Origin: Parcubacteria group bacterium RIFCSPLOWO2_01_FULL_48_18
GTDB lineage: Bacteria; Patescibacteriota; Minisyncoccia; UBA6257; WO2-01-48-18
Assembly: GCA_001824435.1 (NCBI GenBank)
Contig: MHXH01000016.1
Span: 14,970 to 78,969 of the forward strand
Reading direction: 5' to 3'
Length of the DNA stretch: 64,000 nt
This document shows positions 1 through 64,000 of the stretch, piece by piece. Both the position numbers and the translations under genes were made by a program. Numbering within the stretch: the stretch's first letter is position 1; each line of letters starts with the position of its first letter. The notes under the pieces are model-generated. The model was not told where the DNA came from and made no database searches. It saw nothing but the letters and a program-made list of their open reading frames with translations.

Positions 1-647
1 TTGCGGTTGCCCACTTCTTAACCGTTTCGAGTTCTTCTCGCCAATTTCCCCGAGAAAGCTTGAACGTCGCAAAAGCCATGAAGTCTTGCGTTCTTACTTC
101 TTCCGGTAAATCTCCTAGCTCGATAAGCGCGGTTGTATTTTCCTCTGCCCCTAGATAAGCCTTGATTGCTGATTCGGGAAATCCCGACAATCGGCCATAA
201 GTTTCGTCGTCGCCCTCATGAACGTTTCTTAGTGCTTCTGCCGTAGTTTTATCTTTTGCAACAAAAAATCGACTTTGCTCATAACGATATTTTACAGATG
301 GCCCTGCTTCACCCTCGTCAATGCCCTCAATTGCTCCGATTTCTTTTGGTAAATCTACGGGAGTAAGACCGGCGCTTCCCAATTCTCTTCTGGCCGAATC
401 TATTTCTTCTTCGGTCAAGCTTAGCGGTTACTGACCCCCTTCCCAGTCCTTGCCGATGGTTATGTCCGTAGCCGGCTTTAGACCGCCATAAACTAAAAGT
501 AGATCAATTCTGTCACCCAGAGAGTACAGTTTTCGGAAAGGTAAAGATTCTAGAGATTGTATTACCCATGCTTCTTTTTCTCTCTTGCTCTTCAAAAGTT
601 GTAAGCGTTTCCTCGGCATCAAATTGTGGCAGCCCTTCAAATCTCAT
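1..647 (-). pseudogene. Degraded hypothetical protein gene (frameshift near 590, in-frame TAA at 428-430, runs off window edge)
   Basis: ATG at 647 gives MRFEGLPQFDAEETL..., shifts frame into KREKEAWVIQSLESL...EGGQ*, and the same frame continues past the TAA as PLSLTEEEIDSARRELG...YGRLSGFPESAIKAYLG...KKWATA to base 1. Confidence 0.6.
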
Positions 648-654
648 AAGTTAT

Positions 655-668
655 TTCCTAACTGGTGC
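655..668. repeat. att-like copy of the tRNA-Phe 3'-end junction
   Basis: TTCCTAACTGGTGC (655-668) matches TTCCTTTCTGGTGC (1647-1660) at 12/14; TGGTGC is the reverse complement of the tRNA end GCACCA. Confidence 0.5.
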
Positions 669-1654
669 AGTATTCTTGAATTAGTCCGAACGCATTTCGC
701 CGCCTGCGGCGGCGAGGAATTCCCCCCGCGAAAATTCGGAAAGGCGGCGGAGTCGCACCGCTGACAATTTCAAATTTTTTTTGGCGGCATAAATTCTTAA
801 AAAAATGAAAATCCTTTCAGGAATTTATCAAAGAATATTGATTCTTCACTATTGTCTTTTATTGGTTCGAAGAAATTGAAATGAACAACATAGAAAAAAT
901 CTTTCGTATCTATCCAAAATTGGTGAGGACAAGTATTGGGATCAACTTTCATTCCATACCATTGGGACGCAGAACATTCCACCGCTCCTTTCCATGTCCC
1001 AGTGTTCATTTGAATTTCTTTCCCAGTAAGACAGTAAACATATTCTTCGTATTGGGATTCACTGGACAAATTTCTACTTCCTGCGGCAACCGGACATTGC
1101 GAATTGGAAGCGAACATTTTTTCATAAGAAGAATCTATCGAAGAAGATATTGGTTTCTTAATAATAGTAATACCACCCACGATAGCTATGACCTCTCCAT
1201 TTTTAATTTCTTGCAATTGAACGAAAGGAAAATGAGTATCCTCGTCTACCTTCCAATAAGCCGGATATTGAAACTCAAGCCCATATTTTTCACTACGATA
1301 CACCTTCCAGTCATCGGTCGATGGCGAGGAGCTCGTCGTTTTATTGGAAGGTTGCGTAGCAGTTTGAGTGGATGTCGGAGTTTTTACTTCATTGGATACA
1401 GGCGCTGGTTGTTGAGTTTGAATTTCCGTAGGAGCCACGGATTTCTTGGAAAAAATGAAATACCCACCGATTGCAACAATAGCAATGACAACGAAAATCA
1501 AAACAATATTTACAAATCCCTTTTGACTCATATGATTAAAAATTTTTCTTCCCCCAAAATGCGAAACCGCCAATTCGTTTTTACCCCCAAAATTGAATAC
1601 CAATTAGTCGCCGAGCGAAGCGAGGCGAACCTTTTAAACTTGCAAATTCCTTTC
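669..1654. mobile_element. Putative single-gene integrative cassette at the tRNA-Phe 3' end
   Basis: AT-rich cargo gene bounded by two TTCCTnnCTGGTGC junctions; GC-rich hairpins at 697-770; no recombinase gene inside. Confidence 0.4.
797..1531 (-). CDS. Membrane-anchored surface protein with pilin-like N-terminus and PsbP-like domain
   Basis: Likely start MSQKGFVNIVLIFVVIAIVAIGGY (KGF + hydrophobic helix), Thr/Ser/Pro linker, WKVYRSEKYGLEFQYPAYW motif common in CPR PsbP-related proteins. Confidence 0.7.
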   Translation of the reverse strand: MSQKGFVNIVLIFVVIAIVAIGGYFIFSKKSVAPTEIQTQQPAPVSNEVKTPTSTQTATQPSNKTTSSSPSTDDWKVYRSEKYGLEFQYPAYWKVDEDTHFPFVQLQEIKNGEVIAIVGGITIIKKPISSSIDSSYEKMFASNSQCPVAAGSRNLSSESQYEEYVYCLTGKEIQMNTGTWKGAVECSASQWYGMKVDPNTCPHQFWIDTKDFFYVVHFNFFEPIKDNSEESIFFDKFLKGFSFF

Positions 1655-1966
1655 TGGTGCCGCGGGAGGGAATCGAACCCCCTACGCCAGCCTCTTCCTG
1701 GCTGATTTTGGACTATATCATCTCCGTTCTTCGCGCAAGAGTGCGGAGTCGGGCGCTTGTGCAAGATTATTGTTGGGACTCACTTGCTAGTCTCTACACC
1801 TTCTAAGAAATCTCCACCGGCTGGCGGAGCCCCCCTTAGCTTGGCTCGGGGTTGTTCTGACGGCATGTCGGAGTGTTCCCCGAATTCACCCGATTTTACA
1901 GTCTGCATTACTGCAGAAAGCCCCAAAGAATTTCAGGGCTGCGCTCTACCAATGAGCTACCGCGGC
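1655..1966 (-). tRNA. tRNA-Phe(GAA) with group I intron (exons 1966-1935 and 1697-1655)
   Basis: Spliced sequence GCCGCGGTAGCTCATTGGTAGAGCGCAGCCCT|GAAGAGGCTGGCGTAGGGGGTTCGATTCCCTCCCGCGGCACCA forms a cloverleaf with anticodon arm CAGCC-CTGAAGA-GGCTG, T-loop GTTCGATTC and encoded CCA. Confidence 0.93.
1698..1934 (-). ncRNA. Group I self-splicing intron (237 nt, no ORF), inserted at 33/34
   Basis: Follows U and ends in G; P1 AGCCCU/GGGGCU with U-G pair; P10 UUCUUU/GAAGAG; P-like AAUUCGGGGAA, Q-like AACCCCGAGCC, R GUAGAGACUA, S GAUAUAGUCC (P7 GACUA/UAGUC); P3 UCGGGU/GCCCGA. Confidence 0.9.
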
Positions 1967-2064
1967 AATCATGTTTAGACTATACCAATTTTTTGATTCC
2001 TTCAATATGCCCCATAATTTTTATGTTTAAGGGTGGGGGGCGGCGCGAAACGAGGTAGGAAACC

Positions 2065-3600
2065 TCACAACTTAATCTGCGCGCGATATACCGCAAAGTT
2101 CTCGCTGTTTTCAAAATCAATCATGTCAACGGATCCGTCGGGATAGACCGCGCCGGCAAGGTCGCGGCGGCCGTTCACTAAAATAGGAACCCCGAGCCAG
2201 GCCGCCTCAATCTGCCGGAGCCAGACGACGGATTCAAGGTATTTTCTAAATCCCGCGATCGCCCAGTTATTGCTGGAAGAATGGATTAAAAACCTTGCTC
2301 CGCGGTCGACGAACTTCTTCGCCACAAACGGATAGTGCAATTCACCGCAGATCGGGGTACCGAATACGATCTCTCCGGCCAGTGAAAAATTTTTCGTTTC
2401 CCCTCCTCTGGCAAACTGCAATCGGGGATCAAATACCGGACTTCGCTTCACAATGTTCGGCACGGTCTCCCGCGCCCAATTAACATAGAAAGGGCGCCAC
2501 TCGCCGAACGGCCAAAACTCGCCTCCATACGCCAGGTATCTCTTTTTGTACACATCAACAATAGAGCCGTCCTGCGCGAAAAGCATCCCCATGTTATAAC
2601 GCTCGCCGCTTGCGACCACCACGGTAGTATAGACCAATACGCGGCTTCTCGTGCTTTTGGCAAATTCACGATACTGCCGTATCAACGTCCCGGCGTTTAC
2701 CACGCCAAATTTTTCAAAAGCCTCTTCGTCACGATCATCCGTATACTCGTTCCTAAAAATATCTTCAGGGAAAACAACCAGATCCGGCGCGCTCTCCGAT
2801 TGCAAAACCCTCTCCTTAATCGGCGCAAGGCGCTGGGCAATCAGACGGCCTACGTGATCCAGCTCTGTCTTACCGAGGCCGTCCGGAAAATCTTCCACTT
2901 CTCTATCAAAGGCTTCGGTGGTCGAGACAAGTAAAATCTCGACGATGTCTTCGCGGCGCTGATATTCTTCGCTGCGGCCGCGAAGAGAAACGCGAGATAG
3001 TACAAAACCCGCAACAAGCAGCACCAGAGCAACGAGTAACCCCCTGCGGCCAGCTGCGTCAAAACTCACGCTAAAAATCCTCGGCGCGCGGGAAAACGAA
3101 ATTGAAAAACGAAGTCTTTTCAACGCAAACAGCAGAGCCGCATTCACGGCCGCAACAAACAACATCAAGAATTCAACGCCGCCGAAACGAGCAAGGCCCA
3201 AAAAGGGACTTGGCGCAAGATTGATGCCAATATCAACGACAAAATAGGGAAGGAGGGTGAGCCGCGACTCCACGTGCTCCCAAAAAGCAAAGAGAGGGGG
3301 CAAGACGCAAAACCATACCAACTCCCGGCCGGTCATTCGTTTTACAAGATATACCGAGAGCGGAAAGCCGAAAAACAAAACCGCAGATTGAAGAAAAATA
3401 ATCGGCTCAAAGGCAACAACAGCAACATATGCCGCAAGCGCAATACGAAACACCAGCGTTCCCGCAAACAATCGCAACAAGCTCCTCTCGCCGAGCACGA
3501 AAGAAAAATAGGGAATTAAAGCAACAAATGCGAAACCGTAAAGCCCAAGCGGCGGATACGACACTATCGCAAGAAGGGCGGATAGAAAACTTAACCACAT
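2065..3600 (-). CDS. lnt: Apolipoprotein N-acyltransferase
   Basis: N-terminal multi-TM region plus nitrilase-fold triad motifs VVFPED, YKKRYL, PICGE. Confidence 0.8.
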   Translation of the reverse strand: MWLSFLSALLAIVSYPPLGLYGFAFVALIPYFSFVLGERSLLRLFAGTLVFRIALAAYVAVVAFEPIIFLQSAVLFFGFPLSVYLVKRMTGRELVWFCVLPPLFAFWEHVESRLTLLPYFVVDIGINLAPSPFLGLARFGGVEFLMLFVAAVNAALLFALKRLRFSISFSRAPRIFSVSFDAAGRRGLLVALVLLVAGFVLSRVSLRGRSEEYQRREDIVEILLVSTTEAFDREVEDFPDGLGKTELDHVGRLIAQRLAPIKERVLQSESAPDLVVFPEDIFRNEYTDDRDEEAFEKFGVVNAGTLIRQYREFAKSTRSRVLVYTTVVVASGERYNMGMLFAQDGSIVDVYKKRYLAYGGEFWPFGEWRPFYVNWARETVPNIVKRSPVFDPRLQFARGGETKNFSLAGEIVFGTPICGELHYPFVAKKFVDRGARFLIHSSSNNWAIAGFRKYLESVVWLRQIEAAWLGVPILVNGRRDLAGAVYPDGSVDMIDFENSENFAVYRAQIKL

Positions 3601-3769
3601 GGTTTGACGCGGTGCACTAGTCCTCCATTAATTTAATTTTTTCGGGTTCTCTCGATAAAAAACTATGTTTTTTCTTACGCAACCAGCTGTATGATGACGC
3701 CAGAATTAAATTAAAGGAGGACGAGCACGCAAATCTATCATAACAAATCAAGGGCCCCGCAGAAACGAA

Positions 3770-4507
3770 CTACGGGGCATTCAAAAGCTCCTCTAGTCTT
3801 GCCCGCAATGCGCGCGTTATCGCATTGATTTCTTCCTTGCCGGGCTTCTCCATTTGTTCAAATGTCAGTGGCGTACCAATCGTTACGACGACATTTTTGC
3901 CGACCCTGGGAACGCACCCGCGAGACGGAATAAGCTGTGCAGTGCCTCGAAGCGCCACGGGAACAACCGGCGCGCCGCTCATAAGCGCGAGTCGAGCGGC
4001 TCCCGGATAAAATTCTCCAAGAGAACCGTCGACAGGCAGTCGCCCCTCGGGAAAAATCAAGACCCGCTCACCGCTTCGAAGCCGCTCCACAAAAAATTGG
4101 TTCACCGCTTCGTTGACCTCTCGTCTCTTATCGGCCGGACCACCCACTTGAACTGACACCAGCCGTAATGCACGAAACAGCCACCGCAGCCGCGGCAAAC
4201 GCTCGTCGTATCTGCGTGTCACCATGCTGTACGGAAGGGTTGCCTTATCACGAATCATCCGCGGAAAACCGATAATTCCCATATTAATAAGGAAGCCGTC
4301 GATTATGTTTTGGTGATTGCTGTAGAAGATCGCCCCGCGGGGAAACATCCTCTCTCCATTGATACGTACCCGGTTAAGGACGCGAAAGTAGAGCCATCCG
4401 AGGCCGCACAAAACGATAGCGCAGGCCCGCCCTAAGACCGCGGCCACAGCGTACATCGTCTTCCGCATGACACGCCTCGTCTCCGACGATTGATAGCAAT
4501 GATCCAC
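3770..4507 (-). CDS. Lysophospholipid/1-acyl-glycerol-3-phosphate acyltransferase (PlsC family); start uncertain
   Basis: NHQNIID (HX4D), LIFPEGR, GAARLAL, PVVPVAL motifs; upstream TTGACA-17-TATGCT on minus strand near 4515-4542. Confidence 0.85.
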   Translation of the reverse strand: MDHCYQSSETRRVMRKTMYAVAAVLGRACAIVLCGLGWLYFRVLNRVRINGERMFPRGAIFYSNHQNIIDGFLINMGIIGFPRMIRDKATLPYSMVTRRYDERLPRLRWLFRALRLVSVQVGGPADKRREVNEAVNQFFVERLRSGERVLIFPEGRLPVDGSLGEFYPGAARLALMSGAPVVPVALRGTAQLIPSRGCVPRVGKNVVVTIGTPLTFEQMEKPGKEEINAITRALRARLEELLNAP

Positions 4508-4615
4508 AGAACAGCATACTTCGACGGGCGATCATTTGTCAACAAAAATACTCAAGGGTCCGTACCTTGGGATCCGCACCTTACTCAAGAGAAGCTGCCG
4601 GCCCTTACCAAAAAA

Positions 4616-4651
4616 TCTACACTATCATACACTGTAGTATGATAGTGTAGA
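4616..4651. repeat. Perfect 15-bp inverted repeat with 6-nt spacer
   Basis: TCTACACTATCATAC-actgta-GTATGATAGTGTAGA in a divergent intergenic region. Confidence 0.85.
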
Positions 4652-4717
4652 AAGGGGGTCGGGGTCAGGACGGATTTGGTTATTCACAGTATGCGTCATG
4701 CGTTAGCATACATGCGC

Positions 4718-4726
4718 TGCTATAAT
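4718..4726 (+). promoter_or_regulatory. Extended -10 promoter, probable leaderless transcript
   Basis: TGCTATAAT ends 7 nt before ATG 4734; no SD. Confidence 0.6.
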
Positions 4727-4733
4727 AGAAGCA

Positions 4734-5528
4734 ATGGAAGCCGTTTCTTTTCCGAGAAAACTGGCAGCCGCACTTATACTGATTGCCGGCATTGCGGGAT
4801 TGTATGCGAGCGTTGCTCCGAATACGTTTTGGGCATTATTCTCCAAAGACAAAGAGGGCGCGGGCAGAGACGCCATTACAGCATACCTCGCGCCATCAGC
4901 GCAAGAATCGCAAAAACCGCTCTATGTCGAACCATACGGAGACGCCGCGGCTGCTGCGTCCGACAACCTTACCGGCCTGCTCGCTGACACACTGTCAGAT
5001 CAGCTCATGGCCGACGTCGGCGCCGAGAGCTTCCTGGGAGAGGGCAGCGCAGACATCTCGGAAACGCTCCCGGACTATTCCACTCTTCTAGAAAACGAAC
5101 TCGCCAAGGTCGATCCCTCCCGCATTTTCAAGGCAGGAGCATTTGACATCGTTGTCATCAACGACAATAGCCGCGAAGCAAAAAAGAAATATGACGAACG
5201 CGTAACGCCGGTCGTGGAAAAAATCTTCGCGGGCCTCAATGACAATGCATCGTCATTTTCGGAAAAAGACCTCGCCCAAGTCGTCGATAACCACAACGCG
5301 GCCATCACCATCGCTCTCGCAACGCCGGTGCCGAACGACTGGGCAGAATACCACAGAAAGGGAGTTGCCTATCTGATGGAACGAAGGGAGATTTTTCAGG
5401 CGCTTAGCGCCGTACACGACGATCCGGTAAAATCGCTTGCCGCGCTTCAATACCTCAACGCGTTCGAAGTCGAATTTACGCAATATCTAAAAGAGTATTC
5501 GGAAATCATAAAGGGCGCGACACAATGA
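4734..5528 (+). CDS. Hypothetical membrane-anchored protein, first gene of T4SS-like locus
   Basis: 264 aa ORF with N-terminal TM helix and helical C-terminal domain. Confidence 0.75.
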   Translation: MEAVSFPRKLAAALILIAGIAGLYASVAPNTFWALFSKDKEGAGRDAITAYLAPSAQESQKPLYVEPYGDAAAAASDNLTGLLADTLSDQLMADVGAESFLGEGSADISETLPDYSTLLENELAKVDPSRIFKAGAFDIVVINDNSREAKKKYDERVTPVVEKIFAGLNDNASSFSEKDLAQVVDNHNAAITIALATPVPNDWAEYHRKGVAYLMERREIFQALSAVHDDPVKSLAALQYLNAFEVEFTQYLKEYSEIIKGATQ

Positions 5529-5575
5529 AACCCTCATGCCTATCAACAGGGCGGGGCATACATTAATCTGCAATC

Positions 5576-5584
5576 TGCTATAAT
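5576..5584 (+). promoter_or_regulatory. Extended -10 promoter, probable leaderless transcript
   Basis: TGCTATAAT ends 6 nt before ATG 5591. Confidence 0.6.
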
Positions 5585-5590
5585 CAAACT

Positions 5591-7003
5591 ATGGGCGCCG
5601 CGAAAATAACGGTCCTGGCAATCATCGTCGCAGTCCTCGCGCTGGCGCCGCTTTCATTTTCGCCGCCGGGCATGCACGGCGCCTCCTCAATAATCACGCG
5701 CCAAGATGCCCTTGCCGGAGGACTAGCGGGCATCATACACGACCCAATCAGCAATATCAGAAGAATCATCGAATACATCGCGGGCAACGTTGGAAGGGTT
5801 CTCCTGGAAGCGCTTAAGCAAAAAGCTCTCGAGATGCTGACGCAAAAAATGACCGCGTATATCAGCAACAAGGGCGGGGTCCCGAGATACGTTACCAACT
5901 GGCAAAAAGAATTAGGCGATGCGTTCGGCACCGGGGCAGGAAGATTTGTCGACGAAGTTTCAGGGCTCGTACTATCAAATAAGCTCTGCCAAAATTTGCA
6001 GCAACCGGTGCTCGCCGCATTGAAAAATTTTCAATTCCAAAGCCCGTACGGCACAAGGAACGCCTGCAAGCTTAGCACCGTTGTTTCCAATGCCAATGCG
6101 TTCTTTGGAGACTTTTCCAAGGGCGGATTTGTGGCTTACAACACCCTCATGCAGCCGGAGGGCGGAGGCAATATCTACTGGGGCCTTATTACCGCAATGC
6201 AAGAAATGCGCGCGCGGGGGGACGCAGAAGCAGATGCGGCAAAATCCTCTGCAGAAGCGGGGAGCGGACTTAAAGACATAAAATACTGCCCCCCTGCGCT
6301 GTGGCAAGCAAGCTGGATCAAGGGCAAGAGCCTGCCCTATTCAGATCCTACGTGGGAACAACACTGCATATCTCCGAAGGTGACCACGCCCGGGAGCGCC
6401 AATTACGAAATGGTCGCGAGCGTCATGGACAAAGAAAAGGCGCAAATCGTCAACTCCGAATCTCTCGCCAAGGCGCTTACCGGCATTATTGCCAACTCGC
6501 TTGCGAGCAAACTAACCAAACTCGGGGAAAAAGGGCTATTTCAGGTCACAGAAACAACATCAACGGCGATCGATGTCTGTCAAGGACTTACCGGAGAGGA
6601 CCTCGTCTTCTGCCAAGCGACAAAGGATCCTCCGAATATCACCGCTGCCCGCAGCGCGGCTCTTACCGAGATAAACAAGCGGCTTAACGATTACAGCACC
6701 TATATTTCCGATCTAAAGTTGCTGCAAACGTGCCAGAGGGGCTTGTGTATCAAACGCGGGGGCAGCGCGTTGAGCACTTGTACGCTTGTATCTCCGCCTA
6801 TGAGCGACACGCAGAAAAAGATCGACGAAGCAACCTCGGTGAAAAACTCGCTGACTTCCGCAAAAAGCACAGTATCCACTGCAACTGACCCGCAGGCAAT
6901 TCTGCTTGCATACTCCAGCATCAAAGGATTGGGCAGCATTATTTCCATCCAAGACACTAAGAATCAGCTGGCGCAATGCCAGACAGACCTGGCTGCGCCG
7001 TAA
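5591..7003 (+). CDS. Secreted Cys-containing hypothetical protein of CPR T4SS-like locus
   Basis: 470 aa ORF, signal peptide, paired Cys, VTTPGS motif; operon context. Confidence 0.75.
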   Translation: MGAAKITVLAIIVAVLALAPLSFSPPGMHGASSIITRQDALAGGLAGIIHDPISNIRRIIEYIAGNVGRVLLEALKQKALEMLTQKMTAYISNKGGVPRYVTNWQKELGDAFGTGAGRFVDEVSGLVLSNKLCQNLQQPVLAALKNFQFQSPYGTRNACKLSTVVSNANAFFGDFSKGGFVAYNTLMQPEGGGNIYWGLITAMQEMRARGDAEADAAKSSAEAGSGLKDIKYCPPALWQASWIKGKSLPYSDPTWEQHCISPKVTTPGSANYEMVASVMDKEKAQIVNSESLAKALTGIIANSLASKLTKLGEKGLFQVTETTSTAIDVCQGLTGEDLVFCQATKDPPNITAARSAALTEINKRLNDYSTYISDLKLLQTCQRGLCIKRGGSALSTCTLVSPPMSDTQKKIDEATSVKNSLTSAKSTVSTATDPQAILLAYSSIKGLGSIISIQDTKNQLAQCQTDLAAP

Positions 7004-7007
7004 CATT

Positions 7008-9209
7008 ATGAAAAGGAAAATGTCAAAGCTTCTCCCCATTGCATTCTTTACCGTACTAATAACGGTGAGTTTACTGATTCCAGCAGACGCGCACGCTTGG
7101 ATACATGATGAAATCGCCAGCGCATTAGGAGGCGCAGTTCTCGATGTTATGTCTTTCTTCATAGGAATGGTAGCAAGCATTCTGGGTATTTTCGTGTCGA
7201 TAGCCACGATCTTTACCGGCGCGATGCTTAAGATAAACTTCGATGTTTTAAAAAACCCGGTGGCCACGGTCGGATGGGTCGCAACCAGAGATTTTGCCAA
7301 TCTGGGATTCGTACTGGTGCTTCTGATTATCGCCTTCGCGACAATTCTGCGGATCCAAAGCTACGGCATGAAAAGCCTTTTGTGGAAACTTATTATCGCC
7401 GCAGTGCTTGTCAACTTCAGCTTTACCATTGCCGCAGCCTTTATAGACTTCAGCCATATTCTCGCAAAAACTTTCATGAACAGGTCATTACCCCAAGGCC
7501 TATCCGGGCCCATGGACTACGGCACCCATCTTGCCGGAAATCTCAATCCTCAAGCGCCCTACGCTGTCGCGAGCAGCGCATCGGCGCTGGCTAAAACCGC
7601 AAGCTTTACGTCCTTGTTCCTTTCGGTTCTCTTCGGATTCGTATTTGCCATACTCTATACTCTCATTCTCATAGTCGTGATAAGTGCGCTGGGCGTCCTT
7701 TTCGTCGTACGGTTTGTACACCTCACATTTCTACTCGTCCTTGCGCCGCTTGCATGGCTCTTTTGGGCAACTCCAATGTTAAGCCACCTTGCAAAACAAT
7801 GGTGGAACTCGTTTTTACGGTGGGTCTTTTTCGCTCCGGCAGCGCTCTTTTTCATTTGGCTCTCGCTTAAAATTAGCACGCAGGCAGGTGCGCAAAAATG
7901 GTTTGAGGATACCGACGCATCACTTATAAAAGCAGGCGTAGCTACCAAGCTAGATAGTTCTATTCTTACCGGAAACCTCCTGACAAGCCTCGCAAACATG
8001 TTCCTTCTAGGCAGTCTTCTTGTCGGAAGTGTTATCGTGGCGGACAAAATGGGGGTAGACGGAGCGCGCGCAGCAGTTAACGCCGCCACTAAGGTTCCGC
8101 GGGCTACGGCCGAATTTTTGAAACGGCGCGGCGCCCTGCTTAAAAACAAGGCCCTTCAAAAGGCAATGGAAAGCAAGGCGGGTAAAAAAGTGGCGGGCGC
8201 ACTCCAAGCAATCCCGCTTTTCGGAGGCATTGTAACCCCCGCCCTAGCAGATCTTAGGGCCGGGGCCAAAGGAAAAGAAGTAGAGTTCTATCAGGAGAAA
8301 TATGCAAATTATGACCAACAGCAACTCGAGGCTGCCATGCGGCAGACAAAGAATTCTGCAGAAGCCGCTGCCCTGTCGGGTATTGCCGGTAAGAAAGGGT
8401 TTTTGCGCGCTGCCAATACAAACCTTAGTAGGAAGGAGAGGCTGCAATTGGCCGTAGTCGCGGATCAGGCTGGCCTTGCCCCAGATGGAACAAAACACTC
8501 AGACCAGATTGTAAAAGGTGACCCGACTCTAGCGTACAATATAGCCAGACTAGCTGGGAAAAACGATGAAGATAGCATGGCCGAAATGAGCAAATTTATG
8601 AAAGAAAAGATGTCTCCCGAGGATATAGCCAGAATGGACCCTTCGGCAGCCGACTTTGATCCCAAGAAGGACATTGCTGATCCTAAAAATATTGAAAATC
8701 GCCTCAGGCTTCACGTTGCTCTTTTGCTAGACACGGGTAGGCTTGGACGCGTAATCAGCGAGGGTGGGCCAGCGGTTGACTCCATTGAAAAAACTCTAAA
8801 GTGGGCACGGGCTAATCGGGACGAGGTGAAAAAAGAAGACGCCATACTCAAACTACCCCCGGATAAATCCAGAGAGAGAAGTATGGACAGACTGCTGGAC
8901 TATTGGGAACAGTCTCCTGTTACGGCTGGCCGTAAACTGCCGGTCGCTGCAGAAGAAATTAAATATAATGCCGCCGAAACATTCGGCAACGCCGACAACC
9001 AACGCACGGTCAAAATGGTACTAAGCCTAGACATCGGACGGCTCGACGAAATCATAAAAGACCCGAATCCTCTGGTACCCACCAACTTCAAAGACACCCT
9101 ACAGCAGATTAAGAGCAATATAAACCTCCTAACCGACCAAGAAAAGAAACGGATCGGGGGCCACATTAGGTACTGGAACTCTCTTAATTCCGCTAATCAA
9201 ATTACGTAA
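7008..9209 (+). CDS. VirB6/TrbL-like polytopic membrane protein with cytoplasmic C-terminal extension
   Basis: GWVATRDFANLGFVLVLLIIAFATIL, LIIAAVLVNFS, LLVLAPLAW...WWNSFLRWVFFAP motifs; start taken at ATG 7008. Confidence 0.7.
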   Translation: MKRKMSKLLPIAFFTVLITVSLLIPADAHAWIHDEIASALGGAVLDVMSFFIGMVASILGIFVSIATIFTGAMLKINFDVLKNPVATVGWVATRDFANLGFVLVLLIIAFATILRIQSYGMKSLLWKLIIAAVLVNFSFTIAAAFIDFSHILAKTFMNRSLPQGLSGPMDYGTHLAGNLNPQAPYAVASSASALAKTASFTSLFLSVLFGFVFAILYTLILIVVISALGVLFVVRFVHLTFLLVLAPLAWLFWATPMLSHLAKQWWNSFLRWVFFAPAALFFIWLSLKISTQAGAQKWFEDTDASLIKAGVATKLDSSILTGNLLTSLANMFLLGSLLVGSVIVADKMGVDGARAAVNAATKVPRATAEFLKRRGALLKNKALQKAMESKAGKKVAGALQAIPLFGGIVTPALADLRAGAKGKEVEFYQEKYANYDQQQLEAAMRQTKNSAEAAALSGIAGKKGFLRAANTNLSRKERLQLAVVADQAGLAPDGTKHSDQIVKGDPTLAYNIARLAGKNDEDSMAEMSKFMKEKMSPEDIARMDPSAADFDPKKDIADPKNIENRLRLHVALLLDTGRLGRVISEGGPAVDSIEKTLKWARANRDEVKKEDAILKLPPDKSRERSMDRLLDYWEQSPVTAGRKLPVAAEEIKYNAAETFGNADNQRTVKMVLSLDIGRLDEIIKDPNPLVPTNFKDTLQQIKSNINLLTDQEKKRIGGHIRYWNSLNSANQIT

Positions 9210-9220
9210 GCTTTAACCAC

Positions 9221-9571
9221 ATGCTTTCCCGCCAACAAGTAACCCAAAAACTTTCCACGCTCCCTCCTGACATTAGAGAATGGCTTATTTCTCCTGAAGT
9301 TGCTTTTTACATACGGAAGTTGGGGCAGGACCTTGAACTGGTCCGCGTCCAGACCGAACGGATTTCCGAGCTGATTTTAAGCGTCGCAGTCGGCGCAATT
9401 ACAGCCACAGAATGCCTAAACACTCTACAGGAAGATCTGGCCTTGAAACCGGAGACCGCCAGAAGGGTGGCAGAGCGGATTTACACCGAAATATTCAGCC
9501 GCATACAAGGCTCGTTGTTAAAACTCGGGGTTGATATACGAGGACTCGTGCGCCCGCAAGGGCCGTCGTAG
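9221..9571 (+). CDS. Hypothetical helical protein
   Basis: 116 aa ORF in operon. Confidence 0.65.
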   Translation: MLSRQQVTQKLSTLPPDIREWLISPEVAFYIRKLGQDLELVRVQTERISELILSVAVGAITATECLNTLQEDLALKPETARRVAERIYTEIFSRIQGSLLKLGVDIRGLVRPQGPS

Positions 9572-9614
9572 AAATTAACTTTACGCTCGGATCTGCCCTC
9601 AACCTAGCCCCCGG

Positions 9615-9980
9615 GTGCGGGCTGCTCCGGCGTTATTAAATTGCATGGACGCCCCCCCAAACGAAAAACCCAAAGACGAACCTGCGCCGTTCATTATAGG
9701 CGTTGGTTTTGCCGCTCCGGCGGCTCCGGCAACAGGAGAAGACTCTTCTGAAAAAAAACCAGAGGGGATCCCCACGGCCGAACCACAGGATAAATCCTTC
9801 GACGCGGCTACTTCGACTACGCTCAGTACGGGCCAGGATAAACCCCACATGCTTTTTACAACCGGAGCTGAAAAAATTAAGCCGATCTCCGAAAGCAGGC
9901 GGCCGTCAATGGGCCCGGTAGTTCTGGAAAAACAGAAGAAGGAAACGCCGAAAGCGAGAATAGAACTTCCGGAAGAGTAG
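9615..9980 (+). CDS. Low-complexity Pro/Glu/Lys-rich hypothetical protein (possibly a detached tail of the upstream gene)
   Basis: ORF track; contains an in-frame REP-like insert at 9786-9844. Confidence 0.4.
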   Translation: MRAAPALLNCMDAPPNEKPKDEPAPFIIGVGFAAPAAPATGEDSSEKKPEGIPTAEPQDKSFDAATSTTLSTGQDKPHMLFTTGAEKIKPISESRRPSMGPVVLEKQKKETPKARIELPEE

Positions 9981-10032
9981 ACCCTAGACCTTAGGCTTTA
10001 GGCTCTAGGCTTTAGGTTTTAGGTTTTAGACG
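9978..10032. repeat. 7-mer tandem array (left arm)
   Basis: TAGACCC TAGACCT TAGGCTT TAGGCTC TAGGCTT TAGGTTT TAGGTTT TAGACG. Confidence 0.85.
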
Positions 10033-10086
10033 TTGCGTTAGACGCGGAAAAATTAGGATGTAATTTCTAAACCTCTAAAAGCCGAC

Positions 10087-10442
10087 ATGCACACTTATAA
10101 AGACCTTATCGTCTGGCAGAAGTCTATAGAACTGGTTACAAAAATATACCTCTTGACAGAAGGCTTTCCAAAAGAAGAAATCTATGGCCTAACGTCGCAA
10201 ATGAGACGCGCTGCCGTATCCATAGCTTCGAATATTGCTGAAGGCAGGCTACGAGGACATCCAAAAGAATTTAAGCAGTTTTTATTAACTGCTTATGTGG
10301 CTCTGGCGGCGAACTAGAAACACAGATTGAAATCGCCAAACGCCTACCCACCACAAGACGCCTCGATTACACAAGAACAGACGCCCTGCTTAGCGAGGTG
10401 ATGAAAATGTTAAATGCGATGATCTCAAGGACTAGCGCCTAA
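10087..10442 (+). pseudogene. Four-helix-bundle protein (23S rRNA IVP/bAvd-like family), frameshifted
   Basis: YKDLIVWQKS...FPKEEIYGLTSQMRRAAVSIASNIAEG; 2 extra nt near 10297 shift the frame before GSGGELETQIEIAKRL...MLNAMISRTSA* (TAA 10440-10442). Confidence 0.85.
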
Positions 10443-10474
10443 CGCCTAGCGCCTAACGGCCTAGCGCCTAAACC
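10432..10474. repeat. 7-mer tandem array (right arm, inverted relative to 9978-10032)
   Basis: CTAGCGC CTAACGC CTAGCGC CTAACGG c CTAGCGC CTAAACC. Confidence 0.85.
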
Positions 10475-11122
10475 ATGCAGTTTCAAATCCCCCAATTCAT
10501 CGAGACGGAAGATAAAATTGTCGGGCCGTTTACGCTCAAGCAGTTTTTATATTTTGCCGGCGCCGGAGGCATCAGTTTCGTCCTTTACTTCACGCTCAAT
10601 TTTTTCTTCTGGTTTATGATCACATTTTTCCTCGCGCTCGTCGCCGTCGGATTGGCATTTGTCAAGATCAACGGCCTGCCGCTCATCAAAATCCTCATGG
10701 CGGCAGTTGGTTTCATGATGAAGCCGCGGCTCTACGTCTGGCAGAGGCGGCTGGAAGGAAAAACCGTCGAGGTTCCCGAAGACGAGGACGAAGAAACGCC
10801 GGAAAAAGAAAAACCAGCCGAAGACGGGCATCGCCCGGCAATAAGCGGCAGCTTGAGTTCATTGGCCGAAAAGTTGAAAACCGGAAGCTCGTACATTCCA
10901 AAAAGAGAACAACCCATGCCGAGCCGGTTTTCGACGTATACCGCGGCCCCGCCAGCCGCCACCGCTCCGGCCCCAAAAACTGACAACCCACACCAACAGG
11001 CTCCGCAGCCAATCGAAAACCCGACAACACAACCTACGCCGCAACAAAACAACCAGTATGTTGAACTAGAACTGCCCAGCGGAGAAATACAAAAAGCGAA
11101 ACGAGTGGACTATGGTGAATAG
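10475..11122 (+). CDS. PrgI family (VirB3-like) protein
   Basis: MQFQIPQFIETEDKIVGPFTLKQFLY, two TM helices, KPRLYVWQR. Confidence 0.85.
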   Translation: MQFQIPQFIETEDKIVGPFTLKQFLYFAGAGGISFVLYFTLNFFFWFMITFFLALVAVGLAFVKINGLPLIKILMAAVGFMMKPRLYVWQRRLEGKTVEVPEDEDEETPEKEKPAEDGHRPAISGSLSSLAEKLKTGSSYIPKREQPMPSRFSTYTAAPPAATAPAPKTDNPHQQAPQPIENPTTQPTPQQNNQYVELELPSGEIQKAKRVDYGE

Positions 11123-11125
11123 ACT

Positions 11126-11151
11126 AAAGTTGAAAGTTGTAAGTTGAAAGG
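11126..11151. repeat. 7-mer array (left arm)
   Basis: TAAAGTT GAAAGTT GTAAGTT GAAAG. Confidence 0.75.
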
Positions 11152-11222
11152 GGTGGATTACAACGAGTAGATTCAAGTTATACGAAGGAGCTAGTTAACC
11201 ATTGATATGATAAAATAAGTAT

Positions 11223-11606
11223 ATGCCGGTAGAAGACCTTGAGGTGTACAAGAAACTTTGCGAACTCGCGCTAGAAATCCATGGAGCTACATTGTCCTTC
11301 CCGCGATTTGAATTGTACGAACTGGGTTCTCAACTAAGACGCTCCTCGAACTCCGCGCCCGCAAACCTCGCTGAAGGCTTCGGTAATAAACACACTAACA
11401 TCTACTTGGAAAGTATCAGCCGGGCGCAAGGAGAAATAAGAGAAACGATACGTCATCTGCGAATGGCCCATCAGAAACAATATATTGTTAAAGAAAAATT
11501 CGAATATTTTATACATGCGTGCCGCGAAAGCTCAAAGATGCTCTACGGACTTGAACGGGGATTAGTACACTCGAAGGCTTTTAAAAATACTACCTTACAA
11601 CTTTAA
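11223..11606 (+). CDS. Four-helix-bundle protein (23S rRNA IVP/bAvd-like family)
   Basis: EDLEVYKK...FPRFELYELGSQLRRSSNSAPANLAEGFG. Confidence 0.9.
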   Translation: MPVEDLEVYKKLCELALEIHGATLSFPRFELYELGSQLRRSSNSAPANLAEGFGNKHTNIYLESISRAQGEIRETIRHLRMAHQKQYIVKEKFEYFIHACRESSKMLYGLERGLVHSKAFKNTTLQL

Positions 11607-11623
11607 TCTTTCAACTTTAATCT
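11594..11623. repeat. 7-mer array (right arm, inverted)
   Basis: CTTACAA CTTTAAT CTTTCAA CTTTAAT CT. Confidence 0.75.
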
Positions 11624-12280
11624 ATGGTCAACGCGAAACCGGCTACTCAACAAATAGTCGAAATAAAAGAAATTAAGGACGATATCGTATATCTCAAGGG
11701 CGGCGGACTGCGCGCCGTGATTATGGTTTCCGGCGTCAATTTCGACCTGAAATCCGAAGAAGAACAGAATATCCTTCTCTACGGCTATCAAAGTTTCCTT
11801 AATTCGCTTGATTACTCGTTCCAAATCGTTGTTCACTCACGGAAGTTAAACATCGACGGCTACTTGGAAATGCTCCGGCAACGCGAGTTGCAGGAGCAAA
11901 ACGAACTCCTCAAGGCGCAAGTCGCCGAATACGTGGAATTCGTAAGCTCGTTCGTACAGATGAACGCCATCATGTCAAAAACATTTTACGCAGTCGTCCC
12001 GTACGACGTCATCCAGGTAGGGTCAAAAACCATTGCCGGCCTCGGAAGCCTTATGGAAGGAGGATCAAGGGCGCCGGTTGCAACAACAAAGGAAGAAGAC
12101 GAAACCGTAAAAATAACCCAGCTCGAACAGCGAGTCGAACAAGTTCTGGGAGGCATCCGCAGAATGGGACTCCGGGCGGTTCGCCTCAATGCGCAGGAGC
12201 TCATTGAGCTCTACTACAATTTGTATAACCCGGAGGAAAAAGAACGGACGCTCGCAATTGCAAAAGATATGACTACATAG
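11624..12280 (+). CDS. T4SS VirB4/TraC N-terminal-like partner protein
   Basis: ATQQIVEIKEI...VSGVNFDLKSEEEQ...FLNSLDYSFQIVVHSRKLNIDGYL, directly upstream of the VirB4-like ATPase. Confidence 0.75.
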   Translation: MVNAKPATQQIVEIKEIKDDIVYLKGGGLRAVIMVSGVNFDLKSEEEQNILLYGYQSFLNSLDYSFQIVVHSRKLNIDGYLEMLRQRELQEQNELLKAQVAEYVEFVSSFVQMNAIMSKTFYAVVPYDVIQVGSKTIAGLGSLMEGGSRAPVATTKEEDETVKITQLEQRVEQVLGGIRRMGLRAVRLNAQELIELYYNLYNPEEKERTLAIAKDMTT

Positions 12281-12288
12281 TCGTATAC

Positions 12289-12370
12289 AGCTTGTAGCTG
12301 GTAGCCGGTAGCTTCTTAATCGTGGTTTAACTTATTACCAAAAAGCTACAAGCTAAAAAGCTACAAGCTA
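12289..12370. repeat. Empty inverted 7-mer array pair
   Basis: AGCTTGT AGCTGGT AGCCGGT AGCTTCT ... AAAAGCT ACAAGCT AAAAAGCT ACAAGCT. Confidence 0.8.
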
Positions 12371-12373
12371 ATC

Positions 12374-14188
12374 ATGGGTTTCATCAATCCGTTTGGCGCG
12401 TCGTCGCCAAAACAAAAAATCGCTGTTCCTACCGCATACGAGATGGGCGGTAAGGACATCAAGGACATAATTTCTCCGCCGGCGCTTGAAATCGAGTCGA
12501 ACTTCCTCAAGCTCGGCAAGAAATTCGTCAAGAGCTACTTCGTATTCACCTATCCCCGCTTTCTTGTCAGCGGCTGGTTTTCTCCGATCATCAACATGGA
12601 CAAGGCGATGGATATCGCCATTTTCGTCCATCCAATCGAAACCGCAACAGCGCTGAAAAAGCTCCGCAGAAAAACCGCTCAAGTCCAAGCGCAGCTCGCC
12701 GAGCGGGAAGAAAAAGGATACGTATCCGACCCGGCGCTCGAAACCGCCTACCAGGACATCGAATCGCTCCGCCAATCGCTCCAGCAATCAACGGAACGCC
12801 TCTTCAATGCAGGGCTGTACTTCACCCTCTACGGAGACACGCTTGAAGAAATAAACGCCGTGGAGTCAAAGATCGTTTCAATCCTCGAGGGCCAGATCGT
12901 GTACACCAAGCCGTGTCTCTTCCAACAGTATGAAGGATTCGTATCAACGCTACCGCTCGGACACGACAAAATACTCATACACACCCCGCTTAATTCCGGA
13001 CCCATTTCTTCGTTCTTCCCGTTCGTTTCTTCTGACCTTACGTCAGACAAGGGTATTCTCTACGGCATCAACCGCCACAACAACAGCCTCGTCATATTTG
13101 ACAGGTTTTCAATGGAAAACGCGAACCAGGTCCTGTTCGCCAAGTCCGGTTCCGGGAAATCCTATACCACTAAGCTCGAAATCCTGCGCTATCTTATGCT
13201 CGGCACCGACATCCTCATCATCGATCCGGAAAACGAGTATCAGAATCTTTCGGACACCGTAGGCGGCGCGTTCTTCAAAATATCCCTGACATCCGATTAC
13301 CACATCAACCCATTCGACATCCCGAAAATTCCGAAAGGAGAAGACCCGGGAGACGTCTTGCGTTCGCATATCGTCAATCTCTCCGGCCTCCTCAAACTAA
13401 TGCTCGGTGGCGTAACGCCCGAGGAAGACGCCGTGTTAGATCGGGCTATCACCGAAACCTACGCCTCACGCGACATCACGCCTGACGCCGACTTTTCGGG
13501 GAAAACGCCGCCGCTCATGCAAGATCTCCAAACCGTGCTTGAAAACATGGAAGGCGCAAAAGACGTTGCCGCAAAATTGGAAAAATATACCAAAGGAACG
13601 TACAGCACGTTCATCAACCAACCGACGAACATCGACGTCAAAAACCGGCTTATCGTATTCAGCTTGCGCGACCTGGAGGACCAGTTGCGGCCGATGGCGA
13701 TGTACATCGTGCTCAATTTCATCTGGGGACTTATCCGCGCAGAGCTTAAACGCCGCCTCCTCATTATCGACGAGGCGTGGTGGATGATGAAAAGCGAAGA
13801 CAGCGCGTCATTTCTCTTCGGCCTGGCCAAGCGCGCGCGGAAATATTACATGGGGGTAAGCACCATCACGCAAGACGTGGAGGACTTTCTAAAGTCACCG
13901 TACGGAAAACCGATCATCACCAACTCGGCAATTCAGATCCTCCTCAAACAGGCGCCTTCTTCTATCGACGCGGTGGCCAAAACATTTAACCTCACCGAAG
14001 CAGAAAAACAACTATTGCTTGAAAGCGGAGTGGGGGAAGGATTGTTTTTTGCCGGACTCAAGCACGCAGCCATCAAGGTCATCGCTTCCTACACCGAAGA
14101 TCAAATCGTCACCACCAACCCGCAACAAATCATGGAGCAACAAAAGCTGTCGGAGCAAATAGAAAAAATGAAGGAAAAAACAAACTAA
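12374..14188 (+). CDS. virB4: VirB4-like type IV secretion ATPase
   Basis: Walker A AKSGSGKS, IIDPENEY, Walker B LIIDEAW, ARKYYMGVSTITQ. Confidence 0.9.
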   Translation: MGFINPFGASSPKQKIAVPTAYEMGGKDIKDIISPPALEIESNFLKLGKKFVKSYFVFTYPRFLVSGWFSPIINMDKAMDIAIFVHPIETATALKKLRRKTAQVQAQLAEREEKGYVSDPALETAYQDIESLRQSLQQSTERLFNAGLYFTLYGDTLEEINAVESKIVSILEGQIVYTKPCLFQQYEGFVSTLPLGHDKILIHTPLNSGPISSFFPFVSSDLTSDKGILYGINRHNNSLVIFDRFSMENANQVLFAKSGSGKSYTTKLEILRYLMLGTDILIIDPENEYQNLSDTVGGAFFKISLTSDYHINPFDIPKIPKGEDPGDVLRSHIVNLSGLLKLMLGGVTPEEDAVLDRAITETYASRDITPDADFSGKTPPLMQDLQTVLENMEGAKDVAAKLEKYTKGTYSTFINQPTNIDVKNRLIVFSLRDLEDQLRPMAMYIVLNFIWGLIRAELKRRLLIIDEAWWMMKSEDSASFLFGLAKRARKYYMGVSTITQDVEDFLKSPYGKPIITNSAIQILLKQAPSSIDAVAKTFNLTEAEKQLLLESGVGEGLFFAGLKHAAIKVIASYTEDQIVTTNPQQIMEQQKLSEQIEKMKEKTN

Positions 14189-14191
14189 TCC

Positions 14192-14731
14192 ATGGCCGAA
14201 ACAACCCTGGAACAAAATTATATTGACACAGAGGGGGCGGAGGGGGCTGGGGCATCGGACGATATCCCCCAAGACGAGGAGGGAGGCTCGGCGGGAAACG
14301 AAGCTCAAGCCGCCCGAATGCCGTTTGGATTTGCCGAAACCCTGATAGTCGCTCTTTTTCTTACTATTATCCCCGACATACTAGACCTTGTAAGCACCGC
14401 CGCCCTTGCCACGGTCATCGCAGCGATCATCACATTTGCCCTTGTTATTGTGGACTTCCTGACTGGCATGGGAATGAATATTTATCTTATAATGAAGTTG
14501 GGCGGGCTGAAAGCACGGGTCGCGAAAACGCTTGCCAAAAAGCTGGTTCCATGGATAGTAGCTTGGATTATTGACATGTTCGTTTCCGGAGTAGAGGTAC
14601 TTCCCCTAAGAACGATTACATTTCTCGTAATAGCGGTTCTCTCGAATCTTGAGGCTAAGACAGGGATCGGGCAGAGAGCATTAACCGCGCAAGGAATTAA
14701 AACTTTCCGCGCAAAGGGAATCAAGCCGTAA
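14192..14731 (+). CDS. Hypothetical membrane protein
   Basis: 179 aa ORF, acidic N-terminus plus several TM helices. Confidence 0.7.
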   Translation: MAETTLEQNYIDTEGAEGAGASDDIPQDEEGGSAGNEAQAARMPFGFAETLIVALFLTIIPDILDLVSTAALATVIAAIITFALVIVDFLTGMGMNIYLIMKLGGLKARVAKTLAKKLVPWIVAWIIDMFVSGVEVLPLRTITFLVIAVLSNLEAKTGIGQRALTAQGIKTFRAKGIKP

Positions 14732-14784
14732 CGCATCGAAGGAAAAGGGGCGTATCGGTCATAAAATTACACGCTATTACATTT

Positions 14785-15477
14785 ATGAAGATCGGGGTCC
14801 TTTCGATAAAATACATTTTGCCGATTGGTCTTGCGCTGGCGCTATTTTCAATTGCCATGGCCCAAGCAAATGAACCAGTGCTTATCCTATCGTGGTCTGC
14901 CGATACGAACGTACCGTCCGGCTATGAAGGAAAGACCCTGCCTGTCTTGGATTCCACGATCACCGCATCCGCAGATCTCATAGAAAGAGATAAATTCCTG
15001 GACCTCAGCAGCGCCGAATTTATATGGTCTGTGGATGGCGACGCCTACGGCATCCGGCTCGGCGCACAAACGTTTTCCTTTCCGGTCCGCCAGGCGCGTG
15101 GCGCGAACCATTGGGTACGCCTTGAAATGACGCTGCGCGGCCAGGCATACGAACAAGACCTCTTTATACCGATCAGCTCGCCGCAGCTCGTCATCGCCGC
15201 GCAAACCCCGGACTCCTTGCTTCGCGCGGGCAAGAATACGTTAAACGCCCTTGCTTATTTCTTTTCTGTCGACTCCAAAGAAAGAGATCTCGCCTTTTCG
15301 TGGCAAGTGGACGGCGAAAACGTGCCGGTTGCCGATAACGAGAAACAGGATGAGTTAATTTTGGAGATACCCGAGGGCGCTGAATCCGGATCGGAAATTG
15401 CGATATCCGTTTCCGGACAGAGCGGACTCAATGCTCTCGAATTTGCATCCGGAGACATCGTGATGAGAATTAAATGA
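14785..15477 (+). CDS. Secreted Ig-like beta-sandwich hypothetical protein
   Basis: Signal peptide; WSADTNVPSGYEGK motif; two W-x-V-D-G repeats. Confidence 0.7.
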   Translation: MKIGVLSIKYILPIGLALALFSIAMAQANEPVLILSWSADTNVPSGYEGKTLPVLDSTITASADLIERDKFLDLSSAEFIWSVDGDAYGIRLGAQTFSFPVRQARGANHWVRLEMTLRGQAYEQDLFIPISSPQLVIAAQTPDSLLRAGKNTLNALAYFFSVDSKERDLAFSWQVDGENVPVADNEKQDELILEIPEGAESGSEIAISVSGQSGLNALEFASGDIVMRIK

Positions 15478-15524
15478 TTCGTCCTCCGGCTTCCTGTGGC
15501 AAACCGGCTGACGGATGGAAAAAC

Positions 15525-15914
15525 ATGAAACTTTTCTTTTTAAAATACTCTACGGCGGCTGGCGCGTTTCTTTCTCTCATGCTGTTTATTTTATGGACGG
15601 CCTCGGCAGAAGCGGTAGCATTTAAGATCGGGTACACATCCGGAGAGATTGATACCTTGGTAAAAAGCGGCGGGGGCTTCGCCGGCTACATAAATAATCT
15701 GTTCCGGTTCGGCCTTAGTGCGGTCGGCATAACAGCTTTCGCCACGATCCTCCTCGGCGCCATAGAATACACGGCTTCCGCGGGAAACAGTTCGCGCCAG
15801 CAGGACGCGAAAGACAGAATTCAAAGCGCCATCTACGGAGTCGTCCTTCTTCTTTTCTCCTATATCCTGCTTAGCACCATCAATCCCAAGATCGTAGAAC
15901 TTAAGCCCCTCTGA
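15525..15914 (+). CDS. VirB2/TrbC-like pilin
   Basis: YINNLFRFGL...GAIEYTASAGNSSRQQDAKDRIQSAIYGVVLLLFSYILLSTINP, typical CPR T4SS pilin. Confidence 0.8.
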   Translation: MKLFFLKYSTAAGAFLSLMLFILWTASAEAVAFKIGYTSGEIDTLVKSGGGFAGYINNLFRFGLSAVGITAFATILLGAIEYTASAGNSSRQQDAKDRIQSAIYGVVLLLFSYILLSTINPKIVELKPL

Positions 15915-15944
15915 GGCTATGGTTCGCACCCCAAGAATCAAACC

Positions 15945-17042
15945 ATGAAAAAAGTTATTGTTATATTCATCTTAGTACTCATGCTCGCTGCCGCTGTCGG
16001 CGCCATGATTATATTGAGTAAGCGATCGGCGCAGGTCATTACGCAAGAGCGCGCCGTGGAAGAACAGAAAAAAACCGAAGAGCAGAAAAAGCAGGATCCA
16101 CTCAAACGACTTTCCGGCCAGCCGGCACTCGGTTTTTGGTTCTCGCAGGACACGCTATATTACCTCAACGGCGCCGGACAGATTTATTCCGTTAACATCC
16201 AGAACGGCGAGGAAAAGCAAGTCTCTTCCTACGCGATAGAAAACGTGCGAGCCATCACGCCCTCTGCGAAAGGGGATGGAGCGCTCATAACCTTTTCCGA
16301 CCGCGGAGAAAATCTGGTAAGCATGTATCGCGTCGCGGAAAATTCCTGGACGCCGCTCGACAAGAATATACGGTCTGCCGCATGGTCTCCTGACGGCCAA
16401 TGGCTGGCGCAATTACGGGAAACGTTCGGCGGTGTGCTCGTCCTTGAGCTTGTCAAGCTCTCCGGCGGAGAAAGAACCGAGCTCGCCCGCCTATCCATGC
16501 GCGACGCGCGCCTTACCTGGATCGGCGGACAACAACTCATTGTCTCGTCTCCTCCTTCGAAAGATTTTCCGGCCCCTGCGCTCACAATCAACGTCCTAAC
16601 AAAGACCGTCTCGCCGCTCGCGCTTGAAAAACCGGGGCTTTCATTCGCATGGTCAGCGTCAGGTAAACAAGCTCTCGCGTTCTGGGTCGATGACAACGGC
16701 AAAAATCAAACTGCGCTTGTCAATGATTCGGGAGTCGTCCTCAAAAATTTCCAGACGCCACTCCTACCGCACAAATGCGCGTTCAGCGGAGAACAACAGC
16801 TGTACTGCGGCGTGCCGGCAAATGTAAACCTTGCCACCGTGGCCGATTTACCCGATGCATACCTTATGCAAAAGGTTCGTCTTGTGGATCACGTAGCACT
16901 CGTCGACGCACAAACGTCACGTCTCAAGATTATCTTCTCTCGTCAAGAACCCTCGCTCGATATTTACAAACCTCACGTACACGACAACAAACTTTTCTTC
17001 ATCAACCGCTACGATGGCGCCATCTACTCGTTGGAGTTGTAA
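15945..17042 (+). CDS. Membrane-anchored beta-propeller (TolB-like) protein
   Basis: N-terminal TM helix, AWSPDG repeat, C-terminal LFFINRYDGAIYSL. Confidence 0.75.
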   Translation: MKKVIVIFILVLMLAAAVGAMIILSKRSAQVITQERAVEEQKKTEEQKKQDPLKRLSGQPALGFWFSQDTLYYLNGAGQIYSVNIQNGEEKQVSSYAIENVRAITPSAKGDGALITFSDRGENLVSMYRVAENSWTPLDKNIRSAAWSPDGQWLAQLRETFGGVLVLELVKLSGGERTELARLSMRDARLTWIGGQQLIVSSPPSKDFPAPALTINVLTKTVSPLALEKPGLSFAWSASGKQALAFWVDDNGKNQTALVNDSGVVLKNFQTPLLPHKCAFSGEQQLYCGVPANVNLATVADLPDAYLMQKVRLVDHVALVDAQTSRLKIIFSRQEPSLDIYKPHVHDNKLFFINRYDGAIYSLEL

Positions 17043-17127
17043 GTTGCAAGTCGACAGCGGAAAGTTAAAAACCGGACGCAGGAACCGGTTTTTTAATCTT
17101 TCAGCTCACAACTTTAATCTTTAATCC
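17036..17127. repeat. Empty inverted 7-mer array pair enclosing a bidirectional terminator
   Basis: GTTGTAA GTTGCAA GTCGACA GCGGAAA GTT ... AAAAACCGG/CCGGTTTTT hairpin ... TTTAATC TTTCAGC TCACAAC TTTAATC TTTAATC; same unit family as 11126 and 11594. Confidence 0.7.
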
Positions 17128-17132
17128 GATCG

Positions 17133-17576
17133 CTAGTCGAACGGCCTCACCACCACGTGTCGATCTATTCCCTCTCCCTCGCTTGCGGTAACAACGTCCG
17201 GCCGCGTCGCCAACTCAACGTGCACCAAGCGCCTCTCATACGCATTCATGGGCGGCAACGCAACTTCTTTTTTTGTCAGCCCAACCTTGCGGGCGGCGAC
17301 TTTCGCAAGCTCCAAAATAAGTTTCTCGCGGTCGCTGCGATAATTGTTGATATCGACAAAAACGGGCACGACGCCCTGCTTGCGGGCTATCTGCTTAATC
17401 ACAAATTCAAGCGCGTCTTTGAGTTCATCCTTGAGAAAAATGGGCTTGCCGACGGCATCATTAATGTATACGGCAAGCCTCTTCTTCTCGCTGTAGTATT
17501 CAACGACCGGCTCCAAGTATCCCATCAGGCGTATGAGCGTGACCGTTGTTTGTTTTAACGATTCGTTGGGTTCCAT
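17133..17576 (-). CDS. jag: Jag/EloR-like R3H RNA-binding protein
   Basis: VDINNYR, LPPMNAYERRLVH, SEGEG; downstream of yidC. Confidence 0.85.
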   Translation of the reverse strand: MEPNESLKQTTVTLIRLMGYLEPVVEYYSEKKRLAVYINDAVGKPIFLKDELKDALEFVIKQIARKQGVVPVFVDINNYRSDREKLILELAKVAARKVGLTKKEVALPPMNAYERRLVHVELATRPDVVTASEGEGIDRHVVVRPFD

Positions 17577-18292
17577 GTTTTTAGGCTTCTATTAATAACG
17601 ATTTGTTGAATTATACTAAAAATGGTCGTTGTCAGCCAGTACAGGCCGATCGCGGACGGGAGTCCCCATAAGATAAAAATGGTAACTGCCGGCATAGTAT
17701 ACACCATCTGCTTTCCCATATTTGCCATAGGGTTTTTACTTCCCTCGGTCGCCTGCTGTGGCGGCGAAGCCGCCTTAGCCAAGCTCAATTTCCCCTGAAC
17801 AAACTGAGCGGCGGCCGCCACAACGGCAATCGGTATACTCCGCCGCGCAAGATCAACGACGCTTAAAAAGTAATGGTTGATCGGTGCAGATATCCCCGGC
17901 ATAAAACTATATAAATCGCCGTAAGCGGTTTCCGAAAGGCCAACATTAAATACTTTCCACAGCGCGATAAAGACAGGGATTTGGACCGCGAGCAGCATCA
18001 GTCCGCTGAGCGGATTCACCTTATGCTCTCGATAGAGCGCCATCATCAGCTCTGCCTGCCGCGCCTTGTCGCGCTTATGGTCCTCTTGTATCTTTTTCAG
18101 CTGCGGTTGAATCCGCGACATAACCGCCTGCGCATGGGCGCCTTTGTGGAACAAGGGCCACAGCACCACGCGAATAATGATGGTTAAGAGGATGACTGCA
18201 AGTCCCATGTCTTGAAACGTCACTTTGTCATACAAAAAAATGAGCGCGTTCAAGAGCGGTCGGTATAAAATGGCATGGAATAATTCTCCCAT
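17555..18292 (-). CDS. yidC: Membrane protein insertase YidC
   Basis: GLAVILLTIIIRVVLWPL, QPQLKKIQ, LYREHKVNP, LPSAIGLYW; start at MGELF (18292). Confidence 0.92.
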   Translation of the reverse strand: MGELFHAILYRPLLNALIFLYDKVTFQDMGLAVILLTIIIRVVLWPLFHKGAHAQAVMSRIQPQLKKIQEDHKRDKARQAELMMALYREHKVNPLSGLMLLAVQIPVFIALWKVFNVGLSETAYGDLYSFMPGISAPINHYFLSVVDLARRSIPIAVVAAAAQFVQGKLSLAKAASPPQQATEGSKNPMANMGKQMVYTMPAVTIFILWGLPSAIGLYWLTTTIFSIIQQIVINRSLKTWNPTNR

Positions 18293-18297
18293 CGAAA

Positions 18298-18636
18298 CTA
18301 TCTCGTGGCGCGCCCGAGAAGCGCTCGAAGCTCTTCCCGCATAGAGCCCTCGACCCGCCGTTCCGACATCGCGCCCGATTTTACAAAAACACAAATATCG
18401 TGTCCGCCTCCCGTAACCTCTTCCTTCCGTATCGTTTCTGTCAATACCCTACGTAAACGATTCCTCGCTGCCGCGCGCATACGTCCTCCCACCATGACCG
18501 CATATCTGTTATACGGAAGGCCGCTTGCTTTCGCGCCGACGCCGAGAAAGCGCCCGCGAACAAAACGATCAAACTTCTGCCGCGACCCGGGCAGGCGATT
18601 TCTAAAAAGCGGCAGTCGTAATTTTCTCTTCAACAT
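18298..18636 (-). CDS. rnpA: Ribonuclease P protein component
   Basis: MLKRKLRL, AAARNRLRR (RNR motif); synteny rpmH-rnpA-yidC. Confidence 0.85.
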   Translation of the reverse strand: MLKRKLRLPLFRNRLPGSRQKFDRFVRGRFLGVGAKASGLPYNRYAVMVGGRMRAAARNRLRRVLTETIRKEEVTGGGHDICVFVKSGAMSERRVEGSMREELRALLGRATR

Positions 18637-18684
18637 AGGTATGGCGAGGGCCTATCCCCCCGACACGGCGAACCGAGATATGCG

Positions 18685-18831
18685 TTACGGACGTGCGTAC
18701 GGCGCAAGCACGCCTCTTTTCTTGCGGCGTCTGCGCACTAAAACCCGACGACCGCCGGGCGTCTGGCTTCTCTTCAAGAAACCATGCGTCCGTCGCCGTT
18801 TCTTCTTTTTCGGCCGGTACGTCATTGACAT
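18685..18831 (-). CDS. rpmH: 50S ribosomal protein L34 (absent from the ORF track)
   Basis: Manual translation [48 protein letters not shown]. Confidence 0.95.
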
Positions 18832-18922
18832 TACTATTGAGATTAGCAAGAATGAAGTAAAAATTCAACGCGTTGCGCGACACAGAACACGGTGCCGCAT
18901 CGCATCCAAAAACCGTCTTATG

Positions 18923-18942
18923 TTGTCCACACCTTGTACACA
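18923..18942. promoter_or_regulatory. Tandem DnaA-box-like sites upstream of dnaA
   Basis: TTGTCCACA (18923-18931) and TTGTACACA (18934-18942) vs consensus TTATCCACA. Confidence 0.65.
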
Positions 18943-19044
18943 TTCTCTGCTTAAAATAACTTTGCAACCCTCGACAATATATTTTATGATTCGCACATGC
19001 GCGCCGCATTAATGCCGTCGCTGATGCTTTAAATTTGTTCCCAT

Positions 19045-20403
19045 ATGAACATAAACCTTGAAGATTTTTGGAAAAACGTACTCGGCGAAGTAGAACTCGA
19101 GATATCAAGGCCTAATTTCGTCACATGGCTGAAGGGCAGCCGCCTTGTAGACAAAAAGGACGGCGTCGCGCTGGTAAGCCTTCCCAGCAACTTTGCCCGC
19201 GAATGGGTGGAAAACAAATACAATAAATTGATACTCCGTTCGCTGCGCGCGCTCGACCAATCCTTAAAGCGCGTGGAATACACCATCGACGCTTCTCAGC
19301 ACAACAAGATCCTTCCGCAGAAGACGCCGGTACTCATTACCAACCAACTTGCGTTTCAAGAATTCAGAGTCGATCCAGAAACAAATCTTAACCCCCGGTA
19401 TACGCTCTCATCGTTCATCGTTGGTTCATCAAACGAACTCGCGTACGCGGCAACGACCGCAGTGATTAACGAAATCGGAACAAAGTACAATCCGCTTTTC
19501 ATTTACGGAGGCGTGGGTCTTGGAAAGACTCATCTGCTGCAAGCGATGGGCAATGAAATAAAAAACCTGCACAAAAATAAAATTCGCGCGCGGTATGTAA
19601 CGTCGGACCGGTACGTCAACGACGTAGTGTGGGCTATCCGCAACAAACGGATGGACGACATCAGAGAGAAATACAGGAACGTTGACATCCTCATCATTGA
19701 CGACATCCAGTTTGTCGGCGGCAAAGAGAGAACGGAAGAGGAATTCTTCCATACATTCAATGCGCTGTATGAAATGAATAAACAAATTGTTATATCGTCG
19801 GATCGCGCCCCGCGGGCAATTCCCACCCTTGAAGAACGCCTGCGTTCGAGATTCGAAGGCGGAATGATCGCCGATATCGGGTTCCCAGACTACGAAATGC
19901 GCGTTGCCATTCTGAAAACGAAACTGCAAGAAAAAAATCAGGAATTACCGGACGACATCATCGATCTTGTCGCCTCCCGCATCCAGCGCAACATTCGAGA
20001 ACTTGAGGGAGTCCTCAATCGGATCTTGTTCCATCAACAGAAAAAAAACGAACCGGCAAGCATTAAAACCGCAGAAGGAATCATTCAAGAAAATGCGACG
20101 CAACCGGTTAAACAAATCAGTTTTCAGCAGATCACGCAAGCCGTATCTTCGTTCTTCGAAATCCCCGAAAAAGACCTCCTGGGGCGTTCGCGGAAGAAAG
20201 AAATCGTGTTTCCGCGCCAAATTGCCATGTACATCATCCGAGAAGAGCTCAGTGCGTCTTATCCCGAAATCGGGAGCAGGCTCGGGAAAAGGGATCACAC
20301 GACGGCGATTTATGCCTATGAAAAAATATCTAAAGAGATTCAGAAAAACCCCGCGCTCGCGAGTAAAATCAACTTATTGAAAGAGAAAATACATAACAGT
20401 TAG
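19045..20403 (+). CDS. dnaA: Chromosomal replication initiator DnaA
   Basis: YNPLFIYGGVGLGKTHL, IIDDIQF, RLRSRFEGG, KRDHTTAIYA. Confidence 0.98.
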   Translation: MNINLEDFWKNVLGEVELEISRPNFVTWLKGSRLVDKKDGVALVSLPSNFAREWVENKYNKLILRSLRALDQSLKRVEYTIDASQHNKILPQKTPVLITNQLAFQEFRVDPETNLNPRYTLSSFIVGSSNELAYAATTAVINEIGTKYNPLFIYGGVGLGKTHLLQAMGNEIKNLHKNKIRARYVTSDRYVNDVVWAIRNKRMDDIREKYRNVDILIIDDIQFVGGKERTEEEFFHTFNALYEMNKQIVISSDRAPRAIPTLEERLRSRFEGGMIADIGFPDYEMRVAILKTKLQEKNQELPDDIIDLVASRIQRNIRELEGVLNRILFHQQKKNEPASIKTAEGIIQENATQPVKQISFQQITQAVSSFFEIPEKDLLGRSRKKEIVFPRQIAMYIIREELSASYPEIGSRLGKRDHTTAIYAYEKISKEIQKNPALASKINLLKEKIHNS

Positions 20404-20594
20404 TAACCCTGTGAAATGGCATTGGATAATTACTGAACAAGCGCGATGTTCCGAAGGACGTCCTGTCGCTTTCCGCTTTATACAGTTTTTCCCCCCAACT
20501 TATACTCCTTCTTTCTCCTTACGAATAGAGACAAAAGAGGATAAAGAATAAGAAACAAAGCGTTGTCCACTTATCCCCTCCCCCTACTATAACT
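20404..20594. other. Replication origin oriC (dnaA-dnaN intergenic)
   Basis: Degenerate DnaA boxes TTATACAGT (20478), TTGTCCACT and TTATCCCCT (20563-20579), C-rich spacer, trio-like CTACTATAACTA (20584-20595); plus strand appears to change from C-rich to G-rich around here. Confidence 0.7.
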
Positions 20595-21719
20595 ATGAAA
20601 TTATTAATATTAAGAGAGAATTTAAAACAGGTAGTAGGTATTGTTGATCGCGCCGTGAGCAATTCGTCTTCTCTGCCGGTACTAAGAAATATTTTGGTAA
20701 TCGCAGCAAATGGTACCATTTCTGTTTCTGCAACAAATTTGGAATTGGCCGTTACCGCGACGCTTACCGGCAAGATTACCGAAGAAGGTTCACTCACTAT
20801 TCCTGCACACGTCTTTTCTGCAATCGTAGGAAGCGTTTCTTCGGAAAAGATACATCTCGAAAAGAAAGGGAATTCGGTACTGGTAAAGACAGACAACTAT
20901 GAAGCCGCGATTCAAACGATCCACGAAAAAGAATTTCCCATTATACCGAAGGCAAAAAATACGCGCGAGTTTATAGATATCGACGGCAATCTTTTAAGGT
21001 CTGCTTTCGACCAGGTAATTAATGCGGCTGCAACGGTCTCGGATTTTCGTCAAGAACTTTCCGGAGTATTATTTTCTTTTCAAGGGGATTCGATTATCTG
21101 CGCCGCAACCGATAGCTTCCGGCTCGCTGAAAAAACGATATCACACGCTCAGTACCAAACTAATATCGAAAAAGGTTTTACGGTTATTATACCGGCGAAG
21201 AATGTTCAGGAGCTTATTAAAATACTACCGTCGGGAACGGTTCGCATCCACGTCGACCAGAATGAAATCATTTTTAAAAACGAGGAACGTGAGATCGTTT
21301 CGCGCCTTATTGAGGGAAAGTTTCCTGATTACCGGAATATCATTCCGACGTCATTTGATTTCAACGCGCACGTGCCTATCAATGAGCTTCTGGAAGGCCT
21401 CAAGCTCGTTCATGTGTTTGCAAGTCGGCTCAATGATATTAAAATAGCGATTGCCGATAGTCATAAAACCGCTGAATTATCTTCGCGCGAAACCGGCTTA
21501 GGAGAAAACCGTTACCTCGTTCCGATAAAAGGAGAGGGGACGGCGTTTGAAGTCATGTTTAACGGCATCTACTTCTCGGACGGATTGAGGTCTGTCGCAA
21601 AAGCGGCAAAAAACGAGAGGGCATTTCTCGGGCTCAACAAAAGTTCTCGCCCTTCCCTCATACGAGCGGTTGAAGACAAATCGCTTCTCTATGTTCTTAT
21701 GCCTATCAGGCAGCCGTAA
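20595..21719 (+). CDS. dnaN: DNA polymerase III beta clamp
   Basis: SATNLEL, ATDSFRLAEK, SRLIEGKFPDY, YVLMPIR. Confidence 0.97.
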   Translation: MKLLILRENLKQVVGIVDRAVSNSSSLPVLRNILVIAANGTISVSATNLELAVTATLTGKITEEGSLTIPAHVFSAIVGSVSSEKIHLEKKGNSVLVKTDNYEAAIQTIHEKEFPIIPKAKNTREFIDIDGNLLRSAFDQVINAAATVSDFRQELSGVLFSFQGDSIICAATDSFRLAEKTISHAQYQTNIEKGFTVIIPAKNVQELIKILPSGTVRIHVDQNEIIFKNEEREIVSRLIEGKFPDYRNIIPTSFDFNAHVPINELLEGLKLVHVFASRLNDIKIAIADSHKTAELSSRETGLGENRYLVPIKGEGTAFEVMFNGIYFSDGLRSVAKAAKNERAFLGLNKSSRPSLIRAVEDKSLLYVLMPIRQP

Positions 21720-21998
21720 ATGTTAAGATCTCTTACGCCGGATCTGAATCGGCTCATCCGGCGTCTCAACCTATTTGAGAAAATAGAAGAACGGAGGGTT
21801 CTTAAGAAGACCGAAGCGGTCCTTGCAGAGCTTGCCGGCGCAGATCGTATATCTTCGCTTAAGGTTCGTCCGCTTTCCTGCAAAAAGGGGGTGCTTTTGA
21901 TATGGTGTGAGGATTCGAGCACGGCGCACTACTTGAAAAGCAACGAAGGTCGGATTAAAAACGCCGCGCGAGTAGAGCGGGTGCGGTATATATCTTAA
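21720..21998 (+). CDS. DciA/DUF721-like protein
   Basis: Small basic ORF after dnaN with KKGVLLIWCEDSSTAHYL motif. Confidence 0.55.
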   Translation: MLRSLTPDLNRLIRRLNLFEKIEERRVLKKTEAVLAELAGADRISSLKVRPLSCKKGVLLIWCEDSSTAHYLKSNEGRIKNAARVERVRYIS

Positions 21999-22020
21999 AA
22001 ATCCGACGGACTCGGATGGG

Positions 22021-23505
22021 CTATTTTCTTAGAAGTAGAGGGAAAAGTTTTCCCGGCTTTTGGATCATAAACTTGCCTCCTTGCCATGGAGAGCTGCTAT
22101 TTTTGTAACCCAACCATTGCGAAATCACTGACGCCGTGTGCGGCATAAAGGGTTGTAGCATTTCATTCAGGTTGGCAAGGGCGAGCCATATACTTGAGGC
22201 CGTGTCTTCGAATTCTTTTTCCCCGGGTGTTTGCTGCCACGGCTTTTGCGCATTGATATAGCGGTCGGCCCGACCCATCAGATTCCATACGGCCTCAAGT
22301 GCCGTATTAAATTTAAACTCGGTTAAAGCAGCGCTGTAATCTTTCCAGCTGAGCAAGACATCTTTTTTTAAGTCGTCTTTCCCGACTGTTACCTGCCCTG
22401 CCTTGATCATCAGGGTTAGAGAGCGGCTGACCAGGTTGCCCAATCCGTGAGCCAGGTCATCGGCATATCTTCTTGCAAGTCTTTCCATGGAGAAGTCGCC
22501 GTCTTCACAGGGAGGAATTTCTCTAAGAAGAAAGTAGCGGGTAGGATCAATGCCCCATTCTTTTGTTACATCTTTGGGATCGATGACGTTGCCCAAGCTC
22601 TTTGACATTTTTTCTCCTTCAGCCGTTACATAACCATGGACAAAAACTGTGTTCGGTAGGCGCAGTCCTGCCGAGAGAAGCATTGCTGGCCAGTAAATTG
22701 CGTGAAAGCGTAAAACCCCCTTGCCGATCATATGAATTATTTTTGTATCCTCGTCGCGCCAAAACTTTTCGAAGGTACGGCCTCCTTGCGCAAAATCGAT
22801 ACCTGTAACATAGTTTGTGAGCGCGTCGAACCAGACGTACATGATTTGATGGTTGTCGTCGGGTACCGGTATTCCCCATCCGTCGGCGCGCGTTATGCTT
22901 CGTGAAATACTGAAGTCTTCGAGGCCCGACTCGATAAATCTTTCGACTTCATGTTTCCGGCGTTCCGGCACGATTCTAATGCGGTCTTCAGCGTAGATTG
23001 CCCCGAGCTGTTTCTGGTATGCCGAGAGCCGAAAAAAATAGTTCTCTTCCTCGACGGTCTCTGGCTTGGTATGATGCTCCGGACAAAGGCCCTCAGCGAG
23101 CTCTGATTCTTTGTAGAAAAGTTCGCAGCCCACGCAATAGAGGCCGCGGTACACTTTCCTGAATATGTCTTTTGCGCACATCCGCCAGAACTTTTTTGCT
23201 CCTTCGACGTGACGAACCTCGGTGGTGCGTATGAAGTCGTCGTAGGAAATATCCAGAACTGTTTTGAGCTTCTTGAATTTTTCGGCGTTCGCGTCCACAA
23301 GCTCTTTGACGGGGACCCTCGCGAGTTTCGCCGCCTGCACGTTTTTGAGGCTGTTCTCGTCGGTGCCGGTTAAAAAATAAACCTCGTCTTCCATAAGGCG
23401 GCGGTAGCGGGCGACGACATCGGCTTGTACGGCTTCAAGCCCGAATCCGATATGCGGATCCGCATTTACATACGGAATCGCGGTTGTGATGAGTAGTTTT
23501 GACAT
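22021..23505 (-). CDS. metG: Methionine--tRNA ligase
   Basis: TTAIPYVNADPHIG, GTDENSLK, YVWFDAL, KMSKSLGN. Confidence 0.97.
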   Translation of the reverse strand: MSKLLITTAIPYVNADPHIGFGLEAVQADVVARYRRLMEDEVYFLTGTDENSLKNVQAAKLARVPVKELVDANAEKFKKLKTVLDISYDDFIRTTEVRHVEGAKKFWRMCAKDIFRKVYRGLYCVGCELFYKESELAEGLCPEHHTKPETVEEENYFFRLSAYQKQLGAIYAEDRIRIVPERRKHEVERFIESGLEDFSISRSITRADGWGIPVPDDNHQIMYVWFDALTNYVTGIDFAQGGRTFEKFWRDEDTKIIHMIGKGVLRFHAIYWPAMLLSAGLRLPNTVFVHGYVTAEGEKMSKSLGNVIDPKDVTKEWGIDPTRYFLLREIPPCEDGDFSMERLARRYADDLAHGLGNLVSRSLTLMIKAGQVTVGKDDLKKDVLLSWKDYSAALTEFKFNTALEAVWNLMGRADRYINAQKPWQQTPGEKEFEDTASSIWLALANLNEMLQPFMPHTASVISQWLGYKNSSSPWQGGKFMIQKPGKLFPLLLRK

Positions 23506-23566
23506 GAATGGCGGCGATTACGGCAGATTCATGTAGGGCGCCTTGCCGTTTTACCCCGAACGGGGT

Positions 23567-24586
23567 TTACGCCCCCAATCGTGCTCCTTTTCTCTTCCCC
23601 CAGTCTTCAACAATCTCTTGCAGTACCACCACTGACGGGATAGCGAGGATCATGCCAACAACTCCGCCTACCGCCGAACCCGTCATCAGCGCGAGGATGA
23701 CCACCACAGGATTGATTCCCACGAGCTTTTTTGTGATGAGCGGAACCGCAAGATGGTTTTCGAGCTGCTGGATAACAATAAAAACTAGTAGCGTGAAGAA
23801 GGCCAGTTTTGTGGACTCTGCGAGTGCCGCCAGGATTGCGACGGCCGCCGCAAATATGGGACCGGCGATCGGCACGATCTCAAACGCGCCCGCCACGAAC
23901 CCGAGCAGGAACGCATAGTTGACGCCCAAGAGCCTGAGCGCCCCAAAGCTTAACAAACCGATGAGAATGCTGAGCGAAAGCTGGGTTTGAAGCCAGCGCC
24001 CTAGTTTCTTTTTGACGCGCAACCAGAGGTTAATGAGGTAGTCTTCGTACGCGGCTGGAGTAACGGCGCGAATGAATTCCGTAACCCCGTTCTCGTTTAC
24101 CAATATATAAAACGTTACGATCGTAGTCGCAAGAAGAACGGCTACTCCGCCGATTAGCGAGCCGAGGAGATTAAATACCGAACCGCCGCTTTCAAGGAGC
24201 ATGGTGAGCGAATCGAGCGAAACGGAGAGCGAAGAGCGCAGCTCTTCAAATATTTCGGGGCTGAAGTAGAGGCTTAGCTGAGGCGTGAGGTTTTCAAGGT
24301 GGTCGAGAAAGTTTCTCAGTTCGACGACAACCGGAGGAATGATGAGGTACAATGCCGTGGCCACGGTGGCGACGGCGAGAAGATAAAGAAAAATAGCGGA
24401 AAGTACCCGCGGCACCCCTCCCTTTTGAAGCGTGTTGACAACCGGTTCGACCGCCGATGAAATAATGAGCGAAAAAAACAGGACGACAAGCGCCTTTACG
24501 GCAAAATACGCCAATAGAATGATAAGCACGACCGTGATTGCCCTCCAAAATGTCAACCACGATACGTCGTGAATGCTACGTTCCAA
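23567..24586 (-). CDS. AI-2E family transporter
   Basis: Polytopic; IQQLENHLAVPLI, GMILAIP motifs. Confidence 0.9.
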   Translation of the reverse strand: MERSIHDVSWLTFWRAITVVLIILLAYFAVKALVVLFFSLIISSAVEPVVNTLQKGGVPRVLSAIFLYLLAVATVATALYLIIPPVVVELRNFLDHLENLTPQLSLYFSPEIFEELRSSLSVSLDSLTMLLESGGSVFNLLGSLIGGVAVLLATTIVTFYILVNENGVTEFIRAVTPAAYEDYLINLWLRVKKKLGRWLQTQLSLSILIGLLSFGALRLLGVNYAFLLGFVAGAFEIVPIAGPIFAAAVAILAALAESTKLAFFTLLVFIVIQQLENHLAVPLITKKLVGINPVVVILALMTGSAVGGVVGMILAIPSVVVLQEIVEDWGKRKGARLGA

Positions 24587-24593
24587 TGAAATA

Positions 24594-24670
24594 GAGTGTT
24601 TAGCGCTTAGCGTTCAGCGTTTATCCGCCAGCCGGCGGACTAATCGCCATACTCCATACCCTAAACCCTA
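24594..24670. repeat. Empty inverted 7-mer array pair with central REP-like palindrome
   Basis: GTGTTTA GCGCTTA GCGTTCA GCGTTTA TCCGCCAGCCGGCGGA ... CCATACT CCATACC CTAAACC CTAAA. Confidence 0.7.
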
Positions 24671-25936
24671 AAATGCGAGTATTTTCTCAAATTGGACCGA
24701 GTCTTTGTACGGGCCGATCACCGCTAAGTTCAGCCCCGCGTTCGTGAAGATTTCCCTTGAAACATTCCGTATGTCCTCGGCGGTCACCCCATTTATTTTC
24801 TCTAAAATTTGATCGATAGTCAAAATTTCCCTGCGGACGACCTCTTGACTGCCGTAGAAAGAAGCTAGTTCATCCGAAGTTTCAAGGCTTATCGCCATGC
24901 TGCCGGCAATCTTTCTTTTGGCGTTGATGAGTTCTTCTGCGTCAACGGACCCGTCCCTTAATCGCGCGAATTCTTCAAGGATTGCGCGGACCACATTGGT
25001 GATCTTATCGAGCGCGACCCCGGCCGAAACAGAAAGATAGCCGTGATCGCTATAGAGATCGTTTGAGGTATGAATGTAGTACGCCGCGCCCATTTGTTCC
25101 CGGACGCGCTGGAAGAGTCGTGAGCTCATCCCCCCGCCTAGCAGATTGGCAATGAGCGTAAGCGTGTTTCGCCGTTCGTCAAAAGCGTCAAAGGCCCTTA
25201 CTCCTAATACAAGATGAGCTTGGTCGGTTTCCTTGTGCCGTGTTAGCGTCGCAGGCCCTTTTTGTGTTTCGATCGTGCGGGGCATCGATCCCTTTTCGTC
25301 GGCAGCGATGCGGTCGAACGCTTCGGTTGTCATTCGCCGCACGGCCGTTTCGTCGGTCCCGCCCGCAACGATTAATACCGTAGCGTTGGGAAGGTAGTGT
25401 CTCTTCCGATAGGACAGAAAGTCATTCCTCTGAAGAGATAAGACTATTTCTTTCTTGCCGATAACGTCCCAGCCAGCCGGTTGGTCGCCGTAGAGGAGGG
25501 TGGTAAAGAGTTCGTGGATCTGTTGCATTGGCGCGTCTTCGTACATGTTGATTTCTTCAATAATTACCCCGCGTTCTTTGTCAATCTCTTCTTCTCGAAG
25601 AAGCGAACGAAGATAAATGTCGGAGAGTACATCGAAGATTTTTCCTGCATCTTCGTTGCGCGCCTTGGCATAGAAGCCCGTGTATTCATGGCTGGTGAAG
25701 GCATTGTAGTGGGCGCCGAGCGCGTCAAGTTCGGAGGCGACGTCGATCGGCCTCGGGCGCCGCTCGGTTCCCTTAAAACACATGTGCTCGAGAAAATGAG
25801 AGAGGCCGTTGACCTGCTTTGATTCATATTTTGATCCCGCTTCAACCAAAAACAACACCGTGGTGGTGAGGCTTCCTTTTTGCGGAACGGTGACGAGCCG
25901 TAGCCCGTTCTTTAAAGTTGTTTTAGAAAAAGACAC
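24668..25936 (-). CDS. M16 family zinc peptidase
   Basis: HFLEHMCFKGT (HXXEH), NAFTSHEYT, LGGGMSSRLF. Confidence 0.93.
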   Translation of the reverse strand: MSFSKTTLKNGLRLVTVPQKGSLTTTVLFLVEAGSKYESKQVNGLSHFLEHMCFKGTERRPRPIDVASELDALGAHYNAFTSHEYTGFYAKARNEDAGKIFDVLSDIYLRSLLREEEIDKERGVIIEEINMYEDAPMQQIHELFTTLLYGDQPAGWDVIGKKEIVLSLQRNDFLSYRKRHYLPNATVLIVAGGTDETAVRRMTTEAFDRIAADEKGSMPRTIETQKGPATLTRHKETDQAHLVLGVRAFDAFDERRNTLTLIANLLGGGMSSRLFQRVREQMGAAYYIHTSNDLYSDHGYLSVSAGVALDKITNVVRAILEEFARLRDGSVDAEELINAKRKIAGSMAISLETSDELASFYGSQEVVRREILTIDQILEKINGVTAEDIRNVSREIFTNAGLNLAVIGPYKDSVQFEKILAF

Positions 25937-26000
25937 GATTTTTTGACTGTTGATACGGCTTAGGCGGTATAAAACATTATGTAGTATATCACAAAGGATT

Positions 26001-27347
26001 TTAAGTTTCCAGCTTCTTCGTCAGGTAGTCAGCAAGACCTCCGGTTTCAATTCTCTCCTGTTTCATCGTATCCCTGTCCCGTACCGTCACGCCGTCCTTT
26101 TCCAGGCTTTCGAAGTCAACGGTAATGCAAAATGGCGTTCCGATTTCGTCTTGGCGGCGGTAGCGGCGGCCGATGGTGCCGGATTCGTCGTATTGAACCA
26201 AGCCGTTAATCTCCGTACGCAGCTCTTCATAGATTTTTTGCGCCAGCTCCACTAACCGTGGCTTGTTTTTTACCAGGGGTAAAACCGCGACTTTCACTGG
26301 CGAGAGGGCCGGGTGAAGGCGGAGTATGATTTCTTCCTCCTTGGCGGACTGCGTGGTGATAGTTCGACCGCCCGCTATTTTTTCGTAGGCATCAATAAGA
26401 AATACAAGAACTGCGCGGTCTGCTCCGGCAGAGGTTTCCATGACGTGAGGGATGCATTTTTTCTTTTTTTCGGAATCAAAATAAGAGAGATCGCGGCCGG
26501 AATATTTTGCGTGATTTGATAGATCCCAGTCGCCGCGGTAATGGATTCCTTCTATCTCCTGCCAGCCGAGCGGTTCGGGGAACCGATACTGGATGTCGGC
26601 CGCCCTTTTTGCATAATGCGCCAATTCCTCTTTTTTGTGTTCGTGGAAACGCAGATTCCCCTTTTTGATTCCGAGGTTGAGATACCACCGTAATCTTTGT
26701 TCCCGCCAGTGTTCAAACCAATGCTTTGCAGAGCCGGTTGCGCCCGCAGGAAGAAAAAACCATTGCATTTCCATCTGTTCAAATTCCCGCATGCGGTAGG
26801 TAAAATTTCCAGGAGTAATTTCATTCCGAAACGCCTTGCCTATTTGCGCGAGCCCGAAGGGGGGCTTGAGCCGCATGGATTCCAGGATCCATGGGAAATT
26901 GAGATATATTCCTTGTGCGGTTTCCGCGCGTAGATACGTTTCGCTTGCCGCGTCCTCTACCGGCCCCACGAACGTTTTCATCATGAGATTGAACTTTCTT
27001 TCTTTGGTGAGTTTTCCGTCACAGTCCGGACAAGACTCTTTTTTCAGCTGATCTTTCCTGAAGCGACGATGGCACGATATGCATTCAACCAAGGGATCGG
27101 CGAATCCGGCGCCCAAGTGTCCGGACGCCTCCCAAGTTTTCGGGTTCATCAAAATCGCGGCGTCCAAGCCGAGCACGTTGCGGCCGGCGTACACCATATC
27201 GTTCCACCACGCCGACTTTACGCTATTTTTGAGTTCGACTCCCAGCGGCCCGTAATCATATGAACTGGAAAAACCACCGTAGATTTCGGAGGATTGCGCA
27301 ATGAAGCCGCGGCGCTTCGCAAGATTTACAATATCGTCTATACGCAT
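26001..27347 (-). CDS. glyQS: Glycine--tRNA ligase (single-chain, alpha2 type)
   Basis: YLRAETAQGI, GKAFRNEITPGNF, IGRRYRRQDEIGTP. Confidence 0.96.
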   Translation of the reverse strand: MRIDDIVNLAKRRGFIAQSSEIYGGFSSSYDYGPLGVELKNSVKSAWWNDMVYAGRNVLGLDAAILMNPKTWEASGHLGAGFADPLVECISCHRRFRKDQLKKESCPDCDGKLTKERKFNLMMKTFVGPVEDAASETYLRAETAQGIYLNFPWILESMRLKPPFGLAQIGKAFRNEITPGNFTYRMREFEQMEMQWFFLPAGATGSAKHWFEHWREQRLRWYLNLGIKKGNLRFHEHKKEELAHYAKRAADIQYRFPEPLGWQEIEGIHYRGDWDLSNHAKYSGRDLSYFDSEKKKKCIPHVMETSAGADRAVLVFLIDAYEKIAGGRTITTQSAKEEEIILRLHPALSPVKVAVLPLVKNKPRLVELAQKIYEELRTEINGLVQYDESGTIGRRYRRQDEIGTPFCITVDFESLEKDGVTVRDRDTMKQERIETGGLADYLTKKLET

Positions 27348-27352
27348 GGTTG

Positions 27353-29272
27353 TTATTCGATGACCACCCGTTCGTATTCGGTTACGGTAGGGTCGTCGGG
27401 TACGTCGCTCCCGAGACCGATGTCGTATGATTCGGGCCGAGCGCCGGTGAATTCATCGGTGGCAATAAGACGCGTTTCTTTTACAAGCGGTACGTAGCCC
27501 CCTATGTTGAGAATTGAAGGAGTTGTTCGGACTTGGAATATCGCTTCTGCGGCTTCATCAACAACCCCTCGGTTCGCGTGCAGTTTGTCGATGCGCCACG
27601 TAACCTCGGATGTCCTTTCGTCGTACTTCGGCACGGTATTCGCCGTATTGCTTTTTACTGTGCCGGTCCATTCTACGCCAGCCTCCAGTGCGGTTCGTAC
27701 TTCGACGTTGCGCATATCGGCACCGTGCGTTTTTATGATCCAGTGGACGGTGAATTCGGTGGGCGCGTTTACCTTCATTGGCATCGGTCCCTTATTGAGG
27801 ATTCCGGATGCTGCGTCGCGGAATAGCGCCTTGGCATCGATCTCGACCCGGCCCGCAACTTTATTCTCCGCCTCGGCAACGGCAACCGTCTTTTCCGCGG
27901 CTACCAGTGAGGGAACCGTGGGAGATTCTACAATCACCTTAAGCTTGAGCGCATAGTTTTTATCATTAAGCCGTCGGGTGGGATAGGCGTCTTTGGTGTT
28001 TATGTCGAAATACACGACTCCTCCTGCATCTGCGGGAAGCGAGCGAAGCCCTGGGGTATTCGCGCCGTTCCACGTAAGCGTGTTGTTAATGCTTTCGAAA
28101 AAAGCCTTGGACTTGACCGTTTTGAGATTAAACAGTTCCCCGGAAAGTTGCGCCTTGATGATCACGTCGGCAAGCGCAACTCCGGTGTTATTTTCGTATG
28201 CGATTTCATACCGGATTGCGTCGGATAGTCGTGTCACGTAGTCGTTTTTTCCGTTAGCCGCTATGTTGACATAGATCGGTGAGGGCGCTATGGCAAATGA
28301 CGCTGACCTTCGGTCGATGACGACTGTTTTGTTCCATGCGGCTATTTCAAGGCGTGCGCCCACGTTGAAGAAAGTTCCCTCGTTGCCGTATGCTCTGCCG
28401 ACGATGGCGATCTTGTTCGTTTCTTGGTTGCTGACGAGCTCGAATTTCCAGACGTTGTTTTCTCCAGCCGCTTTTTTGTCAGACGAGAGGAATTCATAGT
28501 TGGTCGGATAGTCGAGCGTAAGGGTGACGTCGCGGAATACCTGGCTTGAGATGTTGCGGAACGAGAATTCGAGGCTGAACTCCTCTCCGCTAAGCACTTT
28601 GTTCGGAGACATGACGTCGAGCCTGAGCGCCGCCTCGCCGACGTTTATGACAAAGCGCGCTTCTTGGACGAACCGTGATGTAACACCAGCGGTCGCATAG
28701 GAAAACAATCCGCGAAGTTCTTTGGTGCTTTTTTCGCCTTTGAGCGGGACCAATTGGAACGTTTCTTGCGTAACGGCTCCGGCGTCGAGGTTTTCTAGTT
28801 CCTTGGCGATGATAGCTTGATCAAGCGCGCCTATTGCCTGGATGCCGTCCGGAAGGAATAGTTCGATCCTCGCGCCGGACAATGCCGACGGGGATTCGTT
28901 GGCGATATTTAGCCGTACCTCGAACGGTACGCCGAGAAGAACCTCGTCCGGTCCATCGATGATGAGCGAAGCGCCTTCGACGGTGCGGGACGTTGAAAGA
29001 TAGAAATATGCCGTTGCTGCGCCCCCAATGAGGGTAAGACCGAATAGGAAAATCGTGAGCTTGAGGAATGAAAACGGCGGCTTGGGAATCTTCGGTTTCT
29101 GCCGTTTTTGTTTTTTGCTGGAGGCGCTCATGGGGATTTCTTTTTGCGGACTGACGGGATCCATGGTGCCGTATGCTTCTTGTTGCTTGCGCACCAGCTC
29201 ACGGTAACGCGATCGGCGTTCTTCGGGTCCCGAGGGGCTGTAGAGTTCTTTTTCAAGATCTTCTAGTGACAA
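27353..29272 (-). CDS. Large membrane-anchored Ig-like-domain protein (CPR conserved hypothetical)
   Basis: 639 aa ORF, one TM helix, repeated beta-sandwich segments. Confidence 0.75.
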   Translation of the reverse strand: MSLEDLEKELYSPSGPEERRSRYRELVRKQQEAYGTMDPVSPQKEIPMSASSKKQKRQKPKIPKPPFSFLKLTIFLFGLTLIGGAATAYFYLSTSRTVEGASLIIDGPDEVLLGVPFEVRLNIANESPSALSGARIELFLPDGIQAIGALDQAIIAKELENLDAGAVTQETFQLVPLKGEKSTKELRGLFSYATAGVTSRFVQEARFVINVGEAALRLDVMSPNKVLSGEEFSLEFSFRNISSQVFRDVTLTLDYPTNYEFLSSDKKAAGENNVWKFELVSNQETNKIAIVGRAYGNEGTFFNVGARLEIAAWNKTVVIDRRSASFAIAPSPIYVNIAANGKNDYVTRLSDAIRYEIAYENNTGVALADVIIKAQLSGELFNLKTVKSKAFFESINNTLTWNGANTPGLRSLPADAGGVVYFDINTKDAYPTRRLNDKNYALKLKVIVESPTVPSLVAAEKTVAVAEAENKVAGRVEIDAKALFRDAASGILNKGPMPMKVNAPTEFTVHWIIKTHGADMRNVEVRTALEAGVEWTGTVKSNTANTVPKYDERTSEVTWRIDKLHANRGVVDEAAEAIFQVRTTPSILNIGGYVPLVKETRLIATDEFTGARPESYDIGLGSDVPDDPTVTEYERVVIE

Positions 29273-29276
29273 GTTC

Positions 29277-29375
29277 TTGGAATTTGGAATCTTGAATTTG
29301 GAGCTCGGAAGCCCTAACCCTTGAACCCCGAATTCAGATTCTAATTCTAAATTCTAAATTCTAAATTCCAGATTC
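29277..29375. repeat. Empty inverted 7-mer array pair
   Basis: TTGGAAT TTGGAAT CTTGAAT TTGGAGC ... ATTCTAA ATTCTAA ATTCTAA ATTCCAG ATTC. Confidence 0.85.
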
Positions 29376-29379
29376 TTTT

Positions 29380-29847
29380 TTATTGGTAGCCGAAAGCTCT
29401 GTGCAGTTTATCATGGATTTGCGAAAAAATCTGCTCTCTCGAGATTGCGCTGGGCAGCGCTCCGGCCGCGACCGCTTGATCGAGGAGCCGGAGGGACCGC
29501 GAAACAGTTTCCCATAAGAGATCATTTTGTTCGAGCTCCGCAGCGTGTTCGCGGACAAAGGCAAGGATGCGGAGCGCTCCTGCGAAAACGACCGGATCAG
29601 ACCTGATGTGCCTAAATGAGATTTGCGTGAGCGCGTCCGCGATACAGGACCGTTTTTTTTCCACCAGCCTTCCCTCGATAAGGCGAAGCGGTTCAAGGTG
29701 GGGCCCCAATTTGGAAACGACCCTTTGGGCGCTTCGCGCAAGTGCGGTTATCTTCCCGAATTCTCTGGTGAGAATGGAAACAACACTGTCCGACTCCCCG
29801 GAAGTTTCTTTGGTCAGCGTGATGCCGATGAATATGTGGTCAATCAA
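29380..29847 (-). CDS. recO: DNA repair protein RecO (short form)
   Basis: GESDSVVSILTREFGKITALARS...SKLGPHLEP N-terminal OB domain. Confidence 0.85.
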   Translation of the reverse strand: MIDHIFIGITLTKETSGESDSVVSILTREFGKITALARSAQRVVSKLGPHLEPLRLIEGRLVEKKRSCIADALTQISFRHIRSDPVVFAGALRILAFVREHAAELEQNDLLWETVSRSLRLLDQAVAAGALPSAISREQIFSQIHDKLHRAFGYQ

Positions 29848-29849
29848 CC

Positions 29850-29940
29850 TAGCTTTTTAGCTTCTTAGCCTTTTAGGGAAGCTTGTCGATATGGCGTTCT
29901 CAACAGCTCTAATAAGCTACAAGCTAGTAAGCCACCAGCC
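29850..29940. repeat. Empty inverted 7/8-mer array pair
   Basis: AGCTTTTT AGCTTCTT AGCCTTTT AG ... TAATAAGC TACAAGC TAGTAAGC CACCAGC; same family as 12289-12370. Confidence 0.75.
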
Positions 29941-29944
29941 TTAC

Positions 29945-30799
29945 CTATGGAGTAGTGGTAGTGGTGGCATATCGCCATTGTGTTCCGTCGCAAATCGCGA
30001 GTTTGTTGACGCTGCCGGCGAGGAAGAACAACCTGCCGGTTTCTCCTGCTGCGTCGCAGTCGCTGGCAGTAGCGCTGCTCCTAAAGCCGATCTGAAGATA
30101 GGCGCTGGAGGTTACATGGAATGCGCTGGTTGGAGAAGTTCCGACGCCAATCCCGACAAGGCTGGACGCGGGGTTTACATAAAAGAATGGAGCGCTGCCG
30201 ACGCTTATAGTTCCGTCGATAGATGTATTGCCGGCGAAATAGCCGTCCTGCCATTTTTGCCCTGAAGCGCCGACGTGTTTGCCGCTTGCGTTGGGAAGCA
30301 GGTCGGAATCAAAGGTTACCGCCGATACTTTTGAAATGGCAGAGCGCAGGGTCTTGGTGAACGCCCGCGTTGGGTCGGTAGTATTATATGACAGCGTCAG
30401 GTTTATTTGCACCGTATCCTTTGCCGGAGGATTGGAGAATTTTGTAAACGTAAGCTGGTCAACGGTTGTTTTGCTGTCTGTAAGCGCCACGTCAGCGCCA
30501 GACCCCTCTTTGACATAAATGATGTTGCTGTTAACGAAAATCCTGGTAGGATCTTTTGCGGTTTCCTCCATCCGCAGTATCAGCGACGAGCTGGCATCTT
30601 CGATAAGCGAGGCGTTACGGACGAGCCGTTGAATAGTTTGCATGATGAAATTTGACTGATCGGTCACTTCGACCGCCGCCGATTCTCTTCCCTGAATTCT
30701 CAAGCTGCTATATAGAATGCCGACCAAAAAGATGCTTCCGATGACAAAAAGCGAAACATAGAGGAGAAGCTCTACAAATGAAAAACCGCGGATACTCAT
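29945..30799 (-). CDS. Type IV pilin-like protein (prepilin cleavage motif) with C-terminal extension
   Basis: MSIRG|FSFVELLLYVSLF class III signal. Confidence 0.8.
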   Translation of the reverse strand: MSIRGFSFVELLLYVSLFVIGSIFLVGILYSSLRIQGRESAAVEVTDQSNFIMQTIQRLVRNASLIEDASSSLILRMEETAKDPTRIFVNSNIIYVKEGSGADVALTDSKTTVDQLTFTKFSNPPAKDTVQINLTLSYNTTDPTRAFTKTLRSAISKVSAVTFDSDLLPNASGKHVGASGQKWQDGYFAGNTSIDGTISVGSAPFFYVNPASSLVGIGVGTSPTSAFHVTSSAYLQIGFRSSATASDCDAAGETGRLFFLAGSVNKLAICDGTQWRYATTTTTP

Positions 30800-30897
30800 A
30801 AATGTGGAACGCGTTTTGCTGTAAGCGTTGACCGAAGAGCGGCGTTTGGGCGTAGCCAAGCGCCGCATAGTATTAGTATAGCATAAAGAAAGGACGG

Positions 30898-32220
30898 TTA
30901 GAAAAGGGTATGCTGTCCGGCGGCGGATTCCTTTTCGTCTTCGTCGAAAATTTTGACCTTTCCGTACTCGCCGTCATATCCCGGCATGATACGAAGCCGT
31001 CCTTCGCGCACCCTCCCAATGGCCTCTGCGATTTTCGGACGCGCCGAAGATAGAAGATCCGGGATCGGAACATCGAGGAGCACCGACAATTCGCTGTTAA
31101 ACGTTTTGACGAGCGATTCGTATTCCAGCTTTACCGCCTTTGAAGACGTTCCCAGGCCTAGAGATTCGGCGACTATCTCATCCAGCGGGACGAGATTTTT
31201 GAAGGGAATGCGCCTTGAGTTGCGGTACGCCTGCGGCCGATCGGCCAGCTGTTCTACTCTATTCATCACGCCGATGGTAAGAGGTTTGCCGCACGCCGGG
31301 CAGGTGTTCTTGCGCTGTTTTGATTCTTGCGGCGCATAAACGATGCCGCAGGTCCGGTGGCCGTCAAAATGATATTTTCCTTCTTCCGGAAAAAACTCGA
31401 GTGTCATCAAAAACGCAGACGTACGCGGACTTGAAACGCCCGCCTGACTGGCGGGTAGGGATTCACGCGGGATCCCGCTTTTTATAGCATCCACGATGCC
31501 CGCATACGACAGTTCGGTATCAAAAACATTCGCTTCTCGGCCGATGCGCCTCAAGCTGTGCGAGTCAGAGTTTGAAACAATAGATACGGCATCAAGCTTT
31601 GATAGCCGCCAGTTCATTTGGGGGTCTGACGACAGGCCCGTCTCGACCGCGTAGATATATTTTGTGTGTTCTCCAAAACATTCCTCCAATGAATCAAAGC
31701 CGGACATTGATCCGAAGACGGAGAACCAGGGAGTCCAAATATGCGCCGGGATAAACAAACAGTTTTCATTTGATCCAAGGACGATTTTAAGAGCTTCTTC
31801 GCTGTCGAGGCCGAGGATTGGCCGGCCGTCTGATGCGAGGTTGCCGATCCAGCCTAATTTGGCGTTGATCGCTTCGACTGTCTCGAAATTCGGAGCAAAG
31901 ATGAGATTATGGACGCGCCGAGTTTTTCCGCCTCGTCGGTAGATATTTGAAATCTCCGCGGTAAGCATAAACCGCGTTTGCGCGAATGTTCCCTTGAGCG
32001 TCTTCTCTTTGTATTTTTCTTTCAGCTTGAATAGGCCCGGTTCCGCGGGTTCCAGTTTCTCTTTTAATTCTTTGATCCACCCCGGATGCGTAAAATCTCC
32101 GGTGCCCATGACGAGAATTCCTTTGTCGTCGGCCCAGCGATCCAGTTCTTCGGGTACCATGTCTTTTGAGGTGGCACGGGAGTATTTGGAGTGTATTTGA
32201 AGGTCGGCGATAAACCTCAT
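30898..32220 (-). CDS. Endonuclease Q-like PHP-domain protein
   Basis: ADLQIHSKYSRATS, GTGDFTHP, ETGLSSD, SNSDSHS, GKYHFDGHRTC, CPACG, PGYDGEYG. Confidence 0.88.
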   Translation of the reverse strand: MRFIADLQIHSKYSRATSKDMVPEELDRWADDKGILVMGTGDFTHPGWIKELKEKLEPAEPGLFKLKEKYKEKTLKGTFAQTRFMLTAEISNIYRRGGKTRRVHNLIFAPNFETVEAINAKLGWIGNLASDGRPILGLDSEEALKIVLGSNENCLFIPAHIWTPWFSVFGSMSGFDSLEECFGEHTKYIYAVETGLSSDPQMNWRLSKLDAVSIVSNSDSHSLRRIGREANVFDTELSYAGIVDAIKSGIPRESLPASQAGVSSPRTSAFLMTLEFFPEEGKYHFDGHRTCGIVYAPQESKQRKNTCPACGKPLTIGVMNRVEQLADRPQAYRNSRRIPFKNLVPLDEIVAESLGLGTSSKAVKLEYESLVKTFNSELSVLLDVPIPDLLSSARPKIAEAIGRVREGRLRIMPGYDGEYGKVKIFDEDEKESAAGQHTLF

Positions 32221-32310
32221 ACAGACTTACTATATCATGTTCGAGAAGTTTTCATAAACGCGCGTATTTCATATTCCACAGCCGCGAGGTATAATGAAAA
32301 ACATAAACCT

Positions 32311-33168
32311 ATGGGTCATCGGCCGATTCCAAGACTTGACCGGAAAAAGCGTTACTTGCAGGTAGCGCTCAACAGCACGCTCGGTCAGGCAAAGAAAATC
32401 ATCGATCAGCTTCCGGCAAGCGACCGAATTTTAATTGAGGTAGGAACTCCGCTCATTAAGCGGTACGGAATGAACGCCGTAGAAAAGCTGAATAAGTGGT
32501 GGAGATGGCGGATTTCCGGAAGCTGGGGGGTAGGTAGCGATTCTTTCGTCCGCGTAGAATCTTTAGAGCAGCCCCATAGCTTGGGAGAAGCAGTCGGTTT
32601 GATGGAGGAACTGTTTGGGGCATATCGAAATGTTGGCGTGTCGAAATACCGAAACATTGCGCATCCTGTGCAGTCGGCGCCGGCGCCCTTCGTTCCGTAC
32701 GTTGTTGCCGACATAAAAACAATGGATCGCGGAGAGACCGAGGTACAAATGTCAGCGAGAGCAGGCGCAAGCGGCGTCATTGCGCTTGGAACTGCGCCGG
32801 CAGAAACCCTCAATGCGTTTGTTGAAGCCTGCGACAAATACAAGGTGGACGCAATGATCGACATGATGAACGTTGAATATCCGCTGGCGACGCTTAGGAA
32901 ACTGAAAAAGCAGCCGGCAGTGGTGTTGCTTCATCGTGGGGTAGACGAAGAACAATTCAATAAAGAAAAACAAATTCCCCTGCACGAGATCAGGAGGATT
33001 AAAGGGAATTACGATATAATGATTTCAATTGCCGGGGGCGATACTCTTCGCGAGGCGCAGCGGGCGATTTTCAACGACGCGGACATCGTCGTGATTTGGA
33101 AGTCGGTGTATCAGAGTGTAGCCGACACCGCGAAGCTGGTTCAAGAATTCTTGAAAGAAATAAAATAG
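32311..33168 (+). CDS. 3-hexulose-6-phosphate synthase / OMP-decarboxylase-fold protein (resembles the Hps domain of Fae-Hps)
   Basis: YLQVALN, LIEVGTPLIKRYG, VADIKTMD, LLHRGVDEE, ISIAGG; TATAAT at 32290. Confidence 0.75.
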   Translation: MGHRPIPRLDRKKRYLQVALNSTLGQAKKIIDQLPASDRILIEVGTPLIKRYGMNAVEKLNKWWRWRISGSWGVGSDSFVRVESLEQPHSLGEAVGLMEELFGAYRNVGVSKYRNIAHPVQSAPAPFVPYVVADIKTMDRGETEVQMSARAGASGVIALGTAPAETLNAFVEACDKYKVDAMIDMMNVEYPLATLRKLKKQPAVVLLHRGVDEEQFNKEKQIPLHEIRRIKGNYDIMISIAGGDTLREAQRAIFNDADIVVIWKSVYQSVADTAKLVQEFLKEIK

Positions 33169-33181
33169 GGGCGAAAGGATT

Positions 33182-33439
33182 TTAAAAAGATAGAATAGTT
33201 CCCCTGCTGACATCTTCTTTTTTGACGTCGCTAAGAAGAATACCGGCGCTTTCGCCGGCACGAAGGGCATCCGCCTTCCTGTTAAACACCTCTATCGATT
33301 TTACCCCCGAGGTCTTCCCGTTTATTTCTGTGCCCATCCCCGGCTTGAGTTCGCCCGATAAAAGTTTACCAGCCACCACAACCCCCCTTCCTTCTATATA
33401 AAATACGTCTTGGATTTCAAATTCTGCTTGGTGGTTCAT
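33182..33439 (-). CDS. Stand-alone EF-Tu domain II-like beta-barrel protein
   Basis: IQDVFYIEGRGVVVAGKLLSGELKPG...AGESAGILL...DVSRG. Confidence 0.75.
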   Translation of the reverse strand: MNHQAEFEIQDVFYIEGRGVVVAGKLLSGELKPGMGTEINGKTSGVKSIEVFNRKADALRAGESAGILLSDVKKEDVSRGTILSF

Positions 33440-33448
33440 GACGGTTGT

Positions 33449-34219
33449 CTATTTATGTGATTTTTCTTTCAAAAATTCCGTGAGGGTTTTTACCCCTTCA
33501 AAGAATTCTATGGGCATTGCGAAGATAACGGTTTTAGACGGGTCCGGATTGATTTTTTCGATCGTCTGAAGCGTTCGCATTGAGAGGCCTCCGGGCGCTT
33601 CGCTGATGACGCGAGCAGCCTTTGCCAGTTTTTCTGAAGCCGCATATTCGCCCTCGGCGCGGATAATAACTGCGCGCCGCTCCCGTTCTGATTCTGCCTG
33701 TTTTGCCATGACGCGTTTCATGTCCGCCGGAAGCTCTATGTCTTGTATTTTGATTGTTGAGACATCAATGCCCCACGGCTCGGTGGCAACATCAACGAGC
33801 TTTTTAATATCGCCGGCCACCTTGTCGCGTTCGGACAGGAGCGTGTCCAGTTCTATTCCGCCGATAATGTCTCGAAGCGTTGCCTGGGCGTAGAGCGCAA
33901 CCGCCTCCCGAAAATTTTTGATTTCGAGCATTGCTTTCTCGGCATTGTCCACCTTGAAATAGACCACGGCGTTGATGCCAACCGTTACGTTGTCTTTCGT
34001 GATGACCTCTTGTTGAGGAATATCCACCGTGTCGATACGCAGATCCGTTTTTAACATCCGTTGCAGTCCTGGGAAAATCCACGTGAGGCCTGGATTGCGG
34101 GTGCTCGTGTATCTGCCCAACGTCAACACCACGCCGCGTTCATATTGATCGATGATCCGCAGCCCCGGCAAGACGAAAAAGAAAATAACGACGACAAACG
34201 GAATGAGTAAAAACCCCAT
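33449..34219 (-). CDS. Slipin/stomatin (SPFH) family protein
   Basis: QEVITKDNVTV, AQATLRDIIG, MAKQAESERERRA. Confidence 0.93.
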   Translation of the reverse strand: MGFLLIPFVVVIFFFVLPGLRIIDQYERGVVLTLGRYTSTRNPGLTWIFPGLQRMLKTDLRIDTVDIPQQEVITKDNVTVGINAVVYFKVDNAEKAMLEIKNFREAVALYAQATLRDIIGGIELDTLLSERDKVAGDIKKLVDVATEPWGIDVSTIKIQDIELPADMKRVMAKQAESERERRAVIIRAEGEYAASEKLAKAARVISEAPGGLSMRTLQTIEKINPDPSKTVIFAMPIEFFEGVKTLTEFLKEKSHK

Positions 34220-34256
34220 GGTCTGATTATACCGCTTTTAAGCGGGCAGCGCAGCC

Positions 34257-34679
34257 CTATTTGTGAATAAGTTTTCCTGCCCGTTCTACAATCTCTTCGG
34301 GCAATAACTCTGACTTTACCAGGTAGTCGAGCGCGCCCAGTTTTTTTGTCTGGGCCTCGTATGCATCGCGGCCGAGATTGCTGATGACCGCGATCGGTAT
34401 ATGAGCGGTTTCCGGATCGCTTTTGAGTTTGCGTAGAAGTCGTATTCCGGAAAATTCGAGATTGTGACTGTCTTTTAACGAGGTGCTTTCCATAAAGGGT
34501 TTGTCGCTGCCGAGGACGAGATCGAGAAGGATTATGTCCGGCTTGCCGTCGCGCGCGGCCAAGAGTCCGTTTTTTGCGTCGCGCGCCTCAATAACCTCGA
34601 AATCCGAAAGCGAGAATTTGGTTTTCAGCATGAGCATGTCTTCGGCCTCGTCTTCGATGATAAGGATGCGATTTGGCAT
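34257..34679 (-). CDS. Single-domain response regulator
   Basis: ILIIEDE, IILLDLVL, ISNL, DYLVK. Confidence 0.9.
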   Translation of the reverse strand: MPNRILIIEDEAEDMLMLKTKFSLSDFEVIEARDAKNGLLAARDGKPDIILLDLVLGSDKPFMESTSLKDSHNLEFSGIRLLRKLKSDPETAHIPIAVISNLGRDAYEAQTKKLGALDYLVKSELLPEEIVERAGKLIHK

Positions 34680-34684
34680 TACGA

Positions 34685-34761
34685 TTTGAGTTGAGAGTCA
34701 TGAGTTGAAGGCCGTCAGGCTCAAGATGGCCAGCAGATTGCAACTCCCATAACTTACAATT
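34685..34761. repeat. Degenerate empty inverted 7-mer array pair
   Basis: TTTGAGT TGAGAGT CATGAGT TGAAGG ... CAACTCC CATAACT TACAATT. Confidence 0.5.
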
Positions 34762-36963
34762 TTAGCTCTGTGGTTGAGGATTAATTGGCATATCGACCAC
34801 GAAGGTGGTTCCTTTGCCGATCCCTTCGCTCTTTGCCGTGAGCGTTCCTCTATGTTCCTCGATAATCTTTTTCACGACGTACAGACCGAGGCCTGTTCCG
34901 CTGGAAGCAACCCGTATTGCTTCGTCGGTGCGATAGAATTTCTGGAATAACTTGCCGACATCTTCCGGTTTAATACCGATGCCGGTATCTGAAACAATGC
35001 AGCGCCAGCGTCCTGTTGTTTTCTCCAGCGAAATCGTTACCGACCCCCCAGGTGTATACTTGATTGCATTGTCGATCAGGTTATACAGGGCCTCGTGGAG
35101 GTGTTTACGATCGAAGCGAGCTTGAAGAGAATCTTGATCTTGGCGATGCTCTAGCTGGAGTTTTTTTGCTTCTGCCGGTTGGCGTAGTTCTTCCACAATT
35201 TTTTTCACGAATGCGTATGCGTCAGCCTCTTCTAATTTTAGCTTCAGCCCCCCGCCTTCGATATATGCCGTGTTGAGCAGGTCGTTAATGAGCGCCGCCA
35301 GGCGATTGGCGGATTCGTAGATACTGGTTAAGAATGAAGCCCTGGTTTTTTCATCTACTTCATTTTTGATGATCATCGACATCATGCCCCTGATGACCGT
35401 TGTGGGGGTGCGTAGTTGGTGGGAGGCCATGTTGAGAAAATCCGTTTTGAGCTTGCTTAGCTCCTCGAGGTGCGTATTCGCCTTTTCCAGTTCCTTATTG
35501 CGTTGATCTAATGCGGCAGTGGCGTCCTTCACTTTTTTTTCAAGGTCTTTGTTGACGCTTTGAAGGTATGCGGAGAGCGCCTTGGTTTCGTCGTAGAGAA
35601 GCGCGTTCTCGAGCGCGACGGAAACTTGGCGGGAGAACAGCTCGAGCCGCTCGAGATCATGATCGGTGAAGTCCCCAACCATTTTAGGGCCGACTGTCGC
35701 AGCTCCGCCGAGCTCGTCCTTGACGACGAACGGAATAAATAGGCGTACGTTTTGATCCTCGAAGCTTCTCTTGAGCTGTTCGACGTCCGATTTCAGCCCC
35801 CCGCCATACAGGTTTATGAACGAGAAGAGGTCTTCCAGGAAAAGGATTTTTTTGTTGTGCTTGAGCGATCGGATGATAATATTGTCCGCGTAATTGAAAA
35901 TGGGGGCTCCCGGATCGTAACCGAGAATTTTAGATGCGTCGATGTTGTTCGTTTCGCCGCCCCTGATCAACATGGCTACCCGCTCAACGCCGAGTATTTT
36001 TTTGAGCACGAATGTTCCCGTTTCAACGAGCTGGGTGAGATCTAGAATGTATGCCAATCTTTTAATGTCTTCGTCAGCATCTTCTTCCGTGTGCTCGCCA
36101 GGCCGCAACCTCGATGTATAGAAATACGAGAAAACTCTGATGCAGAGGGCGAATGTGGTGATGCCAACGGCTGCGAGGACCATGTATTTGAGGAATTCAT
36201 TCGTGGTAATAAAACCTGGCGCTGCCCAGAACGCCGTTGCGGCAATCAGGCTCGCTGTTGCCGCAGCAGATCCGTATACGAAGACGCGGCGGAGAAACTC
36301 TTCTACGTTAAGGAACCGTTTAGTGATAACCGCATAGACGCCAAGCGGTACAGCTGGGGCAAGTAATATGTACGGATAAAGAAAAACCGGCATGCGATAT
36401 AGAAAAAGGAAAAAGGCGGCGGCACCTATGATATAAAGTATGAGCGCCAGCTGGAGATATTTTAATCTAAGGCGAAGAAAACCTTGTGCGTATTTGAGGC
36501 GCCCTCGTATTTGGTAGAGGAGGAAAAAGAGCAACACAAGGCAAAGGGCGTTCAATGCATACAGGCCGGTCGTCCGACCTGGGAAGAAATCAACTTGTTC
36601 CGGCGCTGACGAAATGATCAGCGGCGTAAAGTTAATGATGAAGAAAAACGCAAATGCTCCGTATGAAGCCATGACCAGGATTGGTCTTTTCTGTCCCTGC
36701 CCCGTGATCCGGTGGACCAGATGTACGTATGTGGAAACGGCAATAATGACCCCGACGACGGAGAGCCGCAACCATAGGAGCGCTTCATGTTCTGAAATTG
36801 CGCGGAACCACAGAAAAGATGCGCCGGCCCATATGGTAATGCCCGCTGCCGATGCAGCCGAGAAGAACTTGTTTTTATTGAGGCCGCCGCGCCAGAGAGC
36901 ATAGATTGTCGATGACAAACCAGAAATGAAGTTTACGGCGGCAAGAAAACCAAATACGCCCAT
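34762..36963 (-). CDS. Membrane sensor histidine kinase (multi-TM, GAF, HisKA, HATPase)
   Basis: ASHQLRTP, NLIDNAIKYT, DTGIGI, GTGLGL. Confidence 0.93.
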   Translation of the reverse strand: MGVFGFLAAVNFISGLSSTIYALWRGGLNKNKFFSAASAAGITIWAGASFLWFRAISEHEALLWLRLSVVGVIIAVSTYVHLVHRITGQGQKRPILVMASYGAFAFFFIINFTPLIISSAPEQVDFFPGRTTGLYALNALCLVLLFFLLYQIRGRLKYAQGFLRLRLKYLQLALILYIIGAAAFFLFLYRMPVFLYPYILLAPAVPLGVYAVITKRFLNVEEFLRRVFVYGSAAATASLIAATAFWAAPGFITTNEFLKYMVLAAVGITTFALCIRVFSYFYTSRLRPGEHTEEDADEDIKRLAYILDLTQLVETGTFVLKKILGVERVAMLIRGGETNNIDASKILGYDPGAPIFNYADNIIIRSLKHNKKILFLEDLFSFINLYGGGLKSDVEQLKRSFEDQNVRLFIPFVVKDELGGAATVGPKMVGDFTDHDLERLELFSRQVSVALENALLYDETKALSAYLQSVNKDLEKKVKDATAALDQRNKELEKANTHLEELSKLKTDFLNMASHQLRTPTTVIRGMMSMIIKNEVDEKTRASFLTSIYESANRLAALINDLLNTAYIEGGGLKLKLEEADAYAFVKKIVEELRQPAEAKKLQLEHRQDQDSLQARFDRKHLHEALYNLIDNAIKYTPGGSVTISLEKTTGRWRCIVSDTGIGIKPEDVGKLFQKFYRTDEAIRVASSGTGLGLYVVKKIIEEHRGTLTAKSEGIGKGTTFVVDMPINPQPQS

Positions 36964-37134
36964 ATTTCAATTATGGATAATTTATGCGTTTTCCGCTAAT
37001 AAGCGGTATTGCCGTAGTCCCTGCATTTGTGGACATCGGCGTCCACAAAGGTACTTAATAATACTATCGGTCTCTCGCTGCTTGGGAGAAGGGATATTTG
37101 AAAATCGAAGAAGCTTAAAAGGACAAGGCGGTAT

Positions 37135-37812
37135 CTATGGTCCGCCCCCTATATATGCATCGGGTTCGGCGAATTTGACGATATTCTTTCTTTGAAACGC
37201 CTCGATCCAGCGATCCTCTTCTCCGGCGGGAACTCGCACCAGTCCCCAATTGAAGTTTGGCGCGCCGACAACCGGTTCCGGAAAATGCGGTTCCCATGTC
37301 AGCTGGAATGAACGAACGACGTTGTGCGCTTGCTCGACCGTTGCGTCCTCTTTAAATACCACGATAATTTGTCCCTCTTTGTACGCCTTTGCCGGTAGAT
37401 CCGCGTCGACTGTCTTCAATTTTTCGAAATAATATACTGCGGAACCCATTCCCGAAACAGTCAGGGCTATTAGTATATAAAACGCCGTAATTTTTACCGC
37501 TTGAGGTCGTAATGCTCGAGATGCGCCGTATAAAATAAGCGTAGTGATTAGCAGATCAACGGTGATATAGTATAGCGGCGGTGGCATGTACCGGCACATT
37601 TGAATTGCAGCCGGTGTATAATCTGGACGCCCGAATGGGTATAAGAATCCGAATGGCGGCGCAGCGTTTCCGCAAGGAACCGCCAAGAAGAAATAGGAGG
37701 CGCCAATGACTACCGCGTCGAACAGGAATAACACGAAAAAAGCACGATCCAATTTTGTCGGAAACATTCGCCATAGCAGATGCAACACGTTGTACAATGA
37801 TTTGGTATTCAT
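37135..37812 (-). CDS. Membrane protein with C-terminal subtilase-propeptide-like domain
   Basis: Three TM helices then YKEGQIIVVFKEDAT...VKFAEPD. Confidence 0.6.
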   Translation of the reverse strand: MNTKSLYNVLHLLWRMFPTKLDRAFFVLFLFDAVVIGASYFFLAVPCGNAAPPFGFLYPFGRPDYTPAAIQMCRYMPPPLYYITVDLLITTLILYGASRALRPQAVKITAFYILIALTVSGMGSAVYYFEKLKTVDADLPAKAYKEGQIIVVFKEDATVEQAHNVVRSFQLTWEPHFPEPVVGAPNFNWGLVRVPAGEEDRWIEAFQRKNIVKFAEPDAYIGGGP

Positions 37813-38369
37813 TGGTTGTTAAGCAATTGATACACGCCTTTTTCAACCCACGGTGCGCGTCAGCATTCTTTATTGCTGCCCCGAGGCTGTTGCCATAAGT
37901 TGTTTTTTCCGATTCCCGTTTAACCTTGATTATGGTTTTCCCCATCCGGATCTGCCGAGCTGCCGTTCTCCACCTAATAATTTTATCTGATCCGTATTCG
38001 CGTTGCAAGGCGATCGTTCCGTTATTCACCGGACTCGGTGCAAAGACTTGATAGTATAAAATATGATGCTATGCTGTTCTTGGAATTGCAAACCGAGCAA
38101 TTATGCGAGGCGTCCATGAGGAATCTCATGAGGAAGTTAAGGAGGCCTTCGCCCAAGAAAGAATGGAGGGAGTTGTTTTAGTGCCAATTCAATAAGTGGT
38201 TTGGCATTTTTTTCATAGGCCGCTTAACTCGATAGCCCCGCGTCAGCTTGCCGCGTGGAACCCCTTGAAGGGCTTGGCAGGGTATGGTATGATACGGAGG
38301 TAAAGGCATGGTAATGGTAGCTGTAACGCATGTTCATTTCTGTCCCGACCCATCGGGATTTTAATTTTA

Positions 38370-38515
38370 ACCGACGCTAAATTTTAAATGCGAAAAACGC
38401 GAAACCGATGCTAAATCCGCCAGCCGGCGGATATAAATGCGAAACAGCCTTTTTGATATTTCGCGTGAGCGGTTTTCGTATCGGCGTACGCGTGAACGCT
38501 TTTTCGCATCGACGG
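38370..38515. repeat. Inverted low-period repeat region with REP-like palindrome in the nusA leader
   Basis: ATGCGAAA/ACGCGAAA units vs TTTCGCGT/TTTCGTAT/TTTCGCAT; TCCGCCAGCCGGCGGA at 38416-38431. Confidence 0.55.
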
Positions 38516-38516
38516 T

Positions 38517-39938
38517 ATGGTTATAAAAGAATTCGTTAGAGCGATTGATCAAATCGCCCAAGAAAAAGGAATACCGAAAGAGCGCGTGGTCGAGACCATA
38601 GAGGCTGCGCTTGCGGCGGCGTATAAGAAAGAATACGGAAAGCGCGGAGAGGTTATCCGCGCCCATCTTGATTTTGGAAATAACGCCATCCAGTTCAGAC
38701 AGATAAAGATAGCGGTAGATAAAGACTCGGTGCGCATTATTGAGGAAGGTGAAAGGGCGCAGGCGCCGAAATTGATGCAATCAATCGAGGAAGTTTCCGA
38801 GCAGGTTGAAGCTCGCGCCAGCGAACAGGAAGAAGGAGAGAAAAAACTGAGATACAATCCGGACCGCCATATTTTTATTGAAGAAGCGCGGGCGATCAAG
38901 CCGGATGCCCAGCTTGAAGAGGAAATCGAATTTCCTCTTGAAACTCACGAGGATTTTGGCAGAATCGCGGCGCAGACGGCCAAACAGGTGGTCATTCAAA
39001 AGCTGCGCGAAGCAGAGCGCCTGTCGCTTTTTGAAGAATACAGAAACAAAGAGGGTCAGCTCATCAGCGGCATTGTTCAGAATTTCGAGCGGGGAAATGT
39101 GTATATCAATCTTGGTAAGACGACCGGAGTGATGTTCGGGAATGAAACGATTCCGGTGGAACGATATAGTCCGGGCCAGAGGCTTAGGTTTTACGTATTG
39201 GGCGTTCAGGAGGAAGGGAGGCTTCCGGGCGTGATTTTATCCCGAGCTCATCCGAAATTCGTGGAAAAATTGTTTGAATTGGAAGTGCCGGAAATCGCAG
39301 AAGGGGTGGTTGAGGCGAAAGCGATTGCGCGGGAGCCGGGCAACCGGACCAAAATCGCTGTCGCGTCCAAGGATGAGCACATAGATCCCGTGGGTTCGTG
39401 CGTGGGCCAGCGAGGCAGCCGCGTCATGGCGGTGATTAATGAGCTTGGCCAGGAAAAGATTGATATTATTCCGTGGTCTGACGATCCGGCGAAATTCGTG
39501 GCCAATGCTCTTTCTCCGGCGAAGGTGAAACGTGTGGAAATTCGCCCGCGCCGCGAGGCGCTGGTGTATGTCGGAGAAGACCAGTTGAGTCTTGCTATCG
39601 GAAGGGGCGGGCAGAATGTGCGGCTCGCGGCCAAGTTGACCGGATGGAAGATCGACGTTCGCTCACAGGCCGAGCCGGAAAAGGTTCAAGAAGGAGGAAT
39701 TGCGCAGAGCGAAGAGGAGAAGGCAACGGAAATTGAAAAAGAGAAGAGCGAGAAGGAAGAATTCGACTTGGGCTCGCTTCCCGGGGTAGGACCAAAAGGA
39801 GTAGGGGCGCTCCGGTCCGCAGGCCTTGGATCCCTAGAAAAGCTACAGGCAGCCACCAAAGAGGAATTGCTTGTAGTAGAGGGGGTCGGAGAAAAGACAG
39901 CGCAAAAAATCCTCGATCATCTACGACAGCTAAAATAA
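38517..39938 (+). CDS. nusA: Transcription factor NusA
   Basis: FGRIAAQTAKQV, AREPGNRTKIAV, LAIGRGGQNVRLAAKLTGWKID, C-terminal HhH. Confidence 0.97.
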   Translation: MVIKEFVRAIDQIAQEKGIPKERVVETIEAALAAAYKKEYGKRGEVIRAHLDFGNNAIQFRQIKIAVDKDSVRIIEEGERAQAPKLMQSIEEVSEQVEARASEQEEGEKKLRYNPDRHIFIEEARAIKPDAQLEEEIEFPLETHEDFGRIAAQTAKQVVIQKLREAERLSLFEEYRNKEGQLISGIVQNFERGNVYINLGKTTGVMFGNETIPVERYSPGQRLRFYVLGVQEEGRLPGVILSRAHPKFVEKLFELEVPEIAEGVVEAKAIAREPGNRTKIAVASKDEHIDPVGSCVGQRGSRVMAVINELGQEKIDIIPWSDDPAKFVANALSPAKVKRVEIRPRREALVYVGEDQLSLAIGRGGQNVRLAAKLTGWKIDVRSQAEPEKVQEGGIAQSEEEKATEIEKEKSEKEEFDLGSLPGVGPKGVGALRSAGLGSLEKLQAATKEELLVVEGVGEKTAQKILDHLRQLK

Positions 39939-40015
39939 TGATCCTTGGTCGCTGACTACTAACCTATCCGTTTCGGAGTCGATGGGTTTTCGTCAGGGGC
40001 CGAAAGTTAATACGT

Positions 40016-41992
40016 ATGTTCTACGATTATCTTCCTATCGTTGCGTCGCTTCTTGCCGTTCTGTACGGCATATACTTGATTCGCTGGGTTTTGATCCGTC
40101 CCGCCGGAGACGAGAGAATGCGTAAGATAAGTGCCGCGATCCAGAAAGGATCGATTGCGTACTTGAACAGGCAATACCGTGCCGTGGGGGTCGCGGGCTT
40201 GGTTATTCTGGTGGCGCTCGTTGCCGCATTCGATATGATGATGGGCATTGCGTTTGTCGTCGGCGCAGGCCTTTCTGCGGCAGCGGGTTATCTGGGAATG
40301 ATGGTGGCGGTGCGATCGAATACGAGAACCGCCGAAGCGGCGAAAACCGGCCTGTCGCCGGCTATGGCGGTCGCGTTTCGCGCGGGATCGGTAACCGGAT
40401 TTTTCGTCGTGGCACTTTCACTGCTCGCGGTTGGTGGATTTTACCTTGCCACGAAAAATCCATTCTCGCTGATCGGGCTGGGGCTTGGCGCGAGTCTTAT
40501 TTCGATATTTGCTCGTTTGGGCGGCGGCATCTTTACGAAAGCAGCTGACGTGGGAGCGGATTTGGTGGGTAAGGTAGAGGCAGGAATTCCGGAAGACGAC
40601 CCCCGTAACCCGGCGGTTATCGCAGATAACGTAGGAGATAACGTGGGTGATTGCGCGGGAATGGCAGCAGACCTTTTTGAAACGTATGCGGTTACTATGA
40701 TTGCGGCAATTCTGCTTGGAAACAGCATATTCAATGGATCGGAGTATGCCCTGGCCCTTCCGCTGCTTATTGGCGCCGCGGCGATCGTTGCATCTGTGGC
40801 AGGGTCGCTGTTTGTGAAGTTGGATAAAGGTAATTCCATCATGGGCGCTTTGTATAAAGGCCTTGTCGCTTCGTCGGTATTTGCCGCGCTTCTGTTTATT
40901 CCCGTGGTGAATTGGACTTTCCCCGATAACTTTTCTGATGTTTATCTAAGCGCGCTTATCGGCCTGGCGGTCACCGGAGCCATGGTGTGGGTGACGGATT
41001 ATTATACCGCGAAGCGGTTTCGGCCGGTCGGTTCTATTGCAAAGGCATCTCAATCCGGGCATGCGACAAACATCATTATGGGCCTTTCGGTCGGCATGGA
41101 ATCGACGACGCTGCCGATTATCATCATCGTCGCGGGGATTCTAGCGAGTTACGGGCTTGCGGGGATATATGGCGTGGCGGTTGCCGCAGTGGCTATGCTT
41201 TCGGTTGCCGGGATGATCATTGCCATCGATTCATTCGGCCCGATTACCGACAACGCGGGCGGCATTGCGGAAATGGCCGATTTGCCAAAGAGCGTGCGTG
41301 AAATCACTGATAATCTCGATGCGGTGGGCAATACGACTAAAGCAGTGACCAAGGGATATGCGATTGCCTCTGCCGGGCTTGCCGCGATCGTGTTATTCGC
41401 CGGCTATGCTGAGGAGTTGGCTGCCAAAGGAAAGGATGCGGTCTTTCGATTAGATGATCCGTACGTGCTGGCAGGGCTTTTTGTGGGCGGTGCCATTCCT
41501 TATCTTTTTGCCTCGATTGCAATGAGAGCAGTCGGCCGGACCGCAGGATCGGTTGTGGAAGAGGTGCGGCGGCAGTTTAAGGAAATTTCTGGAATTATGG
41601 AGTATAAGAATGAGCCGGATTATGCCCGCGCAGTTGACATTGTGACGCGAGCGGCGCTGAAAGAGATGGTTGTGCCTTCGCTTATGCCAATCGCTGTAGT
41701 TTTGCTGGTAGGCCTAACGCTCGGCGCAGAAGCCCTTGGAGGATTGCTTATCGGCTCGATTATTTCGGGTCTCTTCGTCGCAATCGCGATGACTTCCGGA
41801 GGAGCCGCATGGGATAACGCGAAAAAGCTTATCGAATCCGGGGGGTACGGCGGCAAGGGGTCAGAAGCGCACAAGGCAGCGGTGACTGGTGATACGGTCG
41901 GCGATCCGTATAAAGACACCGCAGGACCGGCGATAAATCCATTGATTAAGGTGATTAATATCGTCGCCCTACTCTTGGTTCCATTCTTATAA
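40016..41992 (+). CDS. hppA: Membrane-bound pyrophosphatase (probably K+-independent H+ pump)
   Basis: [37 protein letters not shown] (Lys at the K+-determinant position). Confidence 0.95.
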
Positions 41993-42074
41993 ACATAAAA
42001 CCCGACCTAGTTGAAAAACAAAAACTTATTTGTTAAATTTTATAAAAGGCCAGTGATAGTAGCGTAGAAATATT

Positions 42075-42380
42075 ATGAGCAATGACGAAAGCGAAGCAAA
42101 ACCAAGATCCGATATTATAGATCTCCTAGAGTCAGCACAAGGTTTACACACAACGGATGAACGCGGGACGCCGTCAGGATTTGATTTAAAACAAAGGATT
42201 TCCGAGGTCGCATCAATTATCGAAACTGTTCTAGATATTCAAAGGGGGGTTGACGGCGGTGATATATTGAGAGCGGCTAAGGGTTTCCTAGAAAAGGTGG
42301 ATAACCCGACGTTGCCGCGTCAACTTCGTGATCGACTTTCTGACGCAATCATGCGAGCAGAAAATGGGATAGAAGACTAA
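42075..42380 (+). CDS. Hypothetical protein
   Basis: 101 aa ORF co-oriented with neighbours. Confidence 0.6.
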   Translation: MSNDESEAKPRSDIIDLLESAQGLHTTDERGTPSGFDLKQRISEVASIIETVLDIQRGVDGGDILRAAKGFLEKVDNPTLPRQLRDRLSDAIMRAENGIED

Positions 42381-42464
42381 AATTAGTTTTGATTTTGTTA
42401 AAAACATGGAAATTTTTTAAAGATCGAATCAGGTTATCTTATTAATCAATTAGGTAATAAAAAC

Positions 42465-42812
42465 ATGGGATTTTCTGGAGAAAAATATTCTAAGGAGGTA
42501 TATGAAGAAGCAGAAGAGGAAGCGCGTGGCGCCGAACGCTCTTATCAAGATAGGGGCACCATAACCGGAATGAGTAGGGAAGCGGCACAAAGAATCTATG
42601 ATGGGCTTTGGGAGAATGCAGCTAAAGCAAGAAGTAGAGTGGAAAGGTTGTATGCGAAGGGTCAGGCAGAAGCGATTGCTCTTAATGAACAATATGAACG
42701 TCTTCGAACTCAAGCTCAAGAAGCGATTAAAGCTCTCGCGGACTTTGAGCGGGAAAAGCTTGGCATGCATAAAGAAGAACCCAGCTCTTCTAGCGAAAAC
42801 GGGGAAAACTAA
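42465..42812 (+). CDS. Hypothetical coiled-coil protein
   Basis: 115 aa ORF, Glu/Ala/Arg-rich. Confidence 0.6.
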   Translation: MGFSGEKYSKEVYEEAEEEARGAERSYQDRGTITGMSREAAQRIYDGLWENAAKARSRVERLYAKGQAEAIALNEQYERLRTQAQEAIKALADFEREKLGMHKEEPSSSSENGEN

Positions 42813-42830
42813 TTTTAGGGCAGACACAAA

Positions 42831-43412
42831 ATGAATCTTATCCCAACCGTCATCGAAAAGACAAATCTCGGCGAACGAGCGTATGACATCTATTCGCGGC
42901 TTTTAAAAGAGCGGATTGTTTTCCTCGGGGGACCGATTATAGATCCGGTGGCTAACACGATCATTGCCCAACTCCTGTTTTTAGAACACGAGGACCCCAA
43001 GAAAGACATCGATCTTTATATCAATACCCCGGGCGGCTCGGTTACGGCCGGCCTTGCGATCTATGATGCAATGCAGTATGTCAAACCCGATGTGCGTACC
43101 ATCTGCATCGGTATGGCCGCTTCAATGGGAGCGGTGCTTTTGGCCGCGGGCGCAAAGGGGAAACGGGTTGTCCTCCCGAATTCCGAAATCTTGCTGCATC
43201 AGGTGATGGGCGGCGCCGAAGGACAAGCTATAGAGATCGAAATTACCGCTAAACACATCGTTGCAATTAAAGAAAAACTGAATCGCATTTTGGCGAAGCA
43301 TACCGGCCAGTCGCTCGATAAAATTGAACGCGACACCGACCGCGATTTTTATCTTTCGGCGGAAGAAGCCAAAAAATACGGCCTCATCGATCAGATTATT
43401 AAAACGAAGTAG
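42831..43412 (+). CDS. clpP: ATP-dependent Clp protease proteolytic subunit
   Basis: [29 protein letters not shown]. Confidence 0.97.
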
Positions 43413-43440
43413 TTTTAAAATTTGTCAGCGGCGCAAAAGG

Positions 43441-43472
43441 AAATCCGCCCCGGAATTGAGGGCGGTTTCTTA
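43441..43472. terminator. Bidirectional intrinsic terminator
   Basis: AAATCCGCCC-cggaattga-GGGCGGTTTCTT between convergent genes. Confidence 0.6.
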
Positions 43473-44120
43473 TTGTGCAGGGAACGCTTTGGTGGCGAAC
43501 GTTAGTATGCCGGCGCGCTCGAGTTCTAGGATGAGTTCTTTTTGGTCTGCGTTGTCTTTGAGGTACTGCGCCCGTTTTTCTTCGGGCGAGAGGAGCTTGC
43601 CGGATCTCTCGTTGTCTCTGGTCATGAGGGCGTCGTAGTAGTCTGCGAGCGCAAGTATTCTGCCGTGCGCCATGAAGATTTGTTCCTTGTCCCGGGCGAA
43701 AGATTCTGTGGGCCGCGGAACTGTTTGTGGATATGGATGCTGGCTGAACCGGTGATGATATTTCATAATGTGGGCGCTCCAGACGTTTTTCCATTGCATC
43801 AGCAAACGGAATCCTATTTCTACATGCGGTTCCATATTTTTTCTGTCGTCGTCGGTGAAGCGGTCTTTTTTCGCGAGGAGGGCATTGTCTATGAGCGCTT
43901 TGCCGATGTCGTGAAATAATCCTGCCCACAAAAGCGCCTTGGCGTTCATGTCGAGGTATGCACCGATTTGCGCCGCGAGGGTTCCTACGCGTATCGAGTG
44001 GCGGTAAGTTGCCTCATCGTGCTCTTTGAGAATATTCAAGTGTTCGATGATAAGAGGCCAGCGGTCGGGGTTTACGCTATGGCGGGAAAGCGTCTCTGTA
44101 AGGAGGCGCTCTTCTTCCAT
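43470..44120 (-). CDS. HD-domain (HD-GYP-like) phosphohydrolase
   Basis: TYRHSIRV, FHDIGK, HHRF, LADYYDAL; SD GGAGG before ATG 44120. Confidence 0.85.
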   Translation of the reverse strand: MEEERLLTETLSRHSVNPDRWPLIIEHLNILKEHDEATYRHSIRVGTLAAQIGAYLDMNAKALLWAGLFHDIGKALIDNALLAKKDRFTDDDRKNMEPHVEIGFRLLMQWKNVWSAHIMKYHHRFSQHPYPQTVPRPTESFARDKEQIFMAHGRILALADYYDALMTRDNERSGKLLSPEEKRAQYLKDNADQKELILELERAGILTFATKAFPAQ

Positions 44121-44362
44121 TGGTACCTCCTTTTCAAGTTGTTCGGGTGTAGACACGGTTGTTGCACAGAAGATGCGGTTACTGAATACCAGTATAATAA
44201 AACTTATGCGCTGTTTCAACTTGGCACGCCGAGGTTATTGTGCCAAACAAAAAGTTTTTTGGAAACGATCCATCGCCGCCAGCCCGCCCTTCCTTAATAT
44301 TATAACACGGGGGGGCCTATGCGGATAAAAAATGACCGCCATCGGGGCGGTCTTCCGGCTCT

Positions 44363-45445
44363 CTAATATGAGAAAATGTTTCTTCCTAGCGTGATGGAGG
44401 GATTATTCTCCTTGTCGTTGGTTGAGACAATGAATTTTTCCGACGGATTCGCAAGGAATGCGTCGGCCGCAGCGTCGTAAAGCCGAGGGACGATTCTGTC
44501 GAAATAGGGATAATAGAGAGGGAATAGTTCAACGTCTATCTCCTTGAGGAAGTTTTTTGCCCGCGATCTGCTCATCGGTTCGGGAACGCGGAGGTTATCC
44601 ACATTTGGTTGGATTAAAATAATGGCGGCTCCTTCGGCAATTGCGCAGCGCAGCTGGTTTGTTATGAGTACTCGTACGTTGTCGCGGATATAATGGAGGA
44701 GCTTGCGAGAGAGGGATTCGTCGTCCGGCGGAGGATCCCAGTTGTAGGTTATCATGTGCGCGAGAATGACGAGTTCTTTTGGATCGCTCCCGCCGTTTTT
44801 GCGAGCTTGAATGATAGAAGTCGTAGGAAGGGGTTCGAGGCGTGCCGCATCGCTGTAAGCGACCCCATCGATCCATTGAGGCCCAAAATAGACCGGATGT
44901 GCCGATGATGCAACTACCGCAGAAGAGATGGTTGTCTCCGGCGTGCTATCCGGAGAGAAAACAGTTGCCTTGCCCCCGTGGTCTTTGTTGCTTGGAGTGG
45001 CAAGTATGGAGAAGCGAGGAAACGACATTGAGAACCTATCCCGTTCCGGTGTTATGGTGCTCCGGATGAGAAATCGGAAATGGTCTCCGTTCACGATCCC
45101 GGCCCTCTTTCCAAATGCTCGTTGTAATCCCCGCAAGGCAAGATTGACCGTTGAGAGCGTTTTGGGGCCGACCATGTTTTTCAGCCTTGTCGACCGGAAG
45201 AGATTTTCCATACGGACCGGATCAAGGCCGGAACAGAAGAAGGCGGCAGAGATCGAACCGGCGGATGACCCCCAAACAGAAGAAATAAGATTTCTATGCG
45301 GCCAGAGGGGTTTTAAAAATGCTTGCGTGGATGCTAGCGCATGCATCGCACCAGCGCCGCAGCTTACCGCAGCCGTGAAGCCAGCCTCGTTGATGCGCCT
45401 GAGAAGCCGACCCGCTGCATCGGGCGGTACAGCCGTATCCGGCAT
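44363..45445 (-). CDS. Patatin-like phospholipase
   Basis: CGAGA, GSSAG nucleophile, ASSAHPVYF, YSDA. Confidence 0.8.
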   Translation of the reverse strand: MPDTAVPPDAAGRLLRRINEAGFTAAVSCGAGAMHALASTQAFLKPLWPHRNLISSVWGSSAGSISAAFFCSGLDPVRMENLFRSTRLKNMVGPKTLSTVNLALRGLQRAFGKRAGIVNGDHFRFLIRSTITPERDRFSMSFPRFSILATPSNKDHGGKATVFSPDSTPETTISSAVVASSAHPVYFGPQWIDGVAYSDAARLEPLPTTSIIQARKNGGSDPKELVILAHMITYNWDPPPDDESLSRKLLHYIRDNVRVLITNQLRCAIAEGAAIILIQPNVDNLRVPEPMSRSRAKNFLKEIDVELFPLYYPYFDRIVPRLYDAAADAFLANPSEKFIVSTNDKENNPSITLGRNIFSY

Positions 45446-45640
45446 ATCCGATCACCCCCTTGTATGAACGCGTGGTTACGCGCGAGAGAGAAGCCCATTT
45501 TCAAACCTCTGTCCCAATTATAGCTGAATGCAAAGAAAAAATCAAGCAGAATACAAGACTCATAGAATCTGCAAAAATAACATATTTCACCGTCGCCACT
45601 TGCACGTACGACGCATTTTGTTAGCATTAAAGCATAATCC

Positions 45641-48028
45641 ATGGATCGATTTTCTGCAAAGTTTCATGTAGCTCTTTTGTGCGGCGGCCCATCGCTTGAG
45701 CGGGGCATTTCCCTCAATTCTGCCCGGTCGGTAGTGGACCATCTCGAATCCGAAGAAATCTCCGTACAGCCAATCTATTTTGATTTCAGGAAAAATCCCT
45801 ACAAAATTTCAAGGGCGCAATTGTATTGCAACACTCCCTCTGATTTTGACTTCAAGTTGAACCGAACGGCAACGCCGTTCACGGAACGATCGCTTGTCCG
45901 TTTTCTCAGGGCGGTAGATATTATTTTCCCCGTTATGCACGGACCATTCGGCGAGGACGGCGAGATCCAGTCTTTTCTTGAACGGTATAACCTCCCGTTC
46001 GTCGGCTCAGGGGCAAAAACATGTAAAAAGGCCTTTGATAAATTTACTGCAAATGAATATATAAAACAGCACGGCTTTTTTACTTTGCCATCGGTTGTGC
46101 TCAAGATATATCATCACGATCATAAATACATTCTCGAAAGATTTTTCAAAGAGTATCGAGTCAAGCGTGCCGTGGTAAAACCCGCAAGCGGAGGATCGAG
46201 CATCGGGGTGTTTTCGGTATCCAGCGCTCGCGAAGCGCTGGAAAAATCGAACCTTCTTTTCTCGAGACGAATGGACACCCGTGTCGTAGTTGAACCCTTT
46301 GCCAAGGGGGCAGAGTTTACGACTGTCATGCTTGAAAATCGTTTCGGGCTGCCGGTTGCGTTGCCGCCCACCGAGATCGAAACCGACTATGCCGAGCATC
46401 AAATTTTCGATTTCAGGAAAAAATACCTGCCGACTCGCCAAGTAACATGGCATTGCCCCCCCAGATTTGATAATTGGACGATCGAAAAAATTCAAGCGCA
46501 GGCAGAACAACTGTTTGCGTTATTTCATATGCGCGATTTTGGCAGATTTGACGGTTGGGTACTGCCCGGCGGAGATATCTGGTTTTGCGATCTTAACCCG
46601 ATAAGCGGCATGGAGCAAAATAGTTTTCTGTTTCAGCAGGCATCGCGCATCGGCATGACGCACGGCGATGTGCTGCGTCACATTGTTAGAAGGGCATGCG
46701 AGAGATACGGCATAGATTTTCCAGAGATCGTCCTGAAGCCCCCCGCGCGCCGCAAAAAGGTAAATATCATAATGGGCGGCGACAATTCCGAAAGGCAGGT
46801 TTCTTTGATAAGCGGTACGAATGTATGGCTTAAGCTCCGCCGCTCCAAGCGGTACGAACCGCAGCCATATCTGTTGGATACCAGAGGTTATGTATGGCGG
46901 CTGCCCTATCATCTGTGTTTGAATCATACTGTTGAAGAAATTGCCGAGGATTGCGAGGGGTATCAATATACGAAGAACAGACTTGCTGTATTCGAAGAGC
47001 GCGCTCGGCTGCGATTGGGATTCTTGAAACCAAAAGACAAAGAAGAATTTTTTGAACCGAGCAAATTAGCGTTCAAGAAGTTCATTAAAACATCGGACCT
47101 CATTTTTATCGCCCTTCACGGAGGCGACGGAGAGAATGGAAATTTGCAGAAATTGCTTGGCGCGCAGGGAGTAAAGTTCAACGGTCCGTACGAAGAAGCG
47201 TCCCGACTTTGCATGGACAAGTGGGACACTGCAAGCTTTATCAACAACGCGGGTATCGCGGGCGTCAGTGCTATTCCAGGCAAAACGATTGAAACCCGTG
47301 CCGTGCTCCGGTTCGATGACCGGGGCATCAGATTATTCTGGCGAAAAACCAGGAAGGAGATTGGGGCAAAGACGTTGATCGTAAAGCCTCGCGCCGACGG
47401 TTGCACCACCGGAGTTGTTCATCTCCGCTCGCCGAACGACCTTAAAAAATACGCAGAGCTGCTCTTTAAAAAAGCGCCCGTTGTGCCGCGGCAGACATTT
47501 AGGGGGCAGAGGGATATTATAGAAATGCCTCCGGCCTTGCCCCGTGACCTGCTCTTCGAGAAATTTATTGAAACCGACGCATTGCGCGTTAAAGCCGGTA
47601 CGTTAAAATATCAGCGTCGCACGGGGTGGATTGAAATTACTGTCGGCATCGTTGAGATAGACGGCGAACTCAAGGTCCTTAGTCCAAGCATTACCGTGGT
47701 TGAGAGCGAAGTGTTAACCGTAGAGGAAAAGTTTCAGGGCGGCACCGGCGTCAACATTACGCCGCCGCCGCCGAGCATCATGAAACCGGCAGTACTCAAG
47801 AGGGTGAAGGACCTGATTGAGGAAGTCGCGCGCAAGATCGGCATCCGCGGTTATTCGCGGATTGACGCGTTTGCCAATGTTGACAGCGGCGACGCGTTGA
47901 TTATCGAGGTAAACACGCTGCCCGGCCTTACCCCTTCAACCGTTTTTTTTCACCAGGCGTTGGCAGAATCACCTCCGCTTTTTCCCGCGGAACTCCTGGA
48001 GATTTTGATCCGGAATAAAAGGTATTAA
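45641..48028 (+). CDS. ddl: Tandem double-domain D-alanine--D-alanine ligase family protein
   Basis: Two ATP-grasp repeats: GGPSLERGISL/HGPFGEDG and GGDNSERQVSL/HGGDGENG...EVNTLPGLT. Confidence 0.88.
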   Translation: MDRFSAKFHVALLCGGPSLERGISLNSARSVVDHLESEEISVQPIYFDFRKNPYKISRAQLYCNTPSDFDFKLNRTATPFTERSLVRFLRAVDIIFPVMHGPFGEDGEIQSFLERYNLPFVGSGAKTCKKAFDKFTANEYIKQHGFFTLPSVVLKIYHHDHKYILERFFKEYRVKRAVVKPASGGSSIGVFSVSSAREALEKSNLLFSRRMDTRVVVEPFAKGAEFTTVMLENRFGLPVALPPTEIETDYAEHQIFDFRKKYLPTRQVTWHCPPRFDNWTIEKIQAQAEQLFALFHMRDFGRFDGWVLPGGDIWFCDLNPISGMEQNSFLFQQASRIGMTHGDVLRHIVRRACERYGIDFPEIVLKPPARRKKVNIIMGGDNSERQVSLISGTNVWLKLRRSKRYEPQPYLLDTRGYVWRLPYHLCLNHTVEEIAEDCEGYQYTKNRLAVFEERARLRLGFLKPKDKEEFFEPSKLAFKKFIKTSDLIFIALHGGDGENGNLQKLLGAQGVKFNGPYEEASRLCMDKWDTASFINNAGIAGVSAIPGKTIETRAVLRFDDRGIRLFWRKTRKEIGAKTLIVKPRADGCTTGVVHLRSPNDLKKYAELLFKKAPVVPRQTFRGQRDIIEMPPALPRDLLFEKFIETDALRVKAGTLKYQRRTGWIEITVGIVEIDGELKVLSPSITVVESEVLTVEEKFQGGTGVNITPPPPSIMKPAVLKRVKDLIEEVARKIGIRGYSRIDAFANVDSGDALIIEVNTLPGLTPSTVFFHQALAESPPLFPAELLEILIRNKRY

Positions 48029-48105
48029 ACGGAAATATCCCAAACAGGTGGCGTCGTCTGGAAAGAGCATACACAGCATACCACTGATCGGGCTTTGCCT
48101 TCGAA

Positions 48106-48933
48106 TCATCGAACCGCGTCTTCAAATAAAGTTATTAGGAATTTTGTATTTACACCCGCCTTTCCGTTGCCGATGCGCAAGCTATCAATTTTTATTACGG
48201 GCATAATTTCCTTATTCGTTGCCGCAATAAATGCCTCGGAGGCGCCCCTAAGTTCCTGCAAACGGATGTTTCTCTCTTGTATAACGAAGTATTTTCGCGC
48301 TAAAGAAAGCACGAATTTTCTGGTTATTCCCAAAAGAATATCCCGCCTCGGCGTGATAAGGACATTGCGCCTGAATATAAAAAAATTGCTCGTCGTGCAT
48401 TCCAGCGCTTTGCCGTTTGACACATATAGGGTTTCGAGCGCCCCCCTGCGCAGTCTACGAATATGATCGTGAAACGCACTGAGATAGTTAATGGTTTTCG
48501 CCCGAGCAAATTCCCGTTGATGCTCTTTCGTAATCAGTTTAATTCCCTTTGTATGCGCCGACTGCGGGTAGGTATGTGGTTGTTCCAGAAGGATACAAAT
48601 ATCGGAAGAAAAACTCTTTGCGTCTTTGTCAAAATTTTTGGCCAAGACTAGGATACGAATATCCGCCTCTCCTATTTTATTCTTCTCAAGCAAAAACCCT
48701 ATTATTCTTTCAATTCTTTGCGCGGATATGGGCAACGACAGGTAGAGCGCCCGCGCGGAGTTTTTGAGCCGCGCGAGGTGTTCCGCAAGCCGGAAAGGCA
48801 CACCTCCATACATTCGTATAAATTCAAAAACACCGTATCCCCGCTGAAGGCCTAGGTTGCGAACATTAATATTTGCGTTTTGTACGGAAACAATTTTTCC
48901 GTTTACAAAACACCAACGAGGCGATGCCATCAT
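48106..48933 (-). CDS. Class IV PLP aminotransferase (D-amino acid aminotransferase-like)
   Basis: RGYGVFE, HLARL, KTINY, ECTTSNFF, ILLGITR. Confidence 0.85.
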   Translation of the reverse strand: MMASPRWCFVNGKIVSVQNANINVRNLGLQRGYGVFEFIRMYGGVPFRLAEHLARLKNSARALYLSLPISAQRIERIIGFLLEKNKIGEADIRILVLAKNFDKDAKSFSSDICILLEQPHTYPQSAHTKGIKLITKEHQREFARAKTINYLSAFHDHIRRLRRGALETLYVSNGKALECTTSNFFIFRRNVLITPRRDILLGITRKFVLSLARKYFVIQERNIRLQELRGASEAFIAATNKEIMPVIKIDSLRIGNGKAGVNTKFLITLFEDAVR

Positions 48934-48976
48934 AATCGTGCCGCTATGCCGGCTCCTGCCATTATATCATTTTTTT

Positions 48977-49104
48977 ACCCCGCACCAGAAAGCCCCAGAC
49001 TCCTGTTTGGGGATGAAGGTGCTAAGCCCGAAGGGCTTTCGGTGCGGGGTTTCGCTCCGCGCCGAATCGAAAGAAGCCGCCGACTCCTGTCGGCGGAGCT
49101 TCAC
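48977..49104 (+). mobile_element. Non-autonomous IS200/IS605-derived miniature element (PATE/MITE-like)
   Basis: Twin subterminal hairpins AAGCCCCAGAC-TCCT-GTTTGGGGA and AAGCCGCCGAC-TCCT-GTCGGCGGAG, ending in TTCAC; no ORF. Confidence 0.6.
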
Positions 49105-49205
49105 TACCTAACACAAATCGACTAGAGCATAGGGGGGTAGCAGCTTCTCTGCGATTATCCCCAATGGAGTTGATCCTTTCTTCGACACCCGGTATCATAA
49201 ATGTA

Positions 49206-49259
49206 ATGGAACGGTTTGCAACTGCAACTACCACGACCACGACCCGCACGTACCGCTGA
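49206..49259 (+). CDS. thrL: thr operon leader peptide MERFATATTTTTTRTYR
   Basis: 8 Thr codons in 17, six consecutive, ending 67 nt upstream of thrA ATG. Confidence 0.85.
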   Translation: MERFATATTTTTTRTYR

Positions 49260-49318
49260 GGCGATGTTGTAGTTAAAAGCGTAAAAATTGGAATCATACA
49301 TCGGCCTCAGGGGGGTCG
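49240..49318 (+). promoter_or_regulatory. Attenuator hairpin sequestering the thrA ribosome-binding site
   Basis: CGACCC..CTGAGG-CGATGT pairs with ACATCG-g-CCTCAG..GGGTCG, covering AGGGGGGT upstream of ATG 49327. Confidence 0.65.
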
Positions 49319-49326
49319 ATTTTCTT

Positions 49327-51765
49327 ATGAAGATCAAACGGGTTTTAAAATTCGGCGGCACATCGTTGGGATCTCCAGATGCCATCAGAAGAGCCAGCGC
49401 CATTATCAGGGAAGCGGCGCAGCGGGGGGCAATAGCCGTTGTTGTTTCTGCGTTTTCCGGCGTTACTGATCAGCTTTTGTGCTGCGCCAGATGGGCAGAG
49501 AAACAGAATCCTGAATTGAGGCAAGAACTGCGTCGGCTACGCATGCGTCATTTTGAAACGGCTCGAAAACTTTTTCCGGCAAAGCTTCGCGAGGAAGCTA
49601 GGGCGCCCTTGGAGCAATTATTTAAAGAATTGGAGGGGCGTCTTATGCGCATTGAAAAAGGAAAGGCTGCGTCGGTTCAAGACCTCGATGCTGTCGCAGG
49701 CATTGGAGAACGCCTATCCGCCCCCATCATTGCCGCTTACCTAAACAGTTTTGACACCAAACGTCATCCGTTCAGGTCATACACTATAGACGCCAGGGGT
49801 TTAATTAAGACCGACAGCTGCTTCGGAAGGGCCAGTGTTGATTTTGTTAAGACCGACCGCAATATTAAAGAGTTTTTCCATGGCCGTCCCGGAGGTAAAA
49901 ATATGGTTCCCGTGCTAACCGGCTTTATCGGGTCAACCGATGGGGGCGAAACCACAACGCTCGGTCGAGGCGGGTCTGATTACACTGCCGCAATCGTCGC
50001 TGCGGCCATCGATGCGAAACTCGTCGAAATATGGACCGATGTTGATGGGGTAATGAGTGCCGACCCCAATCTTGTTACGCACGCATATCTCTTGCCGCAA
50101 CTGACCTATTCCGAAGCGATTGAAATGGCATATTTCGGCGCTAAGGTTATCCATCCGGCAACCATGCTTCCGGCAATTAAAAAGAAAATTCCTATTCTCA
50201 TCAAAAATACATTTAACCCATCCTCGTCAGGCACTCTTATTTCCCATGGCGCATCCAGCGATAACAATCAAACCGTAAAAGGCATTACCGCAATAGATGA
50301 TGTTGCCATTATAAATATAGGTGGCGTGAGTTTGGCGGGTATACCCGGTTCAGCCGCCAGAGTTTTTAAGGCGACTGCCGCCGCGGGCGCCAATGTTGTT
50401 TTAATATCGCAGGCGTCGTCAGAGCATACAATCTGCATTGCGATAAAAAGAGAGAGCCTTGCCCCGGCCCTCTATTCTCTCCGAAAAGAATTTAGGGAAG
50501 CGATAAAACAAAAACAGGTAACGCTTCACACAATCAAGGATCAATCCATTGTTGCCGTCGTGGGAGACGGCATGCGGGGAACGCCTGGCGTTGCCGGCAA
50601 GTTATTTAACGCCCTTGCTGAACACGGGATAAACATTTCCGCGATTGCCCAAGGGGGCTCTGAACGAAATATTTCTCTTGTAGTAAAATCGTCCGACAAA
50701 GCAGCTGCGCTTAACGTCATCCATAATGCGTTTTTACGGGTTCCGCCAAAACACATCTTTCTAGCAGGCACCGGCAATATAGGGGGCAAGCTTCTAGAGC
50801 AGATGAAGGCCCATCCTCATCTCAGGGTATGCGGTCTTATTAACACCGATTTTATGCTTTCTGACTCGAGGGGCATTCAACTTGACCGGTGGAGCATTTT
50901 ATTGGGTCGCGGCCAGCAAGCTAACGTACAAACATGGCTCTCGCGGGCACGAACCCTCAATCTGTCGAATAAAATTTTTGTTGATTGCACTGCCAGCAAA
51001 AAAATCGCTCGGCAGTACTGCAACATTGCCCGGGCCGGTTTTCATATTGTAACGCCGAACAAGATATTCAATGTGTTACCATTTGACGAATACCAAAAGC
51101 TGCGCCGCATTTTGGCGCAAAACAACAAGCGCTTCCTTTATGAAACAACGGTTGGCGCGGCTATGCCGATCATCTCTACGCTAAGAGATCTTGTTGCTAG
51201 CGGGGATGGCATTACCAGGATCGAGGGTATTTTTTCCGGAACGCTCAGTTATATCCTAAGCGCTTACGACGGAAAAAGACCGTTTAGCTCGGTGGTGCTG
51301 GAAGCGAAGGAAAAAGGCTATACCGAGCCCGATCCTAGAACTGACCTTTCAGGAGAAGATGTGGGAAGAAAACTGCTTATTCTGGCCCGCGAAATAGGCC
51401 TGCCGCTTGAAATGGAAGACATAAAAGTCCAAAGTTTGGTGCCTCCCCCCCTGCGAAAAGTAAAATCGGCAGACTCGTTTTTGGCGCGTTTGAAAGACTA
51501 CGACAAACAGTTTGAAAAACTATGCAAACGCGCTAGAGTAAGAGGACGGGCGCTGCGATACGTGGCAACGCTTCAAGGAAGGCGGGCGTCGGTATCGCTT
51601 AAAGAAATTCCATTGACCGATCCTTTGTCCTCTACTCGTGGCGCTGATAATATCTTTGTTTTTTATACCAAGCGCTACAACGAACGGCCGTTGGTGGTTC
51701 AAGGGCCCGGAGCCGGCGCCGCAGTCACCGCTGGAGGGGTGTTGACGGACATTCTTAAAATCTAG
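49327..51765 (+). CDS. thrA: Bifunctional aspartate kinase / homoserine dehydrogenase
   Basis: VLKFGGTS, TLGRGGSDY, two ACT domains, GTGNIG, YETTVGA, GYTEPDPR, GPGAG. Confidence 0.95.
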   Translation: MKIKRVLKFGGTSLGSPDAIRRASAIIREAAQRGAIAVVVSAFSGVTDQLLCCARWAEKQNPELRQELRRLRMRHFETARKLFPAKLREEARAPLEQLFKELEGRLMRIEKGKAASVQDLDAVAGIGERLSAPIIAAYLNSFDTKRHPFRSYTIDARGLIKTDSCFGRASVDFVKTDRNIKEFFHGRPGGKNMVPVLTGFIGSTDGGETTTLGRGGSDYTAAIVAAAIDAKLVEIWTDVDGVMSADPNLVTHAYLLPQLTYSEAIEMAYFGAKVIHPATMLPAIKKKIPILIKNTFNPSSSGTLISHGASSDNNQTVKGITAIDDVAIINIGGVSLAGIPGSAARVFKATAAAGANVVLISQASSEHTICIAIKRESLAPALYSLRKEFREAIKQKQVTLHTIKDQSIVAVVGDGMRGTPGVAGKLFNALAEHGINISAIAQGGSERNISLVVKSSDKAAALNVIHNAFLRVPPKHIFLAGTGNIGGKLLEQMKAHPHLRVCGLINTDFMLSDSRGIQLDRWSILLGRGQQANVQTWLSRARTLNLSNKIFVDCTASKKIARQYCNIARAGFHIVTPNKIFNVLPFDEYQKLRRILAQNNKRFLYETTVGAAMPIISTLRDLVASGDGITRIEGIFSGTLSYILSAYDGKRPFSSVVLEAKEKGYTEPDPRTDLSGEDVGRKLLILAREIGLPLEMEDIKVQSLVPPPLRKVKSADSFLARLKDYDKQFEKLCKRARVRGRALRYVATLQGRRASVSLKEIPLTDPLSSTRGADNIFVFYTKRYNERPLVVQGPGAGAAVTAGGVLTDILKI

Positions 51766-51862
51766 AATATGGAATTTGAAATTTGAAGACTATTTGAAAT
51801 AAAAAAAGTGGCGCTCGCAAACAGCGTGTAGCGCCACAGATATGACAGTGCCGTCGTGATAG

Positions 51863-52060
51863 TTATACTAGCCTTACCACTCGTTCCACGAAGGGATCAA
51901 GGAAGCCCGATACATTCCCGCCAGCGGAACGGATGCGCCCATCAACGATTTCAACCCGGATAGCCAAACCTAAACCAGAGTAGAAATCAGGGTTAAGGCC
52001 AAGCATGCTCATGACTTCATTTTGGCGGTCAAGCTTGATGATTGCGACAAGGTTATTCAC
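51863..52060 (-). CDS. Small hypothetical protein antisense within the thr operon
   Basis: 65 aa; SD GAGGAG before GTG; minus-strand TGCTATAAT at 52115-52123; hairpin GTGGCGCT/AGCGCCAC downstream. Confidence 0.5.
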   Translation of the reverse strand: MNNLVAIIKLDRQNEVMSMLGLNPDFYSGLGLAIRVEIVDGRIRSAGGNVSGFLDPFVERVVRLV

Positions 52061-52136
52061 GGAGTTCTCCTCGTGTCTTTGGTGGGCTAACTATCAAGCG
52101 GTCCGAACGATTACATTATAGCACCTCATTAATATC

Positions 52137-53225
52137 ATGTCAATCCCCAAAATATGTAAATTGCGAGTTGGCATATTGGGCGCGACAGGCATTGTGGGAC
52201 AAAAGTTTATTGTCCTGCTTCAAAACCATCCGTGGTTTGAGCTCGTTTCTGTTGCTGCGTCTGAAGAATCAGCCGGAAAAACGTACGAAAAGGCGGTTGC
52301 CGGAAGATGGAAGCAGCAAGTCGATATCCCAAAAAATGTCGCTCGAACGAAGGTGTCCCAATGCGACCCGCACGCCATGCAAGCGGACTTCGTGTTTTCC
52401 GGATTGGACGGGGCAGTGGCCAAAGACATCGAAAGGTCTTTTGCGGAAAGCGGTATTCCGGTTATTTCCAATACCAAAACGTACCGCATGGAAGAAGACG
52501 TACCGCTCCTTATCCCCGAAATTAATCCGGACCATATTCGGCTCATTGATATACAACGTAAAAGGCGGCAGTGGTCCGGATTTATCGTTACCAATCCCAA
52601 CTGTGTTGCAATTCCGCTGGCAATGGCGCTTAAACCTATTTATGACGCCGTGGGAATCCAAAAAGTTTCTGTGGTGTCTATGCAGGCGATCTCGGGCGCC
52701 GGATTTCCCGGCGTCGCCTCTATAGATATTGTGGACAACCTCATTCCATATATCGTTGGGGAAGAGCCGAAGGTAGAAACCGAACCGTTGAAACTCTTGG
52801 GAAAACTTGCGGCTGGAAAAGTGAAATTCGCCGCATTTCCGATTTCAGCGCAGTGCAACAGAGTGGCAGTACAAGATGGACATTTTTTGAATATTTCGTT
52901 TACAACCGCAAAAAAAACATCGGTCGAGCGGCTTAAAAAATTGATACGAGATTTCAGAGGCGAGCCGCAAAAACTAAAATTGCCCTCTGCGCCCCAAAAT
53001 CCGCTTATATATCTCGATGATGATTTTAGGCCGCAACCGCGGCTGGACCGTGACCGCGAAGGTGGAATGGCGATAACCATAGGCCGCCTCCGTGAATGCC
53101 CTGTATTTGGGTATAAGATGGCGGTTCTCGGCCACAACACTATCCGCGGAGCTGCCGGCGCAGCTATTCTTAACGCTGAGTTGCTGTATAAAAAGGGTTA
53201 TCTTGTTCGTTCTCGTTTCTCATAG
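52137..53225 (+). CDS. asd: Aspartate-semialdehyde dehydrogenase (archaeal/fungal-like type)
   Basis: GILGATGIVGQ, VTNPNC, QAISGAG, HNTIRGAAG. Confidence 0.95.
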   Translation: MSIPKICKLRVGILGATGIVGQKFIVLLQNHPWFELVSVAASEESAGKTYEKAVAGRWKQQVDIPKNVARTKVSQCDPHAMQADFVFSGLDGAVAKDIERSFAESGIPVISNTKTYRMEEDVPLLIPEINPDHIRLIDIQRKRRQWSGFIVTNPNCVAIPLAMALKPIYDAVGIQKVSVVSMQAISGAGFPGVASIDIVDNLIPYIVGEEPKVETEPLKLLGKLAAGKVKFAAFPISAQCNRVAVQDGHFLNISFTTAKKTSVERLKKLIRDFRGEPQKLKLPSAPQNPLIYLDDDFRPQPRLDRDREGGMAITIGRLRECPVFGYKMAVLGHNTIRGAAGAAILNAELLYKKGYLVRSRFS

Positions 53226-53309
53226 TAATCTGATGAGGTCGCCAGCGGTAATTCTATACTTGTACTACGAAACAGCATTGCGGATCTCCGATTTTTCGAG
53301 TATCTCAAT

Positions 53310-53337
53310 AATATTCTAACATTCTCAAGAATGTCAG
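53310..53337. repeat. Left 28-bp inverted repeat flanking the HTH gene
   Basis: AATATTCTAACATTCTCAAGAATGTCAG; matches the reverse complement of 53629-53656 at 25/28. Confidence 0.8.
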
Positions 53338-53353
53338 AATATTGTGGCAGGAC

Positions 53354-53641
53354 ATGACGGACAAAGTCAAAAATCAAAAACAAATGGAACGGCACTTTAA
53401 GGGCGTAGCAAATCACCGCCGCATTGAGATTCTTATGGTTATCGCCGAACACGAAGGAGTTACGCTGGACAACCTATCGCGCATCGTTTCGTGCAATTTT
53501 AAAACGCTTTCCGAACATACGCGCCGGCTCGTCCAAGCCGGTTTGATAAATAAGAAATACCACGGACGGTTTGTCCGCCATACACTCTCGCCATATGGCA
53601 GAATGTTCTATAAGTTTATCGTGACGCTCCGACATTCTTGA
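53354..53641 (+). CDS. ArsR-like winged-helix protein
   Basis: FKGVANHRRIEIL...TLSEHTRRLVQAGLI. Confidence 0.85.
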   Translation: MTDKVKNQKQMERHFKGVANHRRIEILMVIAEHEGVTLDNLSRIVSCNFKTLSEHTRRLVQAGLINKKYHGRFVRHTLSPYGRMFYKFIVTLRHS

Positions 53642-53656
53642 GAATATTAGAATGTT
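53629..53656. repeat. Right 28-bp inverted repeat overlapping the HTH stop codon
   Basis: CCGACATTCTTGAGAATATTAGAATGTT. Confidence 0.8.
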
Positions 53657-53775
53657 ATGTGGTAGGGATAATGGAAATGTGAAGTCGTAAATTCCCGCGA
53701 CATTTCGCTGAGTGGGATAAATATAAGAGGTGCCACGGGGCGTAGGAATGGAATGAGGGTGTCGCCGTTCACATA

Positions 53776-54285
53776 ATGCGTACCAACACAAAACAAAGCA
53801 TCACATTAATCGGCATGCCGGGGTCGGGTAAGTCGACTATCGGGCGGCTCGTTGCGCGGCGGCTGAATTGGAATTTCGTCGACCTCGATGACGTCATTAA
53901 AGAAAAAGATGGAAAGAGCCACGCGGAGATTCTTGAATTCGACGGAGAGAAAACGCTCCTTGCGCGTGAAGAGGCGCATACGCTTGGACTTGTTTTTTCA
54001 AACCTTGTATTCTCGCCGGGCGGGAGCATTATCTATTCGCCGAAGGCGATGGAAAAACTCCGCAGTGAAACGCGCGTCATCTATCTTGCGCTTCCGCTTC
54101 CTGAAATAAAAAAACGCCTCGGCAAAAAAATCAACGACCGCGGCATTGTGGGGCTTGCCAAAAAAGGGATTGAAGGATTATTTAAAGAACGCGCGCCGCA
54201 GTACAAAGCGGCTGCCCACCATACTGTTGATTGTTTGAACCTGCGTAAACAGGAAATTGTAAAAAGAATTCTTCAAGACGCATGA
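53776..54285 (+). CDS. Shikimate kinase-like P-loop kinase (candidate homoserine kinase)
   Basis: LIGMPGSGKSTIG, FVDLD, SPGGS, ERAPQY; stop overlaps thrC start (ATGA). Confidence 0.8.
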   Translation: MRTNTKQSITLIGMPGSGKSTIGRLVARRLNWNFVDLDDVIKEKDGKSHAEILEFDGEKTLLAREEAHTLGLVFSNLVFSPGGSIIYSPKAMEKLRSETRVIYLALPLPEIKKRLGKKINDRGIVGLAKKGIEGLFKERAPQYKAAAHHTVDCLNLRKQEIVKRILQDA

Positions 54286-55613
54286 AATACTACAGTACCA
54301 ACAAACGCGCTCCGCTTGTTACTTTTAAAGAAGCGCTTCTCCGTGGTCTTGCGCCGGACGGAGGCCTGTACATGCCGCAGTCGTTCCCGAAATTTCCTAT
54401 TTCTTTTTGGAATGATATCGAAAAAACAAGCTCTGGTCGCGTTGCATTTGATCTTTTGCGTCATTTTATCACAGACATACCGGCGCCAGCATTTAAAAAA
54501 ATCATCCGTGATGCATTCAATTTTCCGGCACCGCTTGTGCGACTTAACGACAATGTATATGTGCTGGAACTCTTTCACGGCCCAACGCTTTCTTTCAAAG
54601 ATTTCGGCGCGCGATTTATGGCGCGTACAATGGGATATTACCTCCGTTCCCAGAAAAAGAAATTGTATATTTTTGTGGCTACGTCCGGAGATACCGGAAG
54701 CGCGGTTGCGCACGGTTTTTTTAATATTCCCGGAGTACGCGTGTTCATTCTGTATCCTTCGGGTCGCGTGAGCAGAAACCAGGAGAAACAACTTACGACA
54801 TTCGGAAAAAATATCACGGCGTTTGAAATTAAGGGGAATTTTGACGACTGTCAGCAGCTCGCAAAACAGCTTTTGAACGATCCCGATATTCGAAAAAGGG
54901 CTCTCGTTTCATCCGCCAATTCAATAAACATCGGCCGTCTACTGCCGCAGATGTTTTATTATCTCTTCGGTTGGGCGCAGCTTCAAAGCCGTAGAACTGT
55001 CGAGCTATCGAGCTGTCAAGTTCCTATTTTTGTGGTCCCGAGCGGTAATTTCGGGAATATATGCGCCGGGCTTTTTGCAAAAAAACTTGGGCTTCCGGCC
55101 AAAAAATTCATCGCGGCGGTAAATATAAACAGCGGCGTGCCGGAATATTTAAAGACTGGCCGCCTTCCCGTGAAAAAAACGAGGCGCACGCTTTCAAGCG
55201 CAATGGACGTGGGACTCCCAAGCAATTTCGCGCGGATCCTTGATTTATATGGCCATAACCGGGAGTCTTTGCAAAAAGATTTAGACGCGGCCATAGTGAC
55301 AGATCGTGAAACAAAAAAGACCATCCACGAAACATACGAGAAATATGGTTATATCGCCGATCCCCATACTGCGGTAGGAATTGCCGCAGGGCTTCGGTAT
55401 CGCGAATCGGGCCGGGGAAACGATCCGATAATTGTCCTTTCAACCGCCCATCCCGCAAAATTTCCGGAAGCCGTCGAAAAACAAATTAAAGAAAAGCTTA
55501 CTGTGCCCGGCTCGCTCCGCAGAATAATCAGAAGAAAGAACAGGGGCGTCCTCGCAAAGAACAACCCTGAAGATCTAAAAAGACTTATCGGAAAATACAT
55601 AAAACATCCATGA
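54282..55613 (+). CDS. thrC: Threonine synthase
   Basis: GLAPDGGLY, ELFHGPTLSFKDFG, ATSGDTG, VPSGNFGN, TAHPAKF. Confidence 0.96.
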   Translation: MKYYSTNKRAPLVTFKEALLRGLAPDGGLYMPQSFPKFPISFWNDIEKTSSGRVAFDLLRHFITDIPAPAFKKIIRDAFNFPAPLVRLNDNVYVLELFHGPTLSFKDFGARFMARTMGYYLRSQKKKLYIFVATSGDTGSAVAHGFFNIPGVRVFILYPSGRVSRNQEKQLTTFGKNITAFEIKGNFDDCQQLAKQLLNDPDIRKRALVSSANSINIGRLLPQMFYYLFGWAQLQSRRTVELSSCQVPIFVVPSGNFGNICAGLFAKKLGLPAKKFIAAVNINSGVPEYLKTGRLPVKKTRRTLSSAMDVGLPSNFARILDLYGHNRESLQKDLDAAIVTDRETKKTIHETYEKYGYIADPHTAVGIAAGLRYRESGRGNDPIIVLSTAHPAKFPEAVEKQIKEKLTVPGSLRRIIRRKNRGVLAKNNPEDLKRLIGKYIKHP

Positions 55614-55852
55614 AGAAATAGACGGCCGGGGAGGACGATTTGTCTTTAAGCATTAGTCAATTTTTTACGATCGCAAAGATATTGGCCAGGCTCCTACGGC
55701 CCACAATGACGAACGAAAAAAGGAAACTCTTTCTTTCCAAGAAGAGAGGAGTTATCTTGTTTTTATCCGAGGGCCGTGCTATCATAGAATAATTCGTCCA
55801 CCCCCTATGTTGTGTAAGCGGGGGCGTTTGGTATTTGGAGCATTGTTTTCCA

Positions 55853-57739
55853 ATGAGTCTAATGAACACTTTTTTCCGATTACAATCGAAGTTTGCTCCG
55901 GCCGGCGATCAGCCTAAGGCGATACGAGCGCTCGTGTCGGGCCTAAGAAAGGGATATCGCTATCAGACGCTTTTGGGAGTTACGGGGTCAGGAAAAACTT
56001 TTTCGGCGGCCCGCATCATCGCGGCAACTCAGAAGCCGACGCTGGTTATTGCGCCGAACAAGACGCTCGCGGCCCAGCTGTATCAGGAATATAAATACTT
56101 TTTCCCGCACAACAAGGTGTGTTATTTTGTTTCGTATTACGATTATTATCAGCCGGAGGCGTATCTGCCCGTGACCGATACGTACATTGAAAAAGAAGCC
56201 ATGATTAATGAAGAAATTGATCGTTTCCGGCATTTGGCGACTTCTGCGCTTATGACGCGCCGCGATGTTATTGTCGTCGCGTCCGTTTCGTGCATCTACA
56301 ATCTTGGCGTGCCGGAGAATTATTTCGGCGGCGCGTTAAAACTCGGACTCGGCCAGCTGATCAGCCGGGCCGATCTCATCCGGCAGTTCAGCCGTATGGG
56401 ATATGAACGGAACAATACGGTGTTGAAACGTGGTACATTCCGCGCGCGGGGAGAGACGATTGAATTGGCGCCGCCCGCGGAAGAGATTATGTATCGCATC
56501 GTGTTGCAGGATCAACAGATCGCCCGCATAGATATTGCGAATCTCCTGACGCGCAAAACCATAGAATCGATTTCCGATCTTTTGATTTTCCCGCCGAAAC
56601 ATTTTGTAACTACTGCGCCGGAGCGCGAGCGCGCAGTCCGCGACATCAAAACGGAATTAAAAGATCAACTGGCGTATTTCGACAAGAAAGGGTTTTTGTT
56701 GGAAGCAGAACGGTTGGAGCGCCGCACAAAGTATGATTTGGAAATGATTGGAACTATCGGCTATTGCCACGGCATTGAAAACTATTCGCGCCATCTCAGC
56801 GGAAAGCTTCCGGGAGAGCCGCCGGAAACGCTCCTTTCATATTTCCCGCGCGATGAAAACGGCAAACCGGACTTTCTCACGATTATTGACGAATCGCACA
56901 TAACCGTACCGCAGGTCCGCGGCATGTACGAAGGGGATATTTCACGAAAAAAGGTTCTGGTTGAACACGGATGGCGGCTAGCGTCAGCGCTCGACAACCG
57001 GCCATTGAATTTTAAAGAGTTTGAAGAGCGGATCGGTCAAGTAATATGTACTTCGGCGACGCCGGGGCCGTTTGAACATAAACGCTCTTCGCAAGTTGTA
57101 GAACAGGTTGTGCGGCCTACCGGATTGGTTGATCCGCCAATCGAAATAAGGCCGGTATTTGTAAAAAAACCAAAAATCAACCTTCGTCCCGAGCTCAGGT
57201 CGGGGGGAAACCAAAAACCAAAAAGTGAATGGAGTCAAATTGACGACATAATGGAGGAGGCGGCAAAAAATTCCAGCCAAGGCGGCCGGACAATCATTAA
57301 TACTCTTACCAAAAAAACAGCAGAAGAGTTGACCGAATTTCTTCTTGGAAAAAGTTTTAGAGCGCGATATATGCACAGTGATACGCCGACCCTGGAACGG
57401 ACAAAAATACTTCAGGATTTTAGAAAAAACGAGTTTGACGTTTTAGTCGGCATCAATCTTTTACGCGAAGGCTTGGATCTGCCCGAGGTAACCTTGGTTG
57501 CAATTTTGGATGCTGACCGGGAAGGATTTTTACGGTCAGAAACATCGTTGATTCAAACTATGGGCCGCGCGGCCCGCAATGTCCGCGGCAAGGTGATCCT
57601 CTATGCCGATACGATGACCGGTTCAATGAAGCGCGCAATAAAAGAATGCAGCCGCCGCCGGAAGATTCAGCTTGCATACAATAAAAAGCATAATATTACG
57701 CCCAAAACGGTCGAGAAAGAAGTAAGAGAATTCTCGTAA
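55853..57739 (+). CDS. uvrB: Excinuclease ABC subunit B
   Basis: LGVTGSGKT, YYDYYQPEAY, DESH, GINLLREGLD. Confidence 0.97.
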   Translation: MSLMNTFFRLQSKFAPAGDQPKAIRALVSGLRKGYRYQTLLGVTGSGKTFSAARIIAATQKPTLVIAPNKTLAAQLYQEYKYFFPHNKVCYFVSYYDYYQPEAYLPVTDTYIEKEAMINEEIDRFRHLATSALMTRRDVIVVASVSCIYNLGVPENYFGGALKLGLGQLISRADLIRQFSRMGYERNNTVLKRGTFRARGETIELAPPAEEIMYRIVLQDQQIARIDIANLLTRKTIESISDLLIFPPKHFVTTAPERERAVRDIKTELKDQLAYFDKKGFLLEAERLERRTKYDLEMIGTIGYCHGIENYSRHLSGKLPGEPPETLLSYFPRDENGKPDFLTIIDESHITVPQVRGMYEGDISRKKVLVEHGWRLASALDNRPLNFKEFEERIGQVICTSATPGPFEHKRSSQVVEQVVRPTGLVDPPIEIRPVFVKKPKINLRPELRSGGNQKPKSEWSQIDDIMEEAAKNSSQGGRTIINTLTKKTAEELTEFLLGKSFRARYMHSDTPTLERTKILQDFRKNEFDVLVGINLLREGLDLPEVTLVAILDADREGFLRSETSLIQTMGRAARNVRGKVILYADTMTGSMKRAIKECSRRRKIQLAYNKKHNITPKTVEKEVREFS

Positions 57740-57770
57740 GTTTTATAAAAAACAATAAGGAGAAAGAATG

Positions 57771-57890
57771 TGAAAAAAAATCGACCCGCTGAACGTTGTC
57801 AGCGGGGGTGGTGAGATGCCCGGGTCAGGCTTCTAAAAACTTCCCATGGCGTTTTTCTAGCAATCTTGGGTCTCACCGCTCCAAGATTCT
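57771..57890 (-). ncRNA. Candidate structured small RNA with pseudoknot
   Basis: Own promoter, hairpins, loop GGUGAGA complementary to downstream UCUCACC, intrinsic terminator with U8, no meaningful ORF. Confidence 0.45.
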
Positions 57891-57896
57891 GAATCT

Positions 57897-57924
57897 ATTA
57901 TAGCAAATCTACAGAATTTGTCAA
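57897..57924 (-). promoter_or_regulatory. Consensus sigma70 promoter
   Basis: TTGACA-16 nt (ending TGC)-TATAAT on minus strand. Confidence 0.65.
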
Positions 57925-57971
57925 TACCCCGAAAATTTGGCTTAAATAATAGATAGTTCTTAATTCGTAGT

Positions 57972-60608
57972 ATGTCAATAACCGAAAAAATCATTATAAA
58001 AGGCGCTCGGGTGCATAACTTGAAAAACATCGGCCTTGAGCTACCGAAGAATAGATTGATTGTTTTTACCGGCCTTTCCGGTAGCGGGAAGTCGTCTTTG
58101 GCGTTTGACACTATTTTTGCCGAAGGTCAGCGAAGATACATTGAATCGCTCTCGCCGTATGCGCGGCAGTTTTTGGGCCAGATGGAAAAGCCGGATGTTG
58201 ACGATATCGAAGGACTTTCGCCGGCAATTTCAATTGATCAAAAAGCACATTCGCACAATCCCCGCTCTACCGTGGCAACGCTTACCGAGATTTACGATTA
58301 TCTGCGGGTATTGTTTGCGCGCATCGGCAAACCGCACTGTCCGATCTGCGGAAGAGTAATCCATAAAATGAGCGTGGAAGAAATGGTTGAAACAATACAA
58401 GCGAAAAGCGAGGAGCGAAAAGGGAAAAGTGAATATGCTATGATTTTAGCGCCAGTGGTGCGCGGACGGAAAGGAGAATATTTTCAATTGCTCCAAGATT
58501 TATTCATGGAAGGGTTTGGCGAGGTGCGGATTGACGGTAAATTTCATTCTCTCCACGAACGCATTGAACTGGGAAGATATAAAATGCACACCATTGAAGC
58601 GGTAGTTGATAAGCTGGCGATCAATGATCGGCCACGATTATTTGAAGCAGTGGAAACCGCACTTGATAAAGGAAAGGGGTTGGTGAATGTAATTTTTGAC
58701 GGCCCGAATATCAAGACAGCGGATGTCCAGAAATTGCGCAAGGTTAGGACGTCCGATGTCCAAAATATTGAGGCTGCAAATGAATTATTGCTTTCCTCTC
58801 ACTGGACATGCCCTCACGACGATTTTGCGTTTCCGGAAATTGAGCCGCGCCTGTTTTCTTTTAACAGCCCGTATGGCGCGTGCGAAGCGTGTTCGGGCAT
58901 TGGCCACGATTATTTCGATCCTTCGATTCTTTGCGAAACGTGCAAGGGTAAACGCCTGAAGAATGAATCGCTTGCGGTCAAAATACGCCATCAGAGCATT
59001 GCGGATCTCTCGGCGCTCACGATCGATAAGGCGTATGAATTTTTCGGCACGCTTGAGGCGCATCTGAATGAGAGCGAAAAGATCATCGCTTCGAACCTGT
59101 TGAAAGAAATTGTTTCGCGGCTTGAATTTCTCCTTGAGGTCGGCCTCGATTATATTACGCTGGATCGCGAGGCCGGCACGCTCTCGGGCGGAGAATCGCA
59201 GCGCATCCGGCTGGCCAGCCAGATTGGATCAAAACTTTCCGGCACGCTCTATGTGCTCGACGAGCCCACTATCGGCCTTCACGAACGCGATAATGAACGG
59301 CTACTCAAAATTCTTAAAAATTTGCGCGATCTCGGCAATACCGTGATCATGGTTGAACACGATGAGCGGGCCATCCGCGAATCCGACTATTTGGTGGATA
59401 TCGGTCCGGGGCCGGGGAGGCGCGGCGGAGAGATTGTGGCAGTCGGTCCGATTCCGGAAGCATTGAAAGCAAAAAAAGAAAAATCTCTCACGCTGCAGTA
59501 TTTGAACGGGAGCGAAAAAATAGAAATTCCACAAACTCGGCGCACGAAAAATAAAGGATGGCTGGGATTTGTCGGCGCTCATGCAAACAACATTAACAAT
59601 CTCAATTTTGAAATCCCGCTCGGCAGGTTGGTCTGCGTTACCGGCGTTTCCGGAAGCGGCAAATCAACGCTGCTCGAGAATATCGTGTACAAGAATCTGC
59701 AATTGAAACTCGGAAGATTCGGCGACCTTGAACATGTCGCGAAAGTAACCGGAGTTGAATATATCAGCCGCGTCGTAGAGGTGGATCAATCGCCGATCGG
59801 CAGAACTCCTCGTTCGAACCCCGCGACATATACCGGCGTATTCGCGCCGATCCGTGATCTTTTTTCCATGCTTCCGGCATCACGGGAGCGCGGGTACCGT
59901 CCGGGCAGATTCAGCTTCAACGTTCGGCCAGCTGGCGGAGGCGGCCGATGCGAAGCGTGCGAGGGCGCAGGAGCGAAAATCGTCAAGATGCACTTTTTGC
60001 CTGACGTGCTGGTGAAGTGCGACGTTTGCCGCGGCAAGCGGTTTAACAGCGAAACGCTTCAGGTACAATACAAAGGAAAGCATATTGCCGAAGTGCTCGA
60101 CATGACTGCTGAAGACGCACATGAGCTGTTTGAGGGCATATTTACTGTTGCGGATAAGCTGAAGGTAATGCGGGAGGTCGGCCTTGACTATATAAAACTC
60201 GGCCAGAGCGCGACGACGCTTTCCGGCGGCGAAGCGCAGCGAATAAAATTGTCCAAAGAATTGGCGCGGCCGCTTGCGCGCAATACTGTATTCATTCTGG
60301 ATGAACCGACCACCGGCCTGCACTACCACGACGTGAAAATGCTGTTACGGGTTTTAGATCGGTTGGTGGAAAAAGGGAATACCGTTCTTCTGATCGAACA
60401 CAATATGCACGTGATTAAAACCGCGGATTACATCATTGATATGGGCCCTGAAGGAGGAGGTCGCGGCGGAAAAATCATCGCCACCGGAACGCCGGAGGAA
60501 ATCGCGAAGAACAGACATTCGTATACGGGCAGATACCTGAAAGGTTATTTGACACGAAAGGAAGGTGGGGCTCATAAAGCAAATAGCCTACCGACGCGAA
60601 GCCGGTAG
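57972..60608 (+). CDS. uvrA: Excinuclease ABC subunit A
   Basis: [46 protein letters not shown]. Confidence 0.97.
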
Positions 60609-60654
60609 GCATATATACCATCATGAAAGGTTAATCAGATTCGACTGCGAATCC

Positions 60655-61092
60655 TTAACTTTCCGCAATCCTTGCAGTATATGACCAGGGGCTTGACCAT
60701 TCTACGTTGTTTGGCACCCAGTCTTTGTTAAAACGAAACTCGTAAAGCCAGCCATCGCCGGTATCCAGTTGAAACGTACCGAGATCATAGCTGCCTCTAT
60801 GGGGATGAAAAACGGCCTTGAATTTCTTGTGCCACCACGGATTTCTAAAACTGTCGACGAGCCCCTTAACCTCGGCTCTACGGACAGCTTTTGAAGCGCC
60901 GAACATGAGCTTGTCATGAAACCTAACATTCACATCCACACGAATGAATCGGATGCCGGTAATCACGACGCCCTCGTTCCCACAATCCTTTTCGTCAGGA
61001 AATCGGATTCCGTAGATCACGCGCAGTGCCTCACGAGTAAGTTCCAGCGGAGTCATCTGTGAGGCGGTGATAGAATGGTTTGTTCTCGACAC
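60655..61092 (-). CDS. Hypothetical protein
   Basis: SD GGAGG before GTG 61092; TTGACA-17-TAATAT promoter near 61335-61363. Confidence 0.55.
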   Translation of the reverse strand: MSRTNHSITASQMTPLELTREALRVIYGIRFPDEKDCGNEGVVITGIRFIRVDVNVRFHDKLMFGASKAVRRAEVKGLVDSFRNPWWHKKFKAVFHPHRGSYDLGTFQLDTGDGWLYEFRFNKDWVPNNVEWSSPWSYTARIAES

Positions 61093-61356
61093 CGTTGTAC
61101 CTCCCGTCACGAGAGTTGCGGCCAAGAAGACTCTCAACCGGCTGCCGTCTCAGCAGCGATGTAGGCACGACATTTTCTTTTCGTCATCTTGAGCTTGTCC
61201 AGAAACTTCACGGAAGTTTTACGCAGGTGAGATCTTTCGGCTTCGCACACCCTACCTCGCCAAGGATAGTAGTAGAGGGGTATTGCCCACATTGCTGCCG
61301 GGACATAATGTTAAAGAACCACCCGATCGTAACAATATTAGCATGGAAGACAAGAG

Positions 61357-62574
61357 GTGTCAACTATTTTGGGCTTAAAAAATAAAGCAAAGTTCTTTCC
61401 GAACTCTCCGGGCGTATATTTGTTTTTAGATAAGAAAAAGGGGCCGTTGTATATCGGCCGAGCAGGATCGCTAAAAAGGCGGGTGGCCAGTTATTTTCTC
61501 GCCAAGCGTGACTTTCGGATTGCCGAAATGGTTTCAGAGGCGGCAAGCATTACCTATCAAAAAACTTCTACTATCCTGGAAGCGATTATTCTTGAGGCAA
61601 ATCTAATAAAAAAATACTGGCCCAAATATAATGTGCGGGACAGGGATGACCGCTCGTTCGTCTACCTTGTAATTCTCAAAGGGAAATATCCGAAACCGGT
61701 TATTGTCCGCGGTCGGCAGCTCCAACAGTATGGCGCGCTGTCGCGAGAAGTATTCGGCCCATATCAAAATTACCGTCTTCTGAACACCGCCCTGGGAATT
61801 GCGCGCAAGATTTTTCCGTTCAGTACATGCGCGTCCGACACAAAACCGTGCTTTTATTATCAAATTGGGTTGTGTCCGGGCGTTTGTGTCGGAGCAATCG
61901 GCGTGAAAGAGTACGGCCGCAATATCAAAAACCTCGCGTTGTTTTTCCGTGGAGAGCGCAAGCGGCTTTTGAGAAAACTGGAGAAAGAAAACCCGGAAAA
62001 AATTAAAGCGTTGAAGCACGTCCGAGATGTCGCGCTCATTTCTGCCGATAACTTTCGACCTTCAATTTTCAACAAGGGCGGCGTACGCATCGAAGGCTAT
62101 GATATTTCTCATCTTTCCGGGCAAGAGCCGGTTGGCGCGATGGTGGTTTTTGAAAATGAAGCCAGAAACCCTTCGCGGTATCGATTATTCAAAATACGGG
62201 GAGCGAAAACCCAAAGCGATACGGATATGTTACAGGAGGTGTTTGCGCGCCGCCTGAAGCACAAGGAATGGCCATATCCGAACATTGTGTTCGTGGACGG
62301 TGGTGTCGCGCAAGCGCGCGCAGGGCAAAACATTTTGAAAAAATACAATGTTTCGGTTCCGGTGGTCGGCCTCGCAAAAACCGGCGGCCACAGCGCAGCC
62401 GCCTATCAGCAGGACAAACTGATTATCCTCGGCGCCAAGAAAAATGCGCGGGAAATTATTTTTTCGTCGAAACGGCTATTTCAACAAATTCGCAACGAAG
62501 CGCACCGATTCGCGATCGCGTTCAGCAGAAAAAGGCGTCGGAAGAAAAATATGGTGGCGATGAGAGCGAGGTAA
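61357..62574 (+). CDS. uvrC: Excinuclease ABC subunit C (short form)
   Basis: PGVYLF..YIGRA GIY-YIG, IEGYDISH, VDGG, IRNEAHRFA. Confidence 0.93.
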   Translation: MSTILGLKNKAKFFPNSPGVYLFLDKKKGPLYIGRAGSLKRRVASYFLAKRDFRIAEMVSEAASITYQKTSTILEAIILEANLIKKYWPKYNVRDRDDRSFVYLVILKGKYPKPVIVRGRQLQQYGALSREVFGPYQNYRLLNTALGIARKIFPFSTCASDTKPCFYYQIGLCPGVCVGAIGVKEYGRNIKNLALFFRGERKRLLRKLEKENPEKIKALKHVRDVALISADNFRPSIFNKGGVRIEGYDISHLSGQEPVGAMVVFENEARNPSRYRLFKIRGAKTQSDTDMLQEVFARRLKHKEWPYPNIVFVDGGVAQARAGQNILKKYNVSVPVVGLAKTGGHSAAAYQQDKLIILGAKKNAREIIFSSKRLFQQIRNEAHRFAIAFSRKRRRKKNMVAMRAR

Positions 62575-62646
62575 GTGGGATAGCTGTGGGAACGTTGTCT
62601 CGTTTCCTTGAGTCTTCCAAACGTTGATTACCCCGAAGCGGTCTTC

Positions 62647-63132
62647 TCATTTAGTTAACCTCTCCAGTATCTTTAAGTCGTCCGAGATTAGTGCCAATTC
62701 ATTAACGTCGGCCTTCTCAATTTCTCCGATGAGTTTTTCTTTTTCGCTTGGAGATAAACAAGAAACCTTGAATATTTTGTCTTTTAATTCGCCTTTTAAT
62801 GGGCCGGCGTCTCTCCGGCTCATTTCTATGAAACGAAGAGAGGAAAAGAAAATGCCCAGCTCTTGTTCCAAAATGCCGAAATTCTCTTCCCTGGCTCCCA
62901 GGGGCAGATTTCCAAAAAAATCTTTTATAACGCCGTTCTTTTCCCCCGTGGCATAAACTAGCCTGGGCTTTTTAGAAGTGATTTCCCAAATTTGTCTCTC
63001 GATTTCCACGCCGAATTCTTTGTTTTTCGAATCCGGAACGAGCATGAACCCCCCGTCTTTTATGACGATTTCGCCGATAAATCTGCGGTTAGACCTATCG
63101 AATATTTTGAGCGATTTGTCCGGCGGTTGCAT
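62647..63132 (-). CDS. Hypothetical protein
   Basis: 161 aa ORF overlapping the end of the upstream gene. Confidence 0.6.
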   Translation of the reverse strand: MQPPDKSLKIFDRSNRRFIGEIVIKDGGFMLVPDSKNKEFGVEIERQIWEITSKKPRLVYATGEKNGVIKDFFGNLPLGAREENFGILEQELGIFFSSLRFIEMSRRDAGPLKGELKDKIFKVSCLSPSEKEKLIGEIEKADVNELALISDDLKILERLTK

Positions 63133-64000
63133 AGAATGATTCCCGGGAATCTTTCTGGACTCTTTCGATATAAGCCCTTAGTTTTTCACTGCGTTCAAAT
63201 ATATTCCAATCGGAGTCGCCTAAATACGATCTCACCATCTCGTCAATTGCCATAAAGCGGTTCGGCGAACTTTCGAAAAGCCATTTTGCATTCATAAAAT
63301 AACTGCCAAAACTCTCGGCGAAATCCTCGGTAGCCCTAATGTCGGAGTCTTTGATCTGTTGGGGATAGTAGAAAATAGTTTCGCCCGTATCGTTTCTCGC
63401 CGTCATGTCTTCTATCATGGTCATTCTCCAGTAAACCGGCGCCCGCCCCATCTTTTTCAATGCCTTTTTCGCTATGCCGTCGTTGAATATCCCGTAAGGG
63501 CTTGCCGGATCGAAAGCGTGGCCGAGTTCGTGAAAGATGAGCCGAGCTTCGCTCCACAAACTTCCTTCTTCCCGCAGGTAGGTTTGCTCAACCTCTATTA
63601 TGGAGTAACCGCCTCGTCTTATATGGCGGGCGGCCCGAAAACCTTCTATGTCGTATTCTTCCGGTATTTTTCTTTCCTCCTCCGGCGAATCGATAACCTT
63701 AACCGTGTCAATAACGGCCAGTATCTTATTAAGAGATTCTCCGAACGCGGTTTCCATGATTTTGTAATAGTCTTCCTGCCCCAGGCTGCTTTTAACCTCT
63801 GTGCTATCAATGGCGAATTCTACCGAGCCTAATTTTTGTTTCTGTTTTTGGAGAAAATCTTGGAGTTCCTTCGTTCGCGCTTCTTTTGTCGGGATGAACA
63901 GGCCCCGGGCTTCCGGAGGAGCGGACGTTAAAATTGTAACCGTCGTGAGCAAGTTGGAGCCCAAGAGTATTCTCTCGAAATTTTTGGGATCGGTCGTTAC
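63095..64000 (-). CDS. Zinc metallopeptidase-like protein (5' end outside window)
   Basis: HELGHAFD (HEXXH) and downstream EDFAESF; frame open to window edge. Confidence 0.7.
   Translation of the reverse strand, partial: VTTDPKNFERILLGSNLLTTVTILTSAPPEARGLFIPTKEARTKELQDFLQKQKQKLGSVEFAIDSTEVKSSLGQEDYYKIMETAFGESLNKILAVIDTVKVIDSPEEERKIPEEYDIEGFRAARHIRRGGYSIIEVEQTYLREEGSLWSEARLIFHELGHAFDPASPYGIFNDGIAKKALKKMGRAPVYWRMTMIEDMTARNDTGETIFYYPQQIKDSDIRATEDFAESFGSYFMNAKWLFESSPNRFMAIDEMVRSYLGDSDWNIFERSEKLRAYIERVQKDSRESFYATAGQIAQNIR

What the first reader, a model, noticed from the sequence alone, without database searches (positions are those of the whole stretch)
9978..11623. Four-helix-bundle genes enclosed by inverted 7-mer tandem arrays inside the T4SS operon
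Seen: two divergent IVP/bAvd-like genes interrupt the operon on either side of prgI. Each is bracketed by its own heptamer family in inverted orientation (TAGGYTT-type vs CTARCGC; RAAAGTT vs CTTTMAW). The arrays start at or next to the upstream stop codon and end just before the next ATG. A period of 7 places TAG/TAA stops in all three frames, and the arms could pair to loop the gene out in RNA or ssDNA. One copy is frameshifted, suggesting turnover. Established: the family includes the nucleic-acid-binding DGR accessory protein Avd and 23S rRNA intervening-sequence proteins, but there is no RT or rRNA here. Inference: an undescribed mobile cassette or RNA-processing/regulatory system targeting gene junctions in surface-structure operons.
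Basis: partly seen in the sequence, partly recalled or inferred. Interest (0 to 1): 0.8.

Follow-up and report, generated by a model that had tools for sequence, protein, structure and literature searches.

The report
Heptamer-armed four-helix-bundle mobile cassettes
Two small genes of the 'ribosomal-RNA intervening-sequence protein' family sit in this operon, each between mirror-image runs of a 7-base repeat; they are likely the gene-carrying form of a mobile hairpin element whose gene-less copies are scattered through the genome, and their protein is predicted (untested) to recognise the long-unexplained 7-base repeats of bacteria.

Summary
Two PF05635 genes (one frameshifted, both on +) flank prgI, each inside its own inverted 7-mer arms; a gene-less arm pair follows at 12289-12371. 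The genome has 163 period-7 arrays against 9-34 at other periods, about 58 hairpins, in-frame arrays in enzymes and heptamer hairpins inside its 23S rRNA gene, yet only three IVP genes. In same-order relatives these junctions are mostly bare, sometimes gene-less hairpins, rarely filled; the four inserts upstream of prgI are not one clade (AU p=0.0002), so they arose separately. The repeat unit tracks protein clade, and 24 of 30 Nostocales IVP loci are bracketed by 7-mer arrays, including the known GGGGA(C/T)T repeat. Not supported: restriction to surface-structure operons (most named neighbours are housekeeping genes) and selection on the sense-RNA stem (no G·U excess). No RT, no HUH transposase, no RNA run. 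Best reading: a selfish cassette whose Avd-like pentamer likely binds its arms and aids copying; binding and mobility are untested. The scan found this design before on other DNA (64 findings); my ten literature searches found only the rRNA form.

The parts
9978..10031 (+). Cassette 1 left arm, about 7 units of TTAGGCT type; begins with the stop codon of the upstream ORF
   Evidence: a 40 of 48 in-register match is the arm of a gene-less hairpin at G000 C3:4076
10087..10442 (+). IVP (PF05635) gene 1, frameshifted near 10298-10303; its stop codon lies inside the right arm
10432..10472 (+). Cassette 1 right arm (CTAGCGC / CTAACGC units), ends 2 nt before the prgI ATG
10475..11122 (+). prgI-family gene (host operon)
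   Evidence: PF12666 E 4e-11
11119..11151 (+). Cassette 2 left arm (AAAGTTG type); its first four bases hold the prgI stop codon
11223..11606 (+). Intact IVP gene 2, 127 aa four-helix bundle; its stop codon lies inside the right arm
11593..11625 (+). Cassette 2 right arm (CAACTTT / TAATCTT); its last two bases are the AT of the next ATG
11624..12280 (+). VirB4 N-terminal-like / TrsD-like gene (host operon)
   Evidence: weak NCBIfam hits below cut-off; matched in 60 of 61 genomes
12289..12371 (+). Gene-less inverted heptamer hairpin (TAGCTTG / CAAGCTA family) filling the junction before the VirB4 ATPase
   Evidence: same-family hairpins at ribosomal-protein and other junctions
12374..14188 (+). 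VirB4/TraG-type ATPase (host operon)
   Evidence: PF19044 E 1e-30
17033..17126 (.). Gene-less sibling of cassette 2 (AAGTTG-type arms) at a convergent junction
   Evidence: also noted in earlier finding e1-796538
24598..24672 (-). Gene-less heptamer hairpin with a nested GC-rich palindrome
29277..29376 (-). Gene-less hairpin of the genome's commonest class (YTRGRAT), filling a stop-to-start gap

Best explanation
Each gene plus its two inverted 7-mer arms is an optional cassette that is likely a selfish mobile element: its four-helix-bundle protein is predicted to form an Avd-like pentamer that likely binds its own repeat arms and would help host enzymes copy arm-bounded DNA to new sites. Shown: the arm-gene-arm anatomy; bare, gene-less and filled states at the same junctions; separate origins of inserts at one junction; truncated and gene-less derivatives; purifying selection on the protein; unit tracking protein clade. 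Inferred: the arms pair in the transcript, so the upstream stop and downstream start stay about 10 nt apart (in rRNA the stem would be cut out by RNase III, as shown in vitro for Coxiella), which would make insertions nearly harmless. Genes decay by frameshift or deletion and leave hairpins that are themselves copied and, as single arms, survive in frame in protein loops. The copying chemistry is unknown; the arms behave like arrays of a degenerate recognition motif, not like a selected RNA duplex.
For: Junction states: IVP upstream of prgI in 4 of 52 scorable loci, between prgI and the next gene in 3 of 55, before virB4 in 1 of 57, the window included; 11 of 55 and 5 of 57 are gene-less hairpins of any kind. 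The four inserts upstream of prgI are rejected as one clade (AU p 0.0002; 43 of 79 rows used). The def/fmt junction is gene-less in G000 and filled in G043 and G040. Decay series: frameshift here, pseudogene in L009, 48-aa internally deleted gene with both arms intact in G030. Gene-less copies are copied: in-register sibling of arm 1 at a junction whose genes lie on the other strand, near-identical loops at C17:44254 and C19:21410, one 156-nt hairpin twice, 100% identical, in the 23S rRNA gene. dN/dS 0.08-0.28 in the 15 unsaturated of 25 pairs. Unit tracks protein: rho -0.30, 1 of 2000 permutations (20 Nostocales genes); rho -0.11, 18 of 1000 (46 of 78 order-level genes). Folded stop-to-start distance 30 nt or less in 35 of 48 filled sites, median 9.5 nt against 466 linear. 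Fold TM 0.86 to pentameric 2GSC, 0.66 to Avd; Avd binds an RNA stem-loop with all five protomers through flipped-out bases (10.1101/2023.10.23.563531, passages).
Against: No mobilising enzyme found: no RVT_1 in G000, Y1_Tnp in 2 of 5 array-rich genomes and not in G000; IVP shows only Q37, E51, E74 invariant and no catalytic motif that I recognise. Abundant repeat families lack a same-unit IVP in the same assembly: YTRGRAT in G000 (65 matches; its three IVP genes carry other units), G030 (22 matches, only a truncated gene), Nostoc G061 (894 CCCCART x4 matches, none of its 5 IVP loci armed with that unit). Co-variation is shallow and partly co-inheritance (two nearest pairs are 99-100% identical); a k-mer Mantel test over all pairs was not significant (rho 0.04). 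No target-site duplication was demonstrated and no excised form of this locus was seen.
Confidence: 0.55

Rival explanations
1. The arrays come from an IVP-independent 7-base slippage process (the long heptanucleotide repeats of Mrazek 2007); IVP genes are passengers that were once captured between such arms and move by ordinary recombination between repeats.
For: Repeat families flourish without a same-unit IVP; 34 of 178 arrays in G000 lie inside reading frames; another cargo (GxxExxY) sits at the same junction in L016; slippage proposal as summarised in PMC4692102 and PMC4679880 (passages).
Against: Does not explain why IVP genes are bracketed in inverted orientation in two distant groups, why both arms share one unit (15 of 17 Nostocales genes), or the genome-level association: 20 of 42 against 2 of 18 relatives, 7 of 60 against 1 of 91 cyanobacteria.
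Confidence: 0.18
2. A host regulatory system: the IVP ring binds heptamer hairpins at operon junctions to tune translation or decay of downstream cistrons, and its own arms give autoregulation.
For: 48 of 58 hairpins are at co-directional junctions, many in ribosomal-protein operons; purifying selection; Nostoc heptamers affect recF/recO expression through an unidentified partner (10.1101/2022.06.06.494920, abstract).
Against: Patchy presence (43 of 61 genomes), non-conserved sites and units, pseudogenes, either orientation to transcription, arrays inside enzyme loops and rRNA.
Confidence: 0.14
3. An mRNA-level intervening sequence: the arms exist to be cut by RNase III, releasing the IVP RNA and splitting the operon transcript, as in 23S rRNA.
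For: Same design and heptameric repeats in the Coxiella IVS, cut by RNase III in vitro (PMC4990558, passages); RNase III in 5 of 5 genomes tested; heptamer hairpins in this genome's own 23S gene.
Against: No G·U over A·C excess on the sense strand (227:194, 56:74, 42:61); cassette 1 has a recurring mismatch per unit; cutting would not explain spread.
Confidence: 0.13

Closest known systems
ORF-bearing intervening sequences (IVS) of 23S rRNA with S23p/IVP (Coxiella burnetii, Leptospira; PMC4990558; in CPR rRNA genes 10.1101/2024.02.27.582315)
   Same: Same protein family, complementary termini, tandem heptamers in the 5' arm, sporadic distribution, ORF decay; this genome's 23S gene carries gene-less heptamer hairpins.
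   Different: These cassettes lie at mRNA stop-start junctions, both arms are heptamer arrays, and dozens of gene-less copies are dispersed; RNase III cutting is untested here.
Heptamer repeats of Nostoc (STRR, GGGGA(C/T)T), Xanthomonas (GGGAATC) and Beggiatoaceae (TAACTGA) (PMC4692102, PMC4679880, PMC2670836)
   Same: Period 7, G-rich strand after stops and C-rich strand before starts (44 against 11 such placements among 78 matches), inverted pairs, no functional class of neighbour.
   Different: My term searches in PMC4692102 and PMC4679880 found no mention of four-helix or intervening-sequence genes; here the repeats are the arms of IVP cassettes.
Avd of diversity-generating retroelements (4DWL, 8UB7)
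   Same: Fold (TM 0.62-0.66); nucleic-acid-binding pentamer as the model.
   Different: No RT found in the genome, below the bAvd cut-off, 12% identity.
MITEs / REP-RAYT and Rickettsia palindromic elements (recalled, not read here)
   Same: Gene-carrying and gene-less forms with inverted ends; in-frame survivors in proteins.
   Different: No transposase in the cassette or found in the genome; the ends are tandem arrays; no target duplication shown.

Membership tests
23S_rRNA_IVP / four-helix-bundle protein (PF05635, TIGR02436) | Profile score above the curated cut-off | tested here: met
   94.8 bits against 33.8; 87 against 24
23S_rRNA_IVP / four-helix-bundle protein (PF05635, TIGR02436) | Four-helix bundle like XCC0516 | tested here: met
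   pLDDT 96.6, four long helices, TM 0.86 and rmsd 0.9 to 2GSC
23S_rRNA_IVP / four-helix-bundle protein (PF05635, TIGR02436) | Homopentamer | not tested
   Inferred from 2GSC and 2RLD (5 chains each); no complex model was obtained
ORF-bearing rRNA intervening sequence | Located inside an rRNA gene | tested here: not met
   Window cassettes lie between protein genes; gene-less relatives do lie in the 23S gene
ORF-bearing rRNA intervening sequence | Complementary termini enclosing an S23p ORF, heptamers in the 5' arm | tested here: met
   PMC4990558 passages
ORF-bearing rRNA intervening sequence | Excision by RNase III | not testable with these tools
   No RNA holder listed; RNase III gene present
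DGR with Avd | Reverse transcriptase | tested here: not met
   No PF00078 match in G000, 96% complete
DGR with Avd | bAvd profile above cut-off | tested here: not met
   19.7 and 30 bits against 40
DGR with Avd | Template and variable repeats | not tested
   No long direct repeat in 9000-12600; not searched genome-wide
MITE / REP-RAYT | Multi-copy gene-less elements with inverted ends | tested here: met
   58 hairpins with copied families
MITE / REP-RAYT | Cognate transposase | tested here: not met
   None in the cassette; Y1_Tnp not found in G000; DDE families not searched
MITE / REP-RAYT | Target-site duplication | tested here: inconclusive
   Relatives too distant for a base-level empty site (same order only)
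Bacterial long heptanucleotide repeats (STRR type) | Period-7 excess, G-rich strand after stops and C-rich strand before starts | tested here: met

The most novel reading that the evidence does not exclude
IVP/S23p proteins are the missing partner of bacterial heptamer repeats: a transposase-free family of mobile elements in which a non-catalytic Avd-like pentamer reads a 7-base code, each clade its own unit, and seeds the STRR, GGGAATC and TAACTGA-type arrays, the gene-junction hairpins, in-frame loop inserts and rRNA intervening sequences alike.
Probability: 0.35. Interest if true: 0.9.

Novelty: new variant of a known kind. Interest (0 to 1): 0.72.

Why it matters
It joins two old loose ends: a protein family with solved pentamer structures but no function, and the unexplained excess of 7-base repeats in bacteria. 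The pairing of each protein clade with its own unit gives a direct binding test, and culturable Nostocales carry several different pairs per genome. If the protein promotes copying, this is a mobile element without a transposase or RT of its own; if it only binds, it is a candidate sequence-specific reader of repeats already shown to affect gene expression in Nostoc.

Tried and rejected
RNA evidence: no RNA holder listed. Joints in DNA contigs that skip 402-427 nt have sides under 30 nt and other letters between; I read them as gene-less hairpins of other organisms, not excision of this locus. Assembly error for the frameshift: rejected. G·U bias and in-register mirroring of unit variants: not found; the loose stem score separated poorly from shuffles (null maximum 30 or more in 60 of 78), so one search repeated it more strictly. 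Whole-range k-mer Mantel test not significant, though pairs above 55% identity share arm k-mers (0.33 against 0.15; control flank 0.14) (that script stopped early in its last table). Array density in 53 T4SS loci without a cassette: 11 of 30 IVP-positive against 2 of 18 IVP-negative loci, p 0.09. 'Never at convergent junctions' (0 of 150) is partly a threshold effect: 17033-17126 is such a case. Copy number (mode 4-5) fits a five-subunit ring but is threshold-limited and Nostoc arrays are far longer, so I give it no weight. Monophyly of the two prgI-downstream inserts was not rejected (p 0.10), that of the two window genes only marginally (p 0.04). The careful tree did not finish; the quick tree was used. 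Promoter and terminator scan uninformative. No complex model was obtained. Mrazek 2007 was not held and is cited second-hand. G000 genes were called with my own hexamer script, so start sites are approximate.

Full report
Observation. The window is G000:C16:14970-78969 of a 1.21-Mb, 96% complete assembly. Two PF05635 genes lie on + either side of prgI, upstream of a VirB4-N-like gene and a VirB4/TraG ATPase. Gene 2 is intact; gene 1 is frameshifted near 10298-10303, and contigs of four runs agree with the window there. Each gene is enclosed by inverted period-7 arms. In cassette 2 the terminal ATAG...CTAT supplies both the prgI stop and the first two bases of the next ATG. A gene-less pair fills the next junction, 12289-12371.

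Genome context. Period-7 arrays number 163 against 9-34 at other periods and 4-11 in Markov simulations, but only three IVP genes are found; the third, on C11, has arms of period about 8. With a looser score there are 178 arrays; 83 have a pairing partner within 130 nt (null 18 of 534), giving 58 distinct hairpins: 48 at co-directional junctions, 6 divergent, none convergent, 2 inside genes, 2 at contig ends. The convergent sibling at 17033-17126 fell below that threshold. I sent 34 of the 54 fetched neighbours of these hairpins to NCBIfam (those 54 cover 29 of the 48 hairpins): named hits include pilB/pilC/pilT but also rplF/rpsH, rplE/rplX, rplP/rpsC, rpoA/rpsD/rpsK, map/adk, def/fmt, gnd/zwf, mraZ/rsmH, grpE, greA, mreB, hisS and ftsA. 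34 of 178 arrays are internal to reading frames; in LeuRS three of them form a 39-residue insert between two adjacent residues of the Thermus enzyme. The 23S rRNA gene carries several heptamer hairpins, one of them twice at 100% identity over 156 nt; listed contig pieces bridge three of the four junctions of the two copies, and other organisms' rRNA has 13-14 nt in place of 183 at one of the sites (three of the four runs may be the source). The left arm of cassette 1 matches, 40 of 48 in register and with variants at the same units, a gene-less hairpin at the pilB/pilC junction on C3, whose genes lie on the opposite strand.

Filled and empty sites. The gene after prgI was matched in 60 of 61 genomes, all relatives being only same-order; I fetched 59 loci. 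IVP lies upstream of prgI in 4 of 52 scorable loci, after prgI in 3 of 55 (one a pseudogene) and before virB4 in 1 of 57, counting the window. After prgI 22 of 55 gaps are 40 nt or less, 11 hairpins, 3 arrays, 15 other, 1 fused; before virB4 44 of 57 are short, 6 fused, 5 hairpins, 1 array (not all hairpins are heptameric). The four upstream inserts fall in four parts of the tree and are rejected as one clade (p 0.0002). PF05635 was found in 43 of 61 genomes. From 70 fetched stretches, chosen for good scores and length, plus the operon loci, 79 IVP proteins were recovered (one locus enters twice): period-7 arrays lie upstream in 52, downstream in 47, both in 38; no other period exceeds 6 for both. 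Of 120 neighbours scanned, those with a Pfam name are mostly housekeeping pairs (transketolase halves, atpB/atpE, infB/rbfA, def/fmt twice, gatC/gatA twice, gap/rpiB twice, nusG/rplK) with a minority of pilus genes; about half had no hit, and these may include pilins. G030 holds a cassette reduced to 48 codons with both arms intact. Unsaturated dN/dS is 0.08-0.28.

Repeat and protein. The unit tracks protein identity weakly in the order (rho -0.11) and clearly in five Nostocales genomes (rho -0.30; 0 of 35 same-genome pairs share a unit). Those genomes were chosen for carrying the recalled STRR1 motif, so their background is high; even so, 24 of 30 IVP loci have arrays on both sides against 0 of 30 distal control windows, and 3 of 121 loci picked by the repeat alone have an IVP gene within 700 nt. 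Genome-level: YTRGRAT x3 in 20 of 42 IVP-positive and 2 of 18 IVP-negative relatives; CCCCART x4 in 7 of 60 and 1 of 91 cyanobacterial genomes, one of the 7 being the chosen centre. Against a strict cognate model, the commonest unit in G000, G030 and Nostoc G061 has no same-unit intact IVP in the assembly.

RNA or DNA level. After folding, upstream stop and downstream start are within 30 nt in 35 of 48 filled sites, which fits hidden insertion and preserved coupling. But three tallies show no G·U excess on the sense strand, both arms have the same Y-T-R-G-R-A-T profile, and variants are not mirrored in register (13 hairpins, 691 of 2000 shuffles as good). The arms therefore look like arrays of a degenerate motif kept in inverted orientation. 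No RT, no Y1 transposase and one RNase III were found in G000. The model of gene 2 is a four-helix bundle closest to pentameric XCC0516, then BT_0352, then Avd; Q37, E51 and E74 are invariant in 77 sequences.

Mechanism. I favour a selfish cassette (0.55). Shown: anatomy, optional presence, separate gains, decay series, copied gene-less forms, selection on the protein, unit-clade tracking. Inferred: pentamer, binding to the arms (by analogy with Avd, whose five protomers hold flipped-out bases of an RNA stem), a role in copying, and harmlessness through stem formation. Rivals: IVP-independent slippage with passenger genes (0.18), host regulation (0.14), RNase III processing (0.13).

Literature. 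Seen as passages: PMC4990558 (Coxiella IVS with heptameric repeats, RNase III cleavage in vitro, ORF decay), PMC10053308, PMC2670836, 10.1101/2024.02.27.582315 (IVP scattered over CPR rRNA insertion sites), 10.1101/2023.10.23.563531 (80), PMC4692102, PMC4679880. Abstract and outline only: 10.1101/2022.06.06.494920 (109). Mrazek 2007 is second-hand. No supplements were read; the repeat-neighbour lists of PMC4692102 (S4 File) could bear on the novelty claim. Ten searches found no paper describing heptamer-armed IVP cassettes outside rRNA or tying IVP to STRR; most subscription journals are not covered. The scan's own notes record this design in at least 61 other genomes and the STRR link in several; these are leads, not support.

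Verdict. Real, not specific to this operon, and a new variant of the rRNA intervening sequence with an unknown mode of spread. Interest 0.72.

Noticed in passing
G000 C17 about 60100-67200 (L324:3100-10200): The 23S rRNA gene carries several heptamer-armed hairpin inserts, one 156-nt element twice at 100% identity, plus other ORF-bearing inserts that I did not examine.
   Followed up: partly
L038 (G027:C1), three junctions of the prgI-virB4 operon: A near-identical hairpin of about 110 nt with TTAA ends and 8-10-nt units sits at three successive junctions; related ACGAAT/ATTCGT hairpins occur in L003, L008 and L054.
   Followed up: partly
L016:3630-4040: A GxxExxY (TIGR04256) gene occupies the same prgI-downstream junction: a second kind of cargo.
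   Followed up: partly
L132 (G030:C1 about 35100-35400): Internally deleted IVP cassette with intact arms; the right arm encodes the N-terminus of the next, prepilin-like ORF (label from recall).
   Followed up: partly
G000 C18:47957-51556 (L308); G030 L136, L138, L139: LeuRS carries seven in-frame heptamer arrays; RNase HII and other G030 enzymes carry inverted array pairs around 100-200 nt of coding sequence.
   Followed up: partly
window 24624-24640; G000 C13:15219, C23:79669, C24:48996: A short GC-rich palindrome (TCCGCC-n4-GGCGGA type) is nested in the loops of several heptamer hairpins.
   Followed up: no
L064, L066, L069, L071, L093, L095: IVP domains fused to long C-terminal extensions (257-429 aa) with only an upstream arm next to the IVP domain.
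   Followed up: no
L080, L082, L085, L086, L087, L061: One IVP clade and the G000 C11 copy have arms of period 8-9 instead of 7.
   Followed up: partly
L005, L006, L015, L017, L035, L059: The VirB4-N-like gene and the ATPase gene are fused in 6 of 57 loci and separate in the rest.
   Followed up: no
window 29850-29876, 51756-51787, 58399-58433: Further single arrays; the last is in frame in uvrA.
   Followed up: partly

Follow-up and report, generated by a model that had tools for sequence, protein, structure and literature searches.

A putative leaderless, threonine-only leader-peptide attenuator upstream of thrA in a Patescibacteria genome

The thrA Locus and Its Host

The window analyzed here is a stretch of 64,000 nucleotides of contig MHXH01000016.1, from Parcubacteria group bacterium RIFCSPLOWO2_01_FULL_48_18, and it carries a threonine gene cluster preceded by a short leader region (Table 1). 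The shikimate-kinase-like gene of this cluster likely encodes homoserine kinase, judging by its position between asd and thrC, and three named relatives have thrA, asd, the kinase gene and thrC in a row. In the window, thrA and asd are separated by a 65-codon ORF on the opposite strand, which has a promoter match of 12/12, so that co-transcription of these two genes, and the reach of any control exerted upstream of thrA, is unsure. An upstream TTG at 49288 was also considered as the start of thrA, and it was rejected because homologs start at the position of ATG 49327 and because a gene starting there would run through the putative attenuator described below.

Table 1. Features of the thrA leader and of the threonine gene cluster in the window.
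Feature	Position	Strand	Basis
-35-like hexamer TTGATC	49170..49175	+	Scan; TTGAC-type hexamer recurs in 20-leader alignment
-10-like hexamer TATCAT	49193..49198	+	Scan; spacing in homologs
Leader ORF (region 1)	49206..49259	+	Translation and homologs
CGACCC, arm of the outer helix of the sequence-only reading	49240..49245	+	Only some naked-RNA folds; unconserved
Region 2, putative antiterminator 5' arm, overlapping the UGA stop	49256..49267	+	Folding, homolog folds
Region 3, common to putative antiterminator (with region 2) and terminator (with region 4)	49298..49310	+	Folding
Predicted terminator hairpin 3:4 (arms 49300-49308 and 49312-49320, loop AGG)	49300..49320	+	Scan, folding, shuffles
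U tract TTTTCTT (RNA UUUUCUU)	49320..49326	+	Sequence, tail count
thrA, bifunctional aspartate kinase/homoserine dehydrogenase I, putative regulated gene	49327..51765	+	Profile 913 bits, cut-off 726
asd	52137..53225	+	Profile match
Shikimate-kinase-like gene, best match NF040667 homoserine kinase	53776..54285	+	130 bits, below cut-off 197
thrC, threonine synthase	54282..55613	+	Profile match

Patescibacteria are mostly uncultured auxotrophs, and to our knowledge almost no gene regulation has been described in them. The source genome (29 contigs totalling 1.21 Mb, completeness 96%) was searched for uL30, which was not found, a loss that we take to mark the Patescibacteria-type group; the genomes listed for 60 relatives measure 0.5 to 1.3 Mb. 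The bin contains two unlike partial 16S genes, neither with its 3' end, so slight contamination is possible. NusG is present in the source genome, and Rho was not found there over the cut-off.

The window ThrA shares 45-58% identity with its relatives. Among the best 50 ThrA relatives, the named ones belong to Patescibacteria, Harrisonbacteria, Minisyncoccota or plain "bacterium" records (53-58%), and the next named ones to Ignavibacteriales (48-49%). A quick tree of 53 aspartate-kinase rows, from which two short rows and four duplicates were omitted, placed the window ThrA in a 32-row clade (support 97) together with same-order genomes and named Patescibacteria records; this tree did not resolve a donor.

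Leader ORF and Predicted Promoter

The leader ORF encodes MERFATATTTTTTRTYR* in 17 codons and its stop codon lies 67 nt upstream of thrA. Translation gives 8 Thr (codons 6, 8-13 and 15) and no Ile, in agreement with the unannotated, Thr-rich and Ile-free ORF that a sequence-only reading had placed before thrA. It is a short upstream ORF rich in codons for the pathway product, as in leaders of the thrL/trpL type. Only 2 of 22,393 short ORFs (8-35 aa) in the whole genome have 6 consecutive Thr, and the run is thus not a matter of chance. A loose filter for other leaderless ORFs with amino-acid runs in the source genome gave 21 candidates, of which, by eye, only the thrA leader resembled an attenuator. 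Longer leader starts at 49164 and 49170 were discarded, both being located before the -10 box.

A promoter-like site, TTGATC-17-TATCAT, ends 7 nt upstream of the leader ATG, and this distance predicts a transcript start at or beside the ATG itself. No Shine-Dalgarno (SD) motif was found upstream of the leader ATG in the window sequence. The predicted leader transcript is likely leaderless, if this promoter is, as we infer, the one in use. Among homologous leaders, 19 of 20 starts have a -10 hexamer 12-15 nt upstream, versus 19 of 267 other nearby ATG or GTG codons. In the source genome at large, -10 hexamers before 781 long ORFs are most frequent at -12 (54) and -13 (30), other positions having about 13. 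The promoter-like site had been overlooked in the sequence-only reading.

Predicted Alternative Structures of the Leader RNA

Downstream of the Thr run, CTGAGGCGATGT in region 2 pairs with ACATCGGCCTCAG in region 3. The segment 49250-49315 folds at -22.9 kcal/mol (z -3.64), a value equalled by none of 200 shuffles, so that the long stem noted earlier is retained, here as a candidate antiterminator. The scan for terminators matched a hairpin of 9 pairs (5 G-C) with the tail TTTCTT in the place where no classical short terminator had been recognized before. This hairpin is predicted at -11.5 kcal/mol (z -2.69), a value that 3 of 200 shuffles equalled, and when the 80 nt downstream of the leader stop were dinucleotide-shuffled 60 times, no shuffle equalled hairpin and U tail together. 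An intrinsic terminator, composed of a hairpin and a U tract, is therefore predicted, although its grade is moderate, with 3 G-U pairs and, in the 8 nt that follow its last G-C pair, 6 U. Its 3' arm carries an SD-like G run. Since the 5' arm of the terminator also serves as one strand of the long stem, the 2:3 antiterminator and the 3:4 terminator cannot coexist, and the thrA leader has the two mutually exclusive structures of an attenuator. A weak 1:2 fold, of the kind that in thrL/trpL leaders acts as a pause or protector hairpin and allows termination in the absence of translation, is also present, and naked RNA favours 2:3 at equilibrium.

The outer helix that had been proposed around this stem, CGACCC:GGGTCG, does appear in the minimum-energy fold of the naked RNA, but it vanishes when the fold extends 20 nt into thrA and it beat shuffles in 0 of 20 leaders.

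Conservation in Related Genomes

Of 401 genomes sampled from the order, 30 carry thrA, and the DNA upstream of it was read. A Thr-run leader precedes thrA in 18 of these 30 genomes, namely in 12/14 and 5/14 genomes of two families and in the source genome. The leader is thus conserved upstream of related thrA genes; its absence there, together with an unresponsive reporter, was what the sequence-only reading had named as refuting the proposal. The other 12 comprise 11 genomes without the leader and one with only 44 nt upstream. By eye, several thrA genes that look leaderless retain just the -10 box, and L043 and L045 a terminator remnant only.

For comparison of structures, 23 distinct leaders were assembled, 20 of them of the Thr-run type, with duplicates counted once and two start codons reassigned by hand; the set includes L051 (another order), L066 (a metagenome contig), L011 and L016 (Ile/Thr) and L050 (atypical). 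Sampling at class and phylum level yielded only a small number of further thrA loci (4 and 10 of 401), and the phylum-level thrA-like loci L056-L058 and L063 had no Thr leader. Among 79 metagenome loci that were read, 18 more distant and taxonomically unassigned ones have short ORFs rich in Thr or in Thr and Ile, candidates for such leaders, and a Thr/Ile leader occurs in two Melioribacteraceae records, which indicates that such leaders extend beyond Patescibacteria.

Conservation of the peptide is limited to the Thr run. Pooled over the 20 Thr-run leaders, Thr accounts for 132 of 344 residues versus a background of 5.6%, and all four Thr codons are used (50, 37, 26 and 19 times), so that it is the amino acid that has been kept and not the sequence. 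The 2:3 duplex was better than 200 shuffles (p<0.05) in 20 of 23 leaders, the analysed segment having omitted part of region 3 in the three others. The hairpin with its U tail was better than 60 shuffles in 20/23 leaders as well, and at least 5 U in 8 nt were counted in 22/23, partly by construction of the finder. RNAalifold, applied to 13 of the 20 leaders picked for alignability, recovered an antiterminator core of 7 pairs with 87.5% of cells paired, versus 30-48% in slid controls. Compensatory changes, which the earlier reading had proposed to look for, are seen on both sides in 3 of the 7 core pairs, but the covariation is modest: 8 of 500 shuffles reach the percentage paired, 137 of 500 contain as many two-sided pairs, and related leaders do not count as independent. 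In the terminator, the pairing register shifts from one alignment row to another (63% paired, two-sided changes in 5 of 8 pairs). A rigid-register pair table was excluded from the covariation evidence, because its register had been chosen to maximise pairing.

Ribosome Position and Proposed Mode of Control

The switch was modelled by imposing a ribosome footprint of 9 nt as a folding constraint, codon by codon. The probability of the terminator was 0.00-0.01 with the ribosome on codons 1-13, and 0.96 on codons 14-18, i.e., through the stop; a 12-nt footprint moved the switch to codon 13. The modelled switch point falls directly after the Thr run, and the spacing is such that in this model a stall frees region 2 and a ribosome at the stop covers it.

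In naked window RNA the equilibrium probability of the terminator is 0.00, versus 0.99 for E. coli thrL. Because naked RNA prefers the antiterminator, the OFF state would need a ribosome near the stop while the polymerase passes the U tract. Switching at equilibrium was obtained for 15 of 23 leaders; the 8 with strong terminators do not switch, nor does E. coli thrL, and equilibrium folding was set aside as a general test since it fails on the latter as well. When the transcript was made to end at the terminator loop, the terminator 5' arm was more sequestered in the stalled than in the terminating state in 19 of 23 leaders, and E. coli thrL switches on this measure too (0.69 to 0.14).

Taken with the homologous leaders of relatives, these models support the earlier view that a Thr-sensing leader peptide controls thrA. 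With a probability of roughly 0.7, we consider the thrA leader to be a transcription attenuator of the classical leader-peptide kind that responds to Thr, here in a form that is Thr-only and likely leaderless. The ribosome would load at the extreme 5' end of the predicted leaderless transcript. When charged tRNA-Thr is scarce, it would stall on the leader Thr codons and leave the antiterminator free to form, and RNA polymerase would read into thrA. When Thr is ample, a ribosome at codons 14-18 would cover region 2 together with the stop codon that it overlaps, region 3 would be left to pair with region 4, and the hairpin with its U tract would end transcription just upstream of the thrA start codon. 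We infer leader translation, stalling, ribosome-polymerase coupling and termination as parts of this switch.

The sequence-only reading had favoured translational control, in which one stem opened by the stalled ribosome frees the thrA RBS. In the corresponding alternative, the full mRNA would be made, and the thrA RBS would be hidden, in naked RNA by the outer helix and with the ribosome at the stop by the 3:4 hairpin, until a stall frees it. The local geometry lends itself to this reading: 6 nt separate the end of the hairpin from the ATG, the G run that the hairpin carries has a pairing energy of -10.4 kcal/mol with a generic anti-SD (the host 16S 3' end being absent from the assembly), SD motifs are in use in the source genome, and the bases -13 to -10 are unpaired (0.8-0.99) with a stall at codons 10-12 and paired (0.00-0.01) at the stop. 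There is also a precedent in the leaderless polycysteine ORFs of mycobacteria (10.1101/834739). However, the G run taken for the RBS ends 11-12 nt before the thrA ATG, wider than the genome mode of 7-8 nt. Opening the thrA start region also has the same predicted cost in all three ribosome states here (15.5, 15.0 and 15.3 kcal/mol), and what stalling opens is a partial local effect and not a conserved RBS-masking helix. Among the 23 leaders, the distance from hairpin to thrA varies from 6 to 302 nt; it is at most 14 nt from the ATG in 9 only and exceeds 14 nt in 14, one of which has a small ORF in between. The thrA start regions of homologs are mostly A/T-rich and without SD, the outer helix is unconserved, the antiterminator is conserved and the U tails are kept throughout, all of which favours termination over RBS masking. 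Moreover, a terminator is predicted where a purely translational device would have none, and a single stem would offer no OFF state in ample Thr, since a ribosome reaching the stop opens it too. As the main mechanism, control by one opened stem is therefore unsupported, and we judge a translational attenuator unlikely. As the hairpin also covers the SD-like G run, an extra, secondary block of thrA translation is possible within the transcription attenuator that we prefer.

A decaying element, i.e., an inherited attenuator that is now a fixed leaky terminator or inactive, owing to poor coupling or to host-derived Thr, seems more improbable still. The absences described above (12 of 30 genomes, with only terminator remnants in L043 and L045), the dominance of the antiterminator in naked RNA and the interruption of the window cluster by the opposite-strand ORF would all fit such decay. 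So would the predicted terminators of the source genome, 43 of 148 of which (29%, for this genome alone) start at most 12 nt from a stop codon, short distances that could mean loose ribosome-polymerase coupling. Against this stand the four regions, the Thr run and the promoter spacing, intact at ThrA identities of 45-58%, and the use of all four Thr codons across the 20 leaders. Finally, that the peptide acts itself, in trans or by nascent-chain arrest, or that the ORF only feeds thrA by reinitiation, as proposed in other systems (PMC4833913), is very improbable here, as only the Thr run of the peptide is conserved and the stop lies 52-354 nt from thrA, outside the 10-16 nt range given there for reinitiation, the same source placing attenuators at 40 nt or more from stop to gene.

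Threonine, Isoleucine and ilvD

ilvD was not found in the source genome. In a survey of 37 genomes, some of them 66-89% complete and kin not being independent, it was likewise not found in the two families, for which 28 genomes with thrA were searched, or in G437, and it was present in the genomes that carry L011, L016 and L015, leaders in which Ile and Thr are mixed. The exception is G633, with ilvD present and an Ile-free leader. The relation between leader codons and ilvD may be regarded as a small natural experiment, in which the sensor follows pathway loss, across few independent lineages. By their N-termini, the three PALP enzymes of the source genome resemble ThrC, a second threonine synthase and cysteine synthase, and thus no route from Thr to Ile is apparent. 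Leaders wholly without Ile number 5 of 20, and the residues before the Thr run in homologs are enriched in Ile (19% versus 8.5%) and Phe (15% versus 5%). We read this enrichment as a U-rich codon bias in the sequences; Ile sensing in some homologs is possible. A thrS leader was discarded for the source genome, as no thrS was found in the 96%-complete assembly, where the best match was ProRS.

Comparison With Known Systems

In the thrL attenuator of E. coli, the ribosome controls the choice between a 2:3 antiterminator and a 3:4 terminator and senses Thr and Ile. The window leader shares with it a short Thr-rich ORF before thrA, a region 2 located at the stop codon, the 2:3 versus 3:4 hairpins with a U tract in a four-region geometry, and the behaviour on the co-transcriptional measure in an identical folding script. 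It differs in having no Ile codons (thrL has 8 Thr and 4 Ile), in being likely leaderless, in its weaker terminator, which adjoins the thrA start, and in its host, where neither ilvD nor Rho was found. An Rfam scan of the window leader gave no Thr_leader (RF00506) even at E 10, and two chance matches to other families; RF00506 is characterized by mixed Thr and Ile codons, which the Ile-free window leader does not have.

Lopatovskaya et al. are said to have reported thrA leaders in Bacteroidetes and others in 2010. For Patescibacteria or CPR, no description of leader-peptide attenuation was found in the literature searched, in which subscription journals were thinly covered, and the earlier statement that none had been described stands within that scope. 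Predicted attenuators of Actinobacteria and other phyla also combine amino-acid-run leaders with terminators outside enterobacteria, and the accessible text of the two sources names no Thr leader and no Patescibacteria (PMC1262725; PMC2965389).

If conserved as an attenuator, the leader would imply a changing Thr supply, translation of leaderless mini-genes and proximity of ribosome and polymerase in these cells. The cassette measures 160 nt and would be testable in E. coli or in a cell-free system. More tentatively, and with the odds rather against it, one may imagine, in those Patescibacteria that synthesize amino acids, a family of leaderless attenuators whose codons are retuned for the pathways retained by each genome (Thr alone where ilvD is missing; Thr and Ile with ilvD; Lys before a monofunctional aspartate kinase), which would prove tight coupling in a Rho-less minimal cell through loading at the 5' end, and of which the single hairpin of the window would both terminate transcription and block thrA translation.

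Mycobacterial leaderless ORFs likewise use a run of a single amino acid as a sensor for the operon behind. The polycysteine attenuators of this group are proven for Cys and act by RBS masking (10.1101/834739), whereas the window leader has a conserved predicted terminator and would sense Thr. As in ermC and cat, a ribosome stalled in the leader ORF would refold the RNA downstream; in those genes, however, an antibiotic is sensed via the nascent peptide and the RBS is masked (10.1101/834739), while the window leader relies on a codon run and a U-tailed hairpin. The proposed mechanism is thus a textbook one, and what is new is the host and the format, likely leaderless and Thr-only.

Variants of the leader element

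At two loci in further genomes (L059 and L060), a leader lies approximately 140 nt upstream of a gene for a monofunctional aspartate kinase. Each leader has 16 codons, five of them for Lys, and its 2:3 stem (-19.0 and -17.9 kcal/mol, respectively) competes with a rival hairpin followed by a U7 tail (-12.4 and -11.8 kcal/mol). We regard this element as a candidate lysine leader-peptide attenuator. Here the -10-like box is roughly 25 nt away from the ATG, and hence these leaders are not of the leaderless type.

The motif that the Thr-leader family has in region 2, the 5' arm of the antiterminator overlapping the leader stop codon, was also present in two Ile/Thr leaders, L011 and L016. The source of the former is a record of 0.9 Mb that carries the label Gammaproteobacteria; nevertheless, its ThrA nests within the Patescibacteria clade, which suggests that the record is mislabelled or that the gene was transferred.

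Four other loci showed the attenuator in states of decay or insertion. L043 and L045 retained remnants of the terminator but had no leader, and extra DNA separated the terminator from thrA in L030 (a small ORF) and L029 (a palindromic insert).

Genomic context of thrA

Features surrounding thrA in the window
Feature	Position	Strand	Arrangement
360-aa protein	44363-45445	-	
795-aa protein, tandem D-Ala-D-Ala ligase domains	45641-48028		convergent with class IV aminotransferase gene
Class IV aminotransferase	48106-48933		divergent from thrA
Palindromic element, ~130 nt	48976-49115		between divergent promoters
Hairpin	near 51807-51840		T run on strand of 65-codon ORF
65-codon ORF	51863-52060	-	convergent with thrA
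TTGACA-17-TATAAT, perfect promoter match	52143-52115		precedes 65-codon ORF

The 360-aa protein, which presumably contains a patatin-like hydrolase domain, weakly matched a Dot/Icm effector family, with an E value of 1.8e-6 and falling well short of the cut-off. The thr cluster is split by the 65-codon ORF, for which no NCBIfam match was found.

No threonyl-tRNA synthetase gene was found in the whole assembly to which the window belongs; it is probably unassembled. Three tRNA-Thr genes were present. On contigs C3 and C23 of the same assembly lie two incomplete, insertion-bearing 16S rRNA genes; they share 85% identity over 274 nt, and one of them is probably misbinned.

The palindromic element has six more near-full copies in the genome, with 91-100% identity. 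It is likely a miniature mobile element, since its ends resemble those of IS200/IS605-type elements.
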